Shown here: positions 1 through 64,000 of the stretch, one piece after another
How positions within the stretch are numbered: the stretch's first letter is position 1
How the letters are laid out: each line of letters starts with the position of its first letter
DNA from: Candidatus Uhrbacteria bacterium
GTDB taxonomy: Bacteria; Patescibacteriota; Patescibacteriia; GWA2-47-26
NCBI GenBank assembly: GCA_016187515.1
Contig: JACPJN010000006.1
Span: 128,856-192,855, forward strand
Direction of reading: 5' to 3'
Length of the DNA: 64,000 nt
Made by a program: the position numbers and the translations under genes
Notes under the pieces: generated by a model
The model's database searches: none
What the model was told of the DNA's origin: nothing
Seen by the model: the letters and a program-made list of their open reading frames with translations, nothing else

Positions 1-184
1 CCAAGATGATGAGCACGTGGGCGATCTGCGCGGTGCCGATGGAGATCACCACCTTGTCTGCGGCGTGATGCCTTGCGATGAAGGCGTTGACTGCCGCCTT
101 GTCGTTGCCCAGCGGCACACCGCGCACCTTGCGCTTGTCGTCGGTTGCGTCGCCGATGTACCCGGAGTAGGTCGGATCCAACAT
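1..184 (-). CDS. hypothetical protein (partial; continues past window start)
   Basis: ATG at 184-182 on the minus strand is preceded by a GGAGGAA Shine-Dalgarno-like motif. Hand translation MLDPTYSGYIGDATDDKRKVRGVPLGNDKAAVNAF... runs to position 1 without a stop. Absent from the ORF track because it is incomplete. No family recognised. Confidence 0.3.
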   Translation of the reverse strand, partial: MLDPTYSGYIGDATDDKRKVRGVPLGNDKAAVNAFIARHHAADKVVISIGTAQIAHVLIIL

Positions 185-436
185 CTGAAGTTCCTCCTTG
201 CTCTTTCTGTTTTACCGTGCTTTTTACACGGCCAATCAAGGAAAGAGAACTTGATTGGGATTATATTCCTTTTATCATACTTTTGCCCTTTTGTCAAGAG
301 GTGGGGTATACTAGGGAAATTGCGCACCTGCTGTCATCCCGAGCGCAGCGAGGGATCTCTTCACCAAGCCATCATCATAGATCATGGTGTAGAGATTTCT
401 CCCCCGCCAAGGCGGTGTCGAAATGACAATTACTTT

Positions 437-1615
437 ATGGAAGAAAAACTTTATTACCAAGCCCTGGCGCGATTTGATAAAATCGGGCCGGTCAGGTTGC
501 GGACGCTCCTTAAGACGTTTCCCACGGTGCAGCACATTTGGGAAGCAAGCGCGCAGGAACTTGCCCACACCGGACTTGGCGAACAAGTCGCGGCGGAGTT
601 TGCGCTTTGGCGACGCGACCAAAATCTTGAAAAACAGTGGGAGGAGTTGGGGAAAGAAGGGATACAGGTTATTACATGGGACGACCAAAAGTATCCCGCC
701 CTTCTCAAAGAAATCCACGACCCGCCACATACATTGTTTGTGAGAGTTGCACGCCCCATTGTCCCCTCCCCTAGCCCCTCCCACATGGGGAGGGGGATTT
801 CCAATTCGTCCCTCCCCCTTGATGGGGGAGGTCAGGAGGGGGTGTTGCAAAATCCCTTTACCCTCGCCGTGGTCGGCACGCGCATGGCCACCACTTATGG
901 AAGACAGATCGTGGAACAGATTGTCCGGCCGCTGGCGCGCGCGGGACTTACTATTGTTTCCGGTCTGGCGCTGGGCATTGATGCGCTGGCGCATTGGGCT
1001 ACCTTGAATGAACAAGGTACCACGATCGCGGTGCTCGGTGGCGGATGCGACAGCGCGACAATCTACCCGACTTCCAATCGCGCGCTGGCCGAGCGCATCG
1101 TTGAGTCCGGGAGCGCGCTGATCTCCGAATATCCTCCAAAAACGCTTGCCATGCCATTTCATTTTCCGCACCGCAACCGCATTATTGCCGGAATGAGCCG
1201 CGGCACTTTTGTTATTGAGGCGGCCGAGGACTCCGGCTCGCTGATTACCGCTAAACACGCCCTCGAGCAGAATCGCGAAGTGTTTACGGTCCCGGGCGAT
1301 ATTACTCGTGACACTAGCAAGGGTCCCAATAACTTGCTTAAAATGGGCGCGCATCCGGTACTTTGCGCCGAGGATATTCTGGACGCGCTTAATCTGCAGG
1401 ATCTCAAAGCCACCGTGGAAGCCAAAAAAATCTTACCGGACGATCCGGTGGAAGAGAAAATTCTGGCGCAGCTAAGTGGCGACGCCATCCACATTGATGA
1501 GCTCATCCGGGAGACCGCGTTTGACGCGGCAAAATTATCCAGTGCCTTGACGCTGATGGAGATGAAGGGTAAAGTACGGCATATCGGAGGGATGAACTAT
1601 GTGCTCGCTCGCTAA
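437..1615 (+). CDS. dprA: DNA processing protein DprA (Smf)
   Basis: Translation MEEKLYYQALARF...LAVVGTRMATTYG...GLALGIDALAHWA...EYPP...NRIIAGMS...VIEAAEDSGSLITA matches the DprA Rossmann core plus C-terminal wHTH. ORF-track frame 17..1615 is trimmed to the first plausible ATG at 437. The upstream 140 codons are low-complexity. Confidence 0.88.
   Translation: MEEKLYYQALARFDKIGPVRLRTLLKTFPTVQHIWEASAQELAHTGLGEQVAAEFALWRRDQNLEKQWEELGKEGIQVITWDDQKYPALLKEIHDPPHTLFVRVARPIVPSPSPSHMGRGISNSSLPLDGGGQEGVLQNPFTLAVVGTRMATTYGRQIVEQIVRPLARAGLTIVSGLALGIDALAHWATLNEQGTTIAVLGGGCDSATIYPTSNRALAERIVESGSALISEYPPKTLAMPFHFPHRNRIIAGMSRGTFVIEAAEDSGSLITAKHALEQNREVFTVPGDITRDTSKGPNNLLKMGAHPVLCAEDILDALNLQDLKATVEAKKILPDDPVEEKILAQLSGDAIHIDELIRETAFDAAKLSSALTLMEMKGKVRHIGGMNYVLAR
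763..845. repeat. GC-rich palindromic element (CCCCTCCC...GGGGAGGGGG) inserted in-frame in dprA
   Basis: cccctcccctagcccctcccacatggggagggggatttccaattcgtccctcccccttgatgggggaggtcaggaggggg carries inverted CCCCTCCC/GGGGAGGG arms. It encodes the extra peptide PSPSPSHMGRGISNSSLPLDGGGQEGV inside DprA. It belongs to the same family as the copies at 8575, 11795, 12771, 19536, 24487, 35622, 37091, 55963, 57083, 58141, 62404 and 62860. Confidence 0.7.
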
Positions 1616-1619
1616 CACT

Positions 1620-2101
1620 CTGTGTACGAATTACGAATCTTGTTCGAACATTACGAATATGTCGGAAGGAAAGGTGAGAAATGAAAAGTTGGTTTTACCT
1701 GAGTTAAGTTATTCGATCATGGGTGCGATATTTGAAGTCAGCAATGAACTGGGCACAGGATATCAGGAAAAATACTACTATCGGGCAGTCAAGTCTGCAC
1801 TTGAAAAACGGGGACTTCAGGTAAAAACTCAAGTCTATTTGCCGATTGAGTTTCGGGATGCAAAAATCGGGAACTATTTCCTTGATTTCTTGATTGAAGG
1901 AAAGATTGTGCTGGAATTAAAAATAGGAAAAAGATTCAAAAAGTCCGACTTTGATCAGATACAAGCCTATCTGAGGGCAACCAACACACCATTAGGTATA
2001 ATCGTGCGTCTTGATAAAGATGGTGAGGTGGTGTATCATCGGGTACTTCCACCTAACAAAGATTCGTAGTATTCGTAAAGCGATTCGTAATTCGTACACA
2101 G
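1620..2101 (+). mobile_element. Inverted-repeat-bounded insertion carrying a GxxExxY gene, sitting exactly between the dprA stop and the topA start
   Basis: Perfect 20-bp inverted repeats: ctgtgtacgaattacgaatc at 1620-1639 and gattcgtaattcgtacacag at 2082-2101. The left repeat begins 5 nt after the dprA stop and the right repeat ends 1 nt before the topA ATG. Internal reiterations of the attcgta word occur next to both ends. Confidence 0.5.
1659..2069 (+). CDS. GxxExxY family protein (PD-(D/E)XK-like; this family is also found in 23S rRNA intervening sequences)
   Basis: Translation MSEGKVRNEKLVLPELSYSIMGAIFEVSNELGTGYQEKYYYRAV... contains the signature G-Y-Q-E-K-Y (GxxExxY) near the N-terminus. 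Size is about 135 aa. Start chosen at ATG 1659, in the ORF-track frame 1599..2069. Confidence 0.7.
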   Translation: MSEGKVRNEKLVLPELSYSIMGAIFEVSNELGTGYQEKYYYRAVKSALEKRGLQVKTQVYLPIEFRDAKIGNYFLDFLIEGKIVLELKIGKRFKKSDFDQIQAYLRATNTPLGIIVRLDKDGEVVYHRVLPPNKDS

Positions 2102-2102
2102 T

Positions 2103-4301
2103 ATGAAGCTGATTATTGTAGAGTCGCCCACAAAGGCGAAAACATTGTCTAGATTCCTCGGGCCTGACTTCACGGTCAAATCCTCCATGGGCCATATTCG
2201 GGATCTGCCCAAAAGCAACAAAGACGCCGTGGATATCGCGGCCGGCTTTGTGCCGCGCTACCAGATCTTAAAAGAAAAGCAAAGGGTTATCGGGGAGCTG
2301 CGCGAGGCCGTAAAAAAGGCGGATGAAGTTATTCTCGCGCCCGACCCGGATCGCGAAGGCGAGGCGATCGCTTGGCATTTGAAGGAAACCATTGGCCTGA
2401 AAAACCCAAAGCGCAGTGTTTTTCATGAAATAACCCAGCGCGCCGTCTCTGAAGCGCTGGCTCATCCGCGCACGATTGATGAAAAGTTAGTCAGCGCCCA
2501 AGAGGCGCGGCGCGTGCTGGATCGCCTTTTCGGGTATGATCTTTCCGGTCTGATTTGGAAAAAAGTGCGCTATGGACTTTCGGCCGGGCGGGTGCAATCT
2601 CCGGCTTTGCGCATCCTGATGGAGCGCGAGCGGGAGATCCGCGCCTTTGTACCGGAAAAATTCTGGGTCGTCAGCGCCAATCTCAAAACCACCAAAGGAG
2701 TATCCTTTACGGCTACTTGCGTGGAGGAACCAAAAACCGGTGAGGAAGCGGAGGCCATCGTGAAGGCGGCGCGCGCCGGCGCTTGGAGTGTTAAAGACGT
2801 GGAGGAGTCGCAGCAAAATCGCGCCGCGCGTCCGCCCTTTACTACTTCAACTTTACAGCAAACCGCGTCCACCCGCCTTGGATTTTCTCCGGCGCGCACC
2901 ATGCGCCTGGCGCAAAAACTCTACGAGGCCGGACAGATTACCTACATGCGCACCGACAGCGTACATCTGGCGGAGGAGGCGCAGAAAAATTTTATTGCGG
3001 TGATTAAAAAAGAATTCGGCGACAATTATGTTTCGCCGCAGCAATATATTACCAAGAGCAAGTCCGCCCAAGAAGCGCACGAAGCGATTCGTCCGACTGA
3101 TGGCGCAGTCCGCGCCTGTGGGTCAAATGCAGACGAGAAAAAATTGTACGCGCTGATCCGCGCTCGCGCGCTCGCTAGCCAAATGTCGGACGCTAGAGTG
3201 GCGCGCGCGAAAATAATCGCAAACGTTTCAAACGCGGCTATTCCGGACTTTTCAGCAAACGGTTCGCGGGTGATATTTGACGGCTGGCTTAAGGCCGACC
3301 CGGATGCCAAGGGCGTTGATGTCGAGCTTCCCAAAACCGCAAAGGGAGCAGCGCTCACGCTTATGGAGGCCAACTCCGAACCAAAAGAAACCCAGCCGCC
3401 CAACCGTTATACCGAGGCGGGACTGGTTAAAGAACTGGAAAAACGGGACATTGGACGGCCGTCAACCTATGCCTCCATCCTAAAAACGCTCGGGGACCGC
3501 GGCTATGTGGAAAAACAAAATCGCACGCTGCTGCCGACCGCGACCGGCGACGTAGTCAGTTCGTTTATTGAAGAAAATTTCGGCGACTACATCTCGGACA
3601 CCTTTACCGCGGAAATGGAAAACGAACTGGACGAAATTGCTGAAGGCAAGCGTGAATATGTAAAGACCCTAAAAGAATTTTACACTCCCTTCACCGCGGC
3701 GGTAAAGTCAAAATCCAAGATTCCAAAAATCACCAGCATGGGAGACGCGCCGAAAGAATTTCCCTGTCCGATCTGCGGCGGCCTGATGGAATACAAACTT
3801 TCGCGTACCGGACGTTTTATGAGCTGCAAACGCTTTCCGGAGTGTTTAGGCGCGCGGAAAGAAGACGGCGTAGAGATCGCGCCGCCAAAAGAGACCGGCG
3901 AGAGCTGTCCGGAGTGTAAAGCTGGCCAACTCATTGAACGCGAAGGACGTTTTGGACGCTTCATTGCTTGCGGCAATTATCCTAAATGCAAGTACATTAA
4001 AAAAGATCCGGCGGAAGAAGCCAAAACAAAAACCGGGGTGGCCTGTCCGGTGTGCAAAAAAGGCGAGCTGGTCGAGCGGCGCGGCAAATTCGGGCCGTTC
4101 TATTCCTGCTCCAATTATCCGGATTGCAAACACGCGATCAAAGCAAAACCAACCGGACGCCTCTGCACTCTGTGCGGCGCGCTTATGATGGAGGGAACCA
4201 AAACCATTCCGGAGCGATGCAGTAATAAGCAGTGTTCAATGCATAATCCCCTTAAACACAAGACGGCCCCAGTACCAAAGCCCGAAGAACATCTAGTGTA
4301 A
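2103..4301 (+). CDS. topA: DNA topoisomerase I
   Basis: The Toprim N-terminus MKLIIVESPTKAKTLSRFLG...DLP is typical, and the active-site region YMRTDS is present. The C-terminal zinc ribbons (CPICGG..CKRFPEC, CPECKAG..CGNYPKC, CPVCKKG..CSNYPDC) are typical of bacterial TopA. It sits in the conserved position downstream of dprA. Confidence 0.95.
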   Translation: MKLIIVESPTKAKTLSRFLGPDFTVKSSMGHIRDLPKSNKDAVDIAAGFVPRYQILKEKQRVIGELREAVKKADEVILAPDPDREGEAIAWHLKETIGLKNPKRSVFHEITQRAVSEALAHPRTIDEKLVSAQEARRVLDRLFGYDLSGLIWKKVRYGLSAGRVQSPALRILMEREREIRAFVPEKFWVVSANLKTTKGVSFTATCVEEPKTGEEAEAIVKAARAGAWSVKDVEESQQNRAARPPFTTSTLQQTASTRLGFSPARTMRLAQKLYEAGQITYMRTDSVHLAEEAQKNFIAVIKKEFGDNYVSPQQYITKSKSAQEAHEAIRPTDGAVRACGSNADEKKLYALIRARALASQMSDARVARAKIIANVSNAAIPDFSANGSRVIFDGWLKADPDAKGVDVELPKTAKGAALTLMEANSEPKETQPPNRYTEAGLVKELEKRDIGRPSTYASILKTLGDRGYVEKQNRTLLPTATGDVVSSFIEENFGDYISDTFTAEMENELDEIAEGKREYVKTLKEFYTPFTAAVKSKSKIPKITSMGDAPKEFPCPICGGLMEYKLSRTGRFMSCKRFPECLGARKEDGVEIAPPKETGESCPECKAGQLIEREGRFGRFIACGNYPKCKYIKKDPAEEAKTKTGVACPVCKKGELVERRGKFGPFYSCSNYPDCKHAIKAKPTGRLCTLCGALMMEGTKTIPERCSNKQCSMHNPLKHKTAPVPKPEEHLV

Positions 4302-4381
4302 TTGTTGGCCATACGCTCGGATGTCGCCTACGGCTTCAATCTTTTTTAGATAACGTTCTGCGCTCGGCTTGGTACGGGACA

Positions 4382-4414
4382 CGTCATTTGGTTTGCTTCG
4401 CAAACCAAATGACG
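4382..4414. other. Perfect 15-bp stem hairpin (cgtcatttggtttgc ttc gcaaaccaaatgacg) in the topA-downstream spacer
   Basis: Read directly from the sequence. There is no flanking U-tract, so it may be an RNA processing or termination structure or a protein-binding palindrome. Confidence 0.5.
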
Positions 4415-4657
4415 GCCGGACACGCTAGCCCCTAAAACCAATGGTAATAAGAAGGCGCGCGCCGACCGCCGAGACCAGTATATCCGGCCTTCCCCCACTT
4501 GACAAGTTTTTAGTCAAGTTGTATGATGGGTTTGGTAATAGGAAGTTCCCCAAAAACCTGAAACACCCCATGATGTTAGCCATCGGGGGTGTTTCGTTTT
4601 TAAAAAAAGGGGTCCTCGTGCGCCGCGCGAGTGTATCGCACAGACACTGGAGAACCC

Positions 4658-5209
4658 TTACTTCTCGGCTGAAGAGACGCAGTTCAGCACACCCCGCCAG
4701 GTGGATTCCTGAAAGACCCCATCGGAAATCCCGCCCCACCGCGCAAGCGCTTCCTCTTCAGGACGAAACAGAATCCGTACCGGAACGACGTTGCGCATGT
4801 AATAGAGCACGTCCGGTCGGTCGTCAACGAAGTGCGTGAGCCGGAGCGACTGCGCAATCTTTGCCTTCGCCTCAAACGTGCGGCAAAAGATCGCGTGATC
4901 TTGGAGCACATCGGTCGCTCTATAGAAGCCGCGATCAATGAGCCACATCCGCACCTTTTTCTCGGTCATCTGACTGCACGCCGAGACAAGGTAGATGTTT
5001 TCCGCTCCAAAGCGTTGGACAAGGCGGGCGATTGCCCGAAACGCTCCGGGTACCGCCGGAATTCCAAAGAAGCTTTCCTTACGACGCACACCCGTTACCG
5101 ACCGAAGCATATCTTCGCGGTTCCCGTCAATGATAACCCCACCAATGTCAATCCCGGATCTCCTGCGCCTGCGCTCATGCCGCCGATATCTAACCCTAGG
5201 CCGGATCAC
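4658..5209 (-). CDS. HAD-superfamily-like hydrolase (nucleotidase-like), tentative
   Basis: GIDIGGVIIDG is a motif-I-like segment. IYLVSACSQ is motif-II-like, followed by K and then HFVDDRPDVL (motif-IV-like DD). It overlaps the upstream gene by 4 nt (ATGA), which suggests an operon. Higher GC than the flanking DNA. Confidence 0.4.
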   Translation of the reverse strand: MIRPRVRYRRHERRRRRSGIDIGGVIIDGNREDMLRSVTGVRRKESFFGIPAVPGAFRAIARLVQRFGAENIYLVSACSQMTEKKVRMWLIDRGFYRATDVLQDHAIFCRTFEAKAKIAQSLRLTHFVDDRPDVLYYMRNVVPVRILFRPEEEALARWGGISDGVFQESTWRGVLNCVSSAEK

Positions 5210-6129
5210 GTCCCACCTCTGGGCGAACCCTTAATCCTCTCCAGGCAGAGCTTGATGCCCGCCGGGCTTTTCGCGCACACTACGAACTGCGTACCGTCCA
5301 TCGGCAAACTCTCGCCAACCGAGGAAAGCGTGATACCGGCCAGTGCACCGCCGAGCTCTCGACTGATAAACTCCTCAATCGCGTCATCCCGGTCAATGAA
5401 AATAACCGACATTCCCGCCTGAAGCGCGGTCATCCCCATCACTAGGTTATTTTCAAGCACCACACACCGGTCCACCGCGGATTGCAACTTCTTCGCAATC
5501 GCGATCCAGAAATCCGGGTGCGATTTGGGCGGTCCCACCTGTTCGCTGATAAACACACGAACAAACAGATTCATTGGTGCGTTTTGTTCGCGCAGCAGCT
5601 GCTGCGCGAACTCCGAGGAACGCGCTGTGGTCAGGCACAACATCCACCGCCCATCCTCATCAACCAGCCATTGGACCAGTTCCCTCATCTGCGGCGTCAG
5701 GATATAGGGTGGACGAGGCGCATCTCGCCGCAACTTCCGAACCTGGCGCGCAAGCCGCCGACGGCCCCCTAGATCCAGACTGTTCACAAATGCCGGAGCC
5801 ACTTTCCGAAGTAGACGAAGATTGACTCGCTCCTGGAATTTCTTTTCCGTAACAACCTTGCCACCTTCAATTTTGGAGGTGCTAAGCTCAAGACGCATCC
5901 TCAAATCCCAGAATCCATAAGGGTCCAAAAGGGCTTCCTTGATCTGGGGTGGAAGCGCCCCGGCTTGCGCAAGAGCCGTACGAATCATCCATACCCACTG
6001 CTGCTTCCCCGCGAGCGCAATTTCACGCTCCTGCTTCCCTTCAAGTGTAAGGAACACACCGTGCACGTCCATGAAAAGGACGTCACGGCGCTGCTGCTGC
6101 GACATGGCGTCCTCCTTTCTTTCCCACAA
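5206..6129 (-). CDS. hypothetical protein, possible HAD-like fold
   Basis: FMDVHGVF (a DxHG variant of HAD motif I) and a C-terminal VIFIDRDD segment. Otherwise no recognisable family. Translationally coupled to 4658..5209. Confidence 0.35.
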   Translation of the reverse strand: MWERKEDAMSQQQRRDVLFMDVHGVFLTLEGKQEREIALAGKQQWVWMIRTALAQAGALPPQIKEALLDPYGFWDLRMRLELSTSKIEGGKVVTEKKFQERVNLRLLRKVAPAFVNSLDLGGRRRLARQVRKLRRDAPRPPYILTPQMRELVQWLVDEDGRWMLCLTTARSSEFAQQLLREQNAPMNLFVRVFISEQVGPPKSHPDFWIAIAKKLQSAVDRCVVLENNLVMGMTALQAGMSVIFIDRDDAIEEFISRELGGALAGITLSSVGESLPMDGTQFVVCAKSPAGIKLCLERIKGSPRGGT

Positions 6130-6175
6130 AATATGGGATACTCTGTACGTGTAAACTCACCATATCTGATCTGGA

Positions 6176-6215
6176 GAGAATTGTCAAGCACTCTTGAATT
6201 TATAGAAATCCTGTG
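6176..6215 (+). promoter_or_regulatory. candidate sigma70-like promoter for rsh (TTGTCA ... TATAGAAAT / TATTCT)
   Basis: ttgtcaagcactcttgaatttatagaaatcctgtggtattct lies upstream of the 6252 start. The TTGTCAAG word recurs upstream of several genes (16845, 27093, 42143, 59357). Confidence 0.3.
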
Positions 6216-6251
6216 GTATTCTCCAATTATTAAGATCTTAGCGATAACTCT

Positions 6252-7763
6252 ATGTACACTGCGGCCGAGGAAATGCTCCGCGATGTCAAAAAACTGCTTA
6301 AAGAAAACCATCCCAACGCTAACCTAGAGACCGTTGAGCGTGCCTACGAATTTGCCAAGGAAGCGCACGCGGGGCAATTCCGGACCAGTGGAGGACCCCA
6401 TATTGATCACGCCATGGGAACGGGAAAACTGCTCGCCAGCTGGCGCATGCCTGACCATATCGTGGTGGCCGGAATACTCCACGATATTACGGAAGACACG
6501 CCCTACACCTTAAAAGATCTGGAGACGCGGTTTGGGAGAGATGTGGCCGATATCGTGGAAGGAGAAACAAAAATCAGCGCGCTCAAATATCGTGGGCGAG
6601 AGCGGTACGCGGAAAATTTGAGGAAGATGTTTCTAGCCATCGCCCAAGATGTACGCGTAGTAATTGTGAAGTGCGCGGATCGGATTGATAACCTCAAAAC
6701 GCTGAATTTCTTCCCGGAGAATAAGCAAAAACGCATCGCGTTTGAAACCATGGAAATCTACGCGCCGATTGCGAGCCGCTTGGGGATGGGGTTGATTCGC
6801 GGCGAACTGGAAGATCTCTCTTTTAAATATATTTATCCGGAGGAATATGAATGGGCGCTGGGACTCTTAGTGGAGCGCGTGCCGAAGAAAGAAGAGTACC
6901 TTGACCACCTCAAGGGAATCATCGCGGATGATCTCAAAAAAAACCAAGTAAACCCGATCTCTATCCATGGCCGCGTCAAGCACCTATACAGTTTATACAA
7001 AAAGCTCCTCAAACGCGATCGAGATATTGAGAAAATCTACGATTTGGTGGCTCTGCGCCTCATCGTACCAGCGGTACAGGACTGTTATACCGTGCTCGGG
7101 GTAATCCACCAACGGTGGACCCCGCTCAAAGGCCGCATCAAGGACTACATCGCGCAGCCCAAACCCAACGGCTATCAGTCGCTGCACACCACGGTCTTTT
7201 GCGAAGACGGAGAAATTGTAGAATTCCAAATCCGCACCCAAGAAATGCACGAGGAAGCCGAATTTGGTATCGCGGCCCATTGGTTCTATGCCGAGCGCGG
7301 TAAAACTTCGGAAAACGCGCAAAAAATCAATCACCACCTAAAATGGCTAAAGGAGCTGGTGGAAATACAAAAAAATATCCAAGATCACACCAACTTTCTT
7401 AAAGCCCTGGAGTCCCTCAAAATTGATTTCTTCCGCGACCGCATCTTTGTGTTTACTCCCAAAGGAGACGTTATTGATCTGCCGGAGGGCGCCACCCCGA
7501 TCGATTATGCCTACGCCATCCATACCGAGGTTGGCAACCATTGTTCCGGAGCGACGATCAATGAGCAAGCCGTTTCGCTCAAAACTACCCTGCAATCCGG
7601 CGATGTGGTTGAAATTACCACTGATAAAAACCGCAAAGGTCCTGCGGCGGACTGGTTGGAATTAGTCAAGACCGCGCATGCGCGCAGTAAAATAAAAGAG
7701 AATCTTAAAAAAACCCGGCTCGCCGGGTGGGCCAGAATTAGAGATCTGGCTAGAAAACACTAG
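6252..7763 (+). CDS. rsh: bifunctional (p)ppGpp synthetase/hydrolase, RelA/SpoT homolog (short form, no ACT domain)
   Basis: The HD hydrolase domain is present (HIDHAMGTGKLLAS...ILHDITEDT). So is the synthetase domain (VHGRVKHLYSLYKKL...YQSLHTTVF...EFQIRTQEMHEEAEFGIAAHWFY) and a TGS-like C-terminus. Length is 503 aa. Confidence 0.9.
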   Translation: MYTAAEEMLRDVKKLLKENHPNANLETVERAYEFAKEAHAGQFRTSGGPHIDHAMGTGKLLASWRMPDHIVVAGILHDITEDTPYTLKDLETRFGRDVADIVEGETKISALKYRGRERYAENLRKMFLAIAQDVRVVIVKCADRIDNLKTLNFFPENKQKRIAFETMEIYAPIASRLGMGLIRGELEDLSFKYIYPEEYEWALGLLVERVPKKEEYLDHLKGIIADDLKKNQVNPISIHGRVKHLYSLYKKLLKRDRDIEKIYDLVALRLIVPAVQDCYTVLGVIHQRWTPLKGRIKDYIAQPKPNGYQSLHTTVFCEDGEIVEFQIRTQEMHEEAEFGIAAHWFYAERGKTSENAQKINHHLKWLKELVEIQKNIQDHTNFLKALESLKIDFFRDRIFVFTPKGDVIDLPEGATPIDYAYAIHTEVGNHCSGATINEQAVSLKTTLQSGDVVEITTDKNRKGPAADWLELVKTAHARSKIKENLKKTRLAGWARIRDLARKH

Positions 7764-7770
7764 GATTTAT

Positions 7771-8766
7771 TTAAGAATCCTCTCCGGCAAGTTTTCCAAG
7801 GATCTCCGCGTAATCCTCGTCCGAGTAAAAATTCATGGTAATGCGGCCGCGTCCTCCCCGTTTTTCGATTTGCACTTTGGTGTTGAACTTTTCGCGCAAG
7901 CGCGCCTCATCCGCGGCAACCGCCGGATCTTTGATTCCGACCCGTTTTTTTCTTACCTGCGGAGCCGCGAGCGTTTCCGCGGCTTTCACCGTCAACCCCT
8001 GCTCCAGAATGGTCCGGAATATCTCCTCCCGCACTTTGGGATTATCCAAGGTGAGCAACAGTCGAGCATGGCCGATCGAAAGGCGCCCGGAACCGATCGC
8101 TTTTTGCATCTCGCTTGAGAGTTCAAGCAAACGCAGCGTATTGGAAATTGTCTCGCGGCTTTTACCCATTTTTTTAGCGGCTTCCTCTTGAGTCAGACCA
8201 AACGCCTCAATCAATTCGCGGTACCCTTCGGCCTCTTCAATGGGATTCAAATCCTGACGCTGGAGATTTTCGATCAGCGAAAGTTCCAAGCGCTCCAGAT
8301 CATCAGCATGGCGCACGAGGACCGGAACTGCCGCAAAATTAAGATTGCGCGCCGCGCGCAGACGGCGCTCGCCGGCAATCAGCTCAAAACGCCCATCGTT
8401 TTTTTCCGTAACAATCAACGGCTCCAGAATTCCGTGTTTTTCAATGGAGGCCTGGAGCTCGGCCAGTTTTTCCGGATCGAAAAAAGTCCGCGGCTGGGCC
8501 GGATTGGAATCCACTAAATCCGGAGCGACCGTAAGCACGCGCAAAACATCTCCTTCCTTCGCATCATGGGGAGGCAATACCGGACCCCCTCTAACTCCCC
8601 TGCCCAACAATTTCCCCCCCTGCCCGCCGCCTCTGGCGAGCCTCGCCTCTGGCGGGAGGGGGGGTTCGGGGGGGTGGGAGGGAGGGGTGGGAGCGGGGGG
8701 GTGGGAGATGGGGGTGGGCACACCGCCCGGAATCAATGATCCTAAACCTTTACCAAAAGTATCCAT
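7771..8766 (-). CDS. parB: chromosome partitioning protein ParB/Spo0J
   Basis: The ParB box is present (ELIAGERRLRAARNL), with HTH GYRELIEAFGLTQEEAAKKMGKSRETISNTLRLL. ORF-track 7771..8838 is trimmed to MDTFGKG at 8766. The N-terminal region contains a roughly 140-bp in-frame GC-rich palindromic insert (8575-8720) encoding a Pro/Gly-rich linker. Confidence 0.88.
   Translation of the reverse strand: MDTFGKGLGSLIPGGVPTPISHPPAPTPPSHPPEPPLPPEARLARGGGQGGKLLGRGVRGGPVLPPHDAKEGDVLRVLTVAPDLVDSNPAQPRTFFDPEKLAELQASIEKHGILEPLIVTEKNDGRFELIAGERRLRAARNLNFAAVPVLVRHADDLERLELSLIENLQRQDLNPIEEAEGYRELIEAFGLTQEEAAKKMGKSRETISNTLRLLELSSEMQKAIGSGRLSIGHARLLLTLDNPKVREEIFRTILEQGLTVKAAETLAAPQVRKKRVGIKDPAVAADEARLREKFNTKVQIEKRGGRGRITMNFYSDEDYAEILGKLAGEDS
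8575..8720. repeat. GC-rich palindromic element inserted in-frame in parB
   Basis: gaccccctctaactcccctgcccaacaatttcccccc...gggagggggggttcgggggggtgggagggaggggtgggag. Its 5' end is identical to the elements at 35622 and 62860. Confidence 0.65.
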
Positions 8767-8775
8767 ACGTTTGAA

Positions 8776-8910
8776 AAATTCCAAATTACAAGCACCAAAA
8801 CACAAGGAAATTCCAAGCTCCAAATTACAAATTACCAACGTTTGAAATTTTGATATTGAAATTTAGGATTTATTTGTAATTTGTGATTTGTAATTTGGTA
8901 TTTTGGTAAC
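8776..8910. repeat. Long A/C-rich : G/T-rich low-complexity hairpin (ccaaattacaaatt ... atttgtaatttgg) in the parA-parB spacer
   Basis: The ggaaattccaagc(a/t)ccaa word array is followed by its inverted complement. A related element is embedded in the RNase P RNA at 42365-42500. Confidence 0.55.
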
Positions 8911-8911
8911 A

Positions 8912-9679
8912 TTAACGTCCACACACCGCCGCCACTTCGCTCGCTAGGTGTAAATATGCCTTTGCCCCCCGCGAGCTTGGCGCGTGTTCAAAAATAGTTT
9001 TTCCGCTCGCCGGTGCCTCGGCCAACTTCACCGTCCGCGGCACCACGGCCCGAAATATTTTGCGCGGAAAATAGCGATACAGTTCAGAAAGCACTTCGTT
9101 GGAAAGCCGCTGGGCCCCGGCATACATGGTAATGAGCGCGCCCAGTACCTGGAGATTTTGATTCAACCCCTGTTGTACCAACTGAATTACGGAAATCAAT
9201 TGTCCCATGCCCTCGAGCGCGAAATACTCGGCTTGGACCGGAATCAATACCGCGTCCGCGGCGACTAAAGCGTTGACTACTAAAATTCCCAGCGAGGGCG
9301 GACAATCAATCAGAATATAATCGTAGGAAACCCGAGCCGGCTCCAGCGCTTCCTTTAGTTTGTATTCCCGTCCGGTGACGTTCACGAGTTCCACGGTCGC
9401 GCCGGCCAGATCCATGGTCGCGGGCGCCAAAGCTAGACGCGGAATACGCGTAGGTAAGATAGTGGCCGACAAAGACGTGCGGCCCACCAGCGCGTCGTAA
9501 ACCCCGGTTTTCAAAATCGCGCGATTGGCGCCGAGGCCGGCGGTCGCGTTTCCCTGCGGATCAAAATCCACTAAAAGCACCGCGGCGCCGTTTGCGGCCA
9601 ACTGTGCCCCCAGGTTAATCGCGGTGGTGGTCTTCCCCACGCCGCCTTTTTGATTGACGACAGCAATAATCTGTGCCAT
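8912..9679 (-). CDS. parA: chromosome partitioning ATPase ParA/Soj
   Basis: MAQIIAVVNQKGGVGKTTTAINLGAQLA is a deviant Walker A. Full-length ParA homology. Lies upstream of parB on the same strand. Confidence 0.95.
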   Translation of the reverse strand: MAQIIAVVNQKGGVGKTTTAINLGAQLAANGAAVLLVDFDPQGNATAGLGANRAILKTGVYDALVGRTSLSATILPTRIPRLALAPATMDLAGATVELVNVTGREYKLKEALEPARVSYDYILIDCPPSLGILVVNALVAADAVLIPVQAEYFALEGMGQLISVIQLVQQGLNQNLQVLGALITMYAGAQRLSNEVLSELYRYFPRKIFRAVVPRTVKLAEAPASGKTIFEHAPSSRGAKAYLHLASEVAAVCGR

Positions 9680-9691
9680 AATATCCCTATG

Positions 9692-9722
9692 CTTTCTCCC
9701 CCTTAGGATAAGGGGGAGTCAG
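9692..9722. repeat. palindrome cccccttaggataagggggag (intergenic member of the GC-rich element family)
   Basis: Read directly from the sequence. Same core as cccccttaagataagggggag at 58141 and ccccttatcttaagggg at 37180. Confidence 0.55.
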
Positions 9723-9771
9723 AAGGGGTTACGACAACAATCGTATCACAAAATAATAGAGTACACAACCT

Positions 9772-9858
9772 GCCGGGATGGTGAAACTGCCAGACACGCG
9801 GGACTCAAAATCCCGTGACCGCAAGGTCGTGAGGGTTGGACTCCCTCTCCCGGCACCA
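9772..9858 (+). tRNA. tRNA-Leu (anticodon CAA), class II with long variable arm, CCA encoded
   Basis: GCCGGGA acceptor stem paired with TCCCGGC. Anticodon stem CGGGA/TCCCG with loop CTCAAAA. Variable arm TGACCGCAAGGTCGTG. T arm GAGGG-TTGGACT-CCCTC, followed by ACCA. The T-loop is slightly atypical (TTG instead of TTC). Confidence 0.8.
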
Positions 9859-9867
9859 AACAATTTT

Positions 9868-10656
9868 ATGTCACGCGACACACGTACGCCTACACCGGAA
9901 GATCTTGGTATCGCGCCAGAAACCCGCGAAACAGAAAGACATATTGAAATTGAAGTGAAAATCGTCCACACCAAATCCGAGCATTCCACACCCGAAGGAT
10001 TACAAAAGAAAATTGAGGCGCTTGGTGGCACACTGGAGATACCGCGGCGCTTGCTGGAGGACGTGAGTTTCCGCAGAGAAAAGAAAGCGGCGCGGGATGC
10101 ACGGACATATATACTCACGTTGAAGGATTTTAAAAACCAACAAGACCTTGAACGCGTACTCTCCCTCCTTGGACTTAAAATTCTCCCTAGAGATGGAAAT
10201 GAAATTGCTGTACGCACTTCTGGCGGCTCAATGCCAACGCGCACTGTCAGATTGCGGCGTGATGGTGAACAGTTTGTATGGGGTGTGAAAGAATCGCGAG
10301 AAAAAGGTAAGAAATTTGATGAACGCCAGGAAGAAGAAGTGAGCGTTATACGCCCTCGGGCAGTGGAGGAAATTCTTAATGCACTTGGCTATACTCGCGA
10401 TACCGAGCGTCAAAAATATCGCTCCACGTTCCGCCTTAATAAAACGCTCGTTGAGCTCAACGAAGGACCAAAAGCGCCGCCCTGGATTGAAGTTGAGGCC
10501 GACTCTGCACAAAAGGCGACTAACCAAGATGTGTTTGACACTGTAGATCGGCTCGGTTACGCAAAAGCAGATACGGCCGCAATATCTGATGCCGACTACT
10601 ACCGTATGCATGGAGTTAATGATGAGGAATTGAGAAATTTGAAATTTTCGCAATAA
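9868..10656 (+). CDS. CYTH-domain protein (triphosphate tunnel metalloenzyme / class IV adenylate cyclase-like)
   Basis: N-terminal HIEIEVKI and C-terminal WIEVEAD acidic motifs bracket a roughly 200-aa domain, as in CYTH. The ORF-track start at 9778 overlaps the tRNA, so the start is moved to ATG 9868 (MSRDTRTP) in the same frame. Confidence 0.6.
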   Translation: MSRDTRTPTPEDLGIAPETRETERHIEIEVKIVHTKSEHSTPEGLQKKIEALGGTLEIPRRLLEDVSFRREKKAARDARTYILTLKDFKNQQDLERVLSLLGLKILPRDGNEIAVRTSGGSMPTRTVRLRRDGEQFVWGVKESREKGKKFDERQEEEVSVIRPRAVEEILNALGYTRDTERQKYRSTFRLNKTLVELNEGPKAPPWIEVEADSAQKATNQDVFDTVDRLGYAKADTAAISDADYYRMHGVNDEELRNLKFSQ

Positions 10657-10705
10657 CTTTTAATCAAATGCAAAAACACTCCGATGATGATCGGAGTGTT
10701 TTTAT

Positions 10706-10777
10706 TGCGGGGGCGGGATTTGAACCCGCGACCTCCGGGTTATGGGCCCGGCGAGCTTCCAGGCTGCTCCACCCCGC
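10706..10777 (-). tRNA. initiator tRNA-Met (anticodon CAT)
   Basis: The minus-strand sequence GCGGGGTGGAGCAGCCTGGAAGCTCGCCGGGCCCATAACCCGGAGGTCGCGGGTTCAAATCCCGCCCCCGCA is nearly identical to E. coli tRNA-fMet. This includes the three consecutive G-C pairs in the anticodon stem. No CCA is encoded. Confidence 0.9.
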
Positions 10778-10799
10778 TATATGCAATTTTGAGTAGGAA

Positions 10800-10856
10800 T
10801 CCACGACCTTCCCGACTATGGTCGGGACGGCTTCCATGCTGCTCCACCCCGCTATG
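10800..10856 (-). pseudogene. degenerate partial copy of tRNA-fMet (5' end through T-loop), 22 nt upstream of the intact gene
   Basis: GCGGGGTGGAGCAGCATGGAAGCCGTCCCGACCATAGTCGGGAAGGTCGTGGATTCC. The acceptor 5' strand and D-arm are conserved. The anticodon loop is shortened (CCATAG). The 3' T-stem and acceptor strand are absent. Confidence 0.6.
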
Positions 10857-10909
10857 CAGTGCGTGGATAACATGATACACTGCCATCTCAATACTGTCAA
10901 ACATCGCCC

Positions 10910-11989
10910 ATGAGCATTTTTTTTGACTCCATAATTTTGCTCTACCTCATCGCTTCCGCCACGTTGGGTATTGCTCTGTTTCGTGATCGCCGGCGGACTG
11001 GCACCTGGGAATCCCGCCACAAATTGCTAGCCATTAGTTGTTCAGTTGTTTTGTTGTTTAGTTTTTTGGTCGTAATCTGGGGCTCGTTCATTGAACCGCG
11101 CCTTATCACGGTAAAGACCGTACAGATTGATTTACCCAATTTTGAGCCAACCCAGCCGGTACGCGCGGCGCTGATATCCGACGTGCATGTCGGGACCTAT
11201 AAAAAAGGCGGTTGGATCCAGCGCGTGTCAAAACGCATCATTGCCGAACAGCCGGATTTGGTACTTATCGCCGGCGACCTGATTGTCAGCAAACCCGAAC
11301 ACGCGCAATACCTTTCTTCATTCTCCATTCTTAACTCTTCATTCCCAACCTACGCCGTGCTTGGCGACCATGATTATCATGTTAACCATGGCTACACGCT
11401 CGATCCAGAACTTGCCTCCGCGGTTGAAGAAGAGCTCATCCGCGCCGGAATACAAGTCATGCACAATGAAGCGCGGAAAATCGAGATTAACGATGCAACA
11501 TTTTGGCTCCTCGGTCTTGACGACTGGCTCGCCGGAAAAACCGACCTGCCGCACGCACTCTCCCAATTAACCAATCAACAAATCAACGAATCACCAATTG
11601 TTGCGCTCATCCACAACCCCGACTTTATCCTTGACCCGGAATTCACTGCCAAGGCGGGACAAGCAAAAAAAGCCGACTTAATCCTGGCCGGCAATACTCA
11701 TGGCGGACAAATTCGGCTGCCTTTTATTGGGGCAGTCAGTCGCCTACCCTCAAAACTCCCGCGCGCCTTTGATAAAGGACTATTTGATATTACTCCTCCC
11801 ACCCCTCCGCTCCCACCCCTCCTAACCTCCCCTCGGGCAGGGGAGGAAAAATTGTTTCTCCCCCTTGTCAAGGGGGAGTTAGAGGGGGTCCAAAAACGCT
11901 ACGTCTTTATCACCTCCGGCATTTCCGAATCCGGCCCCCGCGCCCGCCTCTTCAACCCGCCGGAAATCGTCATACTAGAGTTCAACTAA
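10910..11989 (+). CDS. membrane-anchored metallophosphoesterase (calcineurin-like)
   Basis: N-terminal TM helices. Metal-binding motifs are present: ISDVHVG, GDLIV, GDHDY and GNTHGGQ. An in-frame GC-rich palindromic insert at 11795-11890 encodes TPPTPPLPPLLTSPRAGEEKLFLPLVKGELEGV. Confidence 0.8.
   Translation: MSIFFDSIILLYLIASATLGIALFRDRRRTGTWESRHKLLAISCSVVLLFSFLVVIWGSFIEPRLITVKTVQIDLPNFEPTQPVRAALISDVHVGTYKKGGWIQRVSKRIIAEQPDLVLIAGDLIVSKPEHAQYLSSFSILNSSFPTYAVLGDHDYHVNHGYTLDPELASAVEEELIRAGIQVMHNEARKIEINDATFWLLGLDDWLAGKTDLPHALSQLTNQQINESPIVALIHNPDFILDPEFTAKAGQAKKADLILAGNTHGGQIRLPFIGAVSRLPSKLPRAFDKGLFDITPPTPPLPPLLTSPRAGEEKLFLPLVKGELEGVQKRYVFITSGISESGPRARLFNPPEIVILEFN
11795..11890. repeat. GC-rich palindromic element (reverse orientation of the 35622/62860 element) in-frame in the phosphoesterase gene
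   Basis: The reverse complement reads gaccccctctaactcccccttgacaagggggagaaacaatttttcctcccctgcccgaggggaggttaggaggggtgggag. This is near-identical to the copies at 35622-35706 and 62860-62938. Confidence 0.7.
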
Positions 11990-12002
11990 CTTCTACTCCC
12001 TT

Positions 12003-12899
12003 TCAATCCCCCAGAGATCGTTCTCCTTGAACTACGCTGAATCCCCACTTTAACAATTTGGCCATATCTTGAAAGCGCGCATCGTTGGTTTCACTTCCCA
12101 ACACCACCGCCATGAGTTCACTGCCATAGCTGCGCGCGGCAAATACTAAATTATATTTACTCTCTTCGATATGTCCGGTTTTTCCTCCTAGAATCGGGCC
12201 GTCGGGAGGATTAAACCAGCGTAATAATTGATTAGTAGCGTGAACTTCTCGAGCGGCTTTGCCTTTTGGCGCAAATTGAAACGAGGACTTAAGAACCGCT
12301 TCGCGGATTGGCGCGTGGCTTAAACTAAAACGGGCCAAAGCGGCGACCTCCCGAGCGGTACCGACATTTTCCGCGCGAAGTCCGGTCGGATCGGCAAACT
12401 TTAAACTGCGCAAACCAAGTTTTTCGGCTTTAGCATTCATGGCCAAGACCCCCGCCGCCTCATCTCCCAAAAAACTGCGCGTGAGCAGCATCGCGGCGTC
12501 GTTGGAAGAGGCCGTAAGCATCAGGTTCCAAGCGTCAACGACCTTAAGCTGTTCTCCTGGAATGAGATAAGCAATATCGCCGTTACGGCGATCTTGTGCT
12601 TCAAAAGTTATAAGGCCATTCCAGTCCGGATTTTTATCCAGTAGCGCAAGCGCGGTCATTAGTTTAGTAATGCTCGCGATCGGCCGGACGGTATCCGCAT
12701 TCTTGGAGTGCAAAATTATTCCTTCCGTGGTATCCGCCAGAAACACGCTCTCGGCCGAGAGTGAAGGCAACTCCCCCGCTCCCCCTCTTAAGTTAAGAGG
12801 GGGTGGCCCGCCCGAGGCGGGTAGGGGGGCGTTATGCAACGTCTGCACGGCTAGAAATGCTCCCACCGCGGCAAATAAAGAAGCGAGCTGAAGAAGCAT
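12003..12899 (-). CDS. D-alanyl-D-alanine carboxypeptidase (peptidase S11, PBP5/6-like)
   Basis: SxxK (ASITKLMT), SxN (SSND) and KTG (GGKTG) motifs are in the correct order, with an N-terminal signal peptide. An in-frame palindromic insert at 12771-12832 (ccccctcttaagttaagaggggg) lies near the N-terminus. Confidence 0.8.
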   Translation of the reverse strand: MLLQLASLFAAVGAFLAVQTLHNAPLPASGGPPPLNLRGGAGELPSLSAESVFLADTTEGIILHSKNADTVRPIASITKLMTALALLDKNPDWNGLITFEAQDRRNGDIAYLIPGEQLKVVDAWNLMLTASSNDAAMLLTRSFLGDEAAGVLAMNAKAEKLGLRSLKFADPTGLRAENVGTAREVAALARFSLSHAPIREAVLKSSFQFAPKGKAAREVHATNQLLRWFNPPDGPILGGKTGHIEESKYNLVFAARSYGSELMAVVLGSETNDARFQDMAKLLKWGFSVVQGERSLGD

Positions 12900-12964
12900 A
12901 GCAATTGAAGCGAGACAAGTAAATCAGGTAAAGCAAGCAAGTCAAGTAACTTGATTCACTTGAT
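12900..12964. repeat. TTGATTTACTTG-type low-complexity hairpin spacer
   Basis: gcgagacaagtaaatcaggtaaagcaagcaagtcaagtaacttgattcacttgatttactt. The same word family fills the spacers at 13925-14010, 14570-14665 and 15030-15085, and occurs in-frame in rluD at 62265-62310. Confidence 0.6.
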
Positions 12965-13513
12965 TTACTTATTTTGCTCAAGCAAAGTGGTCATCACCTC
13001 ATGTCCGTGCAGCGCTCCGTAGTCCGGGAGCTCTTCCACCAAGCGGACCCCCAGATAGCGGAGAAAATCCATGCTCACCCGAATCCGATTTTCCTTACGC
13101 ACGGCATCATATTCTTCGTCAATCAGCCCGCGGATTAAGAGGTTGCGCAAAATCAGCCCGCAGCTGACCCCGCGGATAATCTCCAGCTCGCCTTTTGAAA
13201 TCGGGCCCCGATACGCGATCACGGTCAGGGTCTCCAATTGCGGACGCGTCAGTTCTCCGGCAAATTCCTCTTTTACAAAGGCCGCGACCACGGCCGCGGT
13301 TTCTCCCGCGGTCCCCATTTGCCAATTTTTACCGGTTGAAAAAATCTGCAATCCGCTGGCGCGCGCTTTGTATTCCTCCTGCAGTTCTTTTAAGGCCTCC
13401 CCGACCCGCGCTTCTTTTTCTCCGACAAATTCGGCGATCTTTTTTATGGTCATCGGCCGGCCGGCCACAAACAACAGCGCCTCAAGATTTGATTTAAGCG
13501 TCATAATTCGCAC
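12965..13513 (-). CDS. scpB: segregation and condensation protein B
   Basis: LEALLFVAGRPMTIKKIAEFVG is followed by tandem wHTH-like halves typical of ScpB. Length 182 aa. Confidence 0.8.
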   Translation of the reverse strand: MRIMTLKSNLEALLFVAGRPMTIKKIAEFVGEKEARVGEALKELQEEYKARASGLQIFSTGKNWQMGTAGETAAVVAAFVKEEFAGELTRPQLETLTVIAYRGPISKGELEIIRGVSCGLILRNLLIRGLIDEEYDAVRKENRIRVSMDFLRYLGVRLVEELPDYGALHGHEVMTTLLEQNK

Positions 13514-13515
13514 CT

Positions 13516-13986
13516 CTACCTCTTTTTCTTAGGCAGATATTCTTCGTATTTTTTTCTTTCCGCCAGCTGCGCGTATTCTCGTTTGTAGTTTTTCAGCACA
13601 CCTTTCAAAATCACCGCAAACCAAGAAACGGTAATCAAAAAAATCAGCAGCGTCCACCCTCGCGCGGAAAGAATCACGGCGCCGACTTGTCTGGACCAAA
13701 TCAGTATCAGCATAAACGCCGCGAAAAACCAGAATGGACGGCTAAGTTTGGAAAGCCCGCGGGCCAGCGGCGGATTATCTTTTTTCCGGCGGCTTAATAT
13801 CTTAAAGACAATTCCCCCGCCAATAAACAAGGCCACGACAATAATCGCGGCAATAAAAGAAAACCGACGCAATGGCGGAGTATATACCGCAAACCAATAA
13901 GAGAGGTGCAATAGATTGGTAAATTGCATGCGAGTAGGTAAATCAAGTAAATTAAGTAAAGCAAGTAAATCAAGGGCTTGATTCAC
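13516..13986 (-). CDS. hypothetical membrane protein (about 4 TM helices)
   Basis: Hydrophobic segments FIAAIIVVALFIGGGIVF, FWFFAAFMLILIW and LLIFLITVSWFAVIL. No family recognised. Confidence 0.5.
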   Translation of the reverse strand: MNQALDLLALLNLLDLPTRMQFTNLLHLSYWFAVYTPPLRRFSFIAAIIVVALFIGGGIVFKILSRRKKDNPPLARGLSKLSRPFWFFAAFMLILIWSRQVGAVILSARGWTLLIFLITVSWFAVILKGVLKNYKREYAQLAERKKYEEYLPKKKR

Positions 13987-14009
13987 TTGTCTCGCTTGAC
14001 TTGCATGAT

Positions 14010-14567
14010 TTACTTTTTCTCAAAGACAATGCCGAAGTGATACGGGCCGGCCTCGAATTCCTCGCGATACTCAAATCCGGCTTCTTGAGCCAGTTGCCGC
14101 GCCGTCGCTGGCGCGATGCGCCGCTCCGGAGGAGGACCCAAGGGGCTCGCGGTTTGCTTCCAATCGCCAACCAGCAGCGTGCCGCCGGATTTGGTAATCC
14201 GCGCCGCCTCGCGCAGGACTGCCGCGCGGGCCGGAATTTGAGAAAGATCATTGACGAGCACCGTCAGATCCGCGGAACCATCCGTAATTTTCAGCGCGCC
14301 CGGTTTTTCCAAATCCGCCCACACGGTTTCCACATTATCCACTCCTTCGAGCTTGGCCCGGCTGCGGATCGCCTCCAGCACGGATTTCAAAATATCCACC
14401 GCGTACACCCGCCCGGTCGGGCCGGTCAGATGCGCGGCGGGAAATACAAAATGCCCGGAGGTACCGCAGGCCAGCTCCGCGACAATATCCCCCTGTTTAA
14501 TGCCGGCGCGGGTCAGGAGTTTCACCGCGTCGATTAGCTCGTTGCCGCCGTGGAATCGAATGGACAT
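14010..14567 (-). CDS. class I SAM-dependent methyltransferase
   Basis: Motif I VAELACGTSGHF, followed by acidic motif II VYAVD and motif III-like LLVGDW. The start is moved to MSIRFHG (14567), because the upstream 15 codons of ORF-track 14010..14612 are encoded by the intergenic repeat. Confidence 0.7.
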   Translation of the reverse strand: MSIRFHGGNELIDAVKLLTRAGIKQGDIVAELACGTSGHFVFPAAHLTGPTGRVYAVDILKSVLEAIRSRAKLEGVDNVETVWADLEKPGALKITDGSADLTVLVNDLSQIPARAAVLREAARITKSGGTLLVGDWKQTASPLGPPPERRIAPATARQLAQEAGFEYREEFEAGPYHFGIVFEKK

Positions 14568-14608
14568 ACGATTGCAGTAAAGCAAGTAAATCAGGTAAAT
14601 CAAGTGAA

Positions 14609-15028
14609 TCAAATGCTTGATTTACTTGACTTGCTCGTCTCGCCTGATTTACTTAATTGATGAGTATTATCCTTCTGACTTTGAATCCATCGCCGTAATT
14701 TTTTACTTACCTCCCCTCCAAGCGCCTCAATACTAGTATACTGTGCTTTATCAATATAGCCAAGCTCACATGCGACCATCAGCTGATATCGTACCTCCTC
14801 TAAGGAAGCATCGGCAATATTGTAAAAGTGGAGACTATCATATACTGACTTTCTGTGAAAGCCCTCTACAATATTGGATGCTACAGATAGCGCGGCACGA
14901 CGTAGCTGTGATACAAGGCCGTACATCTCATGTGGTGGAAACTTTGCAGTAAGGCGATACACTTCTACCACAAGTTGATGTGCTTTCTGCCACACCTGTA
15001 AATCCCTAAAGGTACTGATCTGTGCCAT
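14609..15028 (-). CDS. four-helix-bundle protein (23S rRNA intervening-sequence protein / Avd-like family)
   Basis: FRDLQVWQKAHQLVVEVYRLTAKFPPHEMYGLVSQLRRAALSVASNIVEG matches the family consensus. The C-terminal tail (SKSGETSKSSKSS) is encoded by the TTGATTTACTTG repeat, so the true stop may lie earlier. Confidence 0.75.
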   Translation of the reverse strand: MAQISTFRDLQVWQKAHQLVVEVYRLTAKFPPHEMYGLVSQLRRAALSVASNIVEGFHRKSVYDSLHFYNIADASLEEVRYQLMVACELGYIDKAQYTSIEALGGEVSKKLRRWIQSQKDNTHQLSKSGETSKSSKSSI

Positions 15029-15076
15029 ACAACCTGATTTACTTGATTTACCCGTGATTTACCTGTCTCGCTTGAT

Positions 15077-15322
15077 TTACTTCAACCCAAACAACCTCCC
15101 AAAAATCGCCAAACCAATACTTTGCAAAATTCCGCTCATGTAGAAAAACGAGAGCAAGATGATCGCCACCCCCGCTAATTTATAAAATAGCCGCGAACCG
15201 CCTTCGGTTCCCAAATGCTGCTCGGCCCAAGCGACCGGGCCAAGCGAATTATATAATTTTTCCGAATAAATTACGATAAGCGCCCCGACCGCGGCTCCGA
15301 TTAACGCGAAAATATAACGCAT
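15077..15322 (-). CDS. small membrane protein (2 TM)
   Basis: MRYIFALIGAAVGALIVIY... and VAIILLSFFYMSGILQSIGLAIFG. No family recognised. Confidence 0.45.
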   Translation of the reverse strand: MRYIFALIGAAVGALIVIYSEKLYNSLGPVAWAEQHLGTEGGSRLFYKLAGVAIILLSFFYMSGILQSIGLAIFGRLFGLK

Positions 15323-15498
15323 AATTTAGTGCGAGGTCATACCTCCGTTAAATCGGAGGTCCGACCCCCATATTATTAAATCAACAAACGATCATAGTAT
15401 AACACGATTTATAAAAACAAAAAAGCGGAGAGCTTTGGTCCAAGACCCTGTTGTTCTGTTGTTCAGGGTTCCCGGCCTAAGATCCGCAGCGTACCCAC

Positions 15499-16704
15499 CT
15501 AGAAGGTGAGCGTCTCCCCCGCAAACGGGAACGGTCCGTAAGCAGGCAGGAGCGTGTTGTAACAGGAAAGATCACGTCCGGCGTTTATCGTACACCAGTG
15601 AACCGGACTGATTAACTCGGCTCGCAGGGTGTCGTCGAGCGGAGCAGAGGCACCCGTGGCGTCCACCTGAATCCGGAAGGTTGCGGTGGAATTCCCGTCA
15701 ATCTCTTCCTGCATCGGCAGAGCGAATCCTCGGGTGTACTCCGCGCCATCCACCGCCATCTCCAACGGAAATCCCCTAGAGACACTCTCGCCCTCGGCAT
15801 TGAGGATTTGCACATCGCGCGGTTGCCAACCTGATGCAGCGTGATCCGTCCACCAAAGTCGCACCTCCACCCAATGAAGCTCCACGTCCGGGACCACCGC
15901 GGCTCGCGCGCAATCCAAGGTCCCTCGGGGATCCACTCGCACGTGAAGCGCATCAATCACACCAGCGACAGCCGCTCCGGAAGGCGTCGTGGGGGCAATG
16001 CTGAAGATAAGACCCACCGGCACATGGATAATGCGATATCCATATCCAGCGGCATCAGTTACCGCGCCGCACATCTCCTCCTCGGCTCCGACTCCATCGG
16101 CACATTCTGGATCAGTGGAGTCGGCCAACCCATCGCAGTTATCGTCCACGCTATTGTGGCAGTCCTCCACCGCACCGGGGTAGGCATTGGGGTTAGTTGG
16201 CCAGCAGTCATCCGGCTCGCTCCGTCCAAGCACCAACCCGTCCGGACAACCGCATCCAAAGTACAGTAGGCACGCGGAGTTGATGCTTGTATGGCCATCG
16301 CGATCGAAATCGCTGCAACAATCCAGCCAATCCGCTTCGTCAACGAAGCCGTCGCAATCGTTGTCAATGCTGTCGCCGCAGACTTCTTCACCGGTCGGAA
16401 TGCATTCCTCACCCTCACTCTCGGACTCGGCTTCTGATTCGGCCTCGCTTTCCGACTCCGCCTCCGATTCGGCTTCGCTCTCGGCTTCCGCTTCGGACTC
16501 GGCCTCCGCCTCCGATTCGGCTTCGGATTCGCCCTCATCCGCGGGAGCCGGAACCGTCACCACGACAACGCACACGCCGTCCTGGCACTCGCCCCGCCCG
16601 CGACAATCCTCGGAAGCCTGGCACGGACCGTATTCGTGCACGATGGTCGTTTCGCCACCGCAAGCCACGACAAACAGTGTACCGATCAACATGATCGTTC
16701 GCAT
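15499..16704 (-). CDS. secreted lipoprotein with ESEA acidic repeat tract and Cys/Asp-rich metal-binding-type motifs
   Basis: Lipobox signal MRTIMLIGTLFVVAC. A 42-aa (E/S)EA tandem repeat (ESEAESEAEAESEA...). Repeated DNDCDG / DDNCDG motifs (MopE-type putative metal-binding motif). High GC relative to the flanks. Confidence 0.6.
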   Translation of the reverse strand: MRTIMLIGTLFVVACGGETTIVHEYGPCQASEDCRGRGECQDGVCVVVVTVPAPADEGESEAESEAEAESEAEAESEAESEAESESEAESEAESESEGEECIPTGEEVCGDSIDNDCDGFVDEADWLDCCSDFDRDGHTSINSACLLYFGCGCPDGLVLGRSEPDDCWPTNPNAYPGAVEDCHNSVDDNCDGLADSTDPECADGVGAEEEMCGAVTDAAGYGYRIIHVPVGLIFSIAPTTPSGAAVAGVIDALHVRVDPRGTLDCARAAVVPDVELHWVEVRLWWTDHAASGWQPRDVQILNAEGESVSRGFPLEMAVDGAEYTRGFALPMQEEIDGNSTATFRIQVDATGASAPLDDTLRAELISPVHWCTINAGRDLSCYNTLLPAYGPFPFAGETLTF

Positions 16705-16867
16705 GAGTCAGTCTCCTTGCTAATCCAGGGTTTGATTTGCCAGCAATGCTTGGTGCACAAATTAATTACGACCCAAATACTGCTGGCACACTTTCTCATT
16801 TAAAAGAACACCAACCAATATAACACAAGAATGGGCTTTTGTCAAGCCCATTCTTATCATCCGCTCA

Positions 16868-16939
16868 TGCGCGCTGAGGGGATTGAACCCCCGGCCTACT
16901 CGGTGTAAACGAGTCGCTCTACCACTGAGCTAAGCGCGC
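16868..16939 (-). tRNA. tRNA-Val (anticodon TAC)
   Basis: Minus-strand sequence GCGCGCTTAGCTCAGTGGTAGAGCGACTCGTTTACACCGAGTAGGCCGGGGGTTCAATCCCCTCAGCGCGCA has a canonical cloverleaf. No CCA is encoded. Confidence 0.9.
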
Positions 16940-17059
16940 ACATTTATCTATAAGCAAGAGGTTAGGTGCTCTACCACTGAGTCCCGACGAGCCGACTCAT
17001 CGTCGGCTGTCGGCTCCCCGACTCCGCCGGAGGCGGACGTCGGGGCTACGCGCGCAAAA
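16940..17059 (-). pseudogene. tRNA-Val-like 5' fragment (acceptor + D-arm) interrupted by a 64-nt palindromic insertion, directly upstream of the intact tRNA-Val
   Basis: Minus strand reads GCGCGCGTAGC then an insert (CCCGACG...CGTCGGGA) then CTCAGTGGTAGAGCACC. The insert is itself a nest of hairpins: TCCGCCTCCGGCGGA, GTCGGGGAGCCGAC and AGCCGACGATGAGTCGGCT. No anticodon or T arm follows. Confidence 0.55.
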
Positions 17060-17142
17060 TGCCCGGGAGAGGATTCGAACCTCCATGCCCTTGCGGGCGT
17101 CGCCACCTCAAGGCGGTGTGTCTGCCATTCCACCACCCGGGC
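17060..17142 (-). tRNA. tRNA-Leu (anticodon GAG), class II
   Basis: Minus-strand sequence GCCCGGGTGGTGGAATGGCAGACACACCGCCTTGAGGTGGCGACGCCCGCAAGGGCATGGAGGTTCGAATCCTCTCCCGGGCA. It has a long variable arm and the canonical T-loop TTCGAAT. Confidence 0.85.
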
Positions 17143-17179
17143 ACATTTTGATAAATTTTTACTTACTACTTACCCTTAC

Positions 17180-17911
17180 CTACTTACTACTTACTCTCCG
17201 TGCCGTTCTCCTTCCCCCAATCATTCTAATCGCTTCCGGAATTATGTCAACTTGGATGGGGGTTTTAACCACCCCGGAGGCGCCGCAATTAACCGAGATC
17301 GGCCGGACGGCCTTAAGCCGGCAAGAAGCGATCTTAAGCACGGTGGTTTCTTCCGGTTCTCTGCTCCACCAGGTTCGCTTAAAAGGGGTCACGCGCACGG
17401 TAAGCAATCCATCATTGCCGTTTTCCCCGTCTCCCAGATTCACGATCTCGACGCGGGTAAAACCCTTGGGGAATATGCTGAAGGTCGGCGTGTGAACGTC
17501 CAATCCTTTCCCTTCACCGCACACTTTCCCAAGAAAATACTTTTCTCCGATTCTCCCCAGATCAAGTTTTATAATTCGGCGCGCGGCCAGCGCGTCTACC
17601 GCGGCCAGGCCGTCGGGAATGGCGAGCTCGGGCGCGTAGTTGCTTTTTACCGCCGGAATGTAACCCAAAATAACCGAGGTTTTCGCGAAAGCGTTCACCG
17701 CTTCTTCAAGCAGTGCGTCATCTCCCACCAGCACCAGGGTTTTTAGCCGCTTGAGTCCGAATTCTTTGACTGCCGCGGGAAATTTGAGAAATTGCGAGAG
17801 CTGGGAAATTTTTCCGGAAATTCCAAAATCGGTAACGCGTCCTTCAATCAGCGCGAGCTCGCGCGCGTACTTTTTATTCCGCAAGAATGGCGCGTAAAGA
17901 TAAAGATACAT
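17180..17911 (-). CDS. DAGK_cat-type lipid kinase / NAD-kinase-fold protein with degenerate GGDGT motif
   Basis: LVLVGDDALLEEAVNAFAKTSVILGYIPAVKSNYAPELAIP aligns to the diacylglycerol-kinase catalytic-domain pattern GGDGT..V.NGL....LG.IP.GT.NDFAR. The key Gly/Asp/Thr residues are substituted (GDDA). Confidence 0.5.
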   Translation of the reverse strand: MYLYLYAPFLRNKKYARELALIEGRVTDFGISGKISQLSQFLKFPAAVKEFGLKRLKTLVLVGDDALLEEAVNAFAKTSVILGYIPAVKSNYAPELAIPDGLAAVDALAARRIIKLDLGRIGEKYFLGKVCGEGKGLDVHTPTFSIFPKGFTRVEIVNLGDGENGNDGLLTVRVTPFKRTWWSREPEETTVLKIASCRLKAVRPISVNCGASGVVKTPIQVDIIPEAIRMIGGRRTARRVSSK

Positions 17912-17912
17912 A

Positions 17913-18000
17913 GAGAATTCCTAATTCACCTAATTGACCTAATTTCTAAACTTGGGATTTGGGATTTGTTTAGATTAATTAGGAATTAGAGTACTTAGAA
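17913..18000. repeat. AATTAG-word low-complexity hairpin with TTGGGATTTG core
   Basis: ctaattcacctaattgacctaatttctaaac ... ttgggatttgggatttgtttag ... attaattaggaattagagtacttag. A second member with a GC-rich loop insert lies at 47865-48045. Confidence 0.55.
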
Positions 18001-18006
18001 ATTCTT

Positions 18007-18450
18007 TTATTCTTCACTCTGCGCGGCTACTTTGATCACGGGTTGCCGGCTGATTTTTGCTTCCACTTTTTCAGCAATCTTCCCATTACCCTTCATCAAA
18101 CATTTTCCGTGCAGAATCGCGCCGGGAGCCACCGATAAAACTTTCACCTCCACATTTCCAAACACTCGCGCGGTCGGCGCCAGCTCCAATCGATCACGGG
18201 CTTGAATATCCCCGCGGACCTCGCCGGCCACCTGGATGTGGGCGGCCGAAACCGTGGCTTGCACTTTGGCGCCTTCCTCCACCCGCACATTGCCGCTCGT
18301 CGTGAGCGAGCCGGTCAGCGAACCCACCACCACGATATTGCCGGATGAATTAAAATTGCCTTCCAGATGAACCGAGGGACCGATAACGGACTCGGTCGTG
18401 TCTCCTCCGGTATGCGCGATTGCTCCAATATCTTGGGTCTTTTTAAACAT
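18007..18450 (-). CDS. bactofilin (polymer-forming cytoskeletal protein)
   Basis: A repetitive beta-helical segment (GNFNSSGNIVVVGSLTGSLTTSGNVRVEEGAKVQATVSAAHIQVAGEVRGDIQA...VFGNVEVKVLSV) is typical of the bactofilin DUF583 fold. Confidence 0.75.
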   Translation of the reverse strand: MFKKTQDIGAIAHTGGDTTESVIGPSVHLEGNFNSSGNIVVVGSLTGSLTTSGNVRVEEGAKVQATVSAAHIQVAGEVRGDIQARDRLELAPTARVFGNVEVKVLSVAPGAILHGKCLMKGNGKIAEKVEAKISRQPVIKVAAQSEE

Positions 18451-18580
18451 AGTGATTAACTCGTTAATTAGTTGATTAGATAATTGGTTAATTTACGGAC
18501 TGAAGAACCGCAATTTCACCCTACCATAACCCCTAGTATCATACAATACCGGCGTAACTATAACCACTACCGCGGCTTCC

Positions 18581-18746
18581 TAAAGGGGCTGTTGCGCAGT
18601 GCGCTTTCGTAGCGAAAGGTAAGAATTTTGAGCGAGACAAAGCAAAAATTGCGAGGCATACACGGAGTGTCTGTTGAGCAATTTTTGCAAAGCCGCAGCC
18701 GAAATTCTTACCTTGCAGTAGAAATGGCACTGCGCAACAGCCCCTT
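18581..18746. ncRNA. candidate structured RNA: long imperfect hairpin closed by a perfect 20-bp stem (6S-RNA-like architecture)
   Basis: aaggggctgttgcgcagtgc at 18581-18600 pairs with gcactgcgcaacagcccctt at 18727-18746. Nested pairs inside: gtaagaatttt/aaaattcttac, caaaaattgc/gcaatttttg, and the small hairpins ctttcg-tag-cgaaag and acacggagtgt. It sits intergenic between bactofilin and the lipoprotein gene. Confidence 0.4.
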
Positions 18747-18843
18747 AAACACTCTACCAGGTCTTGACGATTGCCGCAACAGCCCCATCATAGAAAAAAG
18801 GCGACCGTTACGATCGCCCTAAACACGCTGCCCTAAGCGCCGC

Positions 18844-19428
18844 TTACGGCGTCTCGCGGCAGGTTGCGATTGCAAACATCCCGCGCACAATGTTTTTGCA
18901 GGTCTCATCTTTCACCGCATCCGCATCTACCGAATACCTCTGCACTGTTGTCTGTGCCCGCGCGCACACTGCGTCCCTTCTGGCGATATCGGCAGCATCG
19001 CAAGCGCAAAGTAATTCCGCCCATCCTGCGCAGCCAACCGGAACGACCGCAAATGGATCAGCTTGAGGGACTGGTTTTGGCGCTTCTCGTACCGGCAAAG
19101 GCCCCTCCATCTGCGGCGCCGGTACAGCGCTAGGGGTCGGTGCCCGAGTTACGGTTTCTGGAGTCGCAACTGGCCGTCCTTTGATGCCTTCTGTCTTGAC
19201 CGTCAACTCAATACATTGCAAGCCCGGCACCCAGTAACTTTTCCACCCTTGAAATATCACGTCTTCTTCAATACACCGCTTTACCCAGACCTCACTGAAA
19301 ATAAGGAATGAGGTTGTGCCGGTCAGATAAACCTTGTCCTCATACCGCGCCACGCCGGTATAAGTCACACAGGATGACACCAGCAGTGCGGTTGTGGCAA
19401 AGAACAAATTCCTCCGCTTGGCATACAT
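18844..19428 (-). CDS. hypothetical lipoprotein
   Basis: Start moved to MYAKRRNLFFATTALLVSSC (a lipobox signal peptide). The Pro-rich linker PVATPETVTRAPTPSAVPAPQ is followed by a C-terminal Cys-containing domain. No family recognised. Confidence 0.5.
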   Translation of the reverse strand: MYAKRRNLFFATTALLVSSCVTYTGVARYEDKVYLTGTTSFLIFSEVWVKRCIEEDVIFQGWKSYWVPGLQCIELTVKTEGIKGRPVATPETVTRAPTPSAVPAPQMEGPLPVREAPKPVPQADPFAVVPVGCAGWAELLCACDAADIARRDAVCARAQTTVQRYSVDADAVKDETCKNIVRGMFAIATCRETP

Positions 19429-19535
19429 GCGTTTTCTCCTTTTTGCGCGGTTTAACGTTTGCGCGGTTTCACGCCCTATATTAATAACATATCCGCCGCG
19501 CTCTGTCAAGAATGTTTTCAAAAAAGCGAGGAATT

Positions 19536-19576
19536 TCTCCCCCTGCCCGAGGGGGAGATAAAGAGGGGGTGGGAGC
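19536..19576. repeat. GC-rich palindromic element (ctccccctgcccgagggggag...gggggtgggag), intergenic copy
   Basis: Read directly from the sequence. Same core as the copies at 24520, 35670 and 62900. Confidence 0.6.
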
Positions 19577-19666
19577 CCAAAATGCCATTAGGAGAACCGT
19601 GTTTTGCGTATGATCCAAACAAACCCGGTTTACCCCGTTAGCAGCAGATCGCGATTCGCGAGCGCG

Positions 19667-19698
19667 GCTTCTAACGGGTAAATGCAGTGCGGCCGCAC
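19667..19698. repeat. 32-bp perfect palindrome GGTAAATGCAGTGCGGCCGCACTGCATTTACC (NotI core); copy 1 of 3
   Basis: Perfect dyad symmetry. T-rich tract follows on the plus strand. Related copies lie at 27236-27268 and 28038-28070. Confidence 0.7.
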
Positions 19699-19879
19699 TG
19701 CATTTACCGTTTGTTATTTTCTGTAAATTTTTGTTTTCCTGAATCACGGCTTCTTAAAAAAAGACCGCACGACCCTAAGAAAGGTGTGCGGGGCCCGCGC
19801 GAGAACGCACGCGCAGGCAAGATCGTCTCCGCCACTTCGAGGCGGCTTTCGCCTCTTCGGGGCGGGTTTGCGGAAAGAG

Positions 19880-22768
19880 CTATGGCGTGTATCGCCCGCC
19901 ACTATCAATAAACAGGTTACAGTAAACATTGCAGCCGCCCCAAATGATCATTTCTGATCCTGTCCAAACCGCAGTATGACCGCGACGAGCAGCGGGGGCA
20001 CCCATACTTGACACTGGTAACCAGCTGTTGCCTGTAGGACTATAACGCCCACCGCTACCAAGCACATAGTTATCCCATGTGCCGGGACCATCGAAGTAAC
20101 CGCCCCATACCAACATTGCTGACCCGCTCCATACTGCGGTGTGATCAGAACGCCCGGATGGCGTGTCATCCGTAATTGAGGTCGGACTCCAAGTATTCGC
20201 GGGTGGATTGTATCGCCCGCCAGTGTTGAAGTAAACCCATGAGAAAGGGGGGCCTGCTCCATCCCCACCCCATACAATCATCTCTGCTCCGGTCCAGACA
20301 GCGGTAAACCCATCTCGTTGAGACGGTGCCCCGCTTATGTACATAGGAATCCATGAATTGGTCGTAGGACGATATCGTCCTTGCGCACAAAGTTCTCCCC
20401 TCCAACTACAGAGTGTGCCACCCCAGAGAATCATTTCGGAGCCGGTCCAAACCGCAGTGTATCCTTCTCCGCCACTCGTGGGTGCATTTTGATCGGTAGA
20501 AGTGGTCGAAGTTGCGGTCCAAGTATTTGTAGTAGGATTATATCTTCCACCGCTTAAAAGGTATCTTTCACCAAAGCCGCCGTCTCCGCCCCACACAATC
20601 ATTTCCGACCCAGTCCACACGCTCACATGTAAATACCGTGCAGATGGAGCATTAAATGTGCTTGTCGGTATCCATGCCTCCAGATCTGGATCATAGCGTC
20701 CTCCAGTGTTGACTGGATCGCTCAACCAATCTTCTCCGCCCCAAACGATCATTTCTGATCCTGTCCAAACCGCAGTATGACTTGCAGACCCTGCCGGAGC
20801 ATCTACTGTGGTCACAGGATTCCATGAGTCTGCTACAGGATCGTACTTCCATCCTGTATTGGTAGTGAAGAATTCATCCTGTAAAAAGCCGCCCCAGACA
20901 ATCATCTCTGCTCCGGTCCAGACCGCAGTATGGCGGATGCGACCACCTGACGACGGTGATTGTGGCTGAAGCGCCATGGACCGCCAACAGTCTGACGCTC
21001 CATTGTCATCCTCGCCGTCGCAATCGTCATCCAACCCGTTGCAGACCTCGATGCTGTCTGGCGTGTAATCCGAACAGGTGACACTGCCGTCCGGAGCGCA
21101 GATGATCAGGCCCTCCAAACAGCTGTCGCTGTCAGGACCGTCACACGCCGTGCCTAGGCCGAGACCTTCGTCTCTCGCGCCGTCGCAGTCGTTATCGAGC
21201 TCGTCGCAACGCTCGGTAGATCCCGGATGGATTGATCCATCCGCGTCATTACAGTCGGTCCCGCCAATACAGGTCGCCGCGAAAAACCCGTCGTTATCGG
21301 CATCCAGCGTCAAGGTCTGCCGACAACCGGTCGGAGCGCACCGATCGGTTGTGCAGACGGATCCATCATCACAGCGCTCGTGCACGGCCACGGTAGAGCA
21401 AGTCCGCGCCGCTTCAAAGCACAGGTCAATGGTGCAGGCCACGCCGTCGTTGCAGACCACGGGCGCACCCATTGCGCATACTCCGGCGATGCAGACCTCT
21501 TGCCCGTCGCAGAAAATGCCGTTGTCGCAGGAAACGTGCGCGTCTGCGTCATCCACTAGGCCATTGCAGTCGTTATCTTGGCCATCGCAGACCTCTTCAG
21601 CATCCGGGTTGATGTATGGATTATCGTCCGCACAGTCATTTCCGCCGGCGCAAGAAGCAGAGAAAAAGCCATCACGGTCGGCGTCCAGGGTCAGCGCATT
21701 GCGGCAGCCAGTTGGAGTGCAGCGATCTTCGGTGCAGGAATTGCTATCGTTGCACAACCCATGGGCAGCCACGGTGGAACACGCGCGCGCTGCTTCAAAG
21801 CAAAGGTCAATGGTGCAGGCCACGCCGTCGTTGCAGATAACTGGCTCGCCGAGCGCGCACACGCCACCCACGCACTGCTCTTGACCATCGCAGAAAATGC
21901 CGTTGTCGCAGGAGGTCGCGGCTTCGCCATCATCAACTGCGCCATTGCAGTCATTGTCTTGGCCGTCGCAGATCTCGGGACGCGGAAGGCCGGCTGGCGG
22001 GGCAGTGCAATCCAGGGACTCGCCATCGTCGCTGCAGACCCATTCGCCAGTGGTGCGGCAAGCGCCAATGCTTATGGCGCACTCCGCGCCAAGGCCAACC
22101 TCCAGAAACGGCTCGTCTGCCGCGCCGGAACAGTTGTCGTCAATACCGTTACACAGCTCAAGCGCGTCCGGGTGCACGTTTGGATTGTCATCATCGCAGT
22201 CGCCCTGGGCAATCGTGTAACCGTCGCGGTCGCCATCAGTATATGGCTGCGGGGGGCAAGTGGCCCAAAGTGCGTTTGGGCCGCAACCGCCGGCATAGTC
22301 CGGCGGGTCGCCGTAGGGATTAACCCGCACTCCATCAGGATCCTGCACCTCGAAATGGAGATGGGGACCGGTGGAAAAACCGGAATTGTCCGAAAGTGCG
22401 ATTTGTTGGCCAGCTTCAACTTGCTCACCTTCGCGAACTCCGATAGAGTTTCCCGTAAGGTGCGCGTAGATGGTCAAATAGCTGTTTTCATGGCGGATGC
22501 GGATATGGTTGCCCAAACCATCCTTCAGATTCGGTCGATCAGGATAGCGGCGTTCTACTCGCACCACCTCGCCATCAGCAGCAGCCAGGATTGGCGTGCC
22601 ATGGGGTGCACGGTAATCGATGGCGCCATGACACCGGCCCTGAATAGGGTAGTCACGACAGCAGAAGTCACAAGTGAGTGCGCGAGATTCCTCGAATGGT
22701 AGATAGAGAAATTGCTCTGCATGAGCAACTCGCACGACCAACAGTGCAAGGATGATATTTCGACTCAT
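19880..22768 (-). CDS. secreted multidomain protein: N-terminal M23 (LytM) peptidase domain, Cys/Asp-rich repeats, C-terminal Kelch-like beta-propeller repeats
   Basis: Signal peptide MSRNIILALLVVRVAHA. The M23 motifs are HGAIDYRAPHGTPILAAADG ... GNHIRIRH ... GPHLHFEV. Repeated CDGQDNDCNG / CNGIDDNC motifs occur, along with Cys-rich CNDGVACTIDLC units. The tract of about 9 repeats of approximately 50 aa centred on TAVWTGSEMIVWGG resembles the Kelch hhhhGG signature. The C-terminal GGRYTP is shared with paralogs 28252..29787 and 30597..34745. Confidence 0.75.
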   Translation of the reverse strand: MSRNIILALLVVRVAHAEQFLYLPFEESRALTCDFCCRDYPIQGRCHGAIDYRAPHGTPILAAADGEVVRVERRYPDRPNLKDGLGNHIRIRHENSYLTIYAHLTGNSIGVREGEQVEAGQQIALSDNSGFSTGPHLHFEVQDPDGVRVNPYGDPPDYAGGCGPNALWATCPPQPYTDGDRDGYTIAQGDCDDDNPNVHPDALELCNGIDDNCSGAADEPFLEVGLGAECAISIGACRTTGEWVCSDDGESLDCTAPPAGLPRPEICDGQDNDCNGAVDDGEAATSCDNGIFCDGQEQCVGGVCALGEPVICNDGVACTIDLCFEAARACSTVAAHGLCNDSNSCTEDRCTPTGCRNALTLDADRDGFFSASCAGGNDCADDNPYINPDAEEVCDGQDNDCNGLVDDADAHVSCDNGIFCDGQEVCIAGVCAMGAPVVCNDGVACTIDLCFEAARTCSTVAVHERCDDGSVCTTDRCAPTGCRQTLTLDADNDGFFAATCIGGTDCNDADGSIHPGSTERCDELDNDCDGARDEGLGLGTACDGPDSDSCLEGLIICAPDGSVTCSDYTPDSIEVCNGLDDDCDGEDDNGASDCWRSMALQPQSPSSGGRIRHTAVWTGAEMIVWGGFLQDEFFTTNTGWKYDPVADSWNPVTTVDAPAGSASHTAVWTGSEMIVWGGEDWLSDPVNTGGRYDPDLEAWIPTSTFNAPSARYLHVSVWTGSEMIVWGGDGGFGERYLLSGGRYNPTTNTWTATSTTSTDQNAPTSGGEGYTAVWTGSEMILWGGTLCSWRGELCAQGRYRPTTNSWIPMYISGAPSQRDGFTAVWTGAEMIVWGGDGAGPPFSWVYFNTGGRYNPPANTWSPTSITDDTPSGRSDHTAVWSGSAMLVWGGYFDGPGTWDNYVLGSGGRYSPTGNSWLPVSSMGAPAARRGHTAVWTGSEMIIWGGCNVYCNLFIDSGGRYTP

Positions 22769-23406
22769 TAACGCACCTCCGTTGCAAAGGAAGCAGCAAT
22801 GGTCTCTAGCTCTACAACTTTTGGATTGCCAGAGATTGAGTACACGCTGCCATTCGCCTCTGTGATGTATGTTTCGGACACATCATCAATAAGTTCACTG
22901 ATATAGCGCACTCTGGTAAACATCGTCCCACCTATAATTACCTGCGATTGAGATTCGATACCATCGATATATTTGATTTCTTCATTAATACTTCCTGCTC
23001 GCACTACCTCAATCGTGAGTGGGTACGGCGGATCAGAATGTAGCAATGGTGTGAACGGTTCCGGGTTTAACACCACGATGTGGACATTCGCATCACCTAT
23101 CGCGTCGAAAGGAAGCTCTGCATAGTACCACCCCTCCGGATACGCCAACTGCGCAATTCCCCAGGCCGGATTGCGGTACACTTGCCATCCTTCCGGAATC
23201 ACACTGCCGGAATCCGGCGCGCCAGCGTCCGCGCGTTCCTCTTTTACATCTTCAGCTTCCCTCTCGGCTTCTGCTCCAGCATCGGCCGATTCCGCCGCCG
23301 GGGTCTGGGTCAGCACTTTTTCCTTGCAGCCCAGCCCCAAAAGCGCAAACGCGACAAACACGGTCATTAACTTGTCAATGAACCCGCCTCTCCCACCGAC
23401 GTTCAT
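22768..23406 (-). CDS. lipoprotein, paralog pair with 29787..30425
   Basis: MNVGGRGGFIDKLMTVFVAFALLGLGC has a lipobox. The first roughly 110 aa are near-identical to the paralog, then the sequences diverge. It overlaps the downstream M23/Kelch gene by 1 nt (two-gene cassette). The start is chosen at M21 of ORF-track 22768..23466, so the true start is uncertain. Confidence 0.6.
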   Translation of the reverse strand: MNVGGRGGFIDKLMTVFVAFALLGLGCKEKVLTQTPAAESADAGAEAEREAEDVKEERADAGAPDSGSVIPEGWQVYRNPAWGIAQLAYPEGWYYAELPFDAIGDANVHIVVLNPEPFTPLLHSDPPYPLTIEVVRAGSINEEIKYIDGIESQSQVIIGGTMFTRVRYISELIDDVSETYITEANGSVYSISGNPKVVELETIAASFATEVR

Positions 23407-23513
23407 GCCTCCGTCCCGACCGTGGTCGGGACTCGGACTTTTCTCCTCGCTTTGAGTATAGTGCATATATGATAATTTGACAATTAGCTTCGCGATAATT
23501 GGTGATTCGATAA

Positions 23514-23921
23514 TTAGCCGCTTAGCGGCGATGATTTGCGATTGGTATTGATTTGTTTGCGTTGGTAATGCGCCTCAATATAGCGATTAAGTTTGGGCGC
23601 CAATCCCTGTATCATTCCGTTACACTTCTGAAAAAATGCTTCCGCTATTATACCGCGCTCTTTCATAAGCCCCAACCAATGCAGTGTTTCATAAAGAGAA
23701 CCCCGTGCATTATATAAAAATTTTATTTTGTCTAGATAGTGAAACCTCCCATGGGCTTCTGCAATATTCGCGCCTACCGAATCAATCGCGGTAATCCACT
23801 GATCCCCGATAATTTTTCTTGTATGCCATTCAAATGTTTTAAATGTGTTCCAACTTTCGCGCGATAATTCCCGTGCAATATTGTAGACCTCAATTTTATG
23901 CAAATTAATTTCCCCCTGCAT
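23514..23921 (-). CDS. four-helix-bundle protein (23S rRNA IVS / Avd-like family), second copy
   Basis: IAIDSVGANIAEAHGRFHYLDKIKFLYNARGSLYETLHWL matches the conserved core of the family (N..EG..R....D...FL..A.GS..E...). Confidence 0.65.
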   Translation of the reverse strand: MQGEINLHKIEVYNIARELSRESWNTFKTFEWHTRKIIGDQWITAIDSVGANIAEAHGRFHYLDKIKFLYNARGSLYETLHWLGLMKERGIIAEAFFQKCNGMIQGLAPKLNRYIEAHYQRKQINTNRKSSPLSG

Positions 23922-24021
23922 ATAAATTCAATTCTCCTATCATCCAATCACCCAATCTCGTCGGCTCCGCCGACCAATTATCGTTCGCGAAGCGAACAAA
24001 TTATCCAATTATCCAATCATC

Positions 24022-25797
24022 TCAATGCCTCGGCAACTCCACTCCTTTGCCGCCTTCGCCCATCTCTTCCGCCGAGAGCGGCGGGGGGCCGGAAAGCGGG
24101 AGTATAAAAATAAATGTTGAGCCCTGGCCGCGGCCGGGCGACTCGGCCCAGATTTTTCCGCCGTGTTTGTCAATAAACATTTTTGCAACGTGCAGACCCA
24201 GCCCGCTGCCCTCAATCGGCTCGCCTTCGCGCCGGCGCATCGTTCCGCTCGCCGCGCGCCTGAATTTTTGGAACAGCACCGCGATATCTTCCGGCTCCAA
24301 ACCGAGTCCAGTATCCTTCACACTCACCTTCACCCACCCTTGCGAATTATCTAATTGTCTAATCATCGAATTATCCAATTCACACGTTACAGTAATCGAT
24401 CCCTTCATCGTATACTTTATCGCATTATCAATAAGATTGACAATCACATGCCGCATTTTTTCCTCATCAAATTTAACCAGCGGAATCCCCTCCAATTTTC
24501 CCCTCTTTTCCAAGGAGGTTTTCCTCCCCTGCCCGAGGGGAGGCGAGGAAGGGTGGGAGGGGGTGGTTCGACCACCCTCAAACGTCAATTTCAACTTTTT
24601 CTGCGCCGCGCGCGGCTGATATTCCTCCACAATATCTTTGACCAACGCGCACAAATCCTGCTCTTTGAAATTATATTTCATCTTGCCCAACTCAATACGC
24701 GAAACATTCAAATACTCACCAATAAGATTTATAAGCCGCGTCGCGCTTTCCGCCATTTTTTTCATGGCATCAATCTGCCGCTGATCTTTAACCTCACCAA
24801 ACGTACCATCAAGCATAGCCGCCAGCCCCAACCGCACCACAGTTAACGGACTGCGCAACTGATGTGAGGCCATAGACAAGAAATCTGTCTTGGCCTGATC
24901 CAACTCCTGGAGCTTCGCATACGCCACCTCCAACTCATTCTTCAACCTCTCCATCTCCTCACGACGATCTACCTCACGAATAACACTTCGTATCAAAAGA
25001 TAACCAAAATAAAGAAACAGTACGAGCACTATGCTTCGGAGGAATGCCTCGAATCTCGTCTGTGAGAAAAATAACTGGAAAAACAGTACAATAAATATGG
25101 CAAATACTAGCACCTCCGTGGCAATGACCTTAATACGCAAAAGTTGATAGCGAAATACTCCTATCGCAACAAAGGTGGCAAACAATGGTACACTGAAGTT
25201 TAAAATAGGATATACATCTATCTCAAAGACCGGAAAAAATGATGGGGTACCACCCGCAAAACCAAGCCCAGCGCCTAAAAGAACGTATAGTATTTGTGTT
25301 CGTTTAGGTTCGACACTCTTCAAAAATGCCCTTACCAACCAATAATGGGCCATCAAAACTGCAACTACAAAGTAAGCAGTAAATGCAGAGTATAAAATGG
25401 TGGGTGGCGAATCATAGTAAAATTGTCCGAATGTGTAACGCACACAACAAATAAGAGCGCCAGTTAAGTTAGTCAATCCAAAAAGGATAGCTAGGGTGTA
25501 ATTTATTAATACAAGAAATCCTCGCTTCTTCTTATCGATAAAAACAAGCACGAAGTGAAAAAGAAAAGCCGGGATCATAATGACCCCAACGTGTGTAAGT
25601 CGCCATAAGAACAACGACTGTGACGGATCTTGTTCACGCGCGATAAAAAATCCCCCGATACCCCATAAGGAAACCACAAATGTAAACAAGGCAAGGAGCC
25701 AACGATCCTTTTCTCGTTGGGCATTGATAGCAATTAAGATGGCTAACGGGATAGAAATAACCGCTATCAAAATGCCATTCACAGCAAAAGCATTCAT
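24022..25797 (-). CDS. membrane sensor histidine kinase (orphan; no response regulator adjacent)
   Basis: Roughly 7 N-terminal TM helices. HisKA H-box SMASHQLRSPLT. HATPase_c motifs DNAIKYT and GSGLGLHVAK. An in-frame GC-rich palindromic insert at 24487-24575 sits between HisKA and the ATPase domain. Confidence 0.85.
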   Translation of the reverse strand: MNAFAVNGILIAVISIPLAILIAINAQREKDRWLLALFTFVVSLWGIGGFFIAREQDPSQSLFLWRLTHVGVIMIPAFLFHFVLVFIDKKKRGFLVLINYTLAILFGLTNLTGALICCVRYTFGQFYYDSPPTILYSAFTAYFVVAVLMAHYWLVRAFLKSVEPKRTQILYVLLGAGLGFAGGTPSFFPVFEIDVYPILNFSVPLFATFVAIGVFRYQLLRIKVIATEVLVFAIFIVLFFQLFFSQTRFEAFLRSIVLVLFLYFGYLLIRSVIREVDRREEMERLKNELEVAYAKLQELDQAKTDFLSMASHQLRSPLTVVRLGLAAMLDGTFGEVKDQRQIDAMKKMAESATRLINLIGEYLNVSRIELGKMKYNFKEQDLCALVKDIVEEYQPRAAQKKLKLTFEGGRTTPSHPSSPPLGQGRKTSLEKRGKLEGIPLVKFDEEKMRHVIVNLIDNAIKYTMKGSITVTCELDNSMIRQLDNSQGWVKVSVKDTGLGLEPEDIAVLFQKFRRAASGTMRRREGEPIEGSGLGLHVAKMFIDKHGGKIWAESPGRGQGSTFIFILPLSGPPPLSAEEMGEGGKGVELPRH

Positions 25798-25891
25798 ATT
25801 GAAATATTATACCACCTATACACAATAAAAAAAAGAAGACCCGCCCCTCTTCTGAGCGAGTCGAAATCGATCTATTGTTGATTTTTATACC

Positions 25892-27007
25892 CTAGCGTCT
25901 ATCGACCGGCTTGAAACGACACTTCAGAGCCGGCTCGAGAAGACGGCGCACTTCATCCGGACCAATTCGCGGCACCTTCTCCATGTCATAGAACCGCCCC
26001 ATCTCGTCGGTACGGAAACGACGCTGCTCTCCAACGTATCCCAAGAATGGTCGTACCGCTGCCTTAATCAGGGTTTCGGTTGGACTAAGTTCGTCCGATG
26101 CTTCAGGTGAATTCGATAGGACGATTCTGCCTCCCGTGATTCCCATCGCTTCAAAACTATGCCGAACAAGCGGCTCGTAGCGAGGGCCTTCCGGGTGCGT
26201 CGCGTGAAAAACGCCTCCCCCACTGCGAGGATCATCAGCGAGTGCGGCAATCATCTCAACAAGGTTATCAATGGGGATGAGGTTGATCTCTGCTTCCGGG
26301 TCCCCGGGAATCCTCATGCCCTCGAGATCAAGATGGCCACCGTCAGATTTCATCTGACGCTTGAGCCATGCAAAACCCTTGAAGTAGCCGTAGTAGCCAG
26401 CGAAAGTCACCGGGACACTCCCATCCCATCCAGCTCCCAACGATCCAACTACGATTGAGGGTCGAACGATGGTTACACTATCGCCGAGCAATGCGCTCAC
26501 CGCGTGTTCACCCTCTATCTTCGAGAGTTCGTACCCGTTGTGCACACCGTGGCCACTGGAGACCATCTTTTCCTCGATCCACCCCGTAGAACTGCCGCAC
26601 ACGTATGCGGTTGAGATATGGACGAACCGACCCCATCCCAGATCGCGAGCCATGTGGGCCACCCGTTGACTCCCGAGGTAGTTGATCTCCATGTTGAGGG
26701 GATCTTCGTCCTCGAACTTGATGTGTCCAGCGGAGTGGACGATGAAATCAATGGCACCCTTGAGCCGATCGTACCAGGTCTTCGTGAGGCCGATGTCGTC
26801 CATCGTCACGTCACCAGGCACCACGTGCAGAGTACCATTACGCCACCTCTCGGTAGGATCGAGACTCGCCAGAGCTCGTTCAACACGAGTGGGATCTCCG
26901 CCACGACACAATGCGAACACGGTGTGCCCTTGCTGGAGGTAGTGAACCGCCACGCCAGCACCGACGAAACCGGTTGTTCCAGTCACAAACACGTTTTTCT
27001 TTTCCAT
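25892..27007 (-). CDS. NAD(P)-binding SDR-superfamily protein, NAD_binding_4 / thioester-reductase-like
   Basis: VFVTGTTGFVGAGV Rossmann motif. HSAGHIKF and ISTAYVCGS match the male-sterility/thioester-reductase family pattern. The start is moved to MEKKN (27007), which has a GGAGGAGA Shine-Dalgarno motif upstream. The ORF-track extension to 27208 has no support. Confidence 0.65.
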   Translation of the reverse strand: MEKKNVFVTGTTGFVGAGVAVHYLQQGHTVFALCRGGDPTRVERALASLDPTERWRNGTLHVVPGDVTMDDIGLTKTWYDRLKGAIDFIVHSAGHIKFEDEDPLNMEINYLGSQRVAHMARDLGWGRFVHISTAYVCGSSTGWIEEKMVSSGHGVHNGYELSKIEGEHAVSALLGDSVTIVRPSIVVGSLGAGWDGSVPVTFAGYYGYFKGFAWLKRQMKSDGGHLDLEGMRIPGDPEAEINLIPIDNLVEMIAALADDPRSGGGVFHATHPEGPRYEPLVRHSFEAMGITGGRIVLSNSPEASDELSPTETLIKAAVRPFLGYVGEQRRFRTDEMGRFYDMEKVPRIGPDEVRRLLEPALKCRFKPVDRR

Positions 27008-27235
27008 TGTCTCCTCCCCATCGGGATTGTTAAGTTGTTGATGAACCAACTTCCTCCTAACCTCTCCTCCTACCCCATTAAAGCACAAAATGGGGCTTTT
27101 GTCAAGTTTTGCACACGATGAACGCATCGAGGGGCGATGGGACCCCACACCGCCCGCCGGGGCGCCGGATTGACCACGCCAGAAAGATTGCGAAGGAAAC
27201 CATCGCAAAAACCTCCGCCACCCTCAACCAAATAC

Positions 27236-27268
27236 GGTAAATGCAGTGCGGCCGCACTTTGTTTACCA
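27236..27268. repeat. NotI-core palindrome copy 2 (ggtaaatgcagtgcggccgcactttgtttacc), in the divergent promoter region between the SDR gene and the PaaX-like gene
   Basis: Read directly from the sequence. Confidence 0.6.
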
Positions 27269-27397
27269 CAATGGGATTTACTTGACAAAATTCCGGTGGC
27301 CAACTTTTGTGCGGTAGGGTACAATTAAATTGGTACGCTAGACCAGGACAGCGCGCGGACAGTAAGGAACCCCGATCTCAGCGCGTCCATAAATAGT

Positions 27398-27967
27398 ATG
27401 CCCAGAAAAAAGAAAAACCCATCCTCGAAGTTGCGCGAGCGGCTGACCGAGGCGCGCTGCTGCTTGCAAGAACTCGCCGGAATGCTGCACTGGGCCTGCT
27501 CCGCTAAAAATTACATCCCTTATGGACTCTATCAAGAAACCAAACGCGAGCAACTGCATAAGGAGCAGCGTGAACAACTGCAATATCTAAAGCGGAGGAA
27601 ACTCATCGAGATAGCAAAGATTGGAAAACGCCTGAACGTGCGTCTCACGGACAAGGGATGGACCGCGGCGCTTCGGGATAAAATCAAAACCACCAAAACG
27701 CGATGCAAAAGTGGACGCTGTTTTCTTCTTTTTGACATTCCGGAAAAAGAACGCGCCGTGCGCAACGTACTCCGCCAATTTCTCAAAGAGTGCGGATTCA
27801 TCCATCTGCAGCACAGCGTTTGGATGACCGATCGCGACGTAATCGAACCATTGCGTACACTGCTCCAGCGCAGAAAACTCGAGCGCTGGATTCGTATCAT
27901 TGTAGGCGATATTGTGGCCGCCTCTCCTCTTGACCGGCTCGTTATCCGTCAAAACTACCGCCGCTAA
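27398..27967 (+). CDS. PaaX-like transcriptional regulator (wHTH + Cas2-like ferredoxin-fold segment), tentative
   Basis: RLNVRLTDKGW resembles the PaaX wHTH (YRLTDAG). CFLLFDIPEKERAVRNVLRQFLKECGFIHLQHSVWMT resembles the PaaX/Cas2-fold segment (W.LVVFDIPE..R..RDRLRR.L.WLGFG.LQ..VW). It is the only plus-strand gene inside the surface-protein locus. Confidence 0.4.
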   Translation: MPRKKKNPSSKLRERLTEARCCLQELAGMLHWACSAKNYIPYGLYQETKREQLHKEQREQLQYLKRRKLIEIAKIGKRLNVRLTDKGWTAALRDKIKTTKTRCKSGRCFLLFDIPEKERAVRNVLRQFLKECGFIHLQHSVWMTDRDVIEPLRTLLQRRKLERWIRIIVGDIVAASPLDRLVIRQNYRR

Positions 27968-28037
27968 GGGGACTGCTCCGCTGTACTCGCCTATCACACC
28001 AGCGTAAACCCTCAAGATAAACCCTCAAACAAACACG

Positions 28038-28070
28038 GTAAATACAGTGCGGCCGCACGTTATTTACCGT
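28038..28070. repeat. NotI-core palindrome copy 3 (ggtaaatacagtgcggccgcacgttatttacc), between convergent gene ends
   Basis: Read directly from the sequence. Flanked by A-rich and T-rich tracts, consistent with a bidirectional terminator. Confidence 0.6.
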
Positions 28071-28251
28071 TTATTTTTGACGGCAAGTTTTTGTTTTATG
28101 GTTTTATGGAAAGTACTCCAATCCGATTCTTGGTTATCCTGAATAACTCAATAAAAAGAAAAAAGCCCACGTGTGTTCAAGACACGCAGGCCAGAGCGTA
28201 CCGCCGCGAAAAGGCGGCTTCCCGCCTCCTCGTGGCGGGTTTGCAAAAGAG

Positions 28252-29787
28252 CTACGGCGGCGTATACCGTCCGCCGGTGTTGAGCGGTCCATCTTCATCA
28301 CTCCCTCCCCAGACCACCATTGCACTGCCAGTCCAAACCGCGGTGTGCAAGTAACGCGCCGCAGGCGCGCCAACAGTGGAGACCGGACTCCAGGAGTCGG
28401 TTTCCGGATCATACCGGCTGCCAGTGTTGAGTAGGCCATCTTCACCCCATCCATCCCGTCCTCCCCAGACCACCATTGCACTACCTGTCCAAACCGCGGT
28501 GTGCAAGTAACGCGCCGCAGGCGCGCCAACAGTGGAAGTCCGACTCCAGGAGTCGGTTTCCGAATCATACCGGCTGCCAGTGTTGAGACGGCTATCTTGA
28601 CCCGCTCCTCCCCAGACCACCATTGCACTACCGGTCCAAACCGCGGTGTGATAGTCACGCGCCGCAGGCGCGCCAAAGGTGGCAATCGTACACCAAAATT
28701 CGTGGCAATCCGAATCATCTTGATCAATGAATCCATCTACGTCGTTGTCTACGCCATCACAGCAACCACATTCAATGAGTACTCCTGCAACGCAAGCAAT
28801 TGCAGCAGACCCGCATGTTATGGTGAATCCTTCATCCACTCCGCCATCACAGTCGTTGTCCAGCTCGTCGCAGACTTCAACCGGAGCCGAACCGCAGACA
28901 CCGCAGGCATTGAGGAGTCCTTCATCTGTTGCGCCGTCGCAGTCGTTGTCAACCCCATCGCAGGTCTCGGGGCTTGACGGGAAAGGGACAGACGAGCAGG
29001 CGGTGCTCATGAAATCGGCGGTGCAAACATAGACGCCGGTGTTTTGGCAAGCGCCCACTCCTACTGTGCAAGGGGTAAGCAGGCCGGGGAATCCTTCGTC
29101 GGTCTGTCCATCGCAGTCATCGTCGGTGTAGTTGCAGACCTCGTCGGCATCGGGATTAATGACCGAGGCCGGCACACCTTCTGGCGTCTCCCCAGAGTCC
29201 AGGCAATCGCCTTCAGCAACCGTGTAGCCGTCGGAGTCGTTGTCAGCGAACGCGGGGCTCCAGGGCTGGGGAGGGCACGTGGCCCAGAGGGGGTTGGCGC
29301 CGCATCCCCCTGCGTAGTCCGGCGGATCGCCGTAGGGATTTACCCGCACTCCATCCGGATCGCGGACTTCGAAATGAAGGTGGGGGCCACGAGAAAACCC
29401 TGAAGTGTCTGACAGTGCAATCTGCTGACCGGGCGTAACGTCGCTATCCTCCTCCACCCGAATCGAGTCAGGAGCAAGGTGCGCGTAGATCGTAAGGTAG
29501 CCATTGGAATGCCTGATGCGAACATGGTTCCCAAAACCGCCCCGACGTCTAAATCCTGCAGGATGAGAATTATCTACCCTCGTGACGCTTCCTGCCGCGG
29601 CAGCAAACACAGGAGTGCCGCCCGCTGCTCGGTAATCGATCGCATTATGGCAAACGTTTGGGATCGGGTAGTTGGGACAGCAGAAATCACACGTAATAAC
29701 GCGTGTTTCTGCTAATGGCAGATACAGAAACTGTTCTGCTCTTGCCACACTTGCGGTAGCAAGTATTGCCATTATGTGCCTAATCAT
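28252..29787 (-). CDS. secreted M23 peptidase / Cys-rich / Kelch-like repeat protein (short paralog of 19880..22768)
   Basis: Signal peptide and M23 motifs (HNAIDYRAAGGTPVFAAAAG, GNHVRIRH, GPHLHFEV). CDGVDNDCDG-type motifs. Three TAVWTGSAMVVWGG repeats. C-terminus TGGRYTPP. The last roughly 45 coding nt plus about 90 nt downstream are near-identical to the 30597 paralog. Confidence 0.75.
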   Translation of the reverse strand: MIRHIMAILATASVARAEQFLYLPLAETRVITCDFCCPNYPIPNVCHNAIDYRAAGGTPVFAAAAGSVTRVDNSHPAGFRRRGGFGNHVRIRHSNGYLTIYAHLAPDSIRVEEDSDVTPGQQIALSDTSGFSRGPHLHFEVRDPDGVRVNPYGDPPDYAGGCGANPLWATCPPQPWSPAFADNDSDGYTVAEGDCLDSGETPEGVPASVINPDADEVCNYTDDDCDGQTDEGFPGLLTPCTVGVGACQNTGVYVCTADFMSTACSSVPFPSSPETCDGVDNDCDGATDEGLLNACGVCGSAPVEVCDELDNDCDGGVDEGFTITCGSAAIACVAGVLIECGCCDGVDNDVDGFIDQDDSDCHEFWCTIATFGAPAARDYHTAVWTGSAMVVWGGAGQDSRLNTGSRYDSETDSWSRTSTVGAPAARYLHTAVWTGSAMVVWGGRDGWGEDGLLNTGSRYDPETDSWSPVSTVGAPAARYLHTAVWTGSAMVVWGGSDEDGPLNTGGRYTPP

Positions 29788-30425
29788 TATGGCACCTCCG
29801 ATTGGAATGAGGATACGACAGTTTCAAGCGAGACCAATTCAGGGTCGCCAGTTATGGCATACACCCTCCCATTCATCTCCAATAGATACGATTCGAACTC
29901 TCTATCTACGAGCTCCTCGAGATATCGAATCTTTACAAACTGCCGCTCTCTAATTTCAACCGTAGTCTGTGACTCAAGATTCTGCGTAAGCAGAATCTCC
30001 TCTTCCAGCGTTCCACCTTCTCGAACATCAAGAGTGAGAGGGTACACTGGATCCGTATTGGAAAGCAGTGCAATCGGCTCAGAACTAAACACCACCACCA
30101 GAAGATTCGCATCACGAGTTTCTTCTGTCGACAATTCTTGTGAGTGCCACCCCGCCGGATACGCCAACTGCGCAATTCCCCAGGCCGGATTGCGGTACAC
30201 TTGCCATCCTTCCGGAATCACACTGCCGGAATCCGGCGCGCTGGCGTCCGCACGTTCCTCTTTCACATCTTCAGCTTCCTTCTCGGCTTCTGCTCCGGCA
30301 TCGGTCGATTCGTGAGCCGGGGTCTGGGTCAGCACTTTTTCCTTGCAGCCCAGCCCCAAAAGCGCAAACGCGACAAACACGGTCATTAACTTGTCAATGA
30401 ACCCGCCTCTCCCACCGACGTTCAT
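29787..30425 (-). CDS. lipoprotein, paralog of 22768..23406
   Basis: MNVGGRGGFIDKLMTVFVAFALLGLGCKEKVLTQTPA... is identical over the N-terminal region. It overlaps the downstream M23/Kelch gene start by 1 nt. Confidence 0.6.
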   Translation of the reverse strand: MNVGGRGGFIDKLMTVFVAFALLGLGCKEKVLTQTPAHESTDAGAEAEKEAEDVKEERADASAPDSGSVIPEGWQVYRNPAWGIAQLAYPAGWHSQELSTEETRDANLLVVVFSSEPIALLSNTDPVYPLTLDVREGGTLEEEILLTQNLESQTTVEIRERQFVKIRYLEELVDREFESYLLEMNGRVYAITGDPELVSLETVVSSFQSEVP

Positions 30426-30596
30426 GCCTCCGTCCCGACCGTGGTCGGGACTCGGATCAAAGTTAATTGCCTCTCTACGCATTATTCCACACTTTGACAA
30501 AACAAAAAAGGCCTGTGTGTTTTCAAGACACGCAGGCCAGAGCGTACCGCCGCGAAAAGGCGGGAATCGCCTCTTCGTGGCGGGTTTGCAAAAGAG

Positions 30597-33500
30597 CTAC
30601 GGCGGCGTATACCGTCCGCCGGTGTCGAGGTAGTTATCCCCGTCGTATCCACCCCAGACAATCATCTCGGAGCCAGTCCAGACGGCGGTAGGCAGACGAC
30701 GGGCCGTTGGCGCACCTGTCAAGGCCATATCTGCCCACGTATCACTGCTGGGATCATAACGTGCGCCATCATCAAAGTGATTCGCGAAAGCACCTTCACC
30801 GTCAGTCCCGCCCCACACGATCATCTCGGAACCGGTCCACACCGCAGTGTGCAAGTAGCGCGCCGAAGGAGCACCTGAACTTGAAATCCCGAGCCAAAGC
30901 TCTGTGCCAGGGAAATACAGTGCACCATTGGAGAATTCGGTTGTCCCAGAGCGGCCACCCCAGATAATTATACACTGCTGACTGCCGGAAGCAGAATCGC
31001 AGTCATCTGCCACTATCATCGTGTGGTACTCTCGAGCAGAAGGGTCTCCGATAGTTGGCATCGCAGTCCATGTATTGTTCACAGGATCGTAAATGCCGCC
31101 ATCTCCCCTTGGGCCGCTGCAAGACCGGCCTCCCCACACAATCATCGTGGATCCTGTCCACACTGCCGGGTGAGCGCGTCTTAGGGAGGGTGTCCCAGTT
31201 GTCGAAGTCGCTGCCCACGAATTATCGCTTACCCTGTAACGGCCGCCTGTGTTTGTAAGCGAACAACTTCCACTGGTATCTCCGCCCCAAACTATAAGCT
31301 CAGATCCTGTCCATACTCCAGAATGGTTGAGGCGCGCTGAAGGAGCGCCTACGGTACTCGTAGCGCTCCAAGTATTTGCGGAGGGATCATATCTTCCGCC
31401 TGTATTGTACTCTGACGACAAGTGAAATCCACCCCATACGATCAGCTCGATTCCGGTCCAAACCCCAATGTGACTCTGACGGCTTGCTGGTGCACCACTC
31501 GTTGTTGTGGCAAACCAAGCATCAGCTTCAGGGAAATATCGGCCACCTGTTCCAGTTCCAGTGAGGTAAGCTATTTCACCACCCCAAATAACCATGCATT
31601 CCTGAAGTCCGGCAGTTGCTGTGTCACAATCCACACCAGATGTCCACACCGCGGCAGGATTTGTGCGCGGCGATGGAGCGCCTGTTGTTGTCACCGGCAG
31701 CCAGTACCCCACTGCGCAGCAAGCACTTCCGCATCGCTCGTACCCTAGATCGCAGGTAATCACGCATGTGCCGCTAGTGCAACGCACAGTGCCATTTACC
31801 GGTGCAACACATGCTCTTCCGCATGCACCGCAATGATCCAAATTAGAGTTGATATTCACCTCGCAGCTATCTACTGCGCTATCATCGCAATCTCGCAAAC
31901 TGCCTGAACATGCAGTGCAGATGCCAGACAAGCAGTAGGAAGTGAAGTTTGTGCACACAGCGCAGGTACTCCCGCATGCCTCGTTGTTTGCAGAAACCGA
32001 GGTTTCACAGCCATCCTCTGCCACTCTATTGCAGTTGGCATATCCAGCAAGGCAAGTAAATCCGCAGGTTGCCGCGCTGCACGTAGCGGCTGCGTTTGCC
32101 CGCGAAGGACAGGCAGTATCAATAAAGGTATAACCGCATATCCCATCGGCGCAGGTACCTGGGCTGTCGTACGAACGCACTGCCGGGCCTGAAACACATT
32201 CATCCGCAGGCGGATTGTCGCAGACAATCGGCGTACCATTGCAAACCCCGCCGCCACACTCATCTCCATCGGTGCACGCCTCTGCGTCGTCACAAGAATC
32301 AGCATTGTCCGTAAACACGCAGTCCGTTGCCGCGTCGCAAGAGTCGTCGGTGCAGATATTCGTGTCGTCGCACACAATCGGTGTTCCTGCGCATGTTCCG
32401 CCGCCGCACACATCCCCTGCGGTGCACGCATCCACGTCATCACAGGGATCAGTGTTGTCCGTAAACACACAGCCGGTCGCGGGGTTACACGAGTTGTCAG
32501 TGCAGATGTTGCCGTCGTTGCAGGTGATTGCAACTCCTGCGCATGTTCCGCCGCCGCACACATCCCCTGCGGTGCACGCATTTCCGTCATTGCAAACCAC
32601 CGTATTGGGCTCGTTCACGCACCCGGCCGCGCTGTCGCAGGAGTCGTCGGTGCAGGGACTACTGTCGTTGCACGCCGCATCAGATGGCGTAAACACACAG
32701 CCGGACGCGGAATCGCAGGTATCCACGGTGCAGACAACGGAGTCATTGCAGACCACGGCCGTAAACACGCACGCGCCGCTATCGCACGCATCACTGGTGC
32801 AAGCGTCTTCGTCGTTGCAGACCGTGTCCGTGGCCGTGTAGGAACACACGCCGCCGGAACACGTGCCAACCGCCGCAAAAGTACGGCGCGTCAGCCCATC
32901 CGCGCACTCGGCCGAAGGCGGGCTCACGCAGACCATTGGCGTGCCACTGCAGGCGCCGCCAGAACAGATATCTGACACGGTGCACGGATCCGCGTCATCG
33001 CAGGAGGCGGTGTTATTGGCAAACACACAGCCCGTTGCCGCGTCGCACGAGTCGTCGGTGCAGGGACTACTGTCGTTGCATTCCCCGTCTTCCGGCGTAA
33101 ACACGCAACCGGACGCGGGAGCACAGGAATCCGCGGTGCAGGCAACGGAGTCATTGCAGATCACGGCCGTAAACACGCACGCGCCGCTATCGCACGCATC
33201 ACTGGTGCAGGCGTTGCTGTCGTTGCAGACCGTGTCGGTGGCCGTGTAGGAGCACACGCCGCCGGAACACGTGCCGACCGCGGCATAGGTGCGCCGAGTT
33301 ACTACGTCTGCGCATTCGCTAGCCGGCGGCGCTTCACACGCAACCAGCGTCCCATTACAGGTACCATCCGCGCACACATCTGACAGCGTGCACGGATTTC
33401 CGTCGTTGCAGACGACAGTATTGGGATCGTTCACGCACCCGGTCGCGCTGTCGCACGAGTCGTCCGTGCAAGGACTACCGTCCTCGCACGCCGCATTATT

Positions 33501-34745
33501 CGGCGTAAACACACAGCCGGACGCGGAATCGCAGGTATCCACGGTGCAGGCGATCGCGTCAGCGCAGGAGACCGGCGTGTAAACGCACGCGCCGCCCCTG
33601 CACGCGTCAGCTGTACAGGCGTCCGCGTCATTGCAGGAAGTGTCCGTAGACACGTAGGAGCACACGCCACCCGCGCACGCTCCAGAGGCGGCATAGGTGC
33701 GGCGGGTAAGGCCGTCTCCCAAACACTCGGCTGAAGGCGGAGTTTCGCAAACCATTGGCTCTGCCGCACAAACCTCGCCGTCGCAATGATCAGCCACGGT
33801 ACAGGGATTTTCATCATCACAGATCGTGTCCAAGGCGCTGCAAACCTCCCAGGCGCACGCCGCGCAGTTCTGAATTCCGATTGTGCCGCACGCTGGTACG
33901 CACGGCTGAAGCGCTGCGCCTTCGCAGTCCTCGCCCGAATCGCGCACGCCGTCCCCGCAGGAAGGCAAAACGCACGCGCTACGGCAGGCGTTGGGAAGCA
34001 CGTTGGAATTGTCCGCTCCATTATCACACTGCTCGCCGGAGTCCGTAACTTCATCTCCGCAACGGAAAACGGTGCAATCGGTCCGGCAGGCGTCCGGCGC
34101 GGTGTCGGAATTTTCCGCGCCCTCGTCGCACTCCTCGCCGGAATCCGCCACCTCATCACCGCAGGAAGGTTCCCCACAGTTTGTTCTGCACGCATCCGGC
34201 GCGGTGTCAGAGTTTTCCGCGCCTTCATCGCACTGCTCGGCGCTGTCGGAAACTCCATCACCGCAGATCGCGGCACTGCAGTCAACGCGGCAGGCGTCCG
34301 CTTCGGTGTCGGAGTTATCCGCACCATTGTCGCATACCTCTGCCTCATCAACCACGCCATCGCCGCAGTACGCTGCGAGGCAGTCAGAACGGCAAGCATC
34401 AGGCGCGATATCCGAGTTAAACGAACCGTCGTCGCACTCCTCGCCGCTATCGGTAATCGCGTCGCCGCAGAAAGGCCGACGACAATCCGTCCGGCACACG
34501 TCCGGATCATCAGCGTTGGCTGCTCCGTTATCGCACTCCTCGCCCGGATCGCGCCGCCCGTTGCCGCAGGAAGGAACGTAGGCGTCGGGCGAAATGCCCG
34601 CATCCGGCGGGGCCATCCCCATATCCGGCAGGAGTTGAGGCGCGATTGCCATGTCCGGCTCCGGCGTTGCCGCCGGATTGCTTCCGCAGGACAACAAACA
34701 CATCAGACCCGTAAGCGTCAACACGTTTCGCTTGTCAAAGTGCAT
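30597..34745 (-). CDS. giant (1382 aa) Cys-rich surface lipoprotein: Myxococcus-type cysteine-rich repeats + CxxxC tandem repeats + C-terminal Kelch-like propeller
   Basis: Lipobox signal MHFDKRNVLTLTGLMCLLSC. About 7 tandem CGDGxxDxGEECDxG...NSD..PDACRxDC units (Myxococcus cysteine-rich repeat pattern). About 20 further units such as CNDxxxCTxDxC. Eight WTGSEMIVWGG-type repeats. C-terminus GGRYTPP. GC is markedly higher than elsewhere in the window. Confidence 0.75.
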   Translation of the reverse strand: MHFDKRNVLTLTGLMCLLSCGSNPAATPEPDMAIAPQLLPDMGMAPPDAGISPDAYVPSCGNGRRDPGEECDNGAANADDPDVCRTDCRRPFCGDAITDSGEECDDGSFNSDIAPDACRSDCLAAYCGDGVVDEAEVCDNGADNSDTEADACRVDCSAAICGDGVSDSAEQCDEGAENSDTAPDACRTNCGEPSCGDEVADSGEECDEGAENSDTAPDACRTDCTVFRCGDEVTDSGEQCDNGADNSNVLPNACRSACVLPSCGDGVRDSGEDCEGAALQPCVPACGTIGIQNCAACAWEVCSALDTICDDENPCTVADHCDGEVCAAEPMVCETPPSAECLGDGLTRRTYAASGACAGGVCSYVSTDTSCNDADACTADACRGGACVYTPVSCADAIACTVDTCDSASGCVFTPNNAACEDGSPCTDDSCDSATGCVNDPNTVVCNDGNPCTLSDVCADGTCNGTLVACEAPPASECADVVTRRTYAAVGTCSGGVCSYTATDTVCNDSNACTSDACDSGACVFTAVICNDSVACTADSCAPASGCVFTPEDGECNDSSPCTDDSCDAATGCVFANNTASCDDADPCTVSDICSGGACSGTPMVCVSPPSAECADGLTRRTFAAVGTCSGGVCSYTATDTVCNDEDACTSDACDSGACVFTAVVCNDSVVCTVDTCDSASGCVFTPSDAACNDSSPCTDDSCDSAAGCVNEPNTVVCNDGNACTAGDVCGGGTCAGVAITCNDGNICTDNSCNPATGCVFTDNTDPCDDVDACTAGDVCGGGTCAGTPIVCDDTNICTDDSCDAATDCVFTDNADSCDDAEACTDGDECGGGVCNGTPIVCDNPPADECVSGPAVRSYDSPGTCADGICGYTFIDTACPSRANAAATCSAATCGFTCLAGYANCNRVAEDGCETSVSANNEACGSTCAVCTNFTSYCLSGICTACSGSLRDCDDSAVDSCEVNINSNLDHCGACGRACVAPVNGTVRCTSGTCVITCDLGYERCGSACCAVGYWLPVTTTGAPSPRTNPAAVWTSGVDCDTATAGLQECMVIWGGEIAYLTGTGTGGRYFPEADAWFATTTSGAPASRQSHIGVWTGIELIVWGGFHLSSEYNTGGRYDPSANTWSATSTVGAPSARLNHSGVWTGSELIVWGGDTSGSCSLTNTGGRYRVSDNSWAATSTTGTPSLRRAHPAVWTGSTMIVWGGRSCSGPRGDGGIYDPVNNTWTAMPTIGDPSAREYHTMIVADDCDSASGSQQCIIIWGGRSGTTEFSNGALYFPGTELWLGISSSGAPSARYLHTAVWTGSEMIVWGGTDGEGAFANHFDDGARYDPSSDTWADMALTGAPTARRLPTAVWTGSEMIVWGGYDGDNYLDTGGRYTPP

Positions 34746-34760
34746 TTTGTTTCCTCCTAC

Positions 34761-35942
34761 CTAGAGCATACTCCACGCGCGAAAAGTGTCAAGCATTTTC
34801 TGCGCTGATTTTTGCCAAGAAAATTCCTGCGCGCGGACGTAGCCGGCTTCAATGTAATGCCGCCGCACCTCATTGTCTTCCAAAAGCACCCGCATCCCCG
34901 CGGCAATTTCATCCGTTTTCCACGGACTGACCAGCACCGCGCCGTTGCCGCAAATCTCGGGCACGGAGGAGGCGGAGGAGGCCACGACCGGCACGCCCGC
35001 GGCCATGGCTTCGAGCGGCGGAAAACCAAATCCTTCATAAAATGAAGGATAAACAAAAAGACGCGCTCCGGCGTACAGGTCTATTTTTTGTTCCTCGGTT
35101 GGATTCTCGATTAAACGGATGCGCTCGCGCAATTTGCTTTGGGCAATACGTTTTTTTAAGCGCTTTGTATAAGGAGTGGCCAAACCGGCGATCCACAATT
35201 GCTCCCGCGGTTTCAGTGCCTCGTATGCGGCAATCAACCCTTCAATATTTTTCCGCGGCTCCAGCGCGCCGAAATATAATATGAAGTCATCAGTCATCGG
35301 TTCACAGTTCACGGTTTTAGTTTTAATGTGAACTGTTGACTGTGAACTATTGACTCCACCTCCGGGATAGATCACGCTGATCTTCTTCGGCGGTATTCCA
35401 TACGTCTCCATCAAATCGTCCTTGGTATGCCTCGACACCGCGATAATATGATCGGCGCGTTTCAAAAGCGCGCGCGGACCGATGGCGCGATGCCAAAGCC
35501 GGCTTTTCAGCGAAAAATGTTCAGGGAAATGTATAAACGATAGGTCGTGAATAGTTAGAATGAGCTTGGTGCGCGATGGAAGCGCGATGAAATTCAGGTT
35601 GGGCATGAAAAAAATATCTAGACCCCCTCTAACTCCCCCTCGGAGAGGGGGAGAAACGATACGATTTCCTCCCCTGCCCGAGGGGAGGTTAGGAGGGGTG
35701 GGAGCACCAAACACCTTCATCCCTACATTCAACGCCTTATTCGGCCATCTTGTGTGATACACGCGCGCATTTGGATATTCGGAAAACTCCGGCACGGATA
35801 ATTTTCCTGCCGCGTTGTACCACACCACATACTCATTGACGCGATCCAACTCAAAAAGCGCGCGCAGAAGATGATAAGTATACTGCCCCACACCGCTTCT
35901 GGGCGTACTCTGCAGCGCGCGGCCGTCAATTGCTATTCTCAT
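34761..35942 (-). CDS. glycosyltransferase family 4 (GT-B, retaining)
   Basis: EGFGFPPLEAMAAGVPVVAS is the GT4 E-x7-E region. An in-frame GC-rich palindromic element at 35622-35706 encodes PPNLPSGRGGNRIVSPPLRGGVRGGLD. Confidence 0.85.
   Translation of the reverse strand: MRIAIDGRALQSTPRSGVGQYTYHLLRALFELDRVNEYVVWYNAAGKLSVPEFSEYPNARVYHTRWPNKALNVGMKVFGAPTPPNLPSGRGGNRIVSPPLRGGVRGGLDIFFMPNLNFIALPSRTKLILTIHDLSFIHFPEHFSLKSRLWHRAIGPRALLKRADHIIAVSRHTKDDLMETYGIPPKKISVIYPGGGVNSSQSTVHIKTKTVNCEPMTDDFILYFGALEPRKNIEGLIAAYEALKPREQLWIAGLATPYTKRLKKRIAQSKLRERIRLIENPTEEQKIDLYAGARLFVYPSFYEGFGFPPLEAMAAGVPVVASSASSVPEICGNGAVLVSPWKTDEIAAGMRVLLEDNEVRRHYIEAGYVRAQEFSWQKSAQKMLDTFRAWSML
35622..35706. repeat. GC-rich composite palindromic element, reference copy (gaccccctctaactccccctcggagagggggag...cctcccctgcccgaggggaggttaggaggggtgggag)
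   Basis: Two internal dyads: CCCCCTC..GAGGGGG and CCTCCCC-TGCCCGA-GGGGAGG. About 90 percent identical to 62860-62938 and to the reverse complement of 11795-11890. Confidence 0.75.
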
Positions 35943-35956
35943 AGCTACAGGATAAG

Positions 35957-37078
35957 TTATAAGAGCTTCGCTCTTGTATGTCCGCCTTGAAACTCCCCGT
36001 AGGCGCGCTCCACGTATCCTTGCATCCGCGTTTTAAATTCCGGCAAATCAAACTGCCGCGCCCAGGCGCGAATTTCCTCCGGCTGATATTCTTCCGGCTT
36101 AAAATTAGTAACCGCGTCAAGGAGCGTCTCCCATTTCTGTTCATAAAAAAACTTACCGGTTTTACCCTCCCGCACGGTCTCCAGCGCCCCGCCGCGCCCA
36201 TAGGCCACCACTGGCCGGCCCGACGCCATGGCTTCGAGCGGCAGCAATCCGAGGTCCTCGAGTTGCGGATGTAAAAACGCCACGCACTCGGAGAGCAGTT
36301 GGGACTTTTCTTTATCGGAAACGTGTCCTAAGAATTTGATATTTTTCTTGGCCATTTTTCTCAAGGGCTGCTCATACGGCCCGCGTCCAAAAATTAAAAG
36401 CGGCCAGCCCAGGCGATTAAATGCTTCAATCGTCAAATCAAAACGCTTATAAGCCACCAGCCGCCCGCCGGCCAGAAAATAATTTCCGACCTTGCGGCTG
36501 ACATAAAATTGCGAACAATCCACCGGCGGATAGATTACCTCGGCCTCGCGATCATAGTATTTTTTAATCCGCTTGGCCACGGTCTGCGAATTAGCCAGAA
36601 AGCGATCCACGCGCAAGGCGCTCGTGCGATCCCACATGCGCAGAGAAGTGAGTAGAAAAGGAAGGGCAAATTTAATGGCGCGGTTCGTGCGCAAGTCCTT
36701 AATATAACTATGGGTCTCGGTCCAAAGATACCGGGTGGGCGTGTGACAGTAGGAAATATGCAAGGCGTCCGGACGAGTAACGACGCCCTTGGCAAAAGCC
36801 GAAGAAGAGGAAAGTACCGCGTCAAATTCTCCCAGATCATGGTGCTCGGTAGCGGCCGGCATGAGCGGAAGCGTCCACCGATAGTAACGCAGCACCCCGG
36901 GCAGTCCTTGGAGCACCGAGGTATGCATATCCCGCTCTTTAAATTCTCTGCCCCAGCGCTTTTTATCGTAAAAAAGCACAAAGATCGGAGCGTTCGGCCA
37001 AATTTGCGAAAACGCCCGCAGTACCCGTTCGGCTCCCCCGTCTTGGATCAAATAATCGTGCACTAAAGCGAGTTTCAT
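35957..37078 (-). CDS. glycosyltransferase family 4
   Basis: MKLALVHDYLIQDGGAERV ... LEDLGLLPLEAMASGRPVVAYGRGGALETV. Confidence 0.85.
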   Translation of the reverse strand: MKLALVHDYLIQDGGAERVLRAFSQIWPNAPIFVLFYDKKRWGREFKERDMHTSVLQGLPGVLRYYRWTLPLMPAATEHHDLGEFDAVLSSSSAFAKGVVTRPDALHISYCHTPTRYLWTETHSYIKDLRTNRAIKFALPFLLTSLRMWDRTSALRVDRFLANSQTVAKRIKKYYDREAEVIYPPVDCSQFYVSRKVGNYFLAGGRLVAYKRFDLTIEAFNRLGWPLLIFGRGPYEQPLRKMAKKNIKFLGHVSDKEKSQLLSECVAFLHPQLEDLGLLPLEAMASGRPVVAYGRGGALETVREGKTGKFFYEQKWETLLDAVTNFKPEEYQPEEIRAWARQFDLPEFKTRMQGYVERAYGEFQGGHTRAKLL

Positions 37079-37090
37079 ATCACAATCAAT

Positions 37091-37205
37091 TCCCCCCTCT
37101 TAAGTTAAGAGGGGGTAGGGGGAGTTATGCCTGTCCGTCTTAGACGAAAGCATACATCATGTTTCATAACCCCTCCCCGCCTCCCCTTATCTTAAGGGGA
37201 GGAGA
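37091..37205. repeat. pair of palindromes (ccccctcttaagttaagaggggg ... ccccttatcttaagggga) in the divergent spacer
   Basis: Read directly from the sequence. The first palindrome is identical to the one inside the carboxypeptidase gene at 12781-12803. Confidence 0.6.
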
Positions 37206-37308
37206 TTGTTTTACGTTACGTTACATTAACACGATCCACCCAGAAAAACAACCCACAACTCATCCCCTGGACAATAAAAACTCCATGTACTACTATACCC
37301 AATGTAGT

Positions 37309-39084
37309 ATGAAAGGCGTTATTTTGGCGGGCGGCTCCGGGAGCCGGCTCATGCCCAACACTAAAGTCACCAACAAACACCTGCTGCCGGTTTACAATAA
37401 ACCGATGATTTATTACGCGATTGAGACGCTCCTGCGCGCCGGCATTCGCGATATTCTTATTTTACCCGGAAAAGAACAAGCCGGCGGGTTTGCTCAACTG
37501 CTCGGATCCGGGTCGGATTTTAACGCCAACTTTACTTACCGCGTGCAAGACAGCGCCTCCGGGCTCGCCTACGCGGTCGGCCTGGCCGAGCCGTTTGTTG
37601 GCCAGGATTGTTTTATGGTCGTCTTTGGCGACAATATTATTCTTGACGATCTTACCCGCGACGTTGCCGAATTTAAAGCCGGCGCGAAAGTATTTCTCAC
37701 TAAGGTTCCGGACCCTTCGCGGTATGGTATCGCCGAACTGGCGGGAGAGAAAGTCGTGCGCATTATTGAAAAACCGACCAACCCGCCCTCGGACTGGGCC
37801 GTAGTGGGCGCTTATCTTTATGACGGGCGGGCTTTTGAATTTATCCGGGGACTCACGCCCTCCGCCCGCGGGGAGCTGGAAATTACCGATCTTAATAATA
37901 AGTACATCGACTCCGGGGCCATGCAAGCCGGATTTCTTAAAGAACCCTGGTTTGACGCCGGCACCCATGAATCCCTGGTTGAGGCGGCCGCCGCGATCCG
38001 CGATATGCGCCGTCCGGTTGAACGCATCAAAACCGTAAACTCGCCGGCGCCCAAAGTGGCCGCCGGAGTTATTCTGGCAAACTCGCGCGCGTATCTGCCT
38101 AAATTTTTTGAGACGCTCCGCGCGCAAGATTACCGAAATCTCGAGCTGATTGCCTTTGACAGTAATACCGAAACCGAAAATGAAGACCTCGCTTTTATTA
38201 AAGCCAATTTTCCGGAGGTAACCATACTGCGCGCCGCCGCTCCAGCAGGAACCTCTGCCGCGCATAACCAAATCATTCAGCAGGCGGCGCTGCAGAACGC
38301 GGAATTCTATCTTACTCTGCACCCCGAGATGATTCTGGAGCAAAATTTTGTTTCTGAACTGGTCAACACCGCGCTCCGTGATCCGCAGTGCGCCGCAGTA
38401 GGCGGAAAACTCAAGCAATGGCACCTATTTAGCGAGCGCGCCTACGGCGGAGCCGGGACGACCAACTTTCTGGAAAGCACGGGGGTATTGATCACGCGCG
38501 AACATCGTTTTATCAACCGCGGAGAAGGAGAAATTGATCATGGCCAATATGACCAGGATTGCGCAGTGTTCGGGGTCAGCGGAACTGCGGCGCTCTACCG
38601 CATTTCCGCGTTAAAATCCATCGCGTTTATCAATGAATCCGGCCGCGCCGAATATTTTGATGAACTCCTGATCTTTAAATACAAGGAAGACGTGGATGTG
38701 GCGTATCGGCTGCAACTGGCCGGATACCGCGCGCTGTACAACCCCCGCGCGGTGGCTTACCACGACTACACCAGCATCCATCACGGCCGCGGGATGCTCG
38801 CGACCGTCCGCCGGCGGCGGCAAAAAACGCGCCGCTACAAAGAGTGGTCCTTTATCAACCACCATATTATTCTTTCCAAGTATCTGGGCGGTCTTTCCGG
38901 GGGAGTGGTCCGATCCACTTTTCTCTACGAACTCAAAGCGCTGATCTATTCCATCCTGCTTGAACCGTATCTATTGCCGCAATTCCTGCGGCTGGCCAAA
39001 ATGAGCCGCCAAATCGCCCAGCGCAAACTCCAGCTCCAGCGCTACGCGCCGAACTTTACACACATTGAGCGGTGGATGGTGTGA
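37309..39084 (+). CDS. fusion of sugar-1-phosphate nucleotidyltransferase (RmlA-like) and glycosyltransferase family 2
   Basis: N-terminus MKGVILAGGSGSRLMPNTKVTNKHLLPVYNKPMIYY is the G1P thymidylyl/uridylyltransferase signature. The C-terminal half has a GT2-like region (VILANSRAYLPKFFETLRAQDYRNLELIAFDSN ... DVDVAYRLQLAGY). Start taken at ATG 37309 within ORF-track 37159..39084. Confidence 0.75.
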   Translation: MKGVILAGGSGSRLMPNTKVTNKHLLPVYNKPMIYYAIETLLRAGIRDILILPGKEQAGGFAQLLGSGSDFNANFTYRVQDSASGLAYAVGLAEPFVGQDCFMVVFGDNIILDDLTRDVAEFKAGAKVFLTKVPDPSRYGIAELAGEKVVRIIEKPTNPPSDWAVVGAYLYDGRAFEFIRGLTPSARGELEITDLNNKYIDSGAMQAGFLKEPWFDAGTHESLVEAAAAIRDMRRPVERIKTVNSPAPKVAAGVILANSRAYLPKFFETLRAQDYRNLELIAFDSNTETENEDLAFIKANFPEVTILRAAAPAGTSAAHNQIIQQAALQNAEFYLTLHPEMILEQNFVSELVNTALRDPQCAAVGGKLKQWHLFSERAYGGAGTTNFLESTGVLITREHRFINRGEGEIDHGQYDQDCAVFGVSGTAALYRISALKSIAFINESGRAEYFDELLIFKYKEDVDVAYRLQLAGYRALYNPRAVAYHDYTSIHHGRGMLATVRRRRQKTRRYKEWSFINHHIILSKYLGGLSGGVVRSTFLYELKALIYSILLEPYLLPQFLRLAKMSRQIAQRKLQLQRYAPNFTHIERWMV

Positions 39085-39153
39085 GAGAAAAAAAAGAAAG
39101 CCCGGGCCGTGCGCACAGGCATTACCAAACAATTAAATTTCGTCAACTGATCA

Positions 39154-39453
39154 CTATTCCGGAATCATTTTTTCTGGATTCAAGAGTCCGCGCACCTTGT
39201 CTCGAATCCCTGCGGTGTTGGTGATGAAACCAAGCAAGGCCTGGTCAGCCCTCACCCCTTCAATCCGTCCGATGAGCTCTGCCGCAGGATAGTCACGGTG
39301 CCCCCCGGGGATGGTGTCAAACCCTTCAAGTACCTCATACAATAGATCAAAACTCGCAGCGCGCGAAACTGCTTCTTTTCTCTCTGGGGTCTGCCAGGCC
39401 TCAACCATGGCTGCCCTGGTCCCTTCTTCTGGTCGCATATTGTTAAACAGCAT
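39154..39453 (-). CDS. hypothetical protein
   Basis: 99-aa ORF. No family recognised. Confidence 0.35.
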   Translation of the reverse strand: MLFNNMRPEEGTRAAMVEAWQTPERKEAVSRAASFDLLYEVLEGFDTIPGGHRDYPAAELIGRIEGVRADQALLGFITNTAGIRDKVRGLLNPEKMIPE

Positions 39454-39481
39454 TGTATCAATACGTTCCTTTTTGTGTCAA

Positions 39482-39543
39482 GACCGCCAGCGGGGTTTTA
39501 AGTAAGATGATAAGGTCGAGCTTTAAGGACCAGTGTTCCATGT
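39482..39543. repeat. 62-bp direct repeat, copy 1 (a duplicate of the 3' terminus of the sugar-transferase gene)
   Basis: gaccgccagcggggttttaagtaagatgataaggtcgagctttaaggaccagtgttccatgt is identical apart from 1 nt to 40739-40800. In the minus frame it encodes MEHWSLKLDLIILLKTPLAV, which is the C-terminus of the 40715..42148 product. Confidence 0.8.
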
Positions 39544-39554
39544 GTGTTGGAAGT

Positions 39555-39920
39555 TTATGGCACAATACAAATAAGTGTGGGAATTTTTGTAAACTTCTTA
39601 TCGCGAGTTACGAGTGGTGCATGTGCTTGCAATGCAGTGGCTGCGATCACAGCATCCGCAGTGGCTAATGCATAGGTGCGTCGAATATGGGCTGCCTCAC
39701 GTGCAAGGGATGGCGTAAGGTCAAATAAGCTGGCGGATTGGAGGAATACCTCGATTTCTTGGGTGTGCGCCTCGGTGATGGCCGGGTACCCCAGTAATTC
39801 CACCACCACGATCGTAGGAAGTGCAATATCTTCGTCTAATCCCCTCGTATCAATACAATCCATGAGGGCTTGATCGTCACCGAGATATCCTATCACCGCG
39901 TTGGTATCGAGCATGAGCAT
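39555..39920 (-). CDS. vapC: PIN-domain toxin VapC
   Basis: MLMLDTNAVIGYL ... D..E ... TRDKKF carries the PIN acidic residues. It lies immediately downstream of the small antitoxin-like gene. Confidence 0.75.
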   Translation of the reverse strand: MLMLDTNAVIGYLGDDQALMDCIDTRGLDEDIALPTIVVVELLGYPAITEAHTQEIEVFLQSASLFDLTPSLAREAAHIRRTYALATADAVIAATALQAHAPLVTRDKKFTKIPTLICIVP

Positions 39921-39939
39921 AACAAAAACTTGCTACTGT

Positions 39940-40185
39940 TCAATGGGAAAGACGCGCATCACTCTCAGCTCGAATTCGCTGCTGATAAGCAAGGGGGTCT
40001 TCGGTAAGTTTGCCCTTAAGGAGTCCACGAAGTTTCCGGAGCGCTTCGTAATTACGAGGAATATGGGGCTCACGGGTTTTACTTACGCCTACCCGCTCCT
40101 TAAGACGATGCAGAAGCCGATCAATTTCATCAAGCTCAAGGCGTAGTTTGTCAGTATCAGTGGTTGTAGAAACAGAATGTTGCAT
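39940..40185 (-). CDS. antitoxin partner of VapC (81 aa)
   Basis: Small charged protein. Its stop lies 20 nt before the vapC start, giving the typical type II TA gene order. Confidence 0.55.
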   Translation of the reverse strand: MQHSVSTTTDTDKLRLELDEIDRLLHRLKERVGVSKTREPHIPRNYEALRKLRGLLKGKLTEDPLAYQQRIRAESDARLSH

Positions 40186-40294
40186 ATGTTGTTATCATAA
40201 CACGGGCAACTCTTTTTTGTCAAATTTTGAAATTTAAAAAAGCCCCGGCCGACGCGCACGCGATGTGCACACCGAACCAAGACGTAAGGACGAC

Positions 40295-40527
40295 CTATTC
40301 GCGTCGTAGCTTCTCCCATCGCGCCTCATGACGATCCGCGGCGCGCCATTCTAGGAGCGCAACCACGATCCCGCTCAGGGCACAGACGCTCATGAACTTT
40401 GCCAGCGCCCAGGCAAAGTCCGGGTCGATCTGGTGTTTCCGAAGCAGAACGACTTCCCAAGCAATTACGCCAAGCGAAAGGAAGAAAGCCACCATTCCGG
40501 CGATTGCCATGATGCGATGGTGAGACA
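40295..40527 (-). CDS. small membrane protein (77 aa, 2 TM)
   Basis: MSHHRIMAIAGMVAFFLSLGVIAWEVV ... SVCALSGIVVALLEW, with a GGAGGGTAC Shine-Dalgarno motif upstream. A further 42-aa membrane ORF (MTRTAQKRAMPGWFDVAWKISVALTYLYIANLLVPVLKRLAN) lies just upstream at 40542..40671. Confidence 0.45.
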
Positions 40528-40714
40528 TGGGTACCCTCCGATCTAGTTGGCCAGCCTCTTGAGGACTGGAACGAGCAAGTTGGCGATGTAGAGGTACGTA
40601 AGGGCGACGGAAATCTTCCACGCCACATCGAACCATCCTGGCATCGCTCGTTTCTGCGCTGTTCTTGTCATCTTGTCTCCTTGATGTACATCGTAACACA
40701 CAACGAGGCACCTG

Positions 40715-42148
40715 TCAATAAGTGCCTCGTTGTCCCGCGACCGCCAGCGGGGTTTTAAGTAAGATGATGAGGTCGAGCTTTAAGGACCAGTGTTCCATGT
40801 AGTAGGTATCCAAGCGCGTCTCTTCGTCAAACGAAAGATCAGCGCGGCCGGAGATTTGGGCCAGTCCGGTCATTCCGGGATTGATTCTCATAATTTTTTT
40901 CTGATGTTTTTCATACTGCGCAACCTCTTCTGGAAAATGCGGTCGCGGACCCACGAGAGACATTTTCCCCGCCAGCACTAAAAACAACTCCGGCAATTCA
41001 TCAATTGACCACTTGCGGATCAATCGGCCTACAGCCGTGATGCGCGGATCCTCGGTATCTTTGAATTTTACCAGCGGCCCTTTGCGGATATCCAAATGCT
41101 TAAGTTCTTTGTAGCGCATTTCATGGGTATCCGGTTTCATCGAACGAAACTTCACATATTGAAACCTCTTACCGCCCTGGCCCACGCGAGGATACTGAAA
41201 TAATATTGATCCTCGCGAGTCAAGTTTAATTGCCAGCGCGGTAAGGAGCATGATCGGGAAAGTAACAATAATCAAAAGTAACGCGCCGATAATATCAAAA
41301 ATCCGCTTATAAACTCTTCCCCAACCTTCGAGCCGCGTGCGCTTAATTTCCATAAGCGGCACCCCGGCCAGCGTATCAAACTCCAGTCCGGCGCCGTGCG
41401 TTGCCAGTACGTCGGCGGAATAACGAAACGCAAGATGGTACTCGTCGGCAAGATCAAGAATTCTATGCAAATCGTCCCCGCCGTTTTGGGAAAGCGCGAT
41501 AATCTGGTCTAATCCGCCCCGCGCGGCAAGCGCGCGCAACTGAAGTTCAGCATCTTTGTTTAATGTTTCTGCGTGGAATACCACTTTGAGTCCATACTTT
41601 GGATTATGCTTGATCATTCCCAGAAGCGCTTGCGCAGAAGATCCGCGGCCAATCACTGCCACGCACTGAAGTCCTACTCCGGCACGCAAGAGTCCACTGC
41701 GAACCACGCGCAGAATTATCCGAGCCATACTGACAAATACGATCGCAAATCCCCAGGATACTAAAAGAATGAACCGTGATTCAAACAATTCGCGGGAAAA
41801 CACGATTACGGCGAGCACCGCGCCAAGCCCGGCGGTGGAAGCCACCACCACCTTTTTAAACTCCTCCAGTTTTTTGCGTCGGCCAATGGTATACAGACCG
41901 GAAAGCGCGAAAATAATAATCCAGCCAAGCGCAATAAGCGCTGCCGCTTTCAGATACAGCTCAAAGGGCAAATTGAATATCACTGGCCGCCGAGCAACCG
42001 CAAATTCCGCATGACGCAGCGCATAAGCTGCAAGCGCGGCCAAAAGCAACGCCGCATAATCCAGAGGGACGAGAATCGTCGTAAAAAAGAGATCTAATCT
42101 CCGCATAAATGGTTGTTGTAGTGTATCATTGGTTAGACCGCTTGACAA
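40715..42148 (-). CDS. polyprenyl-phosphate sugar phosphotransferase (WbaP/bacterial sugar transferase family)
   Basis: N-terminal TM helices followed by the C-terminal catalytic domain KRIFDIIGALLLIIVTFPIMLL...SRGSILFQYPRVGQGGKRFQYVKFRSM...GPRP. Confidence 0.88.
   Translation of the reverse strand: MSSGLTNDTLQQPFMRRLDLFFTTILVPLDYAALLLAALAAYALRHAEFAVARRPVIFNLPFELYLKAAALIALGWIIIFALSGLYTIGRRKKLEEFKKVVVASTAGLGAVLAVIVFSRELFESRFILLVSWGFAIVFVSMARIILRVVRSGLLRAGVGLQCVAVIGRGSSAQALLGMIKHNPKYGLKVVFHAETLNKDAELQLRALAARGGLDQIIALSQNGGDDLHRILDLADEYHLAFRYSADVLATHGAGLEFDTLAGVPLMEIKRTRLEGWGRVYKRIFDIIGALLLIIVTFPIMLLTALAIKLDSRGSILFQYPRVGQGGKRFQYVKFRSMKPDTHEMRYKELKHLDIRKGPLVKFKDTEDPRITAVGRLIRKWSIDELPELFLVLAGKMSLVGPRPHFPEEVAQYEKHQKKIMRINPGMTGLAQISGRADLSFDEETRLDTYYMEHWSLKLDLIILLKTPLAVAGQRGTY
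40739..40800. repeat. 62-bp direct repeat, copy 2 (the native 3' terminus of the sugar-transferase gene)
   Basis: See 39482-39543. Confidence 0.8.
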
Positions 42149-42170
42149 GTACGGCGTAGTATGCTATACT
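42143..42170 (+). promoter_or_regulatory. sigma70-type promoter of rnpB (TTGACA - 16 nt - TATACT)
   Basis: cttgacaagtacggcgtagtatgctatact reads directly as a consensus -35/-10 pair. The transcript would start near 42177. Confidence 0.6.
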
Positions 42171-42177
42171 TGATTTT

Positions 42178-42963
42178 GTACCCTGAAAACCGGATGATCG
42201 CCCCCACACCTATCAGACACAGTGACGCACAGCGTCAAAACAGGACCTAGGTATACAGGTGTTGATGAAAAGCATCGTTTGCCAGTTGAACAAGACAGAC
42301 TTGCTTACTAGTGTCTGAAAGGTGTGGGGGAGGAAAGTCCGAACACCCCAACCAGTGCTTCGCACTGGAAATTCCAAGCACCAAGCACCAAATACCAAAA
42401 AAATCCCAAACTAAAAATTCCAAATCACAAACTTGGAATTTGGGATTTGGAGATTGAATATTGTCTGGAATTTGGAAATTGTGATTTGGGATTTCCAGCG
42501 CGGAGCGCTGGCGGAAGTAGGTACCAGCTAACGGCTGGGCATCCTGCTCGGCATAACACATAAAGCCGGCTGACGGATTAGTGCCACAGAGACAATACTA
42601 CCCCCACACCTATCAGACACTTTGGCGCGAAGCGCCACAAGAGCCTAACCATACGGAAGTTCTTGCTGAATACAACTGCCAGTCGAATAAGACAGGATGT
42701 GCATGTACAAGGTGCCTGAAAGGTGTGGGGGGAAAGGTGAAAAGTGAGGTGGTGTTTATCGCTTAATTCCACTCTAAAGGTGGCGTAAACGAGGAAGCTA
42801 CACCTCTTGCTCCCGAGTAATCGGGATGCGTGGAAAACCCTACCTGGTGCAAGTCGTATAACCGACGCATGAGGCCCCGCGTAAGCGGGGTCCCAGAGAG
42901 ATGATCATCCAGTCCCGCGGACGCGGGACGGACAGAATTCGGCTTACAGGTTTTCTTGGTACG
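42178..42963 (+). ncRNA. rnpB: RNase P RNA (bacterial type A core) with greatly expanded P3, P5.1-region and P12 helices (about 786 nt)
   Basis: CR-I GGAGGAAAGTCCGAACACC is at 42329. A P5.1-like UUCG hairpin ccagtgcttcgcactgg follows. Then CCAGCTAACGGCTGGG (a P8-like GNRA-type hairpin). Then AGTGCCACAGAGACAATAC (cf. E. coli AGUGCAACAGAGAGCAAAC). Then a CR-II-like GGTGAAAAGTGAGGTGG. CR-V ACAGAATTCGGCTTA is at 42932. P1/P2 pairing joins 5' GTACC/GAAAACC with 3' GGTTTTC/GGTAC. The expansions are 42201-42330 (P3 position), 42365-42500 and 42601-42731 (P12 position). Confidence 0.65.
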
Positions 42964-42969
42964 CAAAAA

Positions 42970-42996
42970 GACCCCGCAATCGCGGGGTCTTTTTTA
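42970..42996 (+). terminator. Rho-independent terminator of rnpB
   Basis: gaccccgcaatcgcggggtc followed by ttttttaat. Confidence 0.8.
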
Positions 42997-43006
42997 ATCG
43001 TTAAAA

Positions 43007-43321
43007 TTATTTTTCTCGCGCGCCTGCGCGGCGTGCGGCGTATCCGGAAAGCCGGGCTTGTAAAATTTCTCTGCGATCTTTTGCCTGTCGTAATTTATCC
43101 TCAACTTCTGCCAAATGGGCGGCGGCAACTTTTGTAACATCCCCTTGTTCTCTCCCGCGAATATTCGGACTCATTGGTTGCGGTTGCATCATGCGCTCCA
43201 AATTGAGAATTTCCTGTTCAACTCGCGCCAACTCATCCGCCACGCGCGCTTCAGCTTCATCCTCACTCATGCCTCCCCCCTCTACACTCATTACTTTTAG
43301 ATCGCGAGGTGTTTCACCCAT
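43007..43321 (-). CDS. hypothetical coiled-coil protein (104 aa)
   Basis: Charged, helical composition. Downstream partner of 43457..44122. Confidence 0.4.
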   Translation of the reverse strand: MGETPRDLKVMSVEGGGMSEDEAEARVADELARVEQEILNLERMMQPQPMSPNIRGREQGDVTKVAAAHLAEVEDKLRQAKDRREILQARLSGYAARRAGAREK

Positions 43322-43456
43322 AAATATGAAGTTTATGTCTTATGTTTGCATCTTATCAAATATCCGCTAAATTGTCAAATTAAAGCATCCCTACCGGTTT
43401 CCTTGGTACAATAAAATAACGGCCTTCATGGCCGCTATTTTCATTCTACCTATGAT

Positions 43457-44122
43457 CTATGATATGGTGGCCCGCACTACCCCACGCTGTCTGATCGTTC
43501 CGTCTTCATTCAAAACGGCGGCCTTCACTAAGTCCACGGTTTCGGCCATCAGATGGGGCGAACCACTTTCTTCCGCAAAAAATGCTGCCATGTTCGAATA
43601 CAAGGAATGTAGGGGTACGGCAAATTCTATCTTTCCTCTATCTGGTTGACGAACCGTAACCACCAGCACACCCGGATTATCCCCATGCACCCTGGTGCCC
43701 AAGAAATCCTGTCCCAAAGCTGACTTGAGATACGCATCCAACTTTTTGGGATCATTACGATTTATTCCACCTCTCTCATTGTAAAATGCTCTCCAACCCT
43801 GAAGTAATGCGACGGGAGTTAACACTTCTGCTGGGGGTCGTTCTGGGGGGCGTACTGAAGCAATTCCACTTCTCTCGGCAGGAGGACCGACGGCGAGCGG
43901 CTTGCGAAGATTGTTTAGTATTTGCTCGACACCGTCCCTCACTACCTGTTCTGGTATTTTGCTTAAATCCACCTTAAATAATCGTGCAAAATCATCCCTG
44001 ACCATTCTAACTAATCCTTTAAGCGCCTTTTCCGTCTCCGCCGGACTTGGTTCTGTTTCGCCGACCGGTAACGTATCTTGTTTTATTTCGGGCAGTGGAC
44101 CACCTGATCTTTCGGTTCGCAT
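43457..44122 (-). CDS. hypothetical protein, paralog of 46130..46741 (GWRAF(F/Y)NE..G ... VPLHSLYSN family)
   Basis: Shares LQGWRAFYNERGG...DPKKLD...G....V.....R..IEFAVPLHSLYSNMAAFF with the 46130 product. No known family recognised. Confidence 0.5.
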   Translation of the reverse strand: MRTERSGGPLPEIKQDTLPVGETEPSPAETEKALKGLVRMVRDDFARLFKVDLSKIPEQVVRDGVEQILNNLRKPLAVGPPAERSGIASVRPPERPPAEVLTPVALLQGWRAFYNERGGINRNDPKKLDAYLKSALGQDFLGTRVHGDNPGVLVVTVRQPDRGKIEFAVPLHSLYSNMAAFFAEESGSPHLMAETVDLVKAAVLNEDGTIRQRGVVRATIS

Positions 44123-44327
44123 AAAATTTAGGCAATTACTACTTATACCCTAATAGCACTCTTTCTCTAAAAAAGTCAAAGGGAAGTGAGTTCTGCTTGC
44201 GCCAACTCCGCTTGCGCTTTATTTTGGGCTGCTTTTGCTTCACGCGCGGCGGCAAGTTTTTCTTTTGGTGATGGGCGTTCTGTCATATATTGTCGCTCCT
44301 ATTCAGGTTATCGAAATATCGTGGTTA

Positions 44328-44573
44328 TTAGGTACTGGCCATGCTTAACCGCATCTCAATCTTGCCCACCCGCTCCTCAACCCGATCTACTTTTGAACGC
44401 AACGCGACCAGTTCCAAATCCAACGTCTCGTGAAGTTTTATGAATCCGTCAATATGGGTCAACATGCGATCTTCGGATGCTTGCATCTCTTCCTTAGTGG
44501 CGGTATGCTCACGCACATAGACATCCAGATCTATGAGTTTGATCAGTATCTTATTTAGTAATTCTTCAGACAT
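44328..44573 (-). CDS. hypothetical small coiled-coil protein (81 aa)
   Basis: Heptad-like charged sequence. No family recognised. Confidence 0.35.
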   Translation of the reverse strand: MSEELLNKILIKLIDLDVYVREHTATKEEMQASEDRMLTHIDGFIKLHETLDLELVALRSKVDRVEERVGKIEMRLSMAST

Positions 44574-44608
44574 AGGTTTACTTATTTCACTTTTATCATA
44601 TCATCCCT

Positions 44609-44695
44609 CATGTTTTTAGACAAGCCCCATCTTCTTCTTGACCTCCTGAGGGGTTTTTTGTGCCAGTGGTCGGGCGCGGCGCCGGATGTAATTAT
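44609..44695 (-). pseudogene. degenerate duplicate of the trpS 3' terminus (encodes IGYNYIRRRARPLAQKTPQEVKKKMGLV*)
   Basis: Compare genuine TrpS C-terminus KKARPIAQKTLEEVKKKMGLT*. The DNA is also similar: gacaagccccatcttcttcttgacctcctgaggggttttttg versus gtcaaccccatttttttcttcacctcctcaagagttttttg. Confidence 0.7.
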
Positions 44696-44970
44696 ATCCG
44701 ATCCATGTATCGGTAAATCCAATGGTGTGGTCCGACAGTCAAAAAATAGATAGTAGTCGTATCCTTAAAACGGAACAATACTCGATAATTTTCGTCAATA
44801 CGGAAACTCCACACCTCTTTAGCTTTAGGGTGGAGTTTTTCGGTATCCAGAGAAGTATGAAACGGATTGGCACGGAATAACGTTTCCCGCCGTTCTGCTT
44901 TCTTTTGAATGTGGAGTGGCAATTCCGAGTAGCGGCGCTCAAATTCCTCCGTATAGAAAATTGTAATCAC
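44692..44970 (-). CDS. RelE/ParE-family type II toxin
   Basis: KLHPKAKEVWSFRIDENYRVLFRFKDTTTIYFLTVGPHH matches the RelE/ParE core pattern (R..YR...R.....I.....GPH..Y). Preceded by a small antitoxin-size gene. Confidence 0.6.
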   Translation of the reverse strand: MITIFYTEEFERRYSELPLHIQKKAERRETLFRANPFHTSLDTEKLHPKAKEVWSFRIDENYRVLFRFKDTTTIYFLTVGPHHWIYRYMDRI

Positions 44971-44980
44971 ACGGCTACGG

Positions 44981-45187
44981 CTACGCGCGAAGATCGCGGA
45001 GACTTTTTAGCTTTCTGACTCGGCCAGCGCGAATATCTGCCTCCGCACGATCAATACTGGCAATAAATTCATTGCCAAAAAACCCCAAAGAATCAGCCAA
45101 TCGCTCAAAACCATGACGATCCATTTCCACAGAAATCTTTCTGGGGGTTTTCTGAATAATCGTAAGGGGTAGGGTGGTAGTGCTCAT
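44981..45187 (-). CDS. antitoxin partner of RelE/ParE toxin (68 aa)
   Basis: Small gene 11 nt upstream of the toxin gene on the same strand. Confidence 0.5.
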   Translation of the reverse strand: MSTTTLPLTIIQKTPRKISVEMDRHGFERLADSLGFFGNEFIASIDRAEADIRAGRVRKLKSLRDLRA

Positions 45188-45253
45188 ATTCTAACTACAG
45201 CGTATCACGCCATGCTTATGATGTCAACCCCGTAGTGAAAGTGCCGAACTTCT

Positions 45254-45300
45254 ACTACAGGGTCAATCCCATTTTCTTTTTCACCTCTGTCTTTTTTGGC
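45254..45300 (-). pseudogene. second degenerate duplicate of the trpS 3' terminus (encodes ...KKTEVKKKMGLTL*)
   Basis: gtcaatcccattttctttttcacctctgtcttttttgg aligns to the genuine trpS end at 46804-46850. Confidence 0.65.
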
Positions 45301-45316
45301 GGTAGATTTTTAGCAT

Positions 45317-46087
45317 TCATCCGCCGATCTCTTTGAGCAATCGAATAACGTCATTTCTAAGTCCGACATACTCTTCGTACGCGTTTTCATATGGCTGCAA
45401 TTCTGGTGACCGTTCAAAAGATTCCGGTTTCCTAGCTCGTCTAATCGACTTTTCTTTTGCAAGCGCTTCAACTTGTGGTTCGAGTGCGCGTAAACGCTCT
45501 AGAGCGGAAGAAAGCTCGCTCTGTAAAGTTGCCAGCTTCTCCGGAGACATATCTCCACGATTTTGTATAATCTCGTCGAGTTGTTCTCCCCGTAAACTTA
45601 CCTCTCCACTAGCTCGCATTTTCTTAACATCCTCAGAAGAAAGCTCGCCTTTCAATGCTGCAAGTACTTGCTCAGTGGTCCGTATATGGTCACGTTTAAA
45701 CGAGTCACCCGCTTGCTCCCACTGGGTCTGGAGATATTCTATATCTTCTGGCTTGTCCGGCGCCTTAAAAGCATGGTATGCCCATGTTCTCGCCCTATCT
45801 CGCAATGCTTCCATGCCTACTTTCGTGTCGAGATCGCTGGACTTGTCCTCGCGCCCCACCACCGCCGCCTTCATTTGTGCTTGCAGTTGTTTGCCTTCCT
45901 CCGATACTTGCCGTAAGAATTTTATATGGTCCGATACTCCGGGAGATTTTTTAAGTTCTTCCATAGCCCATTGATCACGGCCCCTAAAATCCCTCCGCAC
46001 TTCTTCCATGGTGCGCTCTGCGCGCTGTCCAACCATCTCTTGTTCTGCACGTTTTTGCATGCGCTCTTGGTCTTCAGGTCTTGACAT
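45317..46087 (-). CDS. hypothetical coiled-coil protein (256 aa)
   Basis: Highly charged with a predicted long helix. Downstream partner of 46130..46741. Confidence 0.4.
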   Translation of the reverse strand: MSRPEDQERMQKRAEQEMVGQRAERTMEEVRRDFRGRDQWAMEELKKSPGVSDHIKFLRQVSEEGKQLQAQMKAAVVGREDKSSDLDTKVGMEALRDRARTWAYHAFKAPDKPEDIEYLQTQWEQAGDSFKRDHIRTTEQVLAALKGELSSEDVKKMRASGEVSLRGEQLDEIIQNRGDMSPEKLATLQSELSSALERLRALEPQVEALAKEKSIRRARKPESFERSPELQPYENAYEEYVGLRNDVIRLLKEIGG

Positions 46088-46129
46088 AATTTTAGAGATT
46101 AAATTTTAACTCCCTACTTTCGCCTTTTT

Positions 46130-46741
46130 TCAGTGCACGCTGACCCTAACAAGCCCTCTCTTTTTAACTTCCCCATCCTCAAATTCCGCGGCCTCAAGTA
46201 AATCGTCAACTTCAGCTAACATTAGATTTGTTTTATCGTCTGCCTCAAAATGACTAGCAAAATTGGAATATAAGCTGTGGAGTGGCACTCCAAATATCCT
46301 CATCCTCTGACCCACGCGAACTTGTATTTGGGCAACACCAGGTTGACTATAATCCGGCCGAATACTAACCAAACGATCTCCCAATTTGCTCCGTAGTTCT
46401 TGCTCCAATTTTTTAATATCATTTTGATACCGTCCTTTTTCTGCATTAAAGAACGCTCGCCATCCTGTAAGAATCTCCGTTGGGGTACCTGCTTCTACGG
46501 ATTCGCGGACCTCAGCAGTGCTCCCACCTACATTTCCCAGCTTCGGCATTGTTTCCGTGCGCTTTCCTGAGCTAGCGCGTAACTGGGTCATCATTTCTGC
46601 TAGGCCGCGCTTAATTATCTCGTCTGGAATTGCGTCGTTCGGAATCCCCGCATTCATCGCGAGATACGAACGAATACTCTCCGTGGCTCTACCGCGGAGT
46701 TCTTCAATATAAGCGTCCTCTCCCTCCCTATGTTCTAACAT
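46130..46741 (-). CDS. hypothetical protein, paralog of 43457..44122
   Basis: LTGWRAFFNAEKGRYQNDIKKLEQELRSKLGDRLVSIRPDYSQPGVAQIQVRVGQRMRIFGVPLHSLYSNFASHF. See the paralog for details. Confidence 0.5.
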   Translation of the reverse strand: MLEHREGEDAYIEELRGRATESIRSYLAMNAGIPNDAIPDEIIKRGLAEMMTQLRASSGKRTETMPKLGNVGGSTAEVRESVEAGTPTEILTGWRAFFNAEKGRYQNDIKKLEQELRSKLGDRLVSIRPDYSQPGVAQIQVRVGQRMRIFGVPLHSLYSNFASHFEADDKTNLMLAEVDDLLEAAEFEDGEVKKRGLVRVSVH

Positions 46742-46803
46742 ATGTGGTTATGACTCATTAATTCAGTGTGGATGATTCAGTTGAATATACCAGCTTACCT
46801 TGC

Positions 46804-47862
46804 CTATGTCAACCCCATTTTTTTCTTCACCTCCTCAAGAGTTTTTTGAGCAATGGGACGAGCTTTTTTTGAACCGGCGTCAAGTACTTCTTCCACGTAT
46901 CCTTTCTTCTTCTCCAGTTCGCGACGGCGTTTTTGGATTGGCTCTAAAAATTTCACTACCGCTTCGGCAAGTCCCGCTTTAAACTCGGCATATCCTTTAC
47001 CCGCGTATTGTTTTTCAAGTTTAGAAATTGGCAGACCGGAAACTTCCGAGTAAATCGTAAGTAAATTGGTTAGCGCGGGTTTGTCGTTTCCGGATTTGAT
47101 CTCGCGGCCGGAATCGGTAACCGCGGTTTTTATTTTCTGCCGCACCTCATCCGAACTATCGGAAAGCGCAACGCCTTCATCACCTGTTTTGGACATTTTC
47201 TTTTTCGGATCTTTGAGCGACATGATGCGCGCGCCGTGTGTGAGCTCGGCTTTGACTGGAGGGAAAAACCCAGTGCTGTCATCCTGAGGAGTGGAACGAC
47301 GAAGGATCCCGTCCCTACTTCCACGGGATTCTTCGCTGCGCTCAGAATGACGAGATGGGGAAGCGAACATCCGATTAAACCGCCTCGCGATCATGTTCGT
47401 AAGTTCAATATGCGGAAGCTGATCCTCGCCAACCGGTACCAGATCGGCTTTGTAAATCAAAATGTCGGCGGCCATCAGCGCCGGATAGGCCAAAAGCCCC
47501 AAATTCACATATTCCGGGTGTTGCACGATTTTTTCTTTGTAGGTGGGCACGCGCTCAAACCAGGAAACCGGACTGATGGATTGAAAAATCCAGCCCAACT
47601 CCACATGCTCCGGCACCTGGGATTGCACGATAAGCGTCGCGCGCTTGGGATCAAGCCCGACCGCCAAATAATCCAGCGCCACCTCGCGCACATTTTCCCG
47701 CAGCTCCTCCGGCGAAAAAGGCGTGGTAATTGCGTGATAATCCACGATTGCATATATACAATCGTGCTTTTCTTGAAGCGTAATCCAATTTTTGATCGCG
47801 CCCAAATAGTTGCCGAGGTGCAGTCGGCCTGATGGGCGGATGCCGGAGAAAACACGGGTCAT
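46804..47862 (-). CDS. trpS: tryptophan--tRNA ligase
   Basis: HIGH region SGIRPSGRLHLGNYLG and KMSKS region KKMSKTGD. Contains a roughly 33-aa in-frame insertion (SPSRHSERSEESRGSRDGILRRSTPQDDSTGFF) encoded by a palindromic element at 47268-47345. Confidence 0.9.
   Translation of the reverse strand: MTRVFSGIRPSGRLHLGNYLGAIKNWITLQEKHDCIYAIVDYHAITTPFSPEELRENVREVALDYLAVGLDPKRATLIVQSQVPEHVELGWIFQSISPVSWFERVPTYKEKIVQHPEYVNLGLLAYPALMAADILIYKADLVPVGEDQLPHIELTNMIARRFNRMFASPSRHSERSEESRGSRDGILRRSTPQDDSTGFFPPVKAELTHGARIMSLKDPKKKMSKTGDEGVALSDSSDEVRQKIKTAVTDSGREIKSGNDKPALTNLLTIYSEVSGLPISKLEKQYAGKGYAEFKAGLAEAVVKFLEPIQKRRRELEKKKGYVEEVLDAGSKKARPIAQKTLEEVKKKMGLT
47268..47345. repeat. second palindromic insertion family (gtcatcctgag ... 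ctcagaatgac) in-frame in trpS
   Basis: Inverted termini gtcatcctgagg / cgctgcgctcagaatgac. A half-copy gtcatcccgagcgcagcgagggatc lies at 335-360 upstream of dprA. Confidence 0.55.
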
Positions 47863-47864
47863 AG

Positions 47865-48045
47865 ATTACAAATTGATAATTATTCTAATTATCCTAATTG
47901 ATCTAATTATTCTAAACAATGTCCAAGCACCTCACGCCCAAGGCGGATGCGCCTGAGGCGCAAAATCCCAATTTTGGTTATTGGATGTTGGGATTTGTTT
48001 AGGTCAATTAGAGTAATTAGGTGAATTAGGTCAATTCTCATTATA
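47865..48045. repeat. AATTAG-word low-complexity hairpin with a GC-rich loop insert; same family as 17913-18000
   Basis: ctaattatcctaattgatctaattattctaaac ... gcgcctgaggcgc ... ttgggatttgtttaggtcaattagagtaattaggtgaattagg. Confidence 0.55.
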
Positions 48046-49921
48046 CCTCAATCAACACCGGAAGCACCATCGGCCTCCGGCGCGTCATGGTATACAAGAA
48101 CTGCCCGACTTCGTTGCGGATTTTGTTTTTGATGTGATCTTCAAAGGCCGGTGATTTGGGATCCGTGTCGCGCAAGATTTTCTTAATCAGCGATCGCGCG
48201 CGCTCAATAAGTTCTTTCGATTCGCGCAGATACACAAAGCCGCGCGAGATAATATCCGGACTGCCCAAAAGCGCGCCGGTGCGTTTGTCAATCGTGACAA
48301 TCACCACAAACATCCCGTCATCGGCTAACTGCTGCCGGTCGCGCAAGACCACCTCGGAGACATCGCCAACCCCGAGGCCATCAACCATGACATAGTCGGT
48401 CGGAACATACCGATCCGTCAGCCGGCCGCCCTGCTCATCAAACTCCATGACCTGGCCGTTATCCGCGACAAAGACGTTTTCCTCCTTGTATCCAATGCCG
48501 GTTGCCAGATCAGCGTGCGCTTGCAGCATAAAGCGATTCGCATGAATTGGAATCACATAGCGCGGACGAGTAAGCTGCATCATGAGTTTAAGCTCTTCTT
48601 GTTTGGCATGACCGCCGGCATGAATATCCATAAATTGATAGTGGTAAATTTTTGCGCCGTGGCGGATAAGCGCGTCCTTTAGACCTTGAATCGTGCGCTC
48701 ATTGCCCGGAATGACGGAAGAAGAGAAAATAATCGAGTCGCCCTTTTTAAGCGAGATTAAACGGTGCTCGTTGTTGGCGATGCGCATGAGCTGGGCATTC
48801 TTTTCGCCTTGCGCGCCCGTGCAAATAATGGTGACTTTGTTGTCAGGAAGACGATTAAAATCACGATCTTCGATAAATAAGCCGGTTTTGTATTTTAGGT
48901 AGCCGAGTCCATGAGCAATCTCAACGTTAGTGACCATGGAACGCCCTTGAATAAGCACTTTCCGCCCGTATTTTTCCGAAAGAGTTAAGAGATGCTGAAT
49001 ACGGGTTAGAAGCGATGCAAAGGTTCCAAAGATTAGACGACCTTGAGAATTCGCGGCAAAAATTTTCTCCAGTTCCTCAAATACTTGCTGTTCTGAAATT
49101 TGGTGTCCGGGAAAAGGCGCGTCGGTCGCATCGGAAAAAAGCGCCAGCACTCCGCGATCGCCAAACGAGCGCACGTGGTCAATATCCGCCGGCGGCTCGT
49201 TGACCGGGGTGTAATCAAATTTGAAATCGCCGGTGTGGAGCATAAGCCCATACGGGGTCTGAAGCGCCGCCCCGGTTGAGTCGGCAATATTGTGATTCAC
49301 ATGAAACGGCTCAAAGACAAAATGTCTCCCCAGCGCGATTTTCATCTTCGGCTTGATCAGCACGATATTCGGTTTTGGCGCTTTGGGAAATTCTTCTTGC
49401 CGCTTGCGGATAATCCCGGCCGAAAGCGCGGTAGTAAAGACCGGCGGATTGCCCAGTTTTCCAAGCAAATGCGGAATGCCGCCAATGTGATCATAATGGC
49501 CATGCGTTACAATAACGCCCCGGATATTGCGCTCTTTGCCGCGCAGACAAGCAATGTTGGGAATGATGTAATCAATGCCGTGCATGTCTTCTTCCGGAAA
49601 CTGGAGCCCCATGTCCACAATCACAATATCCTCTCCGCATTCATAAACCATGCAGTTGCGTCCCACCTCCTCCAGCCCGCCCAGCGCGTAGATTAGCAAT
49701 TTGGGGGGCCGGCCGCTGGCGGCCCGAGCAGGAGCGGAGGCGGCGATACTCCGGCTTTCCCCGGCCGTGCTCACGATCAGACGCGGCTCGCTTTTGCGCG
49801 GGGCAGATTTTCCATGCCTAAACGGGCCGCGCCGACGGCGCGGTCTAGGATTGCGAGTGCCGCTGCCGTGTGCTGATCCTGGAGCTGAAATAGTTTTCGC
49901 TGTGAATTCCGCTGATTCCAT
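48041..49921 (-). CDS. rnj: ribonuclease J (metallo-beta-lactamase / beta-CASP)
   Basis: HxHxDH motif VTHGHYDHIGG. beta-CASP motifs and the C-terminal domain are present. The Arg-rich N-terminal extension of about 70 aa may not be translated. The conserved core begins near KLLIYALGGLEEVGRNCM. Confidence 0.85.
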   Translation of the reverse strand: MESAEFTAKTISAPGSAHGSGTRNPRPRRRRGPFRHGKSAPRKSEPRLIVSTAGESRSIAASAPARAASGRPPKLLIYALGGLEEVGRNCMVYECGEDIVIVDMGLQFPEEDMHGIDYIIPNIACLRGKERNIRGVIVTHGHYDHIGGIPHLLGKLGNPPVFTTALSAGIIRKRQEEFPKAPKPNIVLIKPKMKIALGRHFVFEPFHVNHNIADSTGAALQTPYGLMLHTGDFKFDYTPVNEPPADIDHVRSFGDRGVLALFSDATDAPFPGHQISEQQVFEELEKIFAANSQGRLIFGTFASLLTRIQHLLTLSEKYGRKVLIQGRSMVTNVEIAHGLGYLKYKTGLFIEDRDFNRLPDNKVTIICTGAQGEKNAQLMRIANNEHRLISLKKGDSIIFSSSVIPGNERTIQGLKDALIRHGAKIYHYQFMDIHAGGHAKQEELKLMMQLTRPRYVIPIHANRFMLQAHADLATGIGYKEENVFVADNGQVMEFDEQGGRLTDRYVPTDYVMVDGLGVGDVSEVVLRDRQQLADDGMFVVIVTIDKRTGALLGSPDIISRGFVYLRESKELIERARSLIKKILRDTDPKSPAFEDHIKNKIRNEVGQFLYTMTRRRPMVLPVLIEV

Positions 49922-49974
49922 AGAGTTGAATGTAAAATTTAAAATGTAAAATGTAAAATTGTTTATTAAGAATT

Positions 49975-50024
49975 TGGGCGAGGAGGGAGTCGAACCCTCA
50001 TGCCTTGCGGCATACGCTCCTGAA
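49975..50024 (-). pseudogene. tRNA 3'-half fragment (anticodon loop TTCAGGA through acceptor 3' strand CCTCGCCC)
   Basis: Minus strand reads TTCAGGAGCGTATGCCGCAAGGCATGAGGGTTCGACTCCCTCCTCGCCCA. There is no 5' half adjacent. Its acceptor strand is perfectly complementary to the 5' fragment at 50230-50285. Confidence 0.55.
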
Positions 50025-50037
50025 GCCCGCCTAAATT

Positions 50038-50121
50038 TGCCCAGAGGGGGACTCGAACCCCCATGGCCTTGCGACCGCTAGCTCCTGAAGCTAGTGCGTC
50101 TGCCAATTCCGCCACCTGGGC
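50038..50121 (-). tRNA. tRNA-Leu (anticodon CAG), class II
   Basis: Minus-strand sequence GCCCAGGTGGCGGAATTGGCAGACGCACTAGCTTCAGGAGCTAGCGGTCGCAAGGCCATGGGGGTTCGAGTCCCCCTCTGGGCA. It abuts 13-bp inverted repeats cccgcctaaattt (50025-50037) and aaatttaggcggg (50122-50134) on both sides. Confidence 0.85.
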
Positions 50122-50134
50122 AAATTTAGGCGGG

Positions 50135-50203
50135 TGAACTAGTGCGCCTGCCCAGCACCGAGCTTCGCTCTGGTGCTGGGTCTGCCAATTCCGCCACCGC
50201 GGC
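50135..50203 (-). pseudogene. tRNA 5'-half fragment (acceptor, D-arm, then a 32-nt hairpin insert, truncated in the anticodon loop at TTCA)
   Basis: Minus strand reads GCCGCGGTGGCGGAATTGGCAGAC then CCAGCACCAGAGCGAAGCTCGGTGCTGGGCAG then GCGCACTAGTTCA. Confidence 0.5.
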
Positions 50204-50229
50204 ATTGGTGTGGGGGTGAATCTGCCAAC

Positions 50230-50285
50230 CTGTCCCGCCGCCCTCCGACCGTAGTCGGAGTGGTGCGGGATTCCACCACTCGCCC
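50230..50285 (-). pseudogene. tRNA 5'-half fragment (GGGCGAG acceptor + D-arm + 7-bp hairpin), complementary to 3' fragment 49975-50024
   Basis: Minus strand reads GGGCGAGTGGTGGAATCCCGCACCACTCCGACTACGGTCGGAG.... It starts 5 nt after the stop of the solute-binding-protein gene. Confidence 0.5.
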
Positions 50286-50289
50286 ATTC

Positions 50290-52119
50290 CTAGCGCCACC
50301 CGAGTCGCGACCGCATATACCATTGGTGAACCCCGACAAAACGATCCGCGGGCAGCGCCACGTTTTTTACGTCAACCCCGCGCACTTTTTTTGAAATTAC
50401 ATACACATAAGGGCTGCGGTAAAGAATCACCCCGGGCGCTTCCTCATAAAACAACTTTTGAAACTCGAGGTAGCGGTCCAATCTTTCCTCCGGATCGGTC
50501 GCCAGGCGCGCTTGTTCAAGGGCAATATCAATTCCCCGCACCCGTAAGCTCGACAGATTAAGACCGGGATGATCAATTTGAGTGGAATGCCAGAAAGAAT
50601 ATGGATCGCCATCGCGCCCCTCGACAAACGAAAAGAGCAGAACTTCATAAGCGCGAGTGCGCAGCACGCCTTGTTCGAACGCTCCCTTGTGCACCGCCTC
50701 CAGCGTTACTTCCACCCCGAGCTTTTTCCAAGCGGACCGGAGCGCGTCGGCAACCGTAAGCTGAATCGGCTCATCTTGGACCGTCAGCCGCACCGCCAAG
50801 GGCTTCTGATCTTTTTTCCATACTGCTCCTTCCTTCTTCCACCCCGCCTCTTTAAGCAGGCGCGCGGCCTCCGCTAAATCATAGGCCGGGGGCAAAAGCG
50901 TGCGCGCGTATCCGATTTGACCCTCGACAAACGGAGCGGTCTCGGGCTGCGCGTCCGGAACCAGAGCGGCAATCGCGCCGCGATCCAGCGCGCGCGATAA
51001 GGCCTGGCGTACGGCTTTTTCTCGCAGCGCCGGAGCGCGCCGATCTTGAAAGAAAAGTCCGACGAATCTGGGGATATCCGCTTTGATGACCGCTACTCCG
51101 GTGGATGGAATACGGCCGCGCATCCGCTCCGGAACAAAACTTACTCCTAAAACGGTGTGTTCCCGAACCGCGTTTACCGCGCCCTCAAAATCCGGGAAAA
51201 AATATAATACCAACTCCTCAATATAGGGCGCTCCTTTATAATATCGCGTAAACCGCGCCAGTTGGTAAGACCGAATACTGCCATCACGACTTTTAAGGAA
51301 AGACGAAAACTGGAAAGGGCCGGAGCCGACGGGTTTTAAGTTCCATACCGCGAGCGGCGCTTCTTTCGGGTCCGCGTTTTCCCAAATATGTTTGGGTATG
51401 ATACCGACCGTAAAAAGATTGGCAAAACTATTGGTAAAAGTCGCGGTCTTAACTAAAATCACGTTTGGCTCCGGACTGGATATTTCAATCCCTTCGAATG
51501 AACGCCACAGCGGCGAACGCCAGGCCGGATTTTGTATGCTTTTAACGGTAAAGATTATATCGTCAACCTCGAGGCGCTCACCATCGTGAAAAAACAGATT
51601 ATCCCGCAAAATAAATTTCAGGGTTCTGCCTCCGTCTTCAGCCGTAAAGCTCTCCGCCAGATCTCCCGTAAGCTCTCCTTTACTATTATACATGAGCAGC
51701 CCGGAATAGATCAAGCGGCTCAAGTCCCGATCCACATCGCTCCCCGCCAATATCGGATTAACAAAACGCGGACTGCCAACCAGGGCCTCGCGGTATACTC
51801 CCCCGGGCTTGGGGACGCGCTCCAGATGCGGGGTAATCAGACGGCTAAGTCCAGCCGCGACGATTATGATAAAAAACGCGGCCGCCCCCTGCAAGACCCA
51901 GCGCTCTTTGGCGGAAAGCAGGGTCGGCAGGTGCCGCAGCTGGGTAAATTTAGGCAGACGCAAACGCGCTCCGGAGAGCACCAGCTTCTTATCCAGATCT
52001 TCGGATTTTGGAGGATGACGGAAGAATTTCAACACAGCATTCAACGGGATAGCCACAGGATAGAAGACAGGACAGCCACAAGATCGCGGATCCGTGATCC
52101 GTGGGCCATCCGTAAACAA
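50290..52119 (-). CDS. ABC transporter substrate-binding protein, family 5 (OppA/DppA-like), membrane-anchored
   Basis: N-terminal TM anchor, then SBP_bac_5-like sequence (GGVYREALVGSPRFVNPILAGSDVDRDLSRLIYSGLL...). There are no adjacent permease or ATPase genes. Confidence 0.75.
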   Translation of the reverse strand: MFTDGPRITDPRSCGCPVFYPVAIPLNAVLKFFRHPPKSEDLDKKLVLSGARLRLPKFTQLRHLPTLLSAKERWVLQGAAAFFIIIVAAGLSRLITPHLERVPKPGGVYREALVGSPRFVNPILAGSDVDRDLSRLIYSGLLMYNSKGELTGDLAESFTAEDGGRTLKFILRDNLFFHDGERLEVDDIIFTVKSIQNPAWRSPLWRSFEGIEISSPEPNVILVKTATFTNSFANLFTVGIIPKHIWENADPKEAPLAVWNLKPVGSGPFQFSSFLKSRDGSIRSYQLARFTRYYKGAPYIEELVLYFFPDFEGAVNAVREHTVLGVSFVPERMRGRIPSTGVAVIKADIPRFVGLFFQDRRAPALREKAVRQALSRALDRGAIAALVPDAQPETAPFVEGQIGYARTLLPPAYDLAEAARLLKEAGWKKEGAVWKKDQKPLAVRLTVQDEPIQLTVADALRSAWKKLGVEVTLEAVHKGAFEQGVLRTRAYEVLLFSFVEGRDGDPYSFWHSTQIDHPGLNLSSLRVRGIDIALEQARLATDPEERLDRYLEFQKLFYEEAPGVILYRSPYVYVISKKVRGVDVKNVALPADRFVGVHQWYMRSRLGWR

Positions 52120-52139
52120 TCCGTGGCCATCTAGTTCTT

Positions 52140-52358
52140 TTAACGCAGAATCACCCCGGCGAGCGCGGAGGCAAAGAAAATAATCGAGAAGATAATCGTA
52201 CCGATAAAAATTCCGCGTTCCACCCCGCGTTTGGTGCGATAGAGGGCGCCTTCTCCGCCAAAGGCCGAGCCCAGGCCAACTCCGCGCTGTTGGAGAAGGA
52301 TGCCAATAATCAGAAGAATGGCGGAAATGATTTGAACGACGGTGAGCAATTTTAACAT
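52140..52358 (-). CDS. secG: preprotein translocase subunit SecG
   Basis: MLKLLTVVQIISAILLIIGILLQQRGVGLGSAFGG is the SecG signature (two TMs joined by a Gly-rich loop). Start trimmed from ORF-track 52382. Confidence 0.7.
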   Translation of the reverse strand: MLKLLTVVQIISAILLIIGILLQQRGVGLGSAFGGEGALYRTKRGVERGIFIGTIIFSIIFFASALAGVILR

Positions 52359-52402
52359 AATTCGCAACCCTATTCTATCCATGATATACTAAAGCCATTA
52401 AT

Positions 52403-53134
52403 ATGTCAATAGGCCAAACTGCTAGCACCACCGAACCCTGGTATAAAAAGGGATGGGGTATCTTGTTAATTGCCGGACTACTGATTCTCTTTGGCGGACT
52501 GACCTATATTGGCGTTAAGACCGTGGAATACTACGGTAAAATCCGGATTGGCGAAATTCCCCCGGAAGTGCGCGCGAAAATCACCTACGGCAATATCCAG
52601 CCGCCTTCCGATCCTAAAGAGAACCTGGCCTACGACGCCAAGGATGATCCCGCCTTTGGCAATCCGGCCGCGCCGCTTCAAATCGTGGAGTTTGCGGATT
52701 TTGAGTGTCCGTACTCGCGCGATGAAAGCGCGATAGTTCGGGAACTCCAAGCCCGCTTTCCGGAAAAAATTTATTTTATCTACCGCGACTTTCCGCTGGA
52801 AGATATTCATCCCCATGCCTTCCGCGCCTCCGAGGCGGCAAACTGCGCGCAGGATCAAGGCAAGTTCTGGGCCATGCATGACAAACTCTATCAGAATGCG
52901 CAGCGCCTTTCCGACCTGGATCTTAAAACCTACGCGCTGGAGATCGGACTGAATATTGTAAAATTTAACGCGTGCTTTGACAGCCGTAAATATAAAGAGG
53001 AGATTGAGGGGGACCGCGCGGATGGCATTGCCGCCGGAGTAGTTGGCACTCCCACTTTCTTCATTAACGGACAAAAAGTCGAAGGGGCCATCCCGATGCC
53101 GGTCTGGGAACAGATTATTTCGCGCGCGAAATAA
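52403..53134 (+). CDS. DsbA-family thiol:disulfide oxidoreductase (membrane-anchored)
   Basis: N-terminal TM helix. CxxC active site FADFECPYS in a thioredoxin fold. Conserved cis-Pro region GTPTFFING. Confidence 0.85.
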   Translation: MSIGQTASTTEPWYKKGWGILLIAGLLILFGGLTYIGVKTVEYYGKIRIGEIPPEVRAKITYGNIQPPSDPKENLAYDAKDDPAFGNPAAPLQIVEFADFECPYSRDESAIVRELQARFPEKIYFIYRDFPLEDIHPHAFRASEAANCAQDQGKFWAMHDKLYQNAQRLSDLDLKTYALEIGLNIVKFNACFDSRKYKEEIEGDRADGIAAGVVGTPTFFINGQKVEGAIPMPVWEQIISRAK

Positions 53135-53144
53135 TCGCGGAATT

Positions 53145-54695
53145 ATGAATTATGAATTAAGAATTATGAATATACGGAGATCGATTCTCCGTGGCCACGG
53201 AGAATCGATCTCCCGATTTTTCCTACTCCTTACTCCTTATTCCTTATTCCTAATTCTCACGCTTGCTCTACCAGCGCAAGCCCAATCCCTGCCCCAACTT
53301 AAAACCTTTTGCTTTACCCAAGACGAGTGCGTTTCCCCGCCCTACAGCGGCGAGGCCAAAGAAGCGCCGGAATGTCGTGACCAAGATCCCCGCTATGTCC
53401 AGGCCGGCTATCTTTACAACTGTTACGCCAAACAGCAGCCCATCCGCCTGGAGGTCGGGATTGGCCCGTATAAAGTCGCGGGCATTGAGGATTATATCCG
53501 CCGACTCTACATTTATCTCATTGGCATCTCCGGAATCGTGGTGGGCGTGATGTACACTTGGGCCGGCTTAAAATGGCTAACCTCGGGCGGAGCTCCGGAC
53601 AGAATCACGGACGCGAAAAAGAAAATCGGAAACGCCACGGTCGGGCTCGTGCTGCTGCTCTCCTCCTACCTGATTCTCCAAACCGTTAATCCCGCGCTCG
53701 TGCGTCTGCGTTTGCCGGCCCTGAAGATGCCCCGCCAGGTTCTCTTGGGGGACGACTTGTGTGTAAATCGCCCGGAATATCCCTGCGGCGGATTAAAATT
53801 GCGGCCATCGCTAAGCCAGGATGGGCTGGGTCAATGGCAAGTCGCTCTGCTCGATCCCCTGCTCCGGGACAGGAAATATCAATGTGATGACCCCAGTAAT
53901 GCGGACTTGGCGCGTAACCCGCCTTGCCAAGACGGAGTCGGCTCCGGCGCTTGCGTACCCCGCTTCTGTCCATTTCCGGGATGCTATACCCTGCTTGAGG
54001 ACCGGATTACTGAAGATGCTCAAGATGTTATCGAGGGCATCGACGAGTATCAAGAAGCTCGCGATGCTGGACTGAATGTTCCCACTGGAACGAGCGATGC
54101 TGAGGTTTTGGAGCTGATCACGACTTTCCGCGAACAAGCCAGCCAAAATCAACGGATGTGCGTTAAACCGGAACAGTGCGGAGGGTGCGCGGCCAATACT
54201 CCCTGGGCGGTCTGTGTCTCGTCTGCTTGTCCCTGCATACTGGATGTAAAAGAAATTGGCGGGGAAGATCAGATCGTTTGCGCCGGCCGGCGAGGTGAAG
54301 GTCAGCCCTGCGAAAGGCATGAGCAATGCCAAGGCCAAGGCCAAGGCGGCCGAGCCGGACGCTGCAACTTTGGCCGCATACCTAATGAATGCACTCCGGA
54401 AGGAGGCGAGCCACCCGGACAGCCCTGCGATGTTGATGGCGATTGCGCAAGCGGGCTATGCAATGAGAATGCCGCGACAGATGTATGCGTTGCTCCGCAA
54501 TCGCTCCGCATTGGAGAGGATTGTTCTTCCAGCGAAGAGTGTGTTACCGGGGTTTGCGGATATGAAGGCGTGATTAGCACTCTTAATCCCGCCTCTGACC
54601 CAGTTTGTATGGCGGCAGGACAATGTAACGGTCTAACCCGAGTTGGCTGTCCTTGTGAAACTTCCATCAACTGCAATACGAATACCGGGGATTAA
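53145..54695 (+). CDS. secreted/membrane protein with VirB2/TrbC-like two-helix hydrophobic hairpin and C-terminal Cys-rich domain (tentative)
   Basis: Signal peptide FFLLLTPYSLFLILTLALPAQA. The hydrophobic helices IYLIGISGIVVGVMYTWAGLKWLTSGG and IGNATVGLVLLLSSYLILQTV are separated by a short polar loop. The long C-terminal region has more than 30 Cys. Start taken at 53145 within ORF-track 53043..54695. Confidence 0.4.
   Translation: MNYELRIMNIRRSILRGHGESISRFFLLLTPYSLFLILTLALPAQAQSLPQLKTFCFTQDECVSPPYSGEAKEAPECRDQDPRYVQAGYLYNCYAKQQPIRLEVGIGPYKVAGIEDYIRRLYIYLIGISGIVVGVMYTWAGLKWLTSGGAPDRITDAKKKIGNATVGLVLLLSSYLILQTVNPALVRLRLPALKMPRQVLLGDDLCVNRPEYPCGGLKLRPSLSQDGLGQWQVALLDPLLRDRKYQCDDPSNADLARNPPCQDGVGSGACVPRFCPFPGCYTLLEDRITEDAQDVIEGIDEYQEARDAGLNVPTGTSDAEVLELITTFREQASQNQRMCVKPEQCGGCAANTPWAVCVSSACPCILDVKEIGGEDQIVCAGRRGEGQPCERHEQCQGQGQGGRAGRCNFGRIPNECTPEGGEPPGQPCDVDGDCASGLCNENAATDVCVAPQSLRIGEDCSSSEECVTGVCGYEGVISTLNPASDPVCMAAGQCNGLTRVGCPCETSINCNTNTGD
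53177..53224 (+). terminator. 38-bp perfect palindrome + T-tract (ggagatcgattctccgtggccacggagaatcgatctcc cgattttt), a terminator-like structure lying inside the 5' coding region of the next gene
   Basis: Read directly from the sequence. The only in-frame ATGs for the downstream secreted protein (53145, 53166) lie before it. Confidence 0.5.
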
Positions 54696-54841
54696 AGGTA
54701 ACTATATAGATATCGTCCTAAAGGCAATGAAAGAGCCCTTTTACGGGCTCTTTTAGTTATCCACCCTCGACATCTTGACACCGTTATGCTACCCTTGATT
54801 CTGGTTAAGTCATCCGTCGTCAGACATCTGTTCACCGTATT

Positions 54842-55207
54842 ATGCCGTTTAGATTTGAGGATTTGCGAGTATACCAGCGTACTCTCGAACTTGTTGACCA
54901 TATCTATGATGTTGTGGATAAATTCCCTACTCACGAACTATACACCCTCTCGTCGCAGTTACGGCGTGCTGTAATCTCAATTCTTTTAAACATAGCGGAG
55001 GGTACAGGACGAACCAACAAGGAATTCGCGCATTTTGTAGACATGTCAAGAACTTCTGCATACGAATGCATCGCATGTTTGGCGATCGCGCTACGTCGAA
55101 AATACATCACGCAACAATCCTATGAAACACTCTATGCTGAAATAAACGAGATTGTGAGAATGCTTAATGCCCTCAAAAATAGTATCAACAACAATACGGT
55201 GAACTGA
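54842..55207 (+). CDS. four-helix-bundle protein (23S rRNA IVS / Avd-like family), third copy
   Basis: [53 protein letters not shown] matches the family consensus closely. Confidence 0.8.
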
Positions 55208-55230
55208 AGACGGTGAACTGATGTCTCAAT

Positions 55231-58155
55231 ATGAAAAACACCATCCAAATTCGCGGCGCGCGCGTCAATAATTTGAAAGACATCACGGTTGAGATTCCCA
55301 AAAATAAATTAGTGGTCATCACCGGACTTTCCGGTTCGGGAAAATCATCACTGGCTTTTGACACCCTGTTTGCCGAAGGCCAGCGCCGGTATGTGGAGTC
55401 GCTGGGCAGTTTTATCCGGCAATTTTTGGAACTCCAAAACAAACCGGACGTGGATGAAATCCGCGGCTTGTCGCCCACGATCGCGATCGACCAAAAAGGA
55501 CTTTCGGAAAATCCCCGTTCCACCGTCGGCACCATTACGGAAATCGCCGACTATCTGCGGCTGCTTTTTTCACGAATCGGAAAAATGGAATGCCTGGCCT
55601 GCCAAGCGCCCCTGCGTCGGCTTGCTCCGGAAGAAATCGTACGCGAATTAACTGCCGAAATATCCAACCACTCCCTTATCCTGCTCGCCCCGTTGGTCTC
55701 AAAAAATAAAACCGAGGAAACCGCCGATGATATTATTGAACGGCTGGAGCGCGCCGGTTTTTCCGAAGTGCGCTTAAACGGAGCACGGATGCCGCTAAAC
55801 ACGCTTAAAGAATTGGGCCTGCCTCAAATTCCTTTCGCGCTCGACGTCGTCATCGGAACGCTTGGCCCAAAAGAATTAGCAGAAGATCCGGGCTACGTCC
55901 GCCTGCAAATTTTAACCGCCCTGGAACTCGGCGACGGCGCGGTGGCGGCCGAAATAATCGTCCCCGCACCCCCTCCCTTGGTGGGAGGGGCGAGGGGAGG
56001 GGGAAAGGATGAGGGGATCTTATTTTTCTCCCGCGAACTGACTTGTCCGTCTTGCGGAAAAACCTATCCGCCTTACGAGCCGCGCAATTTTTCCTTCAAC
56101 AGTCCCCACGGGGCGTGCGCGGGCTGCACCGGACTGGGCGTCAAGGCGACCGTCATCCCCGAGCTGGTCTTGCCTAATCCGCGCCTGACTTTGCGCGAAG
56201 GAGCGATTAAACCCTGGTCCCGGATCGGAGCAAATCAGTCCTCCCGCCTGGAATTGCTTAACGCGGTCGCGGCAAAACATAAATTCTCGCTGGACACTCC
56301 CGTCGGTGAACTGACCGCGCGCTCCCGCGAGATCGTGCTTTTCGGCGCCAAAGATGAGCTTTACGAACTGAAAGGCGCCGCGATGAAATTTCAGGGAGTC
56401 ATCCCGGAACTGCAGTCGCGCTACTCCGATACGGACTCCGACTACATCCGCAAAGAAATCGAGACCTATATGCGCCAGGAGCTTTGCCTGGAGTGCCAGG
56501 GCGGCCGCCTTAAACCCGAAACCCTAGCCGTTACGCTCGCCGGGAAAAATATCGCGGAGCTTGGCGCCCTGTCCATTGATGACGCCATCGAATTTTTTGA
56601 AAAAATTACTAAATCCACCGGCTCGCTCGCGCCGTCCGAACTTGCCGTCGCTACCCCGATTGTCAGAGAAATTCTGACCCGCCTTAAGCACCTGCAGCAC
56701 GCCGGGCTGGGCTACTTGAGTTTGGATCGCTCGGCGCCCAGCATTTCCGGCGGAGAAGGACAGCGCATTCGCCTCGCCGTCCAGCTGGGGACCACCCTTT
56801 CCGGGGTGATCTATGTTCTGGACGAACCCACGGTCGGACTTCATGAACGCGACACGCAAATGCTGTTGAACCTGTTGCGCGAACTTATCGCTAATGAAAA
56901 TACGGTTGTGGTGGTTGAACATGACGCTCGACTCATGCGCGAGGCGGATTTCATCATTGATATGGGACCCGGGGCCGGGCAGTGCGGCGGACAAGTGGTC
57001 ACCCGCGGAACCGCGGGAGCCATTATGAAACACGGAAAGTCGCTGACCGGCGCGTACCTGGCCGGAAGGAAGCGCATTGCCCTACCCTCACCCTCCCCTC
57101 TCCCCAAGGGAGAGGGTGGCCGCAGGCCGGGTGAGGGACGCCGCGGCAATGGCAAGGCCCTCTTCATCAAAGGCGCGAGCGCGTTCAATCTCAAAAACGT
57201 AGATGTTAAAATCCCGCTGGGAAAATTTGTCTGCGTTACCGGGGTCTCCGGGTCCGGGAAATCCACGCTCATCCTGGAAATTCTGGGCAAAGCGCTGGCG
57301 CGCAAACTTTACAACGCGCATGATCTGCCCGCGGCCCATCAAGAGATTACCGGCCTCCAGCATCTTGACAAAGTCATTACCGTGGACCAAACCCCGATTG
57401 GACGAACCCCGCGATCCAACCCGGCCACCTATACCGGAATCTTTACGCTCGTGCGCGACCTTTACACTGAAATTCCGGAAAGCAAACTCAAGGGCTTTGA
57501 CGCCGGAACCTTTAGCTTCAACGTACGGGGCGGACGCTGTGAAAGCTGTACTGGCGAGGGTTATGTAAAAGTCGCCATGCAATTTATGGCCGACACCTAT
57601 TTACTCTGTCCCGAGTGCCATGGCACGCGCTACCACGCCCACGCGCTGGAAGTCCACTATAAAAATAAAAATATCGCCGAGGTCTTAACCCTGTCGGCCG
57701 CGGAGGCCAAAATATTTTTCAAGGACGTGCCGCTCCTGGCCGAAAAACTTCAGGTTCTGGAAGACGTCGGTCTGGGCTATATCAAACTTGGCCAGGGCGC
57801 GCCGACTTTATCCGGCGGAGAAGCCCAGCGGGTTAAACTGGCCACTGAACTGTCCCGCCGGGCCACCGGCAAAACCCTGTATATCCTGGATGAACCCACT
57901 ACCGGCTTGCACTTTGATGATATTCAGCATCTTTTGCTGGTCCTGGATCGGCTGGTAGAAAAAGGCAACGCGGTTCTCGTGATTGAACATAATCTGGAGG
58001 TCATCAAATGCGCGGACTGGGTGATTGACATGGGTCCGGAGGGCGGAAAGGGCGGCGGGTATTTGGTGGCGGAAGGCACGCCGAAAGATATTTGCAAAGT
58101 AAAAAAATCGTATACGGGACAGTATTTGAAACGAGTTCTCTCCCCCTTAAGATAA
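55231..58155 (+). CDS. uvrA: excinuclease ABC subunit A
   Basis: N-terminal Walker [28 protein letters not shown], duplicated ABC ATPase modules, and zinc-finger Cys clusters. Two in-frame GC-rich palindromic inserts (55963-56018 and 57083-57140) encode Pro/Gly-rich loops. A further palindrome overlaps the stop (58141-58197). Confidence 0.95.
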
Positions 58156-58197
58156 GGGGGAGTGGGAGGGGGTTATGAAGGGTTGGGGTGAGGGATC
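58141..58197. repeat. palindrome cccccttaagataagggggag + GGGAGGGGG tract at the uvrA stop
   Basis: Read directly from the sequence. Family member. Confidence 0.6.
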
Positions 58198-58211
58198 AAT
58201 TTAGGGGCAGT

Positions 58212-58263
58212 TACAAAAAAACACTCCGGAGTCCTCGACGCTTGCCGCGTCAGGAATCCGGAG
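58212..58263 (-). terminator. Rho-independent terminator for 58308..59294 (hairpin ctccggattcctgacgc..gcgtcgaggactccggag followed by a U-tract on the minus strand)
   Basis: Imperfect GC-rich stem. The aaaaaaa tract on the plus strand immediately precedes it. Confidence 0.55.
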
Positions 58264-58307
58264 TTGGAAATGGGGGAACATAGGCGCTTCGTGCGCACCT
58301 GCGGCGC

Positions 58308-59294
58308 TTACGGCGCCGCCATCGCCTGACACTCGGTGCGCCAGCCACGCGGGTCACGTGCGTCGGGTATGTACATGTATACCCGCCTCTGTTGAATGCA
58401 TGAGTTCGCAGAGACCAGGGCTTGCTGCAGCAGCCGCACGCGCTCCTCCAGAAACGCGAGCCGCTCGGCCGCCGCGTCAGCCGGCCCCGGACTCAAACCG
58501 GCGCTGGGTACGCAAGCGTTCGTCGCGGCGTTATAGAGCTCGCCTTGCTCTGCGCATCTCTTGGCGCGGCCGCCACTGTTGACCAAGGGCTGAAGGTCGA
58601 CGACATGCCTCTTGAGCGTATCACGATCGCCTTCGCACGCCTGAAGGTCTGCCAAGGCCTGCTGGACACGCGGGGCCGGGCGCTTGGGGCAGGCCGGACA
58701 TTCCTGCACCGCAGCCGCCGACACCGTTCCGCAGGTCTGACAATGCTTGGTAACCGCGTTGTATAGCGTTCCGAGATTGCCGCACTGCTCCGCCGTCTTG
58801 AGCTCGGCGCGGCACTCATTGCGCTCGCTCGTCACTTGCGCCAACTGTTCTTCGCCGGCAACCGGCGTAAGGTAGAGCACGTCCGTGCGCCAGGCGCCGA
58901 ACCGCAGGTTGGTCGCGGGCAGGGCGCGGCGGGGGTCCAGGAACTTGTCGCCTGTAAAGCTCTTCCCGTCGGCGGTCCAGAGGAGCGCGCCGCGCAGGTT
59001 CACCCGTCCGCAGGTCCCGTCGCCGAGATCCGCGATGGTCTCGCGCATGGCGTGACCCAAACTCCGGTGCGCCAGGCCCGCCGTGTGCAAAGCGCACAGG
59101 TACGGCGAACGGCTGCCGGCCGGACACGCGCGCCGGTCGGCCTTGTTCTTGCTGACCTTGACAGCCACGAGCTTGGCGAGCGGGAGCGCACCCTGGCAGA
59201 CATCGCTTCCCATCGCGGGAAGCGCGCGGGCATCCGCCTTGCTGACCGTGAGAAACACGGTGAAAATCGCGCAAAGAACGTTGAAGAATCGCAT
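58308..59294 (-). CDS. hypothetical secreted Cys-containing protein (high-GC gene)
   Basis: Signal peptide MRFFNVLCAIFTVFLTVSKADA. About 20 Cys. No family recognised. GC is visibly higher than in the housekeeping flanks. Confidence 0.5.
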   Translation of the reverse strand: MRFFNVLCAIFTVFLTVSKADARALPAMGSDVCQGALPLAKLVAVKVSKNKADRRACPAGSRSPYLCALHTAGLAHRSLGHAMRETIADLGDGTCGRVNLRGALLWTADGKSFTGDKFLDPRRALPATNLRFGAWRTDVLYLTPVAGEEQLAQVTSERNECRAELKTAEQCGNLGTLYNAVTKHCQTCGTVSAAAVQECPACPKRPAPRVQQALADLQACEGDRDTLKRHVVDLQPLVNSGGRAKRCAEQGELYNAATNACVPSAGLSPGPADAAAERLAFLEERVRLLQQALVSANSCIQQRRVYMYIPDARDPRGWRTECQAMAAP

Positions 59295-59389
59295 GTTTTC
59301 CTCCGAAAGCCGCTTTTTGGGGCTTTCTGTATGGGTTATAACATAAATACCTTAGTTTGTCAAGTCGCTGGTCGGCAACCGCCCCATAA

Positions 59390-59430
59390 TTTTAAAAAAC
59401 CCGTTTGGATCATTACTGATCCAAACGGGG
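59390..59430 (-). terminator. Rho-independent terminator for 59455..61095
   Basis: On the minus strand, ccccgtttggatcagtaatgatccaaacggg is followed by ttttttaaaa. Confidence 0.65.
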
Positions 59431-59454
59431 TGAAGGTACGCTCTGGTTTTCCTC

Positions 59455-61095
59455 CTACACCGGCGCTACGGCTGCGGTGCTAGCGGCCCTCCTGCCGCGC
59501 CGGCCTCGCGCGGGAGGCGTCTTGGGCTCCGGCGGCGGAGCCGGGAACACGGTGCGCAAGGCCTGGACAACCGCGCCAAACTGCGCGCGCCGCGGCGTGT
59601 CCTGCATCGTGCCGTCCACCCGCTTGCGCTGACGCGCGCAGGGGTGATCGTAAAAGTACGTCAGGCCGTCCAAGTTGGCCGCGATCCGCTCGGTAACCGC
59701 GGCAAAGCCATTGACCCGTCCGCGCAGGCCGGAAAGTTCGGCCTCGGCGCGCAAGGCATGCTGGCGCTTGTCTTCCGCCGCGGCACGCGCTTCTGCCGCT
59801 TCCTGCGTGAGGCGCGTCATCTCCCCCTGCGCCAACGCCAGCTCCTGGCTGGCATGGTCACGTTCGTTGACAACCTGACGCGCAAGCACCGCGATCTCGC
59901 TCGCCTCCGCCTCATGCGCGCCCAGCTCGCCCAAGGCCGCCTGGACCTGGACCAGGAGGTCCGCGCGCGCGACTTCGGCCTGCTCCGCGCGCCGCTGCTG
60001 CGCCTGGAGTTCGTCCATGCGCGTCTGGGCCGCCTGCGCCAGCCCCAGGTCCTCGGGGGCGCGCAGCGCGCCGCGCGTACGGCGGATCTGGACCACGAGA
60101 TCACCACCCGCTTTTTTCAAATCCGCGATCTTGTCGGCAACGACCTTAACAACATCCAATTCCGAAGGCGCTTCACGGTAATCCGCTCCCACTGCCGCGT
60201 ACAATCCGCGCCGAACGCCCTCGGCTGCGTCATCAATTCCCTCAAACTCACTGGCATTGAGGGACTGGCGAGCGCGCCCAACACGCTCAAGCAAGGGTTT
60301 GTACATCTGGAGCAATGACGAATGCGCATCCTGCGCAAGGCGCAGCGACGCGCGCGTTTCCTGCAACGCGGCATTGGCTCGGTGCCGCTGACGCCACAAA
60401 AACCACAAAACCGTACCAAACACCATCAGCACTACGCTCAAAAACACCACTTGGCCGCTTGTGATTCCGTTTGGGGCAGCGCGCAGCGCCGCAAGCTCAC
60501 GACCCTGCTGCTGGAGCGCGGCTTGGAGCGCCGCGACTTCCTCGTCGCGCCCGGGGGCGCTCTGCGCATTGGCCGTTCCACCGGCCGGAAGTGCGCGCAC
60601 CTGCCTTTCCAATCCGGCCACATACGCCTCGCACACCTGCCGGCCGCCCTGGCAAGGCGGGAGCGACTGAAACACCGTGAGGCGCGCGCCGTGGCGCCGG
60701 TTCAGTCCGAACTCCGTACGCCGGCAGTCCAGCCGTTCATCCAGCGCCCGCACCTGCGCGACCGTGCGCAGCTTGTAGTCCACCGGATCCACCCACAGCT
60801 TGGAACCATTGGAAAGCGTGCAGATCATCCAGACCGCGCCGCTTACCAGATTCGGGCACTCACCCGTCCGCGTATTGGTCATGAGCGCCACCCTTTCCGG
60901 GGTGGCCGTGAGACCGCGCTTTTCAATCCCGGCCTGGATCGTGGAACCATCCGCGCTCGGACAGTTCTCGCCGCGCAGACCGCAGTCCGCCGAAAGCAAC
61001 TCTCCATCCGGCGGCAGCCCCGGCTTGGCCTGCGCCGTGACGCTCGCGAACATCACCGCGAAAAACGCGAACAACATGTTGGTGATCCGGTCCAT
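59455..61095 (-). CDS. hypothetical single-pass membrane protein with extracellular Cys-containing domain and cytoplasmic coiled-coil (high-GC gene)
   Basis: Signal peptide MDRITNMLFAFFAVMFASVTAQA. TM helix VVFLSVVLMVFGTVLWFLW. Ala/Glu/Arg/Leu-rich helical C-terminal half. Confidence 0.5.
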   Translation of the reverse strand: MDRITNMLFAFFAVMFASVTAQAKPGLPPDGELLSADCGLRGENCPSADGSTIQAGIEKRGLTATPERVALMTNTRTGECPNLVSGAVWMICTLSNGSKLWVDPVDYKLRTVAQVRALDERLDCRRTEFGLNRRHGARLTVFQSLPPCQGGRQVCEAYVAGLERQVRALPAGGTANAQSAPGRDEEVAALQAALQQQGRELAALRAAPNGITSGQVVFLSVVLMVFGTVLWFLWRQRHRANAALQETRASLRLAQDAHSSLLQMYKPLLERVGRARQSLNASEFEGIDDAAEGVRRGLYAAVGADYREAPSELDVVKVVADKIADLKKAGGDLVVQIRRTRGALRAPEDLGLAQAAQTRMDELQAQQRRAEQAEVARADLLVQVQAALGELGAHEAEASEIAVLARQVVNERDHASQELALAQGEMTRLTQEAAEARAAAEDKRQHALRAEAELSGLRGRVNGFAAVTERIAANLDGLTYFYDHPCARQRKRVDGTMQDTPRRAQFGAVVQALRTVFPAPPPEPKTPPARGRRGRRAASTAAVAPV

Positions 61096-61244
61096 GGTTT
61101 TCCTCCTGTTGGATTTTGGGCCATTCTGGTTAAATCAAGGTACACTCTCTCTATACCACAAGACGCACGATCTGTCAACCCCTTACGCAAAACGCAAAAG
61201 CGGCCTTGCGGCCGCTCCAATTCCTACGTACTACGTCCTACATA

Positions 61245-61565
61245 CTACGTACTCGCCACGGGCGTTTCCTTCAGCCGTTTTTTGTAATCCCGCAAAAAGT
61301 AAAGTTTGGCGCGGCTAACCTTGGCCTGACGCACTGGCTCAATCTTGACGACGGCCGGCGCGCGAAGCGGGTATATTTTTTCTACCCCCACGCCGTCAGC
61401 GCCAATCTTGCGCACGGTGATCGTGGCTTGCGGTTCATTTCTGCCATGGCGCGCGATCACGATGCCTTCAAAAATCTGCACGCGCTCTTTTTCGCCTTTT
61501 TCGGTTTGCTCTTTGATTTTTTCATGCACCTTGACGGTCATCCCGGGTTTGATTGAATCGTGCAT
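61245..61565 (-). CDS. rplS: 50S ribosomal protein L19
   Basis: [48 protein letters not shown] is the canonical L19 sequence. Confidence 0.9.
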
Positions 61566-61641
61566 AAGACCTATGTGACCTATACGACTTATAAGACCTA
61601 CTTTAATCGTGCCACTATCCTACCACTCCCCCCTTATTACG

Positions 61642-62202
61642 TCAAGGCCTGATAATTTTAAGCACGGCCAGAACGGTTTCTTCAATCTTTCCCTCCGGCG
61701 CGGTTACGGTGTGGGTGCAGTATTTTGCTTGTTCCATTTCCTCGCGCGCTTGGACAACACGGCGTGATTCATCTTCCGGCGCCATTTTGCCGCGCCGTTT
61801 CAGCCGGCGCACGAGCGACTGCGGGGATTCGGCTTGGAGAAAGATAGAAATTGCTTGAGGGAGTTTTGCTTGAATCGCTTTTGCGCCCTGGATATCAATG
61901 ACCATGAGCACATCTTTATCGGACTGGAGCAGCGCGTCAAGATCGCGCTTGGAGTTACCGTACCATTCATTGTACACCTGCGCGTGCTCAAAAAATTCTT
62001 GCGCGGCAACTTTTTTATCAAATTCTTCTTTGCCGATAAAATGATAATCGCGTCCCTCAACTTCGCCTTTCCGCGAACCGCGGGTCGTGTAAGTTACCAG
62101 ACGCGCCAAGTTTGGTACACGCTTCAACAATCCACGCGCCACGGTAGTTTTTCCGACTCCGGAGGGGCCAGTTACAATAAAAATTCTTCCGGTTCTGGAC
62201 AT
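61642..62202 (-). CDS. gmk: guanylate kinase
   Basis: P-loop IVTGPSGVGKTTV, followed by LVTYTTRGSRKGEVEGRDYHF. Confidence 0.9.
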   Translation of the reverse strand: MSRTGRIFIVTGPSGVGKTTVARGLLKRVPNLARLVTYTTRGSRKGEVEGRDYHFIGKEEFDKKVAAQEFFEHAQVYNEWYGNSKRDLDALLQSDKDVLMVIDIQGAKAIQAKLPQAISIFLQAESPQSLVRRLKRRGKMAPEDESRRVVQAREEMEQAKYCTHTVTAPEGKIEETVLAVLKIIRP

Positions 62203-63182
62203 ACGAATTCTCGGCGAGTGCCGCTTAAATCCTTAAACGCAATTTTCCGCGCATGCAACATGAGCCGGCTTGATTTACCTGTCTCGCTTGATTTACTTGA
62301 TTTACTGCGATACAGCGTATCGCCGACAATCGGATGCCCAATGGCTTTTAAGTGTACGCGAATCTGATGCGTCCGGCCAGTGCGGGTCCGGATCGCGAGA
62401 AATGTCACCCTCCCCTTCATCCCCTCCCATCGAGGGAGGGGGATCGTTTCGTACTCGGTCACGGCCTGTCTTCCCTTCCCCCCTTTTGGCCGCGCCACCA
62501 TCCGCGCGCCTTTGCGCGCCACGACAAATTCAATCACGCCCTGCGGCGGAATGACCGCGCCATTTACCGCCGCGACATATTCTTTTTCAACCTCATGCAT
62601 TTTAAATTGCTTTTTTAAATGATCAAACATATCCTGGGTACGGGCGATAACCATGACTCCGGAAACGTCGGCGTCAAGCCGATGCGCAATGCCCGGACGG
62701 ATTGGATCATCGCCGACTTTTCCAAGCTCGGGATACCGTGCCAGCAATCCATTAACCAGGGTATCCGGGGCTTTATGGCCTGCGCCTTGATGAACGACCA
62801 GGCCAGCGGGCTTGTTCACGACAATAAAATCCGGTTCTTCGTGGAGTACCCATGCCAGACCCCCTCTCACTCCCCCTCCGAGAGGGGGAGAAACAATTTT
62901 TCCTCCCCTGCCCGAGGGGAGGTAAGGAGGGGTGGGAGTACAATTAACGATTTGTACCTCCGGATTTGGCACCACCCGCAAATCCTCCGGTGGCTCGATT
63001 ACTGCCTCCACCTCATCACCCATGCGTAAAAAATGGTGCGGCGTGATGCGTTTGCTGTTTACCGTAACTTGTCCGTCTTTGACCATCCTTTGCAAATGCG
63101 CGCGCGAAAACTCCGGCAAATATTCTTTCAGAAACTTGTCGAGTCGTTGACCTTGATGTTCAATCGTAATTAAGAAATCCAT
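62172..63182 (-). CDS. RluA-family 23S rRNA pseudouridine synthase (RluD-like) with N-terminal S4 domain
   Basis: S4 region RLDKFLKEYLP. Catalytic motif HRLDADVSGVMVIARTQ. Two in-frame repeat-derived inserts: the GC-rich palindromic element at 62860-62938 and the TTGATTTACTTG repeat at 62265-62310 (encoding SKSSKSSETGKSS). A further GC-rich tract lies at 62404-62475. Confidence 0.85.
   Translation of the reverse strand: MDFLITIEHQGQRLDKFLKEYLPEFSRAHLQRMVKDGQVTVNSKRITPHHFLRMGDEVEAVIEPPEDLRVVPNPEVQIVNCTPTPPYLPSGRGGKIVSPPLGGGVRGGLAWVLHEEPDFIVVNKPAGLVVHQGAGHKAPDTLVNGLLARYPELGKVGDDPIRPGIAHRLDADVSGVMVIARTQDMFDHLKKQFKMHEVEKEYVAAVNGAVIPPQGVIEFVVARKGARMVARPKGGKGRQAVTEYETIPLPRWEGMKGRVTFLAIRTRTGRTHQIRVHLKAIGHPIVGDTLYRSKSSKSSETGKSSRLMLHARKIAFKDLSGTRREFVCPEPEEFLL
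62860..62938. repeat. GC-rich composite palindromic element, near-identical to 35622-35706
   Basis: gaccccctctcactccccctccgagagggggagaaacaatttttcctcccctgcccgaggggaggtaaggaggggtgggag. Confidence 0.75.
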
Positions 63183-63191
63183 GAGAAACGG

Positions 63192-63665
63192 TTAAGAACC
63201 GGCGTACCAAGCTACTTCTTTACCTTTGGTTTTCCAAAAAATTCCGTGGATCTCCTTGATTTTTTCAAGCAGTTCCTGCGCGTGCTCCAAGCTCACTTCT
63301 TGTTTGCACGCGGAAGCAAGTTTTGCCGTCTCCCAAAATTTAGTATGCAAATCCGGAAAGTCCTTAAGATGCGCCGGCTTAAAATAGTCCGTCCATAAAA
63401 TCAAGAGTTCGCGCTTGGCCAGCTCGGCCTGCTCTTCTTTAATCGCGATATAGCGCGCCAAAGTATTATGGAAATTTTTCCACGCGTCCTGATCGTGATT
63501 TTTCGGCTGCTCAAGCGCGATAATCTTTTTGGTCATCGAAAGCACGGCTTCCCCCGCGATCCGCGATGAGGCCGGATCATAAACCCCGCAAGGGCCGTCG
63601 CAATGCGCGTGTGCCACTTGCGCCGGGATCAATCTACAAAAAAAGGCGATTAATTTTATCCACAT
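63192..63665 (-). CDS. sodN: nickel-containing superoxide dismutase
   Basis: The mature N-terminus HCDGPCGVYDPA matches the Ni-hook HCDLPCGVYDPA, after a cleavable leader MWIKLIAFFCRLIPAQVAHA. About 15 kDa. Confidence 0.85.
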   Translation of the reverse strand: MWIKLIAFFCRLIPAQVAHAHCDGPCGVYDPASSRIAGEAVLSMTKKIIALEQPKNHDQDAWKNFHNTLARYIAIKEEQAELAKRELLILWTDYFKPAHLKDFPDLHTKFWETAKLASACKQEVSLEHAQELLEKIKEIHGIFWKTKGKEVAWYAGS

Positions 63666-63676
63666 AGATTTTTTGA

Positions 63677-63862
63677 TTACTTATTGGTAGTGAATTTGAA
63701 TAGCGCGTACGCCGCCACGCTGCCAACCGCGACCCAGCCCATAACCTCAAAGGGGTGCGTATGGAGAACCGGCGCGCCATGGCCGGGATTGGCCAAAACG
63801 GCAAAAGGCGTAAACATAAACCCGATACTTATAATATATCGCATATTTAAAAAGTATAACAT
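63677..63862 (-). CDS. small membrane protein (61 aa)
   Basis: Two hydrophobic segments flank GHGAPVLHTHPFE. No family recognised. Confidence 0.35.
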   Translation of the reverse strand: MLYFLNMRYIISIGFMFTPFAVLANPGHGAPVLHTHPFEVMGWVAVGSVAAYALFKFTTNK

Positions 63863-63874
63863 TTTAGCTGACGC

Positions 63875-64000
63875 TTATCCATAGTTACTTTGCACCCACG
63901 CCGCGGCCTGTTCTTTGGTGGTAACCCGCGCCGAAAGCTGTTCTTCAATAAGCGCGTCTTTGATCTCTCCCACCCCGGGCCCGGCCGGAATCTTTAGCAT
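63875..64000 (-). CDS. short ORF or 3' end of a gene continuing past the window end
   Basis: Minus-strand translation MLKIPAGPGVGEIKDALIEEQLSARVTTKEQAAAWVQSNYG*. The ATG is exactly at the window edge, so the true start is probably upstream and outside the window. Confidence 0.25.
   Translation of the reverse strand: MLKIPAGPGVGEIKDALIEEQLSARVTTKEQAAAWVQSNYG

Follow-up and report, generated by a model that had tools for sequence, protein, structure and literature searches.

What is a single small gene, closed in between inverted repeats and filling the spacer between dprA and topA in a genome of Candidatus Uhrbacteria, how did it come to lie there, and does it move? The question reaches beyond one junction, as both GxxExxY proteins (PF13366) and the four-helix-bundle proteins of 23S rRNA intervening sequences (IVS) are large, widespread families without known function, and the origin and spread of IVS have been a standing question since the 1990s. 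The structure of the segment and of its product, its history at this junction, the occurrence of its arms at other loci and the explanations that may account for them are considered here in turn; genomes other than that of the window are referred to by the labels of the loci compared (L003, L004 and so on).

The cassette between dprA and topA and its product

In the window, i.e., the whole 64-kb stretch of DNA that was analysed, the dprA-topA spacer is filled by a 482-bp segment with a perfect 20-bp inverted repeat at its ends (1620-1639 and 2082-2101), in which GxxExxY is the only gene enclosed by the arms; the first-pass annotation had described the segment in these terms, and all of its coordinates are confirmed. 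The contigs carrying the gene all end about 320 nt past the window, on the left side of dprA. The features of the junction are the following:

437-1615, + strand: dprA (PF02481, PF17782; TIGR00732, 234 bits), with the stop codon TAA at 1613-1615, 4 nt upstream of the left arm
1620-1658, + strand: left arm, with terminal (C)TGTGTAC, TACGAAT at 1625, 1632, and 1652, and a degenerate TTCGAAC at 1643
1659-2069, + strand: GxxExxY gene, 136 aa (PF13366, 99.2 bits; TIGR04256, 95.3 bits)
2062-2101, + strand: right arm, with ATTCGTA at 2062, 2071, 2083, and 2090 and terminal GTACACA(G), its edge 1 nt upstream of the topA ATG
2103-4301, + strand: topA (TIGR01051, 707 bits)

The outermost 20 nt of the left arm, CTGTGTACGAATTACGAATC (1620-1639), and those of the right arm, GATTCGTAATTCGTACACAG (2082-2101), are complementary at 20/20 positions, and the pairing extends inward, where 12 of the 14 bases of 1645-1658 find a partner in 2062-2075; each arm, about 40 nt long, is made up of four AC-N-AAT units and the terminal TGTGTAC. 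When further copies of the 20-mer CTGTGTACGAATTACGAATC were sought in the 64-kb window with up to three mismatches allowed, the two arm sites alone were recovered; given a chance expectation of about 0.01 in 64 kb, the possibility that the arms are a chance repeat was rejected. The left arm directly abuts the start codon of the GxxExxY gene (1659), the right arm includes the stop codon of the latter (TAG, 2067-2069), and between the right arm and the topA ATG there is no room for a Shine-Dalgarno sequence. Consensus scans for a promoter or a terminator belonging to the cassette gave results no better than those obtained with shuffled sequences; Rfam had no match for the cassette of the window at E values up to 1 nor, at the gathering threshold, for any of 37 related loci. 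In the predicted RNA fold the long-range stem is preserved (z = -4.8). The identical cassette sequence was recovered from several independent assemblies, and it is therefore not an assembly artefact.

The encoded protein, of 136 aa and not 137 aa as first annotated, scores well above the curated cut-offs of both PF13366 (22 bits) and TIGR04256 (35 bits) and belongs to the GxxExxY/PDDEXK_3 family, so that apart from its length the original assignment to a PD-(D/E)XK-like gene holds, with its catalytic residues invariant. The GxxExxY motif corresponds to G34-YQ-E37-KY-Y40, and across 24 homologues E37, D76, E86, K88, Q100, and Y104 do not vary, the last two forming a Q100-xxx-Y104 motif; the E/D/ExK set is that of the PD-(D/E)XK nucleases, and QxxxY is typical of their RecB/Cas4 branch. 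The AlphaFold (AF2) model (pLDDT 90) displays an alpha-beta-beta-beta-alpha-beta core like that of Cas4, lambda exonuclease, and MGME1; indeed, the best Foldseek matches are Cas4 SSO0001, a lambda-type exonuclease, and MGME1, the nuclease domains of AdnAB/AddAB being also found, while tRNA-splicing endonucleases match more weakly. A sequence search detected no solved structure for the protein. On the basis of sequence and model, the GxxExxY protein is predicted to be a minimal RecB/Cas4-like PD-(D/E)XK nuclease, from a family entered as "unknown" in a survey of PD-(D/E)XK proteins (PMC3424549). A defence system was also considered and rejected, since PADLOC gave a weak Cas4 match for this protein and nothing else, and PHROGs no match for the nuclease. 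The comparison of orthologues yields dN values of 0.13-0.35 with dS saturated, which indicates purifying selection; the protein has therefore been maintained in a functional state over a long time.

Inheritance, relocation, and distribution of arms and gene

The conserved adjacency of dprA and topA, asserted in the first-pass annotation, is borne out by the related Patescibacteria genomes, in 62 of 80 of which dprA lies directly upstream of topA; the spacer between the two genes measures between 9 nt and 1.9 kb in these relatives and houses unrelated genes in different lineages. Three relatives, or groups of relatives, are informative, and all are found at a similar distance from the window genome (dprA about 70% and topA about 80% identical). 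In L003/L088 the same junction holds an orthologous GxxExxY gene (81% amino acid identity) with conserved arms; in L004-L007 it holds an orthologue at 71% identity between the same arms, within which an extra 102-aa membrane-type ORF is also present (as seen in L004); in L008 it holds a 115-nt gene-less hairpin of the same ACGAAT units, whose edge lies 2 nt before the topA ATG. According to the topA tree, ((W,L008),(L003,L004)), where W is the window genome, L008 is the sister of the latter, and as the hairpin stands alone at its junction, the ORF has been lost there and the arms retained. In the more distant L009 the dprA-topA spacer is empty (9 nt), and relatives without the element have a promoter consisting of TTGACA-N17 and a -10 box, which ends some 10 nt short of the topA start codon.

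The most parsimonious history is that the element entered the spacer in the ancestor of this Uhrbacteria group, was then inherited vertically, and lost its ORF in one lineage. Since cassette and arms are orthologous in relatives whose synonymous sites are saturated, the element is ancient and vertically inherited; neither a recent insertion nor a close empty site was found among the relatives, and no recent mobility was seen at dprA-topA. It had been anticipated that relatives might carry the same gene at the same place with the repeats absent, as would befit an old gene of purely vertical descent; the repeats are instead conserved in the relatives.

The same arms, TGTGTAC...GTACACA, also enclose homologues at 62-70% identity at other loci in three genomes, given here together with one homologue for which the gene position only is reported:

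L123: cassette at the map-ruvX junction, with the same arm termini and units
L122: cassette upstream of an aaRS-like gene, with the same arm termini and units
L121: cassette upstream of a gene for an unknown 453-aa protein, with the same arm termini and units
P0003: GxxExxY homologue after map

In addition, the arms occur as hairpins without a gene. L003 possesses two of them, each filling precisely the interval that separates a TATACT -10 box from the start codon (ATG) of pth or of dprA; L123 possesses one at the ruvX-recO junction and L121 another one, both with arms matching those of the respective cassette. Hairpins matching the flanks of a gene are thus present in L003, L121, and L123 and unmatched in the window, at a frequency of 0-2 per 3-20 kb. 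No further gene-less copies occur within 10 kb on either side of the two more distant cassettes L143 and L144 described below, and the window contains only this one:

8808-8898, no strand assigned: gene-less hairpin with TACAAAT-type units, the unit type found in GxxExxY arms

The alignment of 22 arms from 11 elements yields the consensus TGTGTACGAATCnACGAATnTnnTACGAATACTACGAAT, with 16 invariant columns. The arms are 65-95% identical between genomes whose topA has reached saturation (40-44%) at its four-fold degenerate sites, a conservation far beyond neutral expectation; one arm of an L003 hairpin (hairpin B) and an arm of the L004 cassette are 95% identical despite belonging to different genomes, and hairpin and cassette have in common a genome-specific variant of the unit, ACAAAT in L123 versus ACGAAT in W and L003. 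Pairing between the arms runs from TGTG inward and collapses immediately outside it. Changes in the arms are mirrored on both of them, and their covariation amounts to 0.257 versus 0.149 in shuffles, with none of 500 shuffles reaching 0.257 and slid controls lying at 0.03-0.15. Mismatches of the G.U type (41) and of the A.C type (42) are about equally frequent, also when isolated mismatches are considered (18 versus 18); the lack of a G.U-over-A.C bias leaves selection for RNA-specific pairing unsupported, and a strand-symmetric constraint at the DNA level, or concerted evolution, fits equally well. No target-site duplication is present in the flanks of the 11 elements, whose similarity ends at TGTG; identical copies at two sites were not seen, and no known transposase family is represented, PF13366 being the sole match in the cassette.

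The arms are therefore under strong constraint and co-vary, arms and gene have been inherited and relocated together, and the ORF can be lost with a gene-less hairpin remaining. The idea of a small mobile cassette, put forward from the first reading of this stretch, stands insofar as the unit is discrete, the same arms are found at other sites, gene-less hairpins exist, and the junction is empty in L009; the copy in the window, however, is ancient, fixed, and without a target-site duplication.

The pattern extends over the family. Thirty-two more distant GxxExxY genes (29-81% identity) were collected by homology, and 30 of them are bounded by significant inverted arms of the same unit type, in which a core AC-N-(A/G)-A-(T/A/C) recurs three to five times, in elements of 436-561 nt; the variant of the arm unit follows the clade of the GxxExxY protein in the tree. 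Two further distant cassettes conform to the same description, L144 and L143, the latter located upstream of polA, between a -10 box and the ATG. Neighbouring genes are co-directional with the cassette gene in 56 of 58 instances (upstream 26/28, downstream 30/30), and the next ATG lies at most 10 nt from the edge of the right arm in 23 of 29 (median 2 nt). The sites occupied are either a spacer of a few nucleotides between co-directional genes or the stretch that leads from a -10 box to the start codon; no rRNA is found in the window region or in 37 GxxExxY loci with relatives. Among 112 small genes from the window and 80 control loci, these cassettes show the strongest flanking inverted repeats, and one neighbouring gene which lies between two cassette hairpins also ranks high. 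Two genes for PaaX/Cas2-like proteins flanked by self-palindromes (L080:2021-2407 and window 27398-27967) were set aside as a different thing. The search of plasmids beyond Patescibacteria produced two distant matches, one with direct rather than inverted repeats and the other with a heptamer hairpin on one side only. Transport by a phage was rejected as well, the 14 viral-contig matches to the terminus pattern being all single arms in unrelated sequence and attributable to chance. The family apparently constitutes a hitherto undescribed set of small palindromic elements of Patescibacteria, about 450-560 bp in all, with arms of about 40 nt around a promoter-less gene for a nuclease of 130-136 aa and with gene-less hairpin derivatives; a literature search turned up no account of GxxExxY cassettes, of their arms, or of gene-less derivatives.

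The layout is not restricted to GxxExxY genes, since the window includes three cassettes with genes of the four-helix-bundle family 23S_rRNA_IVP (PF05635):

14577-15082, - strand: 23S_rRNA_IVP gene cassette (PF05635, 127 bits), with inverted arrays of GTAAATCA units
23471-24023, - strand: second 23S_rRNA_IVP gene cassette (PF05635, 75 bits), with inverted arrays of GATAATTG units
54805-55229, + strand: third 23S_rRNA_IVP gene cassette (PF05635, 118 bits), with 37-nt inverted arms, the edge of the right one 1 nt before the uvrA ATG (55231)

Other four-helix-bundle cassettes, with the same layout and different units, are found in L008 and L090. The units differ between four-helix-bundle and GxxExxY cassettes and the layout is common to both; the former have it without encoding a nuclease, and the architecture can therefore do without one in cis. 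Both protein families ride one common vehicle, consisting of inverted arrays of short units around a promoter-less ORF, which is also found between protein-coding genes, butted against their start codons.

Possible mechanism and alternative explanations

The segment is probably an old, vertically inherited palindromic element, IVS-like and either selfish or domesticated, which is read through in the operon, whose arms pair with each other, and which rarely relocates as a unit. The placement of the element, without a promoter, co-directional with its neighbours, and abutting a start codon, speaks for an ORF dependent on read-through transcription and for arms whose action takes place in the RNA. 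Expression of the GxxExxY gene would rely on transcription reading through from dprA to topA, and in the resulting RNA the arms would pair to form a stem of at least 20 bp, with a further 12-14 pairs, and would hold the ORF in the loop; host RNase III may then cut the stem, freeing the mRNA of the nuclease and leaving topA with a 5' end of 1-3 nt, i.e., effectively leaderless. (No rnc gene was found in the 64-kb window, which is a part of the genome.) A topA mRNA rendered leaderless by a cut at the base of the stem would explain why inserts are tolerated right at start codons, and offers a possible explanation for the toleration of insertions at leaderless start codons in the compact operons of Patescibacteria.

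A plain RNase III stem does not account for everything, as the conservation of the AC-N-AAT sequence is superfluous for it; from the absence of a G.U bias together with the sequence conservation of the units it follows that some sequence-specific recognition, possibly at the DNA level, must also exist, and the nuclease is the obvious candidate for recognising the arms. Relocation to new spacers would be a rare event at the level of DNA, in which the arms serve as the ends that are recognised; the most likely partner in it would be the encoded nuclease, and this is the weakest link of the proposal. A broader and decidedly more tentative possibility is that hairpin-armed mini-elements form a new class with GxxExxY proteins as their enzymes: a minimal Cas4/RecB-like nuclease would recognise the AC-N-AAT arrays and maintain or move both its own cassette and the hairpins without a gene, in a partnership similar to that of REPINs and RAYTs with a different catalytic chemistry; the ORF-bearing IVS of rRNA would then represent the same vehicle landed in rRNA. 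The 40-nt arm consensus and the defined termini provide concrete substrates for this uncharacterised family of nucleases.

The DNA itself, and not the transcript, would be the scene of action if the segment were an active transposon or a homing cassette, with a nuclease which, having recognised the AC-N-AAT arrays, cleaves at the TGTGTAC termini or in empty targets and moves or copies the cassette; the repeats would then be transposon ends and not an RNA stem. Terminal inverted repeats with four conserved subterminal units per arm, the presence of the same unit at several sites along with gene-less, MITE-like derivatives, intact PD-(D/E)XK and QxxxY residues in a Cas4-like fold, arms without a G.U bias, and the joint divergence of unit sequence and protein clade are all compatible with such an element. 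It is nonetheless unlikely, given that the dprA-topA copy stayed put while synonymous sites became saturated, that target-site duplications and identical copies at two sites are lacking, that four-helix-bundle cassettes have the same layout and encode no nuclease, and that a nearly absolute co-orientation (56/58) points to dependence on host transcription; homing, moreover, is at odds with insertion sites that differ and do not represent one allele. Vertical inheritance and purifying selection of the gene could also reflect the domestication of a REPIN/RAYT-like system, in which a host GxxExxY gene, lying between the halves of its own recognition hairpin, maintains a few gene-less hairpins with host roles, such as the processing or stability of mRNA, in operon spacers and 5' leaders. 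Inverted arms flank the gene as REPs flank RAYT genes, the gene-less hairpins bear the arm variant of their genome (ACAAAT in L123, ACGAAT in W and L003), and those of L003 are located between the -10 box and the start codon. The gene-less copies are, however, few (0-2 per 3-20 kb, with none in the vicinity of L143 and L144), L008 retains the hairpin without the gene at dprA-topA, and the enzyme is not a Y1 transposase; this explanation appears improbable.

Hardly credible, and disfavoured here, is the view that GxxExxY is an ordinary old host gene whose repeats have a purely regulatory role, as operators for autoregulation or as a processing or attenuation hairpin, and have never formed a mobile unit. 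The stable position in the clade and the lack of a target-site duplication, of a transposase, and of an identical second copy are what such a gene would display. Homologues at no fewer than four unrelated loci, however, are bounded by the same 40-nt arms, which also form gene-less hairpins elsewhere; the junction is empty in L009 and occupied by unrelated genes in other Patescibacteria, and the arm of L003 hairpin B is 95% identical to that of the L004 cassette in a different genome.

Comparison with known systems

The 23S IVS of Coxiella burnetii and Leptospira (PMC4990558) resemble the cassette in size (about 430-500 nt), in the inverted repeats that form a long stem, and in the small ORF placed in the loop. 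In Coxiella the IVS measures 428 nt, has inverted repeats, and carries tandem GACAGAT heptamers adjoining a four-helix-bundle ORF; RNase III removes it by cutting at the first repeat (PMC4990558). Four-helix-bundle ORFs are also reported from rRNA insertions of CPR bacteria (PMC11270868), and the four-helix bundle is the only IVS protein named in these two papers; the first-pass statement that GxxExxY genes are known from 23S IVS found no confirmation there or in the 37 loci, none of which contains rRNA. Tandem heptamers adjoin the ORF in both cases (GACAGAT in Coxiella; TACGAAT, CACAGAT, and others here); neither has a good Shine-Dalgarno sequence, both show vertical inheritance after a rare acquisition, and the protein family of the IVS, PF05635, is encoded by three cassettes of the window. 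The differences are nevertheless substantial: the host molecule is an rRNA (helix 25 or 45) for the IVS and the operon spacer of an mRNA for the cassette; the ORF encodes a four-helix bundle in the former and a putative PD-(D/E)XK nuclease (PF13366) in the latter; it is decaying in the IVS of Coxiella and subject to strong purifying selection in the cassette; and excision by RNase III, demonstrated for the IVS, is proposed by inference for the cassette. Since it does not reside in rRNA and its ORF belongs to a different family, the cassette does not qualify as an IVS, though its layout is IVS-like.

With the REPIN-RAYT systems the cassette shares a single gene flanked by inverted copies of a repeat, the co-variation of repeat and gene by lineage, and vertical inheritance; gene-less hairpins in the genome that carries the gene are a further resemblance in L003, L121, and L123, and L143 and L144 have none within 20 kb. 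The enzyme, on the contrary, is an HUH/Y1 transposase in REPIN-RAYT and a predicted RecB/Cas4-like PD-(D/E)XK nuclease in the cassette, the 20-nt REPs with their GTAG head contrast with 40-nt arrays of four units, and the copy number of the hairpins is apparently low, unlike that of REPIN-RAYT.

Small nucleases encoded inside a selfish insert are also known among the homing endonucleases of the PD-(D/E)XK type, e.g., I-Ssp6803I. The cassette differs from them in that no intron or intein is involved and that the insertion sites are different genes; with sites that vary between copies, classical homing to one cognate allele fits poorly, and with it the homing by its own nuclease that the first-pass annotation considered possible. 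The gene cassettes of integrons, which have a single 3' attC and rely on an integrase and attI, were considered and discarded, as in the present case two non-palindromic half-arms flank the ORF and the neighbours are dprA and topA.

Pairs of MITEs and autonomous elements and the Correia (CREE) elements of Neisseria, finally, have in common with the cassette the terminal inverted repeats, the short non-coding derivatives, and the insertion beside genes; indeed, as in MITEs, the terminal inverted repeats are common to coding and non-coding copies at different sites, and Correia elements within transcripts are substrates of RNase III (PMC2649163). The cassette is set apart from both by the lack of a target-site duplication and of a recognisable transposase, by its very low copy number, and by its long residence at one site. 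Small palindromic elements of this kind would provide a link between the IVS of rRNA, MITE-like hairpins, and REPIN-like systems.

Cassettes around four-helix-bundle genes and hairpins in other spacers

The layout of the GxxExxY cassette is shared by three cassettes of the window whose cargo is a gene of the 23S_rRNA_IVP family (four-helix-bundle, Avd-like), while the sequences of the units differ; in each, arrays of short tandem units flank the gene in inverted orientation, and in the last of the three the end of the cassette is followed, 1 nt further on, by the ATG of uvrA.

14577-15082: 23S_rRNA_IVP gene, units GTAAATCA
23471-24023: 23S_rRNA_IVP gene, units GATAATTG
54805-55229: 23S_rRNA_IVP gene, units CAGTTCACCGTATT

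Hairpins or half-arms of the GTAAATC unit family are found in four successive intergenic spacers (12901-12981, 13935-14010, 14577-14655, and 15030-15082) around scpB, a membrane protein gene, a methyltransferase gene and a four-helix-bundle gene, and this succession looks like an array. Two hairpins of tandem heptamers enclose no ORF, both being located in short spacers adjoining gene ends:

8808-8898: TACAAAT-type units
53139-53250: GAATTAT / CTCCTTA units surrounding a second palindrome

Distant GxxExxY genes and additional cargo

Outside Patescibacteria, distant GxxExxY genes are carried by a Gemmatirosa plasmid (locus L142, 1501-1854), where a hairpin of CGCGGAT-type heptamers is present on one side only, downstream of the gene, and by a Fusobacteria plasmid (locus L141, 1513-1887), where the flanks are direct repeats of about 50 nt and not inverted arms. 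In the related locus L004, the arms also enclose, upstream of the GxxExxY gene, an additional 102-aa ORF (1833-2141) that matches no family and is predicted to form membrane helices, bringing the element to a total of 804 nt; the GxxExxY element is therefore able to carry extra cargo.

Leaders of dprA and topA, and the RNase P RNA gene

The dprA leader, which follows a conserved promoter (TTTGTCAAGAGGT..GGTATACT), contains an inserted repeat that differs in each relative:

Window, 270-436: inverted repeat TGTCATCCCGAGCGCAGCGAGGGATC...GAAATGACA
L003 (related locus), 2520-2650: TACGAAT hairpin
L004, 520-650, and L008 (sister in the topA tree), 1500-1650: other palindromes or direct repeats

In the Kaiserbacteria-type relatives (loci L010, L017, L018, L020, L034, and L036), a TTGAC(A)-N17 -10 promoter-like sequence is located about 60 nt upstream of the topA ATG; it ends about 10 nt before the start codon, which suggests that topA is expressed in this group from a leaderless or near-leaderless mRNA. 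The RNase P RNA gene of the window (42446-42962) seems to hold about 150 nt of additional sequence, because the match covers all 367 model positions over a span of 517 nt.

Palindromes of other kinds

A small protein with a PaaX/Cas2-like domain (27398-27967) is flanked by self-palindromes GGTAAATGCAGTGCGGCCGCAC (window 27221-28083 and 19677-19708), and a protein of the same kind is found between self-palindromes AAGTAAGCCATGGCTTACTT in the related locus L080 (1990-2470); these palindromes look like operator sites, and the genes together with them are a system distinct from the hairpin-armed cassettes.

G+C-rich palindromic segments (CCCCTCCCC...GGGGAGGGG) form in-frame insertions within dprA (755-850), uvrA (55231-58155) and the ORF at 12003-12899(-); such segments encode peptides of the type PSPSPSHMGRG..., and they may belong to the same sort of in-frame palindromic element as the RPEs of Rickettsia.

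Follow-up and report, generated by a model that had tools for sequence, protein, structure and literature searches.

A 64-kb stretch of the genome of a Candidatus Uhrbacteria bacterium contains several intact tRNA genes that are accompanied by broken copies of themselves. The question raised by this stretch (hereafter the window, that is, the whole 64,000 nt of DNA analysed here) is whether these copies are working parts of tRNA precursors, scars of lost mobile elements, or the remains of genes that once functioned. Based on the results presented below, it is probable, with considerable room left for doubt, that the fragments are dead remnants of tRNA genes that were replaced in place, and not a new regulatory device.

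tRNA genes of the window and their partial copies

ARAGORN and Rfam together identify five tRNAs in the window:

9772-9858, plus strand: tRNA-Leu(CAA) (ARAGORN, Rfam)
10705-10778, minus strand: initiator tRNA-Met(CAT), intact (ARAGORN; Rfam, 55.8 bits)
16868-16939, minus strand: tRNA-Val(TAC), intact (ARAGORN; Rfam, 71.7 bits)
17060-17142, minus strand: tRNA-Leu(GAG), intact (ARAGORN, Rfam)
50038-50121, minus strand: tRNA-Leu(CAG), intact, referred to as type 2 (ARAGORN, Rfam)

Each tRNA was locally aligned against its own masked flanks, and the scores were compared with those obtained from shuffled flanks. By this test, partial cognate copies are present at three of the five genes, namely initiator tRNA-Met, tRNA-Val(TAC) and tRNA-Leu(CAG), and no self-copy above background was found in the masked flanks of tRNA-Leu(GAG) or of the plus-strand tRNA-Leu(CAA). 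The preliminary description of this DNA had stated that every intact minus-strand tRNA is preceded by a 5'-partial copy of itself, which is wrong, as tRNA-Leu(GAG) also lies on the minus strand and has no such copy. Scanning the entire window with every tRNA, and with Rfam at E <= 5, revealed no tRNA fragments away from their cognate gene. In addition, no fragment or hairpin was matched by Rfam, either at the gathering threshold or at E <= 5, and none belongs to a known RNA family by this search.

The fragments break at different positions. The relic of tRNA-Met (Met') breaks in the T loop, and that of tRNA-Val (Val') after the D arm; at the Leu(CAG) locus, fragment B breaks in the anticodon stem and fragment A at the end of the D loop, and a 3' half of the resident gene begins at the anticodon loop. 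The preliminary description had asked whether the fragments stop at a common position, for example the T loop, which is the breakpoint only in Met'.

A resident tRNA-Leu(CAG) gene split by another

At the tRNA-Leu(CAG) locus, pieces lie on both sides of the intact gene:

50221-50285, minus strand: fragment A, aligned with the intact type-1 genes of the related loci L087, L110 and L084
50270-50285, minus strand: GGGCGAGTGGTGGAAT, within A, corresponding to the 5' terminus of resident (type 1) tRNA-Leu(CAG)
50229-50269, minus strand: 41-nt palindromic insert of A
50221-50228, minus strand: TTGGCAGA, the end of A
50204-50220, minus strand: leader-like 17-mer TTCACCCCCACACCAAT, preceding fragment B
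50139-50203, minus strand: fragment B, a 5' half reaching to the anticodon stem, acceptor GCCGCGG (local score 39)
50147-50180, minus strand: 34-nt hairpin in the D loop of B
50026-50138, minus strand: type 2 gene with its inverted-repeat flanks
50122-50134, minus strand: CCCGCCTAAATTT, the upstream inverted repeat, with TTCA before it
50026-50038, minus strand: AAATTTAGGCGGG, the downstream repeat, whose first A is the discriminator base (50038) and whose other 12 nt occupy 50026-50037
49975-50025, minus strand: 3' half of type-1 tRNA-Leu(CAG), from the anticodon loop to the 3' end, 51 nt (score 49 vs 12.9 +/- 1.9)

The two hairpin-bearing 5' halves previously described upstream of this tRNA correspond to A and B, whose coordinates were re-extracted here. 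The 3' half downstream had been overlooked.

Fragment A is weak when taken alone in local alignment and was identified through its alignment with intact type-1 genes. In many relatives, tRNA-Leu(CAG) likewise lies between the SBP_bac_5 gene and the RNase J gene; the closest RNase J relatives are Patescibacteria MAGs, and the RNase J identity to the window is 87% for L084, 84% for L087, 83% for L088 and 79% for L110. In L087, L110 and L084, one uninterrupted gene, GGGCGAG...CTCGCCCA, lies between the SBP_bac_5 and RNase J genes. The window shares with the intact type-1 gene the 5' 16 nt, the 3' 51 nt and the trailer, and approximately 228 alignment columns lie between the two shared parts. Moreover, CTCGCCC, the acceptor strand of the 3' half, is complementary to GGGCGAG in fragment A, and the 3' half is followed by the ancestral trailer. 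By this alignment, the far-upstream fragment A and the downstream 3' half are the two halves of the resident gene.

The DNA that splits these halves is about 236-240 nt long and includes a second 5' half as well as a working tRNA-Leu(CAG), in the order 41-nt palindrome, TTGGCAGA, TTCACCCCCACACCAAT, B, TTCA, CCCGCCTAAATTT, intact gene and AAATTTAGGCGGG. Compared with L087, the 8 nt CACGTACG are missing, which comprise the 3' strand of the D stem, nucleotide 26 and most of the 5' strand of the anticodon stem. The inner intact gene is of the GCCCAGG type and is 74% identical to the resident type. Fragment B, in turn, reads GCCGCGG...GGCAGA, followed by the 34-nt hairpin and then by CGCACTAG. Its acceptor GCCGCGG is complementary to the TCGCGGC of a 3' fragment (...TCGCGGCA) that lies downstream of the intact resident gene of L084 and is followed by the same trailer, AAATTTAGGCGGA; therefore, B represents a third, once functional allele. 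In L088 the arrangement differs again: downstream lies a 3' part of the GCCCAGG type. It thus appears that, among close relatives, this one site has been occupied in turn by no fewer than three lineages of tRNA-Leu(CAG) that displaced one another, the single resident gene probably being ancestral.

The 13-nt flanks of the type 2 gene are perfect inverted repeats, which extend the acceptor helix to approximately 20 bp in the predicted fold, and the complementarity between leader and trailer scores 24 vs a shuffle maximum of 18. Such leader-trailer pairing is absent at Met, Val and the other tRNAs and was found only at the nested Leu cassettes of the window and of L012. In L012, halves with GCCGAAG and CTTCGGC lie around a GGGGATG-type tRNA-Leu(CAG), so that the two-sided architecture recurs with other sequences; a 19/24 inverted repeat stands around the inner gene, and the left junction, GGCAGA joined to TTCAC, is identical in the window and L012.

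Since the window belongs to a metagenome-assembled genome and tRNA genes are repeats common to strains, an assembly in which repeats of co-existing strains were collapsed or joined into chimeras would be one way to obtain such a structure, and the preliminary description had raised it. This was rejected because the Logan assembly reproduces the Leu complex exactly: Logan contig L001 (4 samples) is 100% identical over 421 aligned nt that span the whole complex. Furthermore, the junctions share about 10 nt or less, which is too short for a graph chimera, and homologous architectures occur in unrelated MAGs of other studies (L012, L103). An artefact is accordingly extremely improbable.

Two further candidates were set aside. 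The locus does not form a functional split tRNA gene, as A lacks the D-stem 3' and anticodon-stem 5' strands, an intact copy lies inside, and the Rfam tRNA model matches no fragment at E <= 5. A group I or archaeal-type intron was also rejected, as the inserts are palindromes of 34-63 nt or contain a whole tRNA, and parts essential to a tRNA are missing from the fragments. Bacteria are not known to possess the archaeal tRNA-splicing endonuclease.

The tRNA-Val locus and its counterpart in another genus

The tRNA-Val gene lies in a transcription unit behind tRNA-Leu(GAG), with the relic between the two:

17223-17250, minus strand: promoter-like site of the Leu(GAG)-Val transcription unit, of which tRNA-Leu(GAG) is the first gene
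16968-17056, minus strand: Val', whole (local alignment; re-extracted coordinates)
17045-17056, minus strand: 5' acceptor and D-stem piece of Val', TGCGCGCGTAGC
16982-17044, minus strand: two-hairpin insert of Val', 63 nt
16968-16981, minus strand: D-arm piece of Val', CTCAGTGGTAGAGC, 14/14 identical to tRNA-Val
16940-16967, minus strand: spacer between Val' and tRNA-Val, 28 nt
16825-16857, minus strand: terminator after tRNA-Val

The copy of tRNA-Val with a multi-hairpin insert that had been noted earlier is therefore present, with an insert of 63 nt instead of 64 and a spacer of 28 nt instead of 27. Val' begins 3 nt past tRNA-Leu(GAG). Among the relatives of this locus, which were found with the upstream 243-aa protein as anchor, the Val gene of L105 and L106 begins 1-2 nt past tRNA-Leu(GAG); Val' thus takes the place of the Val gene, near its start in L105/L106. 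Within the window genome, Val' and tRNA-Val share a D-loop variant. In L101, Val' is absent, and a hairpin-bearing 3' fragment of Leu(GAG) lies in the spacer instead.

The locus L103 (GCA_030674435.1) belongs to another genus, and its anchor protein is only 60% identical. It contains a homologous Val' with the same two hairpins, which there forms the left part of a split GGACGGT-type Val gene, a type that is intact in L106. This left part is followed by an intact GCGCGCT-type Val gene, which is 97% identical to the tRNA-Val of the window, then by a first GIY-YIG ORF, by another copy with hairpins, which runs on into the rest of the GGACGGT-type gene, and by the second GIY-YIG ORF. In the same locus, positions 5507-5640 hold an almost full-length tRNA gene with a D-loop hairpin; by analogy with rRNA intervening sequences, tRNA genes of this kind might conceivably be expressed and processed.

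The initiator tRNA-Met locus

The features of the Met locus are as follows:

10872-10900, minus strand: promoter-like site TTGACA-17-TATCAT, 11/12 matches, upstream of Met'
10854-10871, minus strand: leader, 18 nt; its orthologue in relatives precedes their single Met gene
10797-10853, minus strand: Met', relic of initiator tRNA-Met positions 1-57 (local score 52 vs 13.6 +/- 2.0 shuffled)
10779-10796, minus strand: spacer between Met' and tRNA-Met, 18 nt
10671-10704, minus strand: intrinsic terminator after tRNA-Met

The reported copy of the Met 5' end through the T loop is confirmed by this alignment; the spacer, previously given as 22 nt, is 18 nt. The first 24 nt of Met' match tRNA-Met at 23 positions, the remainder is approximately 60% identical by eye, and the palindrome TCCCGAC-CATA-GTCGGGA (10810-10827) stands in place of the anticodon arm. 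No promoter-like site was found between Met' and Met, and the two would form one transcript from the upstream promoter-like site. In L090/L089 and L109, TTGACA-17-TATCAT or TATAGT and a related leader are located directly before one intact Met gene. From this synteny, Met' occupies the start position of the ancestral gene. None of the relatives, for which the best available phosphoesterase identity is 61-62%, contains Met' itself.

At this locus, a plain partial tandem duplication has to be weighed, in which slippage or unequal crossing-over copied the leader and part of the gene and the upstream copy decayed without any foreign DNA. For Met', insertion and partial tandem duplication are formally equivalent and indistinguishable, because no relative is closer than approximately 62% in phosphoesterase identity. 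A tandem duplication ending inside the gene gives the observed polarity automatically, the acceptors of Met' and Val' are the same as those of the adjacent genes, TGCAT, the only upstream sequence shared, precedes both Met' and Met, and the 17-mers before B and before the intact Leu gene are alike at 10/17 positions. However, duplication fails for A and the 3' half at Leu, as well as for L012 and L103, where the outer and inner genes are of different lineages; B comes from a distinct functional allele, its acceptor being compensated with the L084 3' fragment; and nothing corresponds to the Val spacer in the ancestral order, where Leu(GAG) and Val are separated by 1-2 nt. As a general account of the fragments, duplication is improbable.

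Hairpins in the relics and the stability of the precursors

GC-rich hairpins occur in nearly all relics, in the D loop of 5' pieces or the T loop of 3' pieces, and in no intact tRNA. In fragment A and in the left part of L103, they are located exactly between resident-type and donor-type sequence. The palindrome TCCCGAC-N4-GTCGGGA, with a stem of 7 bp, has 3 exact copies in the 64 kb vs 0.16 expected, one in Met' and the others upstream of two paralogous ORFs; because 2 of the 3 copies lie in one duplicated segment, they count as two independent sites.

The hairpins of Val' in the window and in the two L103 copies comprise 24 pairs, of which 94% of cells are paired, with 5 two-sided changes and 0 one-sided changes. 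The persistence of the Val' pair across two genera with compensated changes only is unexpected for decaying junk in a genome of approximately 1 Mb, and it speaks against the relics being dead. The same holds for the conserved 5' ends of Met', Val' and B beside their diverged remainder: the 5'-most 14-24 nt of these pieces are 95-100% identical to the adjacent gene. Together with the D-loop variant at Val, these conserved ends indicate either gene conversion or constraint.

Such observations would be accommodated if the fragments were functional leader structures, that is, selected parts of the precursor that act as processing signals, folding insulators or acceptor-strand decoys. Besides the compensated substitutions, the predicted folds of the Val and Leu precursors are far more stable than their shuffles (z = -4.2 and z = -8.3, respectively), and in the minimum-energy fold of Val the 5' strand of Val' pairs with the true 3' acceptor strand. 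Fragment and gene also evolve in concert, and the fragments lie downstream of the sole promoter-like sites found, from which they are probably co-transcribed. On the other hand, the pieces are absent from L090 and L109 (Met), L105, L106 and L101 (Val') and L087 and L110 (Leu), only L103 sharing Val', and relatives that lack them have kept the neighbours and terminator as well as the promoter and leader. The pieces follow no shared plan, since lengths, breakpoints and hairpins differ, and two other tRNAs of the window have no such piece. The Met precursor is not unusually stable compared with its shuffles (z = -1.2), and much of the predicted stability is inherited from tRNA stems and palindromes. 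The covariation comes from three sequences and would be explained equally well by maintenance of the palindromes at the DNA level. The proposal of upstream decoys or processing structures thus fits poorly, although the compensated Val' hairpins remain in its favour, and we regard it as unlikely.

Polarity of the fragments and searches for mobile elements

A score scan of the fetched loci showed that 10 of 37 non-redundant CPR tRNAs have cognate fragments within 400 nt. All upstream fragments are 5' parts and all downstream fragments are 3' parts, with 0 of the approximately 16 fragments in the opposite arrangement; this total combines the fragments of the score scan with more diverged ones recognized by eye in L084 and L101.

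Pfam scans of 25 neighbouring ORFs of the three loci detected no integrase, transposase or recombinase. tblastn with both L103 proteins found no GIY-YIG homologues in the window or the other fetched loci, so the gene is present only in L103. A phage origin of the incoming genes or hairpins was searched for with three exact patterns in a viral contig collection, without a match.

These results bear on the explanation that elements of the integrase type entered the tRNA genes, with the crossover in the anticodon or T loop, and that their subsequent deletion left a displaced piece beside a restored gene. The stem-loop DNA of tRNA genes is where tyrosine integrases classically act, and integration is well known to yield partial tRNA genes as by-products (PMC9897764; for an archaeal case, PMC3293823). 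Some of the breaks do lie in loops, namely that of Met' in the T loop and that of the resident Leu 3' half, which starts from the anticodon loop, and TTCA is found on both sides of the inner Leu cassette. Nevertheless, integrases normally duplicate 3' parts, whereas the upstream pieces here are 5' parts, and the sole 3' half (49975-50025) is of a different lineage from the intact gene. Relic and gene are 18 nt apart at Met, 28 nt at Val and 13-17 nt at Leu, where the whole insert measures about 236 nt, so that an element would not fit between them; the ORFs scanned over several kb around each locus include no integrase or transposase; and the breakpoints differ among loci. Finally, the inner gene is complete and of another lineage at Leu, L012 and L103, so that nothing was restored by att duplication. 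The T-loop att scars of lost elements put forward in the preliminary description agree poorly with 5' parts located 13-28 nt from a complete gene, with differing breakpoints and with no recombinase within several kb, and this origin is quite improbable. Its broader view, that the recurrence is not due to chance and that the fragments are recombination scars at tRNA genes, is one we share.

Probable replacement in place

When relatives are compared, as had been suggested for a check, each of the three syntenic sites holds one unbroken gene (L090 and L109 for Met; L105 and L106 for Val; L087, L110 and L084 for Leu), with Val' recurring only in L103, and the outer and inner genes are of different lineages in the window Leu locus, L012 and L103. 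The replacement of tRNA genes in place, which we consider the most probable origin of the fragments, may be described as follows. A second copy of the same isoacceptor gene, with its own short leader, would have inserted into the resident gene. Consequently, the resident 5' part would now lie cut off, with the new working gene on one side and the old promoter or the upstream tRNA on the other, and at Leu(CAG) the resident 3' half would also be left downstream. Because promoter-like sites lie upstream of the relics, the latter are probably transcribed in the precursor, and cleavage by RNase P at the 5' end of the intact tRNA would discard them. Small GC-rich palindromes may have inserted later in the D or T loops of the relics, or may have been born at the recombination junctions. 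The insertion itself might result from recombination with incoming or paralogous tRNA DNA, with conserved tRNA segments serving as the homologous end while the other end is joined illegitimately; in some lineages, a homing endonuclease may contribute. The relics would persist because a clean deletion without loss of the promoter is unlikely, and not because they are needed. The lack of function of the relics, the order of events and the recombination mechanism are inferred here.

The junction of GGCAGA and TTCAC that recurs in L012 and the inverted repeats at both nested Leu cassettes speak against generic recombination. They hint at a more specific, possibly site-specific, mechanism. One possibility, which we hold to be doubtful, is that the nested arrangement is the footprint of a self-propagating replacement cassette, consisting of a tRNA gene, short inverted-repeat flanks and sometimes a GIY-YIG gene, which homes into the resident gene for the same tRNA. 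Such a cassette would be tolerated since it supplies its own working copy, without splicing itself out, and the half-gene relics may serve as homology arms for the next transfer. The data are compatible with this because of the junction shared by the window and L012, the inverted repeats at both inner Leu genes, and the GIY-YIG genes of L103.

If tRNA genes were replaced in this way, several consequences follow. tRNA genes usually count as stable landmarks; in this lineage, whose genomes are tiny, they would have been repeatedly replaced in place by other alleles, and tRNA sequences in these bacteria need not follow the organismal phylogeny. The Leu locus offers a bacterial case of a tRNA gene split by insertion, which is relevant to a long-running debate on the origin, ancient or derived, of tRNA genes that are split or disrupted. 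In annotation, the relics may be wrongly labelled as pseudogenes, att sites or non-coding RNAs. Should a dedicated cassette or nuclease exist, it would represent a new route for selfish DNA into an essential gene.

Comparison with known systems

A literature search found nothing specific on tRNA fragments or insertions in CPR bacteria. None of the cases compared here has a complete cognate tRNA nested within tens of nt inside its predecessor, with palindromes and without an element.

REPs and Rickettsia palindromic elements are small palindromic repeats, and the Rickettsia elements insert into genes. The hairpins described here resemble REP-like repeats in being short, GC-rich and non-coding, in occurring in several copies per genome and in keeping their pairing as the sequence changes. 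They differ in that they are much shorter (18-63 nt), no transposase was seen among the 25 neighbouring ORFs, and their preferred location is the D or T loop of a dead tRNA piece. Small palindromic repeats are treated in a review of MITEs (PMC10969869).

Partial tRNA genes left by integrating elements have been surveyed in prokaryotes (PMC9897764). As in the present case, these att-type genes are dead pieces near an intact gene of the same identity and by-products of recombination that targets a tRNA gene. However, the pieces here are 5' parts located upstream at a distance of 13-28 nt without an element or recombinase, and where pieces flank both sides, the old gene encloses a complete one of another lineage.

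In Caldiarchaeum subterraneum, a 5' fragment of tRNA-Thr(GGU) lies upstream of a replaced or disrupted gene, which has been read as a route to disrupted tRNA genes (PMC3293823). Both there and here, the 5' fragment of one allele is located upstream of a different, working allele, and the arrangement came to light through heterogeneity between related genomes. On the other hand, the archaeal case involves a 1.8-kb recombinase-encoding insert and spliced introns, whereas the inserts described here are 80-240 nt long and non-coding.

SegB, a free-standing GIY-YIG homing endonuclease encoded in the tRNA gene cluster of phage T4, drives the inheritance of the tRNA region (PMC2330249). Unlike in the T4 system, tblastn with the L103 proteins found no GIY-YIG homologue in the window or the other loci, the L103 proteins are approximately 90 aa long with a putative activity, and SegB leaves no nested tRNA halves. 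The likeness lies in L103, where two small GIY-YIG genes immediately adjoin the tRNA-Val copies by which the resident gene is split, and nuclease-driven gene conversion would account for one-way replacement.

Palindromes and duplicated segments

The palindrome TCCCGAC-N4-GTCGGGA, which is also present in Met', the probable relic of an initiator tRNA-Met, lies directly 5' of the likely start codon in both of two segments of approximately 135 nt (23300-23434 and 30320-30453) that are near-identical to each other. Each segment lies at the 5' end of an ORF (22768-23466 and 29787-30500, respectively); these two ORFs are paralogues and match no Pfam family. The next ORFs downstream, on the minus strand, are M23-peptidase/MopE/Kelch paralogues (19880-22768 and 28252-29787). 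This small genome holds a second palindromic repeat family, of which one site is perfect and the two others are degenerate; an inverted repeat composed of short AT-rich tandem units (GAATTATGAATTA...) was also found.

Repeats in the window
19677-19708, 27236-27267 and 28022-28083: repeated palindrome of approximately 32 nt, GGTAAATGCAGTGCGGCCGCACTGCATTTACC
53139-53250: inverted repeat, arms of 56 nt, 73% complementary

tRNA-Leu genes

The acceptor stem and T arm of the working tRNA-Leu(CAG) (50038-50121, minus strand) are almost identical to those of the tRNA-Leu(GAG) of L101 (4744-4829), a locus from a related genome, with a single base differing in the 3' acceptor strand. This gene is 80-81% similar to the Leu(GAG) genes of L101 and of a second such locus, L105 (3299-3384), and 80% or less to any Leu(CAG) gene. 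Since it is as close to Leu(GAG) as to Leu(CAG) genes, an anticodon switch in its past is suggested. In the related locus L088, the acceptor stem of the tRNA-Leu(CAG) call (70-154) is mismatched, GGGCACG against CCCGCCC, and a 3' part from another lineage stands immediately downstream; the called gene itself seems to combine two lineages in a chimera.

The window also carries another leucine tRNA:
9772-9858, plus strand: tRNA-Leu(CAA)

Among the tRNAs of the window, CCA is encoded only in this gene, which falls below the Rfam tRNA threshold, its sole Rfam match being a weak one to tRNA-Sec. The D loop contains GC where relatives have GG, and the T loop reads TTGGACT, compared with TTCGACT in L090 and TTCGATT in L108, two related loci. 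Because of these differences in both loops, the elbow pair G19:C56 seems to have been swapped to C19:G56.

GIY-YIG ORFs and structural RNA genes

In L103 (GCA_030674435.1), where tRNA-Val halves enclose another tRNA-Val, two small nuclease ORFs were found:
5269-5559: GIY-YIG ORF, 96 aa
5709-5978: GIY-YIG ORF, 89 aa

They are 38% identical to each other, and each is directly preceded by a tRNA-Val copy; the first runs on into a tRNA-Val fragment with a hairpin. No homologue of these proteins was found in the window.

The window encodes an RNase P RNA:
42446-42962, plus strand: RNase P RNA gene, 517 nt against a 367-position model

At 106.9 bits, it barely exceeds the 100-bit threshold. Its large insertions are approximately 110 nt in one hairpin, 53 nt instead of 7 in another, and a GUCCCGCGGACGCGGGAC hairpin close to its 3' end.

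A 23S rRNA intervening-sequence protein gene (PF05635) is located at 14609-15028 on the minus strand. Insertions in structural RNA genes are a habit of CPR bacteria, and the presence of this gene fits that habit.

Follow-up and report, generated by a model that had tools for sequence, protein, structure and literature searches.

The gene for a GT4 glycosyltransferase in an Uhrbacteria genome carries, without any break in its reading frame, a GC-rich palindromic sequence that recurs in other genes of unrelated function. This raises the question of what kind of element this is, and of how conserved genes come to host it. The window referred to throughout is the whole stretch of DNA that was analysed, 64 kb in length. 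An earlier note on this DNA had proposed about 14 loci of the repeat, where 15 are counted here:

35621..35707: focal copy, 85-nt long form, with units at 35622-35652 (minus strand) and 35668-35698 (plus strand); in frame in the GT4 glycosyltransferase gene 34761-35942(-), encoding APTPPNLPSGRGGNRIVSPPLRGGVRGG, aa 79-108.
62857..62941: long form, in frame in the rluD-like gene 62172-63182(-), aa 81-109, in the linker between the S4 and catalytic domains.
11796..11890: long form in the opposite genomic orientation, with the GGAGGGGTGGGAG tail duplicated; in frame near the C-terminus of the metallophosphoesterase gene 10910-11989(+), in a different reading frame, encoding PPLLTSPRAGEEKLFLPLVKGELEG.
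763..845: dprA copy, two diverged units in inverted arrangement (764-794, minus strand; 811-841, plus strand); in frame, splitting the DNA_processg_A domain match.
8582..8726, plus strand: degraded long form, its loop 1 enlarged by the insertion of a hairpin and its 13-nt G-rich tail present 3-4 times; in frame in parB 7771-8838(-), in the N-terminal tail ahead of the ParB_N domain.
9696..9728, plus strand: single unit, CTCCCCCTTA-GGA-TAAGGGGGAG-TCA-GAAGGGG; intergenic, 17 nt upstream of the parA start codon (9679).
12770..12828, minus strand: single unit with an adjacent small hairpin; in frame at aa 24-45 of the D,D-carboxypeptidase gene 12003-12899(-), after the N-terminal hydrophobic segment and ahead of the S11 domain.
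19534..19581, plus strand: single unit, TCTCCCCCT-GCCCG-AGGGGGAGA-TAA-AGAGGGGGTGGGAG; intergenic.
24519..24565, plus strand: single unit with the exact 21-mer core; in frame in the histidine kinase gene 24022-25797(-), encoding TTPSHPSSPPLGQGRK, between the HisKA and HATPase_c domains.
37093..37124, plus strand: single unit, CCCCCTCTTAA-G-TTAAGAGGGGG-TA-GGGGGAG; intergenic, 15 nt upstream of the start of the glycosyltransferase gene 35957-37078(-).
37163..37205, minus strand: single unit in the 5' leader of a nucleotidyltransferase/GT2 gene, whose mechanical ORF start is 37159, yet whose Pfam domain starts at aa 52 (MKGVILAGG).
55966..56003, plus strand: uvrA insert 1, single unit, CCCCTCCC-TTGGT-GGGAGGGG-CGA-GGGGAGGGGG; in frame in uvrA 55231-58155(+).
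57082..57140: uvrA insert 2, TM_ECO arms CCCTCTCCC-CAA-GGGAGAGGG ... GGGTGAGGG, with a loop 2 hairpin GGCCgcaGGCC and an upstream CCCTCACCC arm.
58137..58192, plus strand: unit at the uvrA 3' end, whose pyrimidine arm and loop give the last four codons (SPLR) and the TAA stop.
62408..62441, minus strand: second rluD unit, CCCTCCC-TCGAT-GGGAGGGG-ATGAA-GGGGAGGG; in frame, encoding IPLPRWEGMKGR, aa 246-257, where the product has a loop whose length varies.

Ten of these loci lie in frame inside ORFs, instead of the nine claimed before, the difference being due to the two copies in rluD; four are intergenic, and one gives uvrA its stop codon. With 11/15 loci in ORFs against a coding fraction of 0.85, the repeat shows no depletion from the ORFs of the window. 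The host genes had been named correctly: Pfam agrees for DprA, ParB, the metallophosphoesterase, the S11 D,D-carboxypeptidase, the histidine kinase, GT4 and UvrA, and gives an RluA-family synthase for rluD. Four weak BLAST matches (10353-10373, 27032-27069, 3129-3147 and 14706-14718) were inspected and left out of the count because they have no hairpin.

The repeat family is real and non-random. Its 21-mer core, CCTCCCCTGCCCGAGGGGAGG, occurs four times in the window and in none of 100 shuffles. Exact hairpins, defined by a pure C/T arm of at least 7 nt, a loop of 3-10 nt and then a G/A arm, number 18 against 0-2 per shuffle in 30 Markov shuffles, and the same scan of the window found none of the opposite polarity, with the purine arm first. 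Full three-arm units number about 19, compared with none in 20 shuffles. The single units are distributed seven to three between the genomic strands, a polarity that is not significant. Identity of about 90% had been claimed for the copies at 35622, 62860 and 11795; the pairwise values for these three 85-nt long copies are 89.8%, 89.4% and 91.4% over 81-88 nt. Since copies occur in either orientation, differ in reading frame and in some cases lie between genes, the repeat is a family at the level of DNA and not a peptide motif.

Each unit consists, from 5' to 3', of a pyrimidine arm, a first loop, a complementary purine arm, a second loop and a mirror-image purine arm. In the focal copy the arms are 7-8 nt long, CCTCCCC(T)/(A)GGGGAGG/GGAGGGG, and loop 1 has 5-7 nt, while loop 2 is in general either a short TTA-like loop or a hairpin of variable sequence. 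The mirror third arm accompanies 18/18 exact hairpins, with 0-2 mismatches on one side and an offset of mostly 3 nt. Two units in inverted arrangement make up the 85-nt long form; such pairs are found at 35621-35707, 62857-62941, 11796-11890 and 763-845, as well as in many metagenome copies, and the ends of the element resemble inverted repeats (GACCCCCTC... / ...GGGGTGGGAGC). The uvrA copy at 57082..57140 has a Watson-Crick DNA fold of -23.1 kcal/mol (z = -5.1). A G-quadruplex reading of the G-rich tail, which has too few G3 tracts, was dropped because the mirror-repeat, or triplex, reading fits every sub-family. The arms are purely C/T or purely G/A, and therefore cannot contribute a stop codon in any of the six frames, so that stops can come only from the loops. 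When the length of an insertion is divisible by three, its sole effect is thus to add a peptide rich in Pro, Gly, Ser, Arg, Leu and Glu.

Repeats of the BoxC / PIT / triplex-motif type have been known since the 1990s and treated as strictly intergenic. They belong to the class II purine motif, described in E. coli and many other bacteria, with a pyrimidine arm, a loop of 3-7 nt, a purine arm, a 3-nt loop (TTA in type A) and a mirror purine arm (PMC4666352; Holder et al. 2015, citing Bachellier and Hoyne/Maher). The TM_ECO form is reported from proteobacterial genomes and not from bacteria of the candidate phyla radiation (CPR), to which this Uhrbacteria genome belongs, and its 23/23 copies in E. 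coli MG1655 are intergenic, 'always located intergenically' (PMC4666352). The window elements share with this group the TTA loop 2, the mirror third arm and the antiparallel G*G-C / A*A-T register. Copies of either are numerous, G/C-rich and often paired in inverted arrangement; in both groups the loops are less conserved than the stems, there is local gain and loss, and no associated transposase is known. The claim that the element is distinct and new therefore has to be given up in favour of the BoxC / PIT / TM_ECO intrastrand triplex-motif architecture. The focal copy does not follow the TM_ECO consensus CCCTCNCCC-N3-6-GGGNGAGGG-N3-GGGNGAGGG; its arms and loop differ, and it thus represents the same architecture in a different sequence sub-family. 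Whereas TM_ECO arms are the 9-nt CCCTCNCCC, the dominant arms in the window have 7-8 nt (CCTCCCC / GGGGAGG / GGAGGGG), an extra TGGGAG tail is conserved, and loop 2 may be a variable hairpin. The only window copy with the consensus arms CCCTCTCCC / GGGAGAGGG / GGGTGAGGG is the one in uvrA (57096-57135), with a loop 2 of 13 nt; a full TM_ECO consensus copy lies downstream of uvrA in the related record L059. A BoxC-like query matched 5,426/5,426 E. coli genomes, at a median of 27 places per genome. An isolated single strand of this class is expected to fold into a triplex in vitro (CD/NMR), and the window elements may do so as well. What is new relative to BoxC/PIT/TM is the location: BoxC/TM_ECO is intergenic in E. 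coli, while 11/15 window loci are in ORFs, and dozens of other CPR genomes show the same, with the 21-mer core in frame inside housekeeping genes.

The earlier note had compared the system with the Rickettsia palindromic elements (RPE). As summarised in PMC10969869 from Ogata et al. 2000, these are about 150 bp long, known only from Rickettsia, and encode a conserved peptide with a preferred frame for each family. The defining behaviour of RPE is found in the window as well, namely the in-frame insertion of short palindromic repeats into conserved genes that are unrelated to one another, at fold-compatible positions, with fold-compatible peptides, several families and no known mobilising enzyme. 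The likeness thus holds in effect, but frame usage departs from the description of RPE: the present elements have 35-95 bp and homopurine/homopyrimidine arms, use six frames and occur in many CPR lineages. REP/REPIN sequences are extragenic and co-occur with a RAYT gene (TnpA-REP, a Y1 HUH transposase). They have in common with the window elements the short GC-rich hairpins, the frequent inverted pairs (REPIN-like doublets) and the high copy number, and a target-site duplication is expected for neither; unlike REP, the window elements are not extragenic, segregate purines and pyrimidines in their arms and have the mirror third arm. A MITE ends in terminal inverted repeats, is flanked by a target-site duplication and has an autonomous IS as its relative; no IS was found in the window. 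Among RNA families, the Rfam whalefall-1 consensus (RF01762) has a C/U-rich arm, a loop, a G/A-rich arm, a variable hairpin and a GgGuGAGGA tail, resembling the form with a long loop 2, with aligned hairpins that correspond to different parts of the element. Its score is 25.1 bits at a Muribaculaceae locus (L012) and 11.7 bits at the focal copy, against a threshold of 37. At gathering thresholds no Rfam family matched any window element, and relaxed thresholds gave only generic hairpin (miRNA-model) noise besides this sub-threshold match.

Beyond the window, searches for the exact 21-mer gave 56 loci in genomes and 45 in metagenomes, most of them with the label Patescibacteria, and no match in viral contigs, which therefore lend no support to a phage vector. 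About 33 of the 56 genome loci are inside ORFs of at least 200 aa, and all six of the six reading frames are used across loci. The host ORFs match 95 Pfam families, including GyrB, class I/II aminoacyl-tRNA synthetases, LigA, UvrD, MnmA and SMC; in the GyrB host, the frame is open for 648 aa upstream and 85 aa downstream of the insert. A pyruvate kinase carries an identical 27-aa insert peptide. Records labelled Patescibacteria and records labelled Bacteroidota alike combine the 21-mer core with the GGAGGGGTGGGAG tail and with a loop 2 hairpin that has the T-G start. Where loop 2 is long, it is a hairpin of highly variable sequence that keeps its pairing in about 14/20 cases. A profile search with the 35-column insert peptide against 1.84 billion representative proteins gave 6 matches only (one pyruvate kinase, one 105-aa protein and translations of repeat arrays), which is no measure of prevalence, the query being too short for a library of that size. 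Literature searches on CPR/Patescibacteria with palindromic, in-frame or MITE elements found nothing relevant.

Comparison of orthologues for presence or absence of the inserts, which the earlier note had called for, revealed empty sites in rluD, GT4 and uvrA. The site of the focal copy in GT4 is empty in 12/15 orthologues, and the RluD site in about 18/23. Insert 1 of uvrA adds 16 aa relative to the UvrA of G. stearothermophilus (2R6F), after the UvrA_inter match (Pfam, aa 133-241). Insert 2, of 14 aa and in frame, lies between the N-terminal half and the second ATPase module, and is absent from 3/3 Uhrbacteria orthologues and from 2R6F. The unit at the 3' end is missing from the uvrA 3' ends of L057, L059 and L060. 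These permissive loops of rluD, GT4 and uvrA are hot spots, where sub-families and unrelated repeat families come and go between lineages. The inserts are presumably translated, as judged from the intact frames, and the data support their location in linkers and loops, in line with the claim of in-frame Pro/Gly/Arg-rich additions to conserved genes. The further claim that they remodel protein surfaces receives only indirect support, from one model with loops of low confidence and one solved structure that has gaps at the inserts: the AF2 model of RluD has a pLDDT below 50 at aa 83-106 (the insert being aa 81-109), and the UvrA inserts fall at gaps in the alignment to 2R6F. The presence of inserts also inflates and distorts alignments of CPR proteins, and can seed spurious hypothetical ORFs.

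The copy in rluD bears on the age of the copies. The long copy of the window and the copy at the same site in L057 are 94% identical in nucleotides and 96% at third codon positions, with the stems, both loop 1 sequences and the 11-nt spacer unchanged, against 67% overall and 45% at third positions in the rest of the gene, where synonymous sites are saturated. Identity of about 90% among copies is therefore no proof of recent mobility, and the earlier conclusion to that effect is unsafe. The filled-site RluD of the window and that of the L057 species are not sisters in a rough NJ tree, where the window protein groups with an empty-site orthologue in 143/200 bootstraps. The rluD copy is not accounted for by a simple ancient insertion that then decayed neutrally, and its near-identity indicates either sequence constraint (from mobilisation or DNA structure) or repeated acquisition or conversion. 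The unbiased comparison of element and gene divergence comprises this one orthologous pair, rluD being the only gene that the host ORFs of other loci share with the window; conservation across genomes is biased by the retrieval of loci with exact 21- to 37-mers.

As for the means of spread, the description of an enzyme-free element agrees with the window, where a Pfam scan of about 50 ORFs (64 kb of a contig of at least 355 kb) found no transposase, HUH or RAYT domain. No target-site duplication is visible at the three long copies, whose flanks share nothing. Clean insertion boundaries are not definable because filled and empty genes are too diverged: in the closest pair, the proteins share only about 82% identity. 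On the left side of the rluD site, the flank (xIVxC) bears a faint likeness to the target strand (xEVLHEE), with DNA identity at chance level.

Taken together, the focal feature is probably a copy of an interspersed repeat, non-coding by origin and with intrastrand-triplex-motif architecture, that spreads and is tolerated in permissive loops. We consider it unlikely that the elements are instead maintained cis-acting nucleic-acid structures, with coding effects being secondary, which might bind a conserved host protein, pause replication or transcription, or slow ribosomes at domain boundaries. Such a role, which overlaps in part with the preferred reading, would suit the third-position conservation of the rluD copy, its unchanged stems, loops and spacer, the kept pairing of an otherwise variable long loop 2, which looks like compensatory change, the co-occurrence of core, loop 2 start and tail across both phylum labels, and the several inserts placed exactly between domains. 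However, most orthologues are without the insert at every site examined, the same loops are also occupied by unrelated repeat families, and both reading frame and orientation relative to the host gene vary. In addition, published work on E. coli BoxC gave no sign of activity as a promoter or terminator, or of triplexes in vivo (summarised in PMC4666352), and the conservation evidence has the retrieval bias and the single orthologous pair mentioned above.

Far less credible is that the inserts are lineage-specific low-complexity linkers, produced by protein-level selection or local slippage, with incidental palindromy. They are indeed Pro/Gly-rich and located in linkers, and the G-rich tail has expanded by tandem duplication in parB and in the phosphoesterase gene. 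Yet the different frames and orientations give the unrelated peptides LPSGRGG, TSPRAGEE, PPLGQGR, SSPARGEV, PPLPEGR and LPCPRGG, which effectively refutes this origin; intergenic copies, loops and spacer common to three 85-nt copies in unrelated genes, and conserved synonymous positions in the rluD copy also speak against it. CPR bacteria carry intervening sequences in their rRNA genes, and the window encodes three '23S rRNA-intervening sequence protein' homologues, but it is highly improbable that the inserts are removed from mRNA or are metagenome-assembly artefacts, leaving proteins without them, given that the host frame runs open on either side of every intragenic copy, which excision would not need, that the copies not spanned by long ORFs lie between genes and not in split genes, and that the rluD insert is present in independent NCBI and JGI assemblies (L056, L057 and L058).

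According to the repeat-insertion reading, then, the two inverted units of the 85-nt long form could fold as a cruciform or a long hairpin. Copies are scattered through the genome and, in CPR bacteria, are seen to persist inside genes; the spread itself would proceed by copy-and-paste. Selection would retain only those copies in inter-domain linkers, surface loops or protein termini, as suggested by the alignments and one model; in rluD, GT4 and uvrA such permissive loops are seen to become hot spots for different sub-families. It is a further and rather doubtful proposal that the element is no passive junk but a sequence-constrained DNA-structure module, which would form a hairpin, a cruciform or a transient intrastrand triplex and have a dedicated trans-acting partner. 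This partner would be conserved across CPR and present in some Bacteroidota; its role would be to mobilise the element or to put it back, with a preference for permissive loops, or else to use it in cis. Such a module would explain the 94%-identical intragenic copy amid saturated synonymous sites, as well as the recurrence of the 21-mer, the loop 2 hairpin and the tail across phyla.

Across CPR bacteria, the BoxC-like architecture is found in frame in gyrB, aminoacyl-tRNA synthetases, ligA, uvrA, uvrD, pyk and rluD. If the elements are indeed tolerated insertions of this kind, they provide a second, phylogenetically remote case of the phenomenon known from RPE, in which selfish repeats shape protein loops. 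Their tolerance would follow a simple rule, as the arms are stop-free in all six frames. Moreover, intragenic copies have a built-in neutral clock in the synonymous sites of the host gene, which makes selection on these repeats directly testable; in the one case measured, rluD, the element is far more conserved than its surroundings.

The sequence at 35621-35707 is as the earlier note described it: an 85-nt long form in frame within the GT4 gene (34761-35942, minus strand). Two further long copies are present in the window, at 62857-62941 and, reverse-complemented, at 11796-11890, and the three are indeed alike, with pairwise identities of 89.8% over 88 nt, 89.4% over 85 nt and 91.4% over 81 nt. 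Four copies of the core CCTCCCCTGCCCGAGGGGAGG are present in the window, against none in 100 shuffles. A custom scan for exactly paired hairpins, with a 5' arm made up entirely of C/T (minimum 7 nt) and its G/A complement as the 3' arm, returned 18 C/T-first hairpins in the window, against 0-2 in each of 30 Markov shuffles, and none of the opposite polarity. The inverted arms reported in the earlier note are part of a fuller, three-arm unit.

Parts of the unit, from the 5' end
Part 1, pyrimidine arm: CCTCCCC
Part 2, loop 1: TGCCCGA
Part 3, purine arm: GGGGAGG
Part 4, loop 2: TTA, TAA, CGA and similar
Part 5, second purine arm: GGAGGGG, which repeats the first purine arm in mirror orientation rather than directly
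Tail, usual after the second purine arm: TGGGAG

The mirror arm accompanies all 18 window hairpins, on exactly one side of each and mostly at a spacing of 3 nt, and a three-arm finder returned about 19 units in the window against none in 20 shuffles. The long form consists of two units in inverted orientation, about 11 nt apart, for which either two local hairpins or one long imperfect hairpin are computed (DNA-fold z of -2.1 to -3.8); for the copy at 57082-57140 in uvrA (55231-58155, plus strand), a three-way fold is predicted (-23.1 kcal/mol, z = -5.1). Each arm consists of C/T only or of G/A only and is therefore free of stop codons (TAA/TAG/TGA) in every frame of both strands; in the three long copies, stops occur in the loops only and leave 3 or 4 of the six frames open. 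Several copies have the 13-nt G-rich tail GGAGGGGTGGGAG duplicated in tandem, two to four times (8641-8726 and 11796-11832 in the window, and loci L050, L053, L062 and L075), which suggests slippage-driven expansion after insertion.

Judged from its sequence, the element has the architecture of a class II purine-motif intrastrand triplex, a repeat class already known under the successive names of BoxC, PIT elements and TM_ECO (Holder et al. 2015, PMC4666352). The TM_ECO consensus is CCCTCNCCC-N3-6-GGGNGAGGG-N3-GGGNGAGGG, with TTA (type A) or CCG (type B) as loop 2 and frequent inverted pairs; single strands form the triplex in vitro, none was detected in vivo, and these repeats are associated with local sequence instability, with neither promoter or terminator activity nor a link to transposons (PMC4666352). 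The 23 copies of E. coli MG1655 are "always located intergenically" (PMC4666352). A BoxC-like query had matches in all 5,426 complete E. coli genomes, at a median of 27 places per genome. In the window, the TM_ECO arms are matched exactly by the uvrA insert at 57096-57135; the related locus L059 has a consensus copy downstream of its uvrA. The dominant window sub-family has shorter, different arms, which makes it an element of this kind but of another sequence family. In-frame palindromic repeats are likewise a known phenomenon, that of the Rickettsia palindromic elements (PMC10969869). In the searchable literature we found no report of BoxC/PIT/TM repeats inside conserved genes, of their breadth across the candidate phyla radiation, or of their nucleotide-level conservation within a gene.

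Over the 64 kb covered by the census, the element occupies 15 loci, close to the roughly 14 first counted, and 10 instead of nine lie in frame within ORFs, in genes whose identities are borne out by Pfam. At one locus, the uvrA reading frame takes its final four codons and its TAA stop from the element. The remaining four loci are intergenic; three of these lie in leaders or 15-20 nt upstream of start codons. The window shows no depletion of copies from ORFs (11 of 15, with a coding fraction of 0.85; p = 0.16), compared with 0 of 23 in E. coli. Both UvrA inserts are clean alignment gaps against the solved G. stearothermophilus UvrA (2R6F): 16 extra residues after the UvrA_inter (UvrA interaction) domain match (Pfam, aa 133-241), and 14 ahead of the second ATPase module. 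In the rluD-like gene (62172-63182, minus strand), the long form falls between the S4 and catalytic domains, and the inserted residues 83-106 have a pLDDT below 50 in an AlphaFold2 model (24 sequences, mean pLDDT 76.5). Structural support consists of one model (RluD) and one alignment (UvrA); the other copies were placed as follows.

Position of the other in-frame copies
ParB: ahead of the ParB_N domain
Histidine kinase: between HisKA and HATPase_c
Phosphoesterase: after the metallophosphatase domain
D,D-carboxypeptidase: after the N-terminal hydrophobic segment and before the S11 domain
DprA and GT4: inside the N-terminal domain match of each protein

An exact search with the 21-mer core retrieved 56 loci from the species-representative genome collection, a retrieval that biases sequence conservation upward. 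According to the record labels, hosts include Uhr-, Magasanik-, Kerfeld-, Moran-, Berkel-, Doudna-, Andersen-, Nomura- and Saccharibacteria, as well as small MAGs labelled Gammaproteobacteria, Prevotellaceae/Muribaculaceae and Nitrospina; a single Streptomyces match without the tail is probably due to chance. The tail follows the core in almost all 56 loci, even though it lies outside the query. In 20 loci, loop 2 is a hairpin starting with TG and widely variable in sequence, about 14 of which fold significantly better than shuffles. Around 33 of the 56 loci fall in ORFs 200 aa or longer, with both orientations and all six frames represented, and those without a spanning long ORF are between genes. 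In 48 host ORFs, 95 Pfam families were matched, among them GyrB (3), class I aminoacyl-tRNA synthetases (4), UvrD (2), LigA (2), MnmA (2) and SMC (2). The identical 27-aa peptide is also present in a pyruvate kinase. A metagenome scan added 45 loci and two long-form subtypes, and viral contigs gave no 21-mer match. The Bacteroidota copies look intergenic. Those from rumen and gut Prevotellaceae/Muribaculaceae (L012, at 2359-2420, L023, L026 and L045) have a second C/T-G/A hairpin alongside, and their loop 2 is always the long hairpin form. One Bacteroidota copy gave a sub-threshold match to Rfam whalefall-1, a motif with a printed consensus similarly arranged in three parts.

Orthologues, compared between genes 54-82% identical, show which sites are empty. 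Of 23 RluD relatives at 54-71% identity, about 18 have an empty site; of the orthologous proteins, P0002 has the same long form as the window, P0003 a different hairpin sub-family, and P0014 and P0025 unrelated repeat-derived peptides (PEERSDEGS and SLRQAQGIL) at the very same junction. A second RluD loop holds PLPQGER-type inserts in other relatives. In GT4, 12 of 15 orthologues are empty and two have other variants in the same loop. The 14-aa UvrA insert is absent from three syntenic Uhrbacteria loci (L057, L059 and L060), the other UvrA site is a hot spot, occupied differently in each genome, and the 3'-terminal uvrA copy is found only in the window. The earlier note had held that a lack of further copies, or the same peptide encoded by non-palindromic DNA, would speak for low-complexity linkers; further copies exist, and the one peptide-sharing orthologue has the palindromic DNA in common as well.

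The same note read about 90% identity as recent mobility, an inference undercut by the rluD copy. Between the window and L057, its 28 codons are 94% identical (96% at third positions), whereas the remaining 302 aligned codons of this one gene pair reach 67% (45%), and third-position identity is at most 71% in every other stretch of 28 codons. Of the five differences, three are in loop 2, one in the third arm and one at the boundary; there are none in the Watson-Crick stems, in either loop 1 sequence or in the spacer. In a rough NJ tree, 143 of 200 bootstraps put the window RluD together with an empty-site orthologue, and just 3 put it in a small clade with P0002. Two empty-site proteins are 81-82% identical to P0003. 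The two filled rluD genes nevertheless have locus-specific extra codons in common on the left flank. For this single pair, a simple ancient insertion followed by neutral decay is excluded by the element identity and the NJ grouping, which leaves sequence constraint, conversion from other copies, or repeated hot-spot acquisition with precise losses.

Other repeat families (PEERSDEGS-type, SLRQAQGIL-type and an AT-rich type, ESRTNSRISNSEIRKFG) fill the same loops in RluD, UvrA and GT4 orthologues (P0014, P0025 and the L059 uvrA), and a palindromic repeat, CHPERSEGS...EISPPPRRCRNDN, lies at about 300-450 in the ORF extension that precedes the probable start of dprA; the triplex-motif family is therefore not the only source of in-frame repeat cassettes here. 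A second, unrelated family also entering coding sequence is a 9-nt tandem repeat (GTAAATCAA/TTGATTTAC and variants), with arrays at the boundaries of four consecutive small genes. It also lies in frame inside rluD, read as SKSSKSSETGKSS; SKSSKSSE(I)GKSS is common to several RluD orthologues, and pLDDT is below 50 at this place in the AlphaFold2 model (aa 294-303).

Other repeats and genes noticed in the window
12904-12978, 13923-14023, 14562-14662, 15032-15090, 62267-62315: 9-nt repeat arrays
14609-15028 (minus), 23514-23921 (minus), 54842-55207 (plus): three PF05635 "23S rRNA-intervening sequence protein" genes (bAvd-like four-helix bundle)
54805-54841/55193-55229: 37-nt inverted repeats on both sides of the PF05635 gene upstream of uvrA, small-mobile-cassette-like; L057 has a PF05635 gene at the same place
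1599-2069: PDDEXK_3 nuclease gene
19672-19710, 27221-27267, 28022-28083: intergenic ACGGTAAATGCAGTGCGGCCGCACTGCATTTACCGT palindromes, NotI-like GCGGCCGC centre, 79-91% complementarity
53139-53250: 56+56-nt near-perfect palindrome of GAATTATGAATTA-type short repeats, between a DsbA-like gene and a T4SS-pilin-like ORF
19880-22768, 28252-29787, 30597-34745: three large paralogous secreted-looking proteins (M23 peptidase, MopE-like Cys-rich repeats, Kelch propeller) with extensive internal DNA periodicity, one with Dictyostelium CTDC repeats
23124-23423 and 30143-30442: 300-nt duplication, 96% identity, adjoining two of these paralogues
42446-42962: RNase P RNA (bacterial class A), 106.9 bits, just over the threshold of 100; at 517 nt against a 367-position model, and with this score, large insertions are implied

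No transposase, HUH or RAYT domain was found in the 64-kb window, and no target-site duplication could be defined at the copies examined. The element is a DNA-level interspersed repeat with triplex-motif architecture and stop-free arms, which sits in frame in loops and linkers, certain of them hot spots, and whose presence is lineage-specific. It would spread by copy-and-paste, the inserts would be translated, and selection would filter for multiple-of-three lengths and permissive sites.
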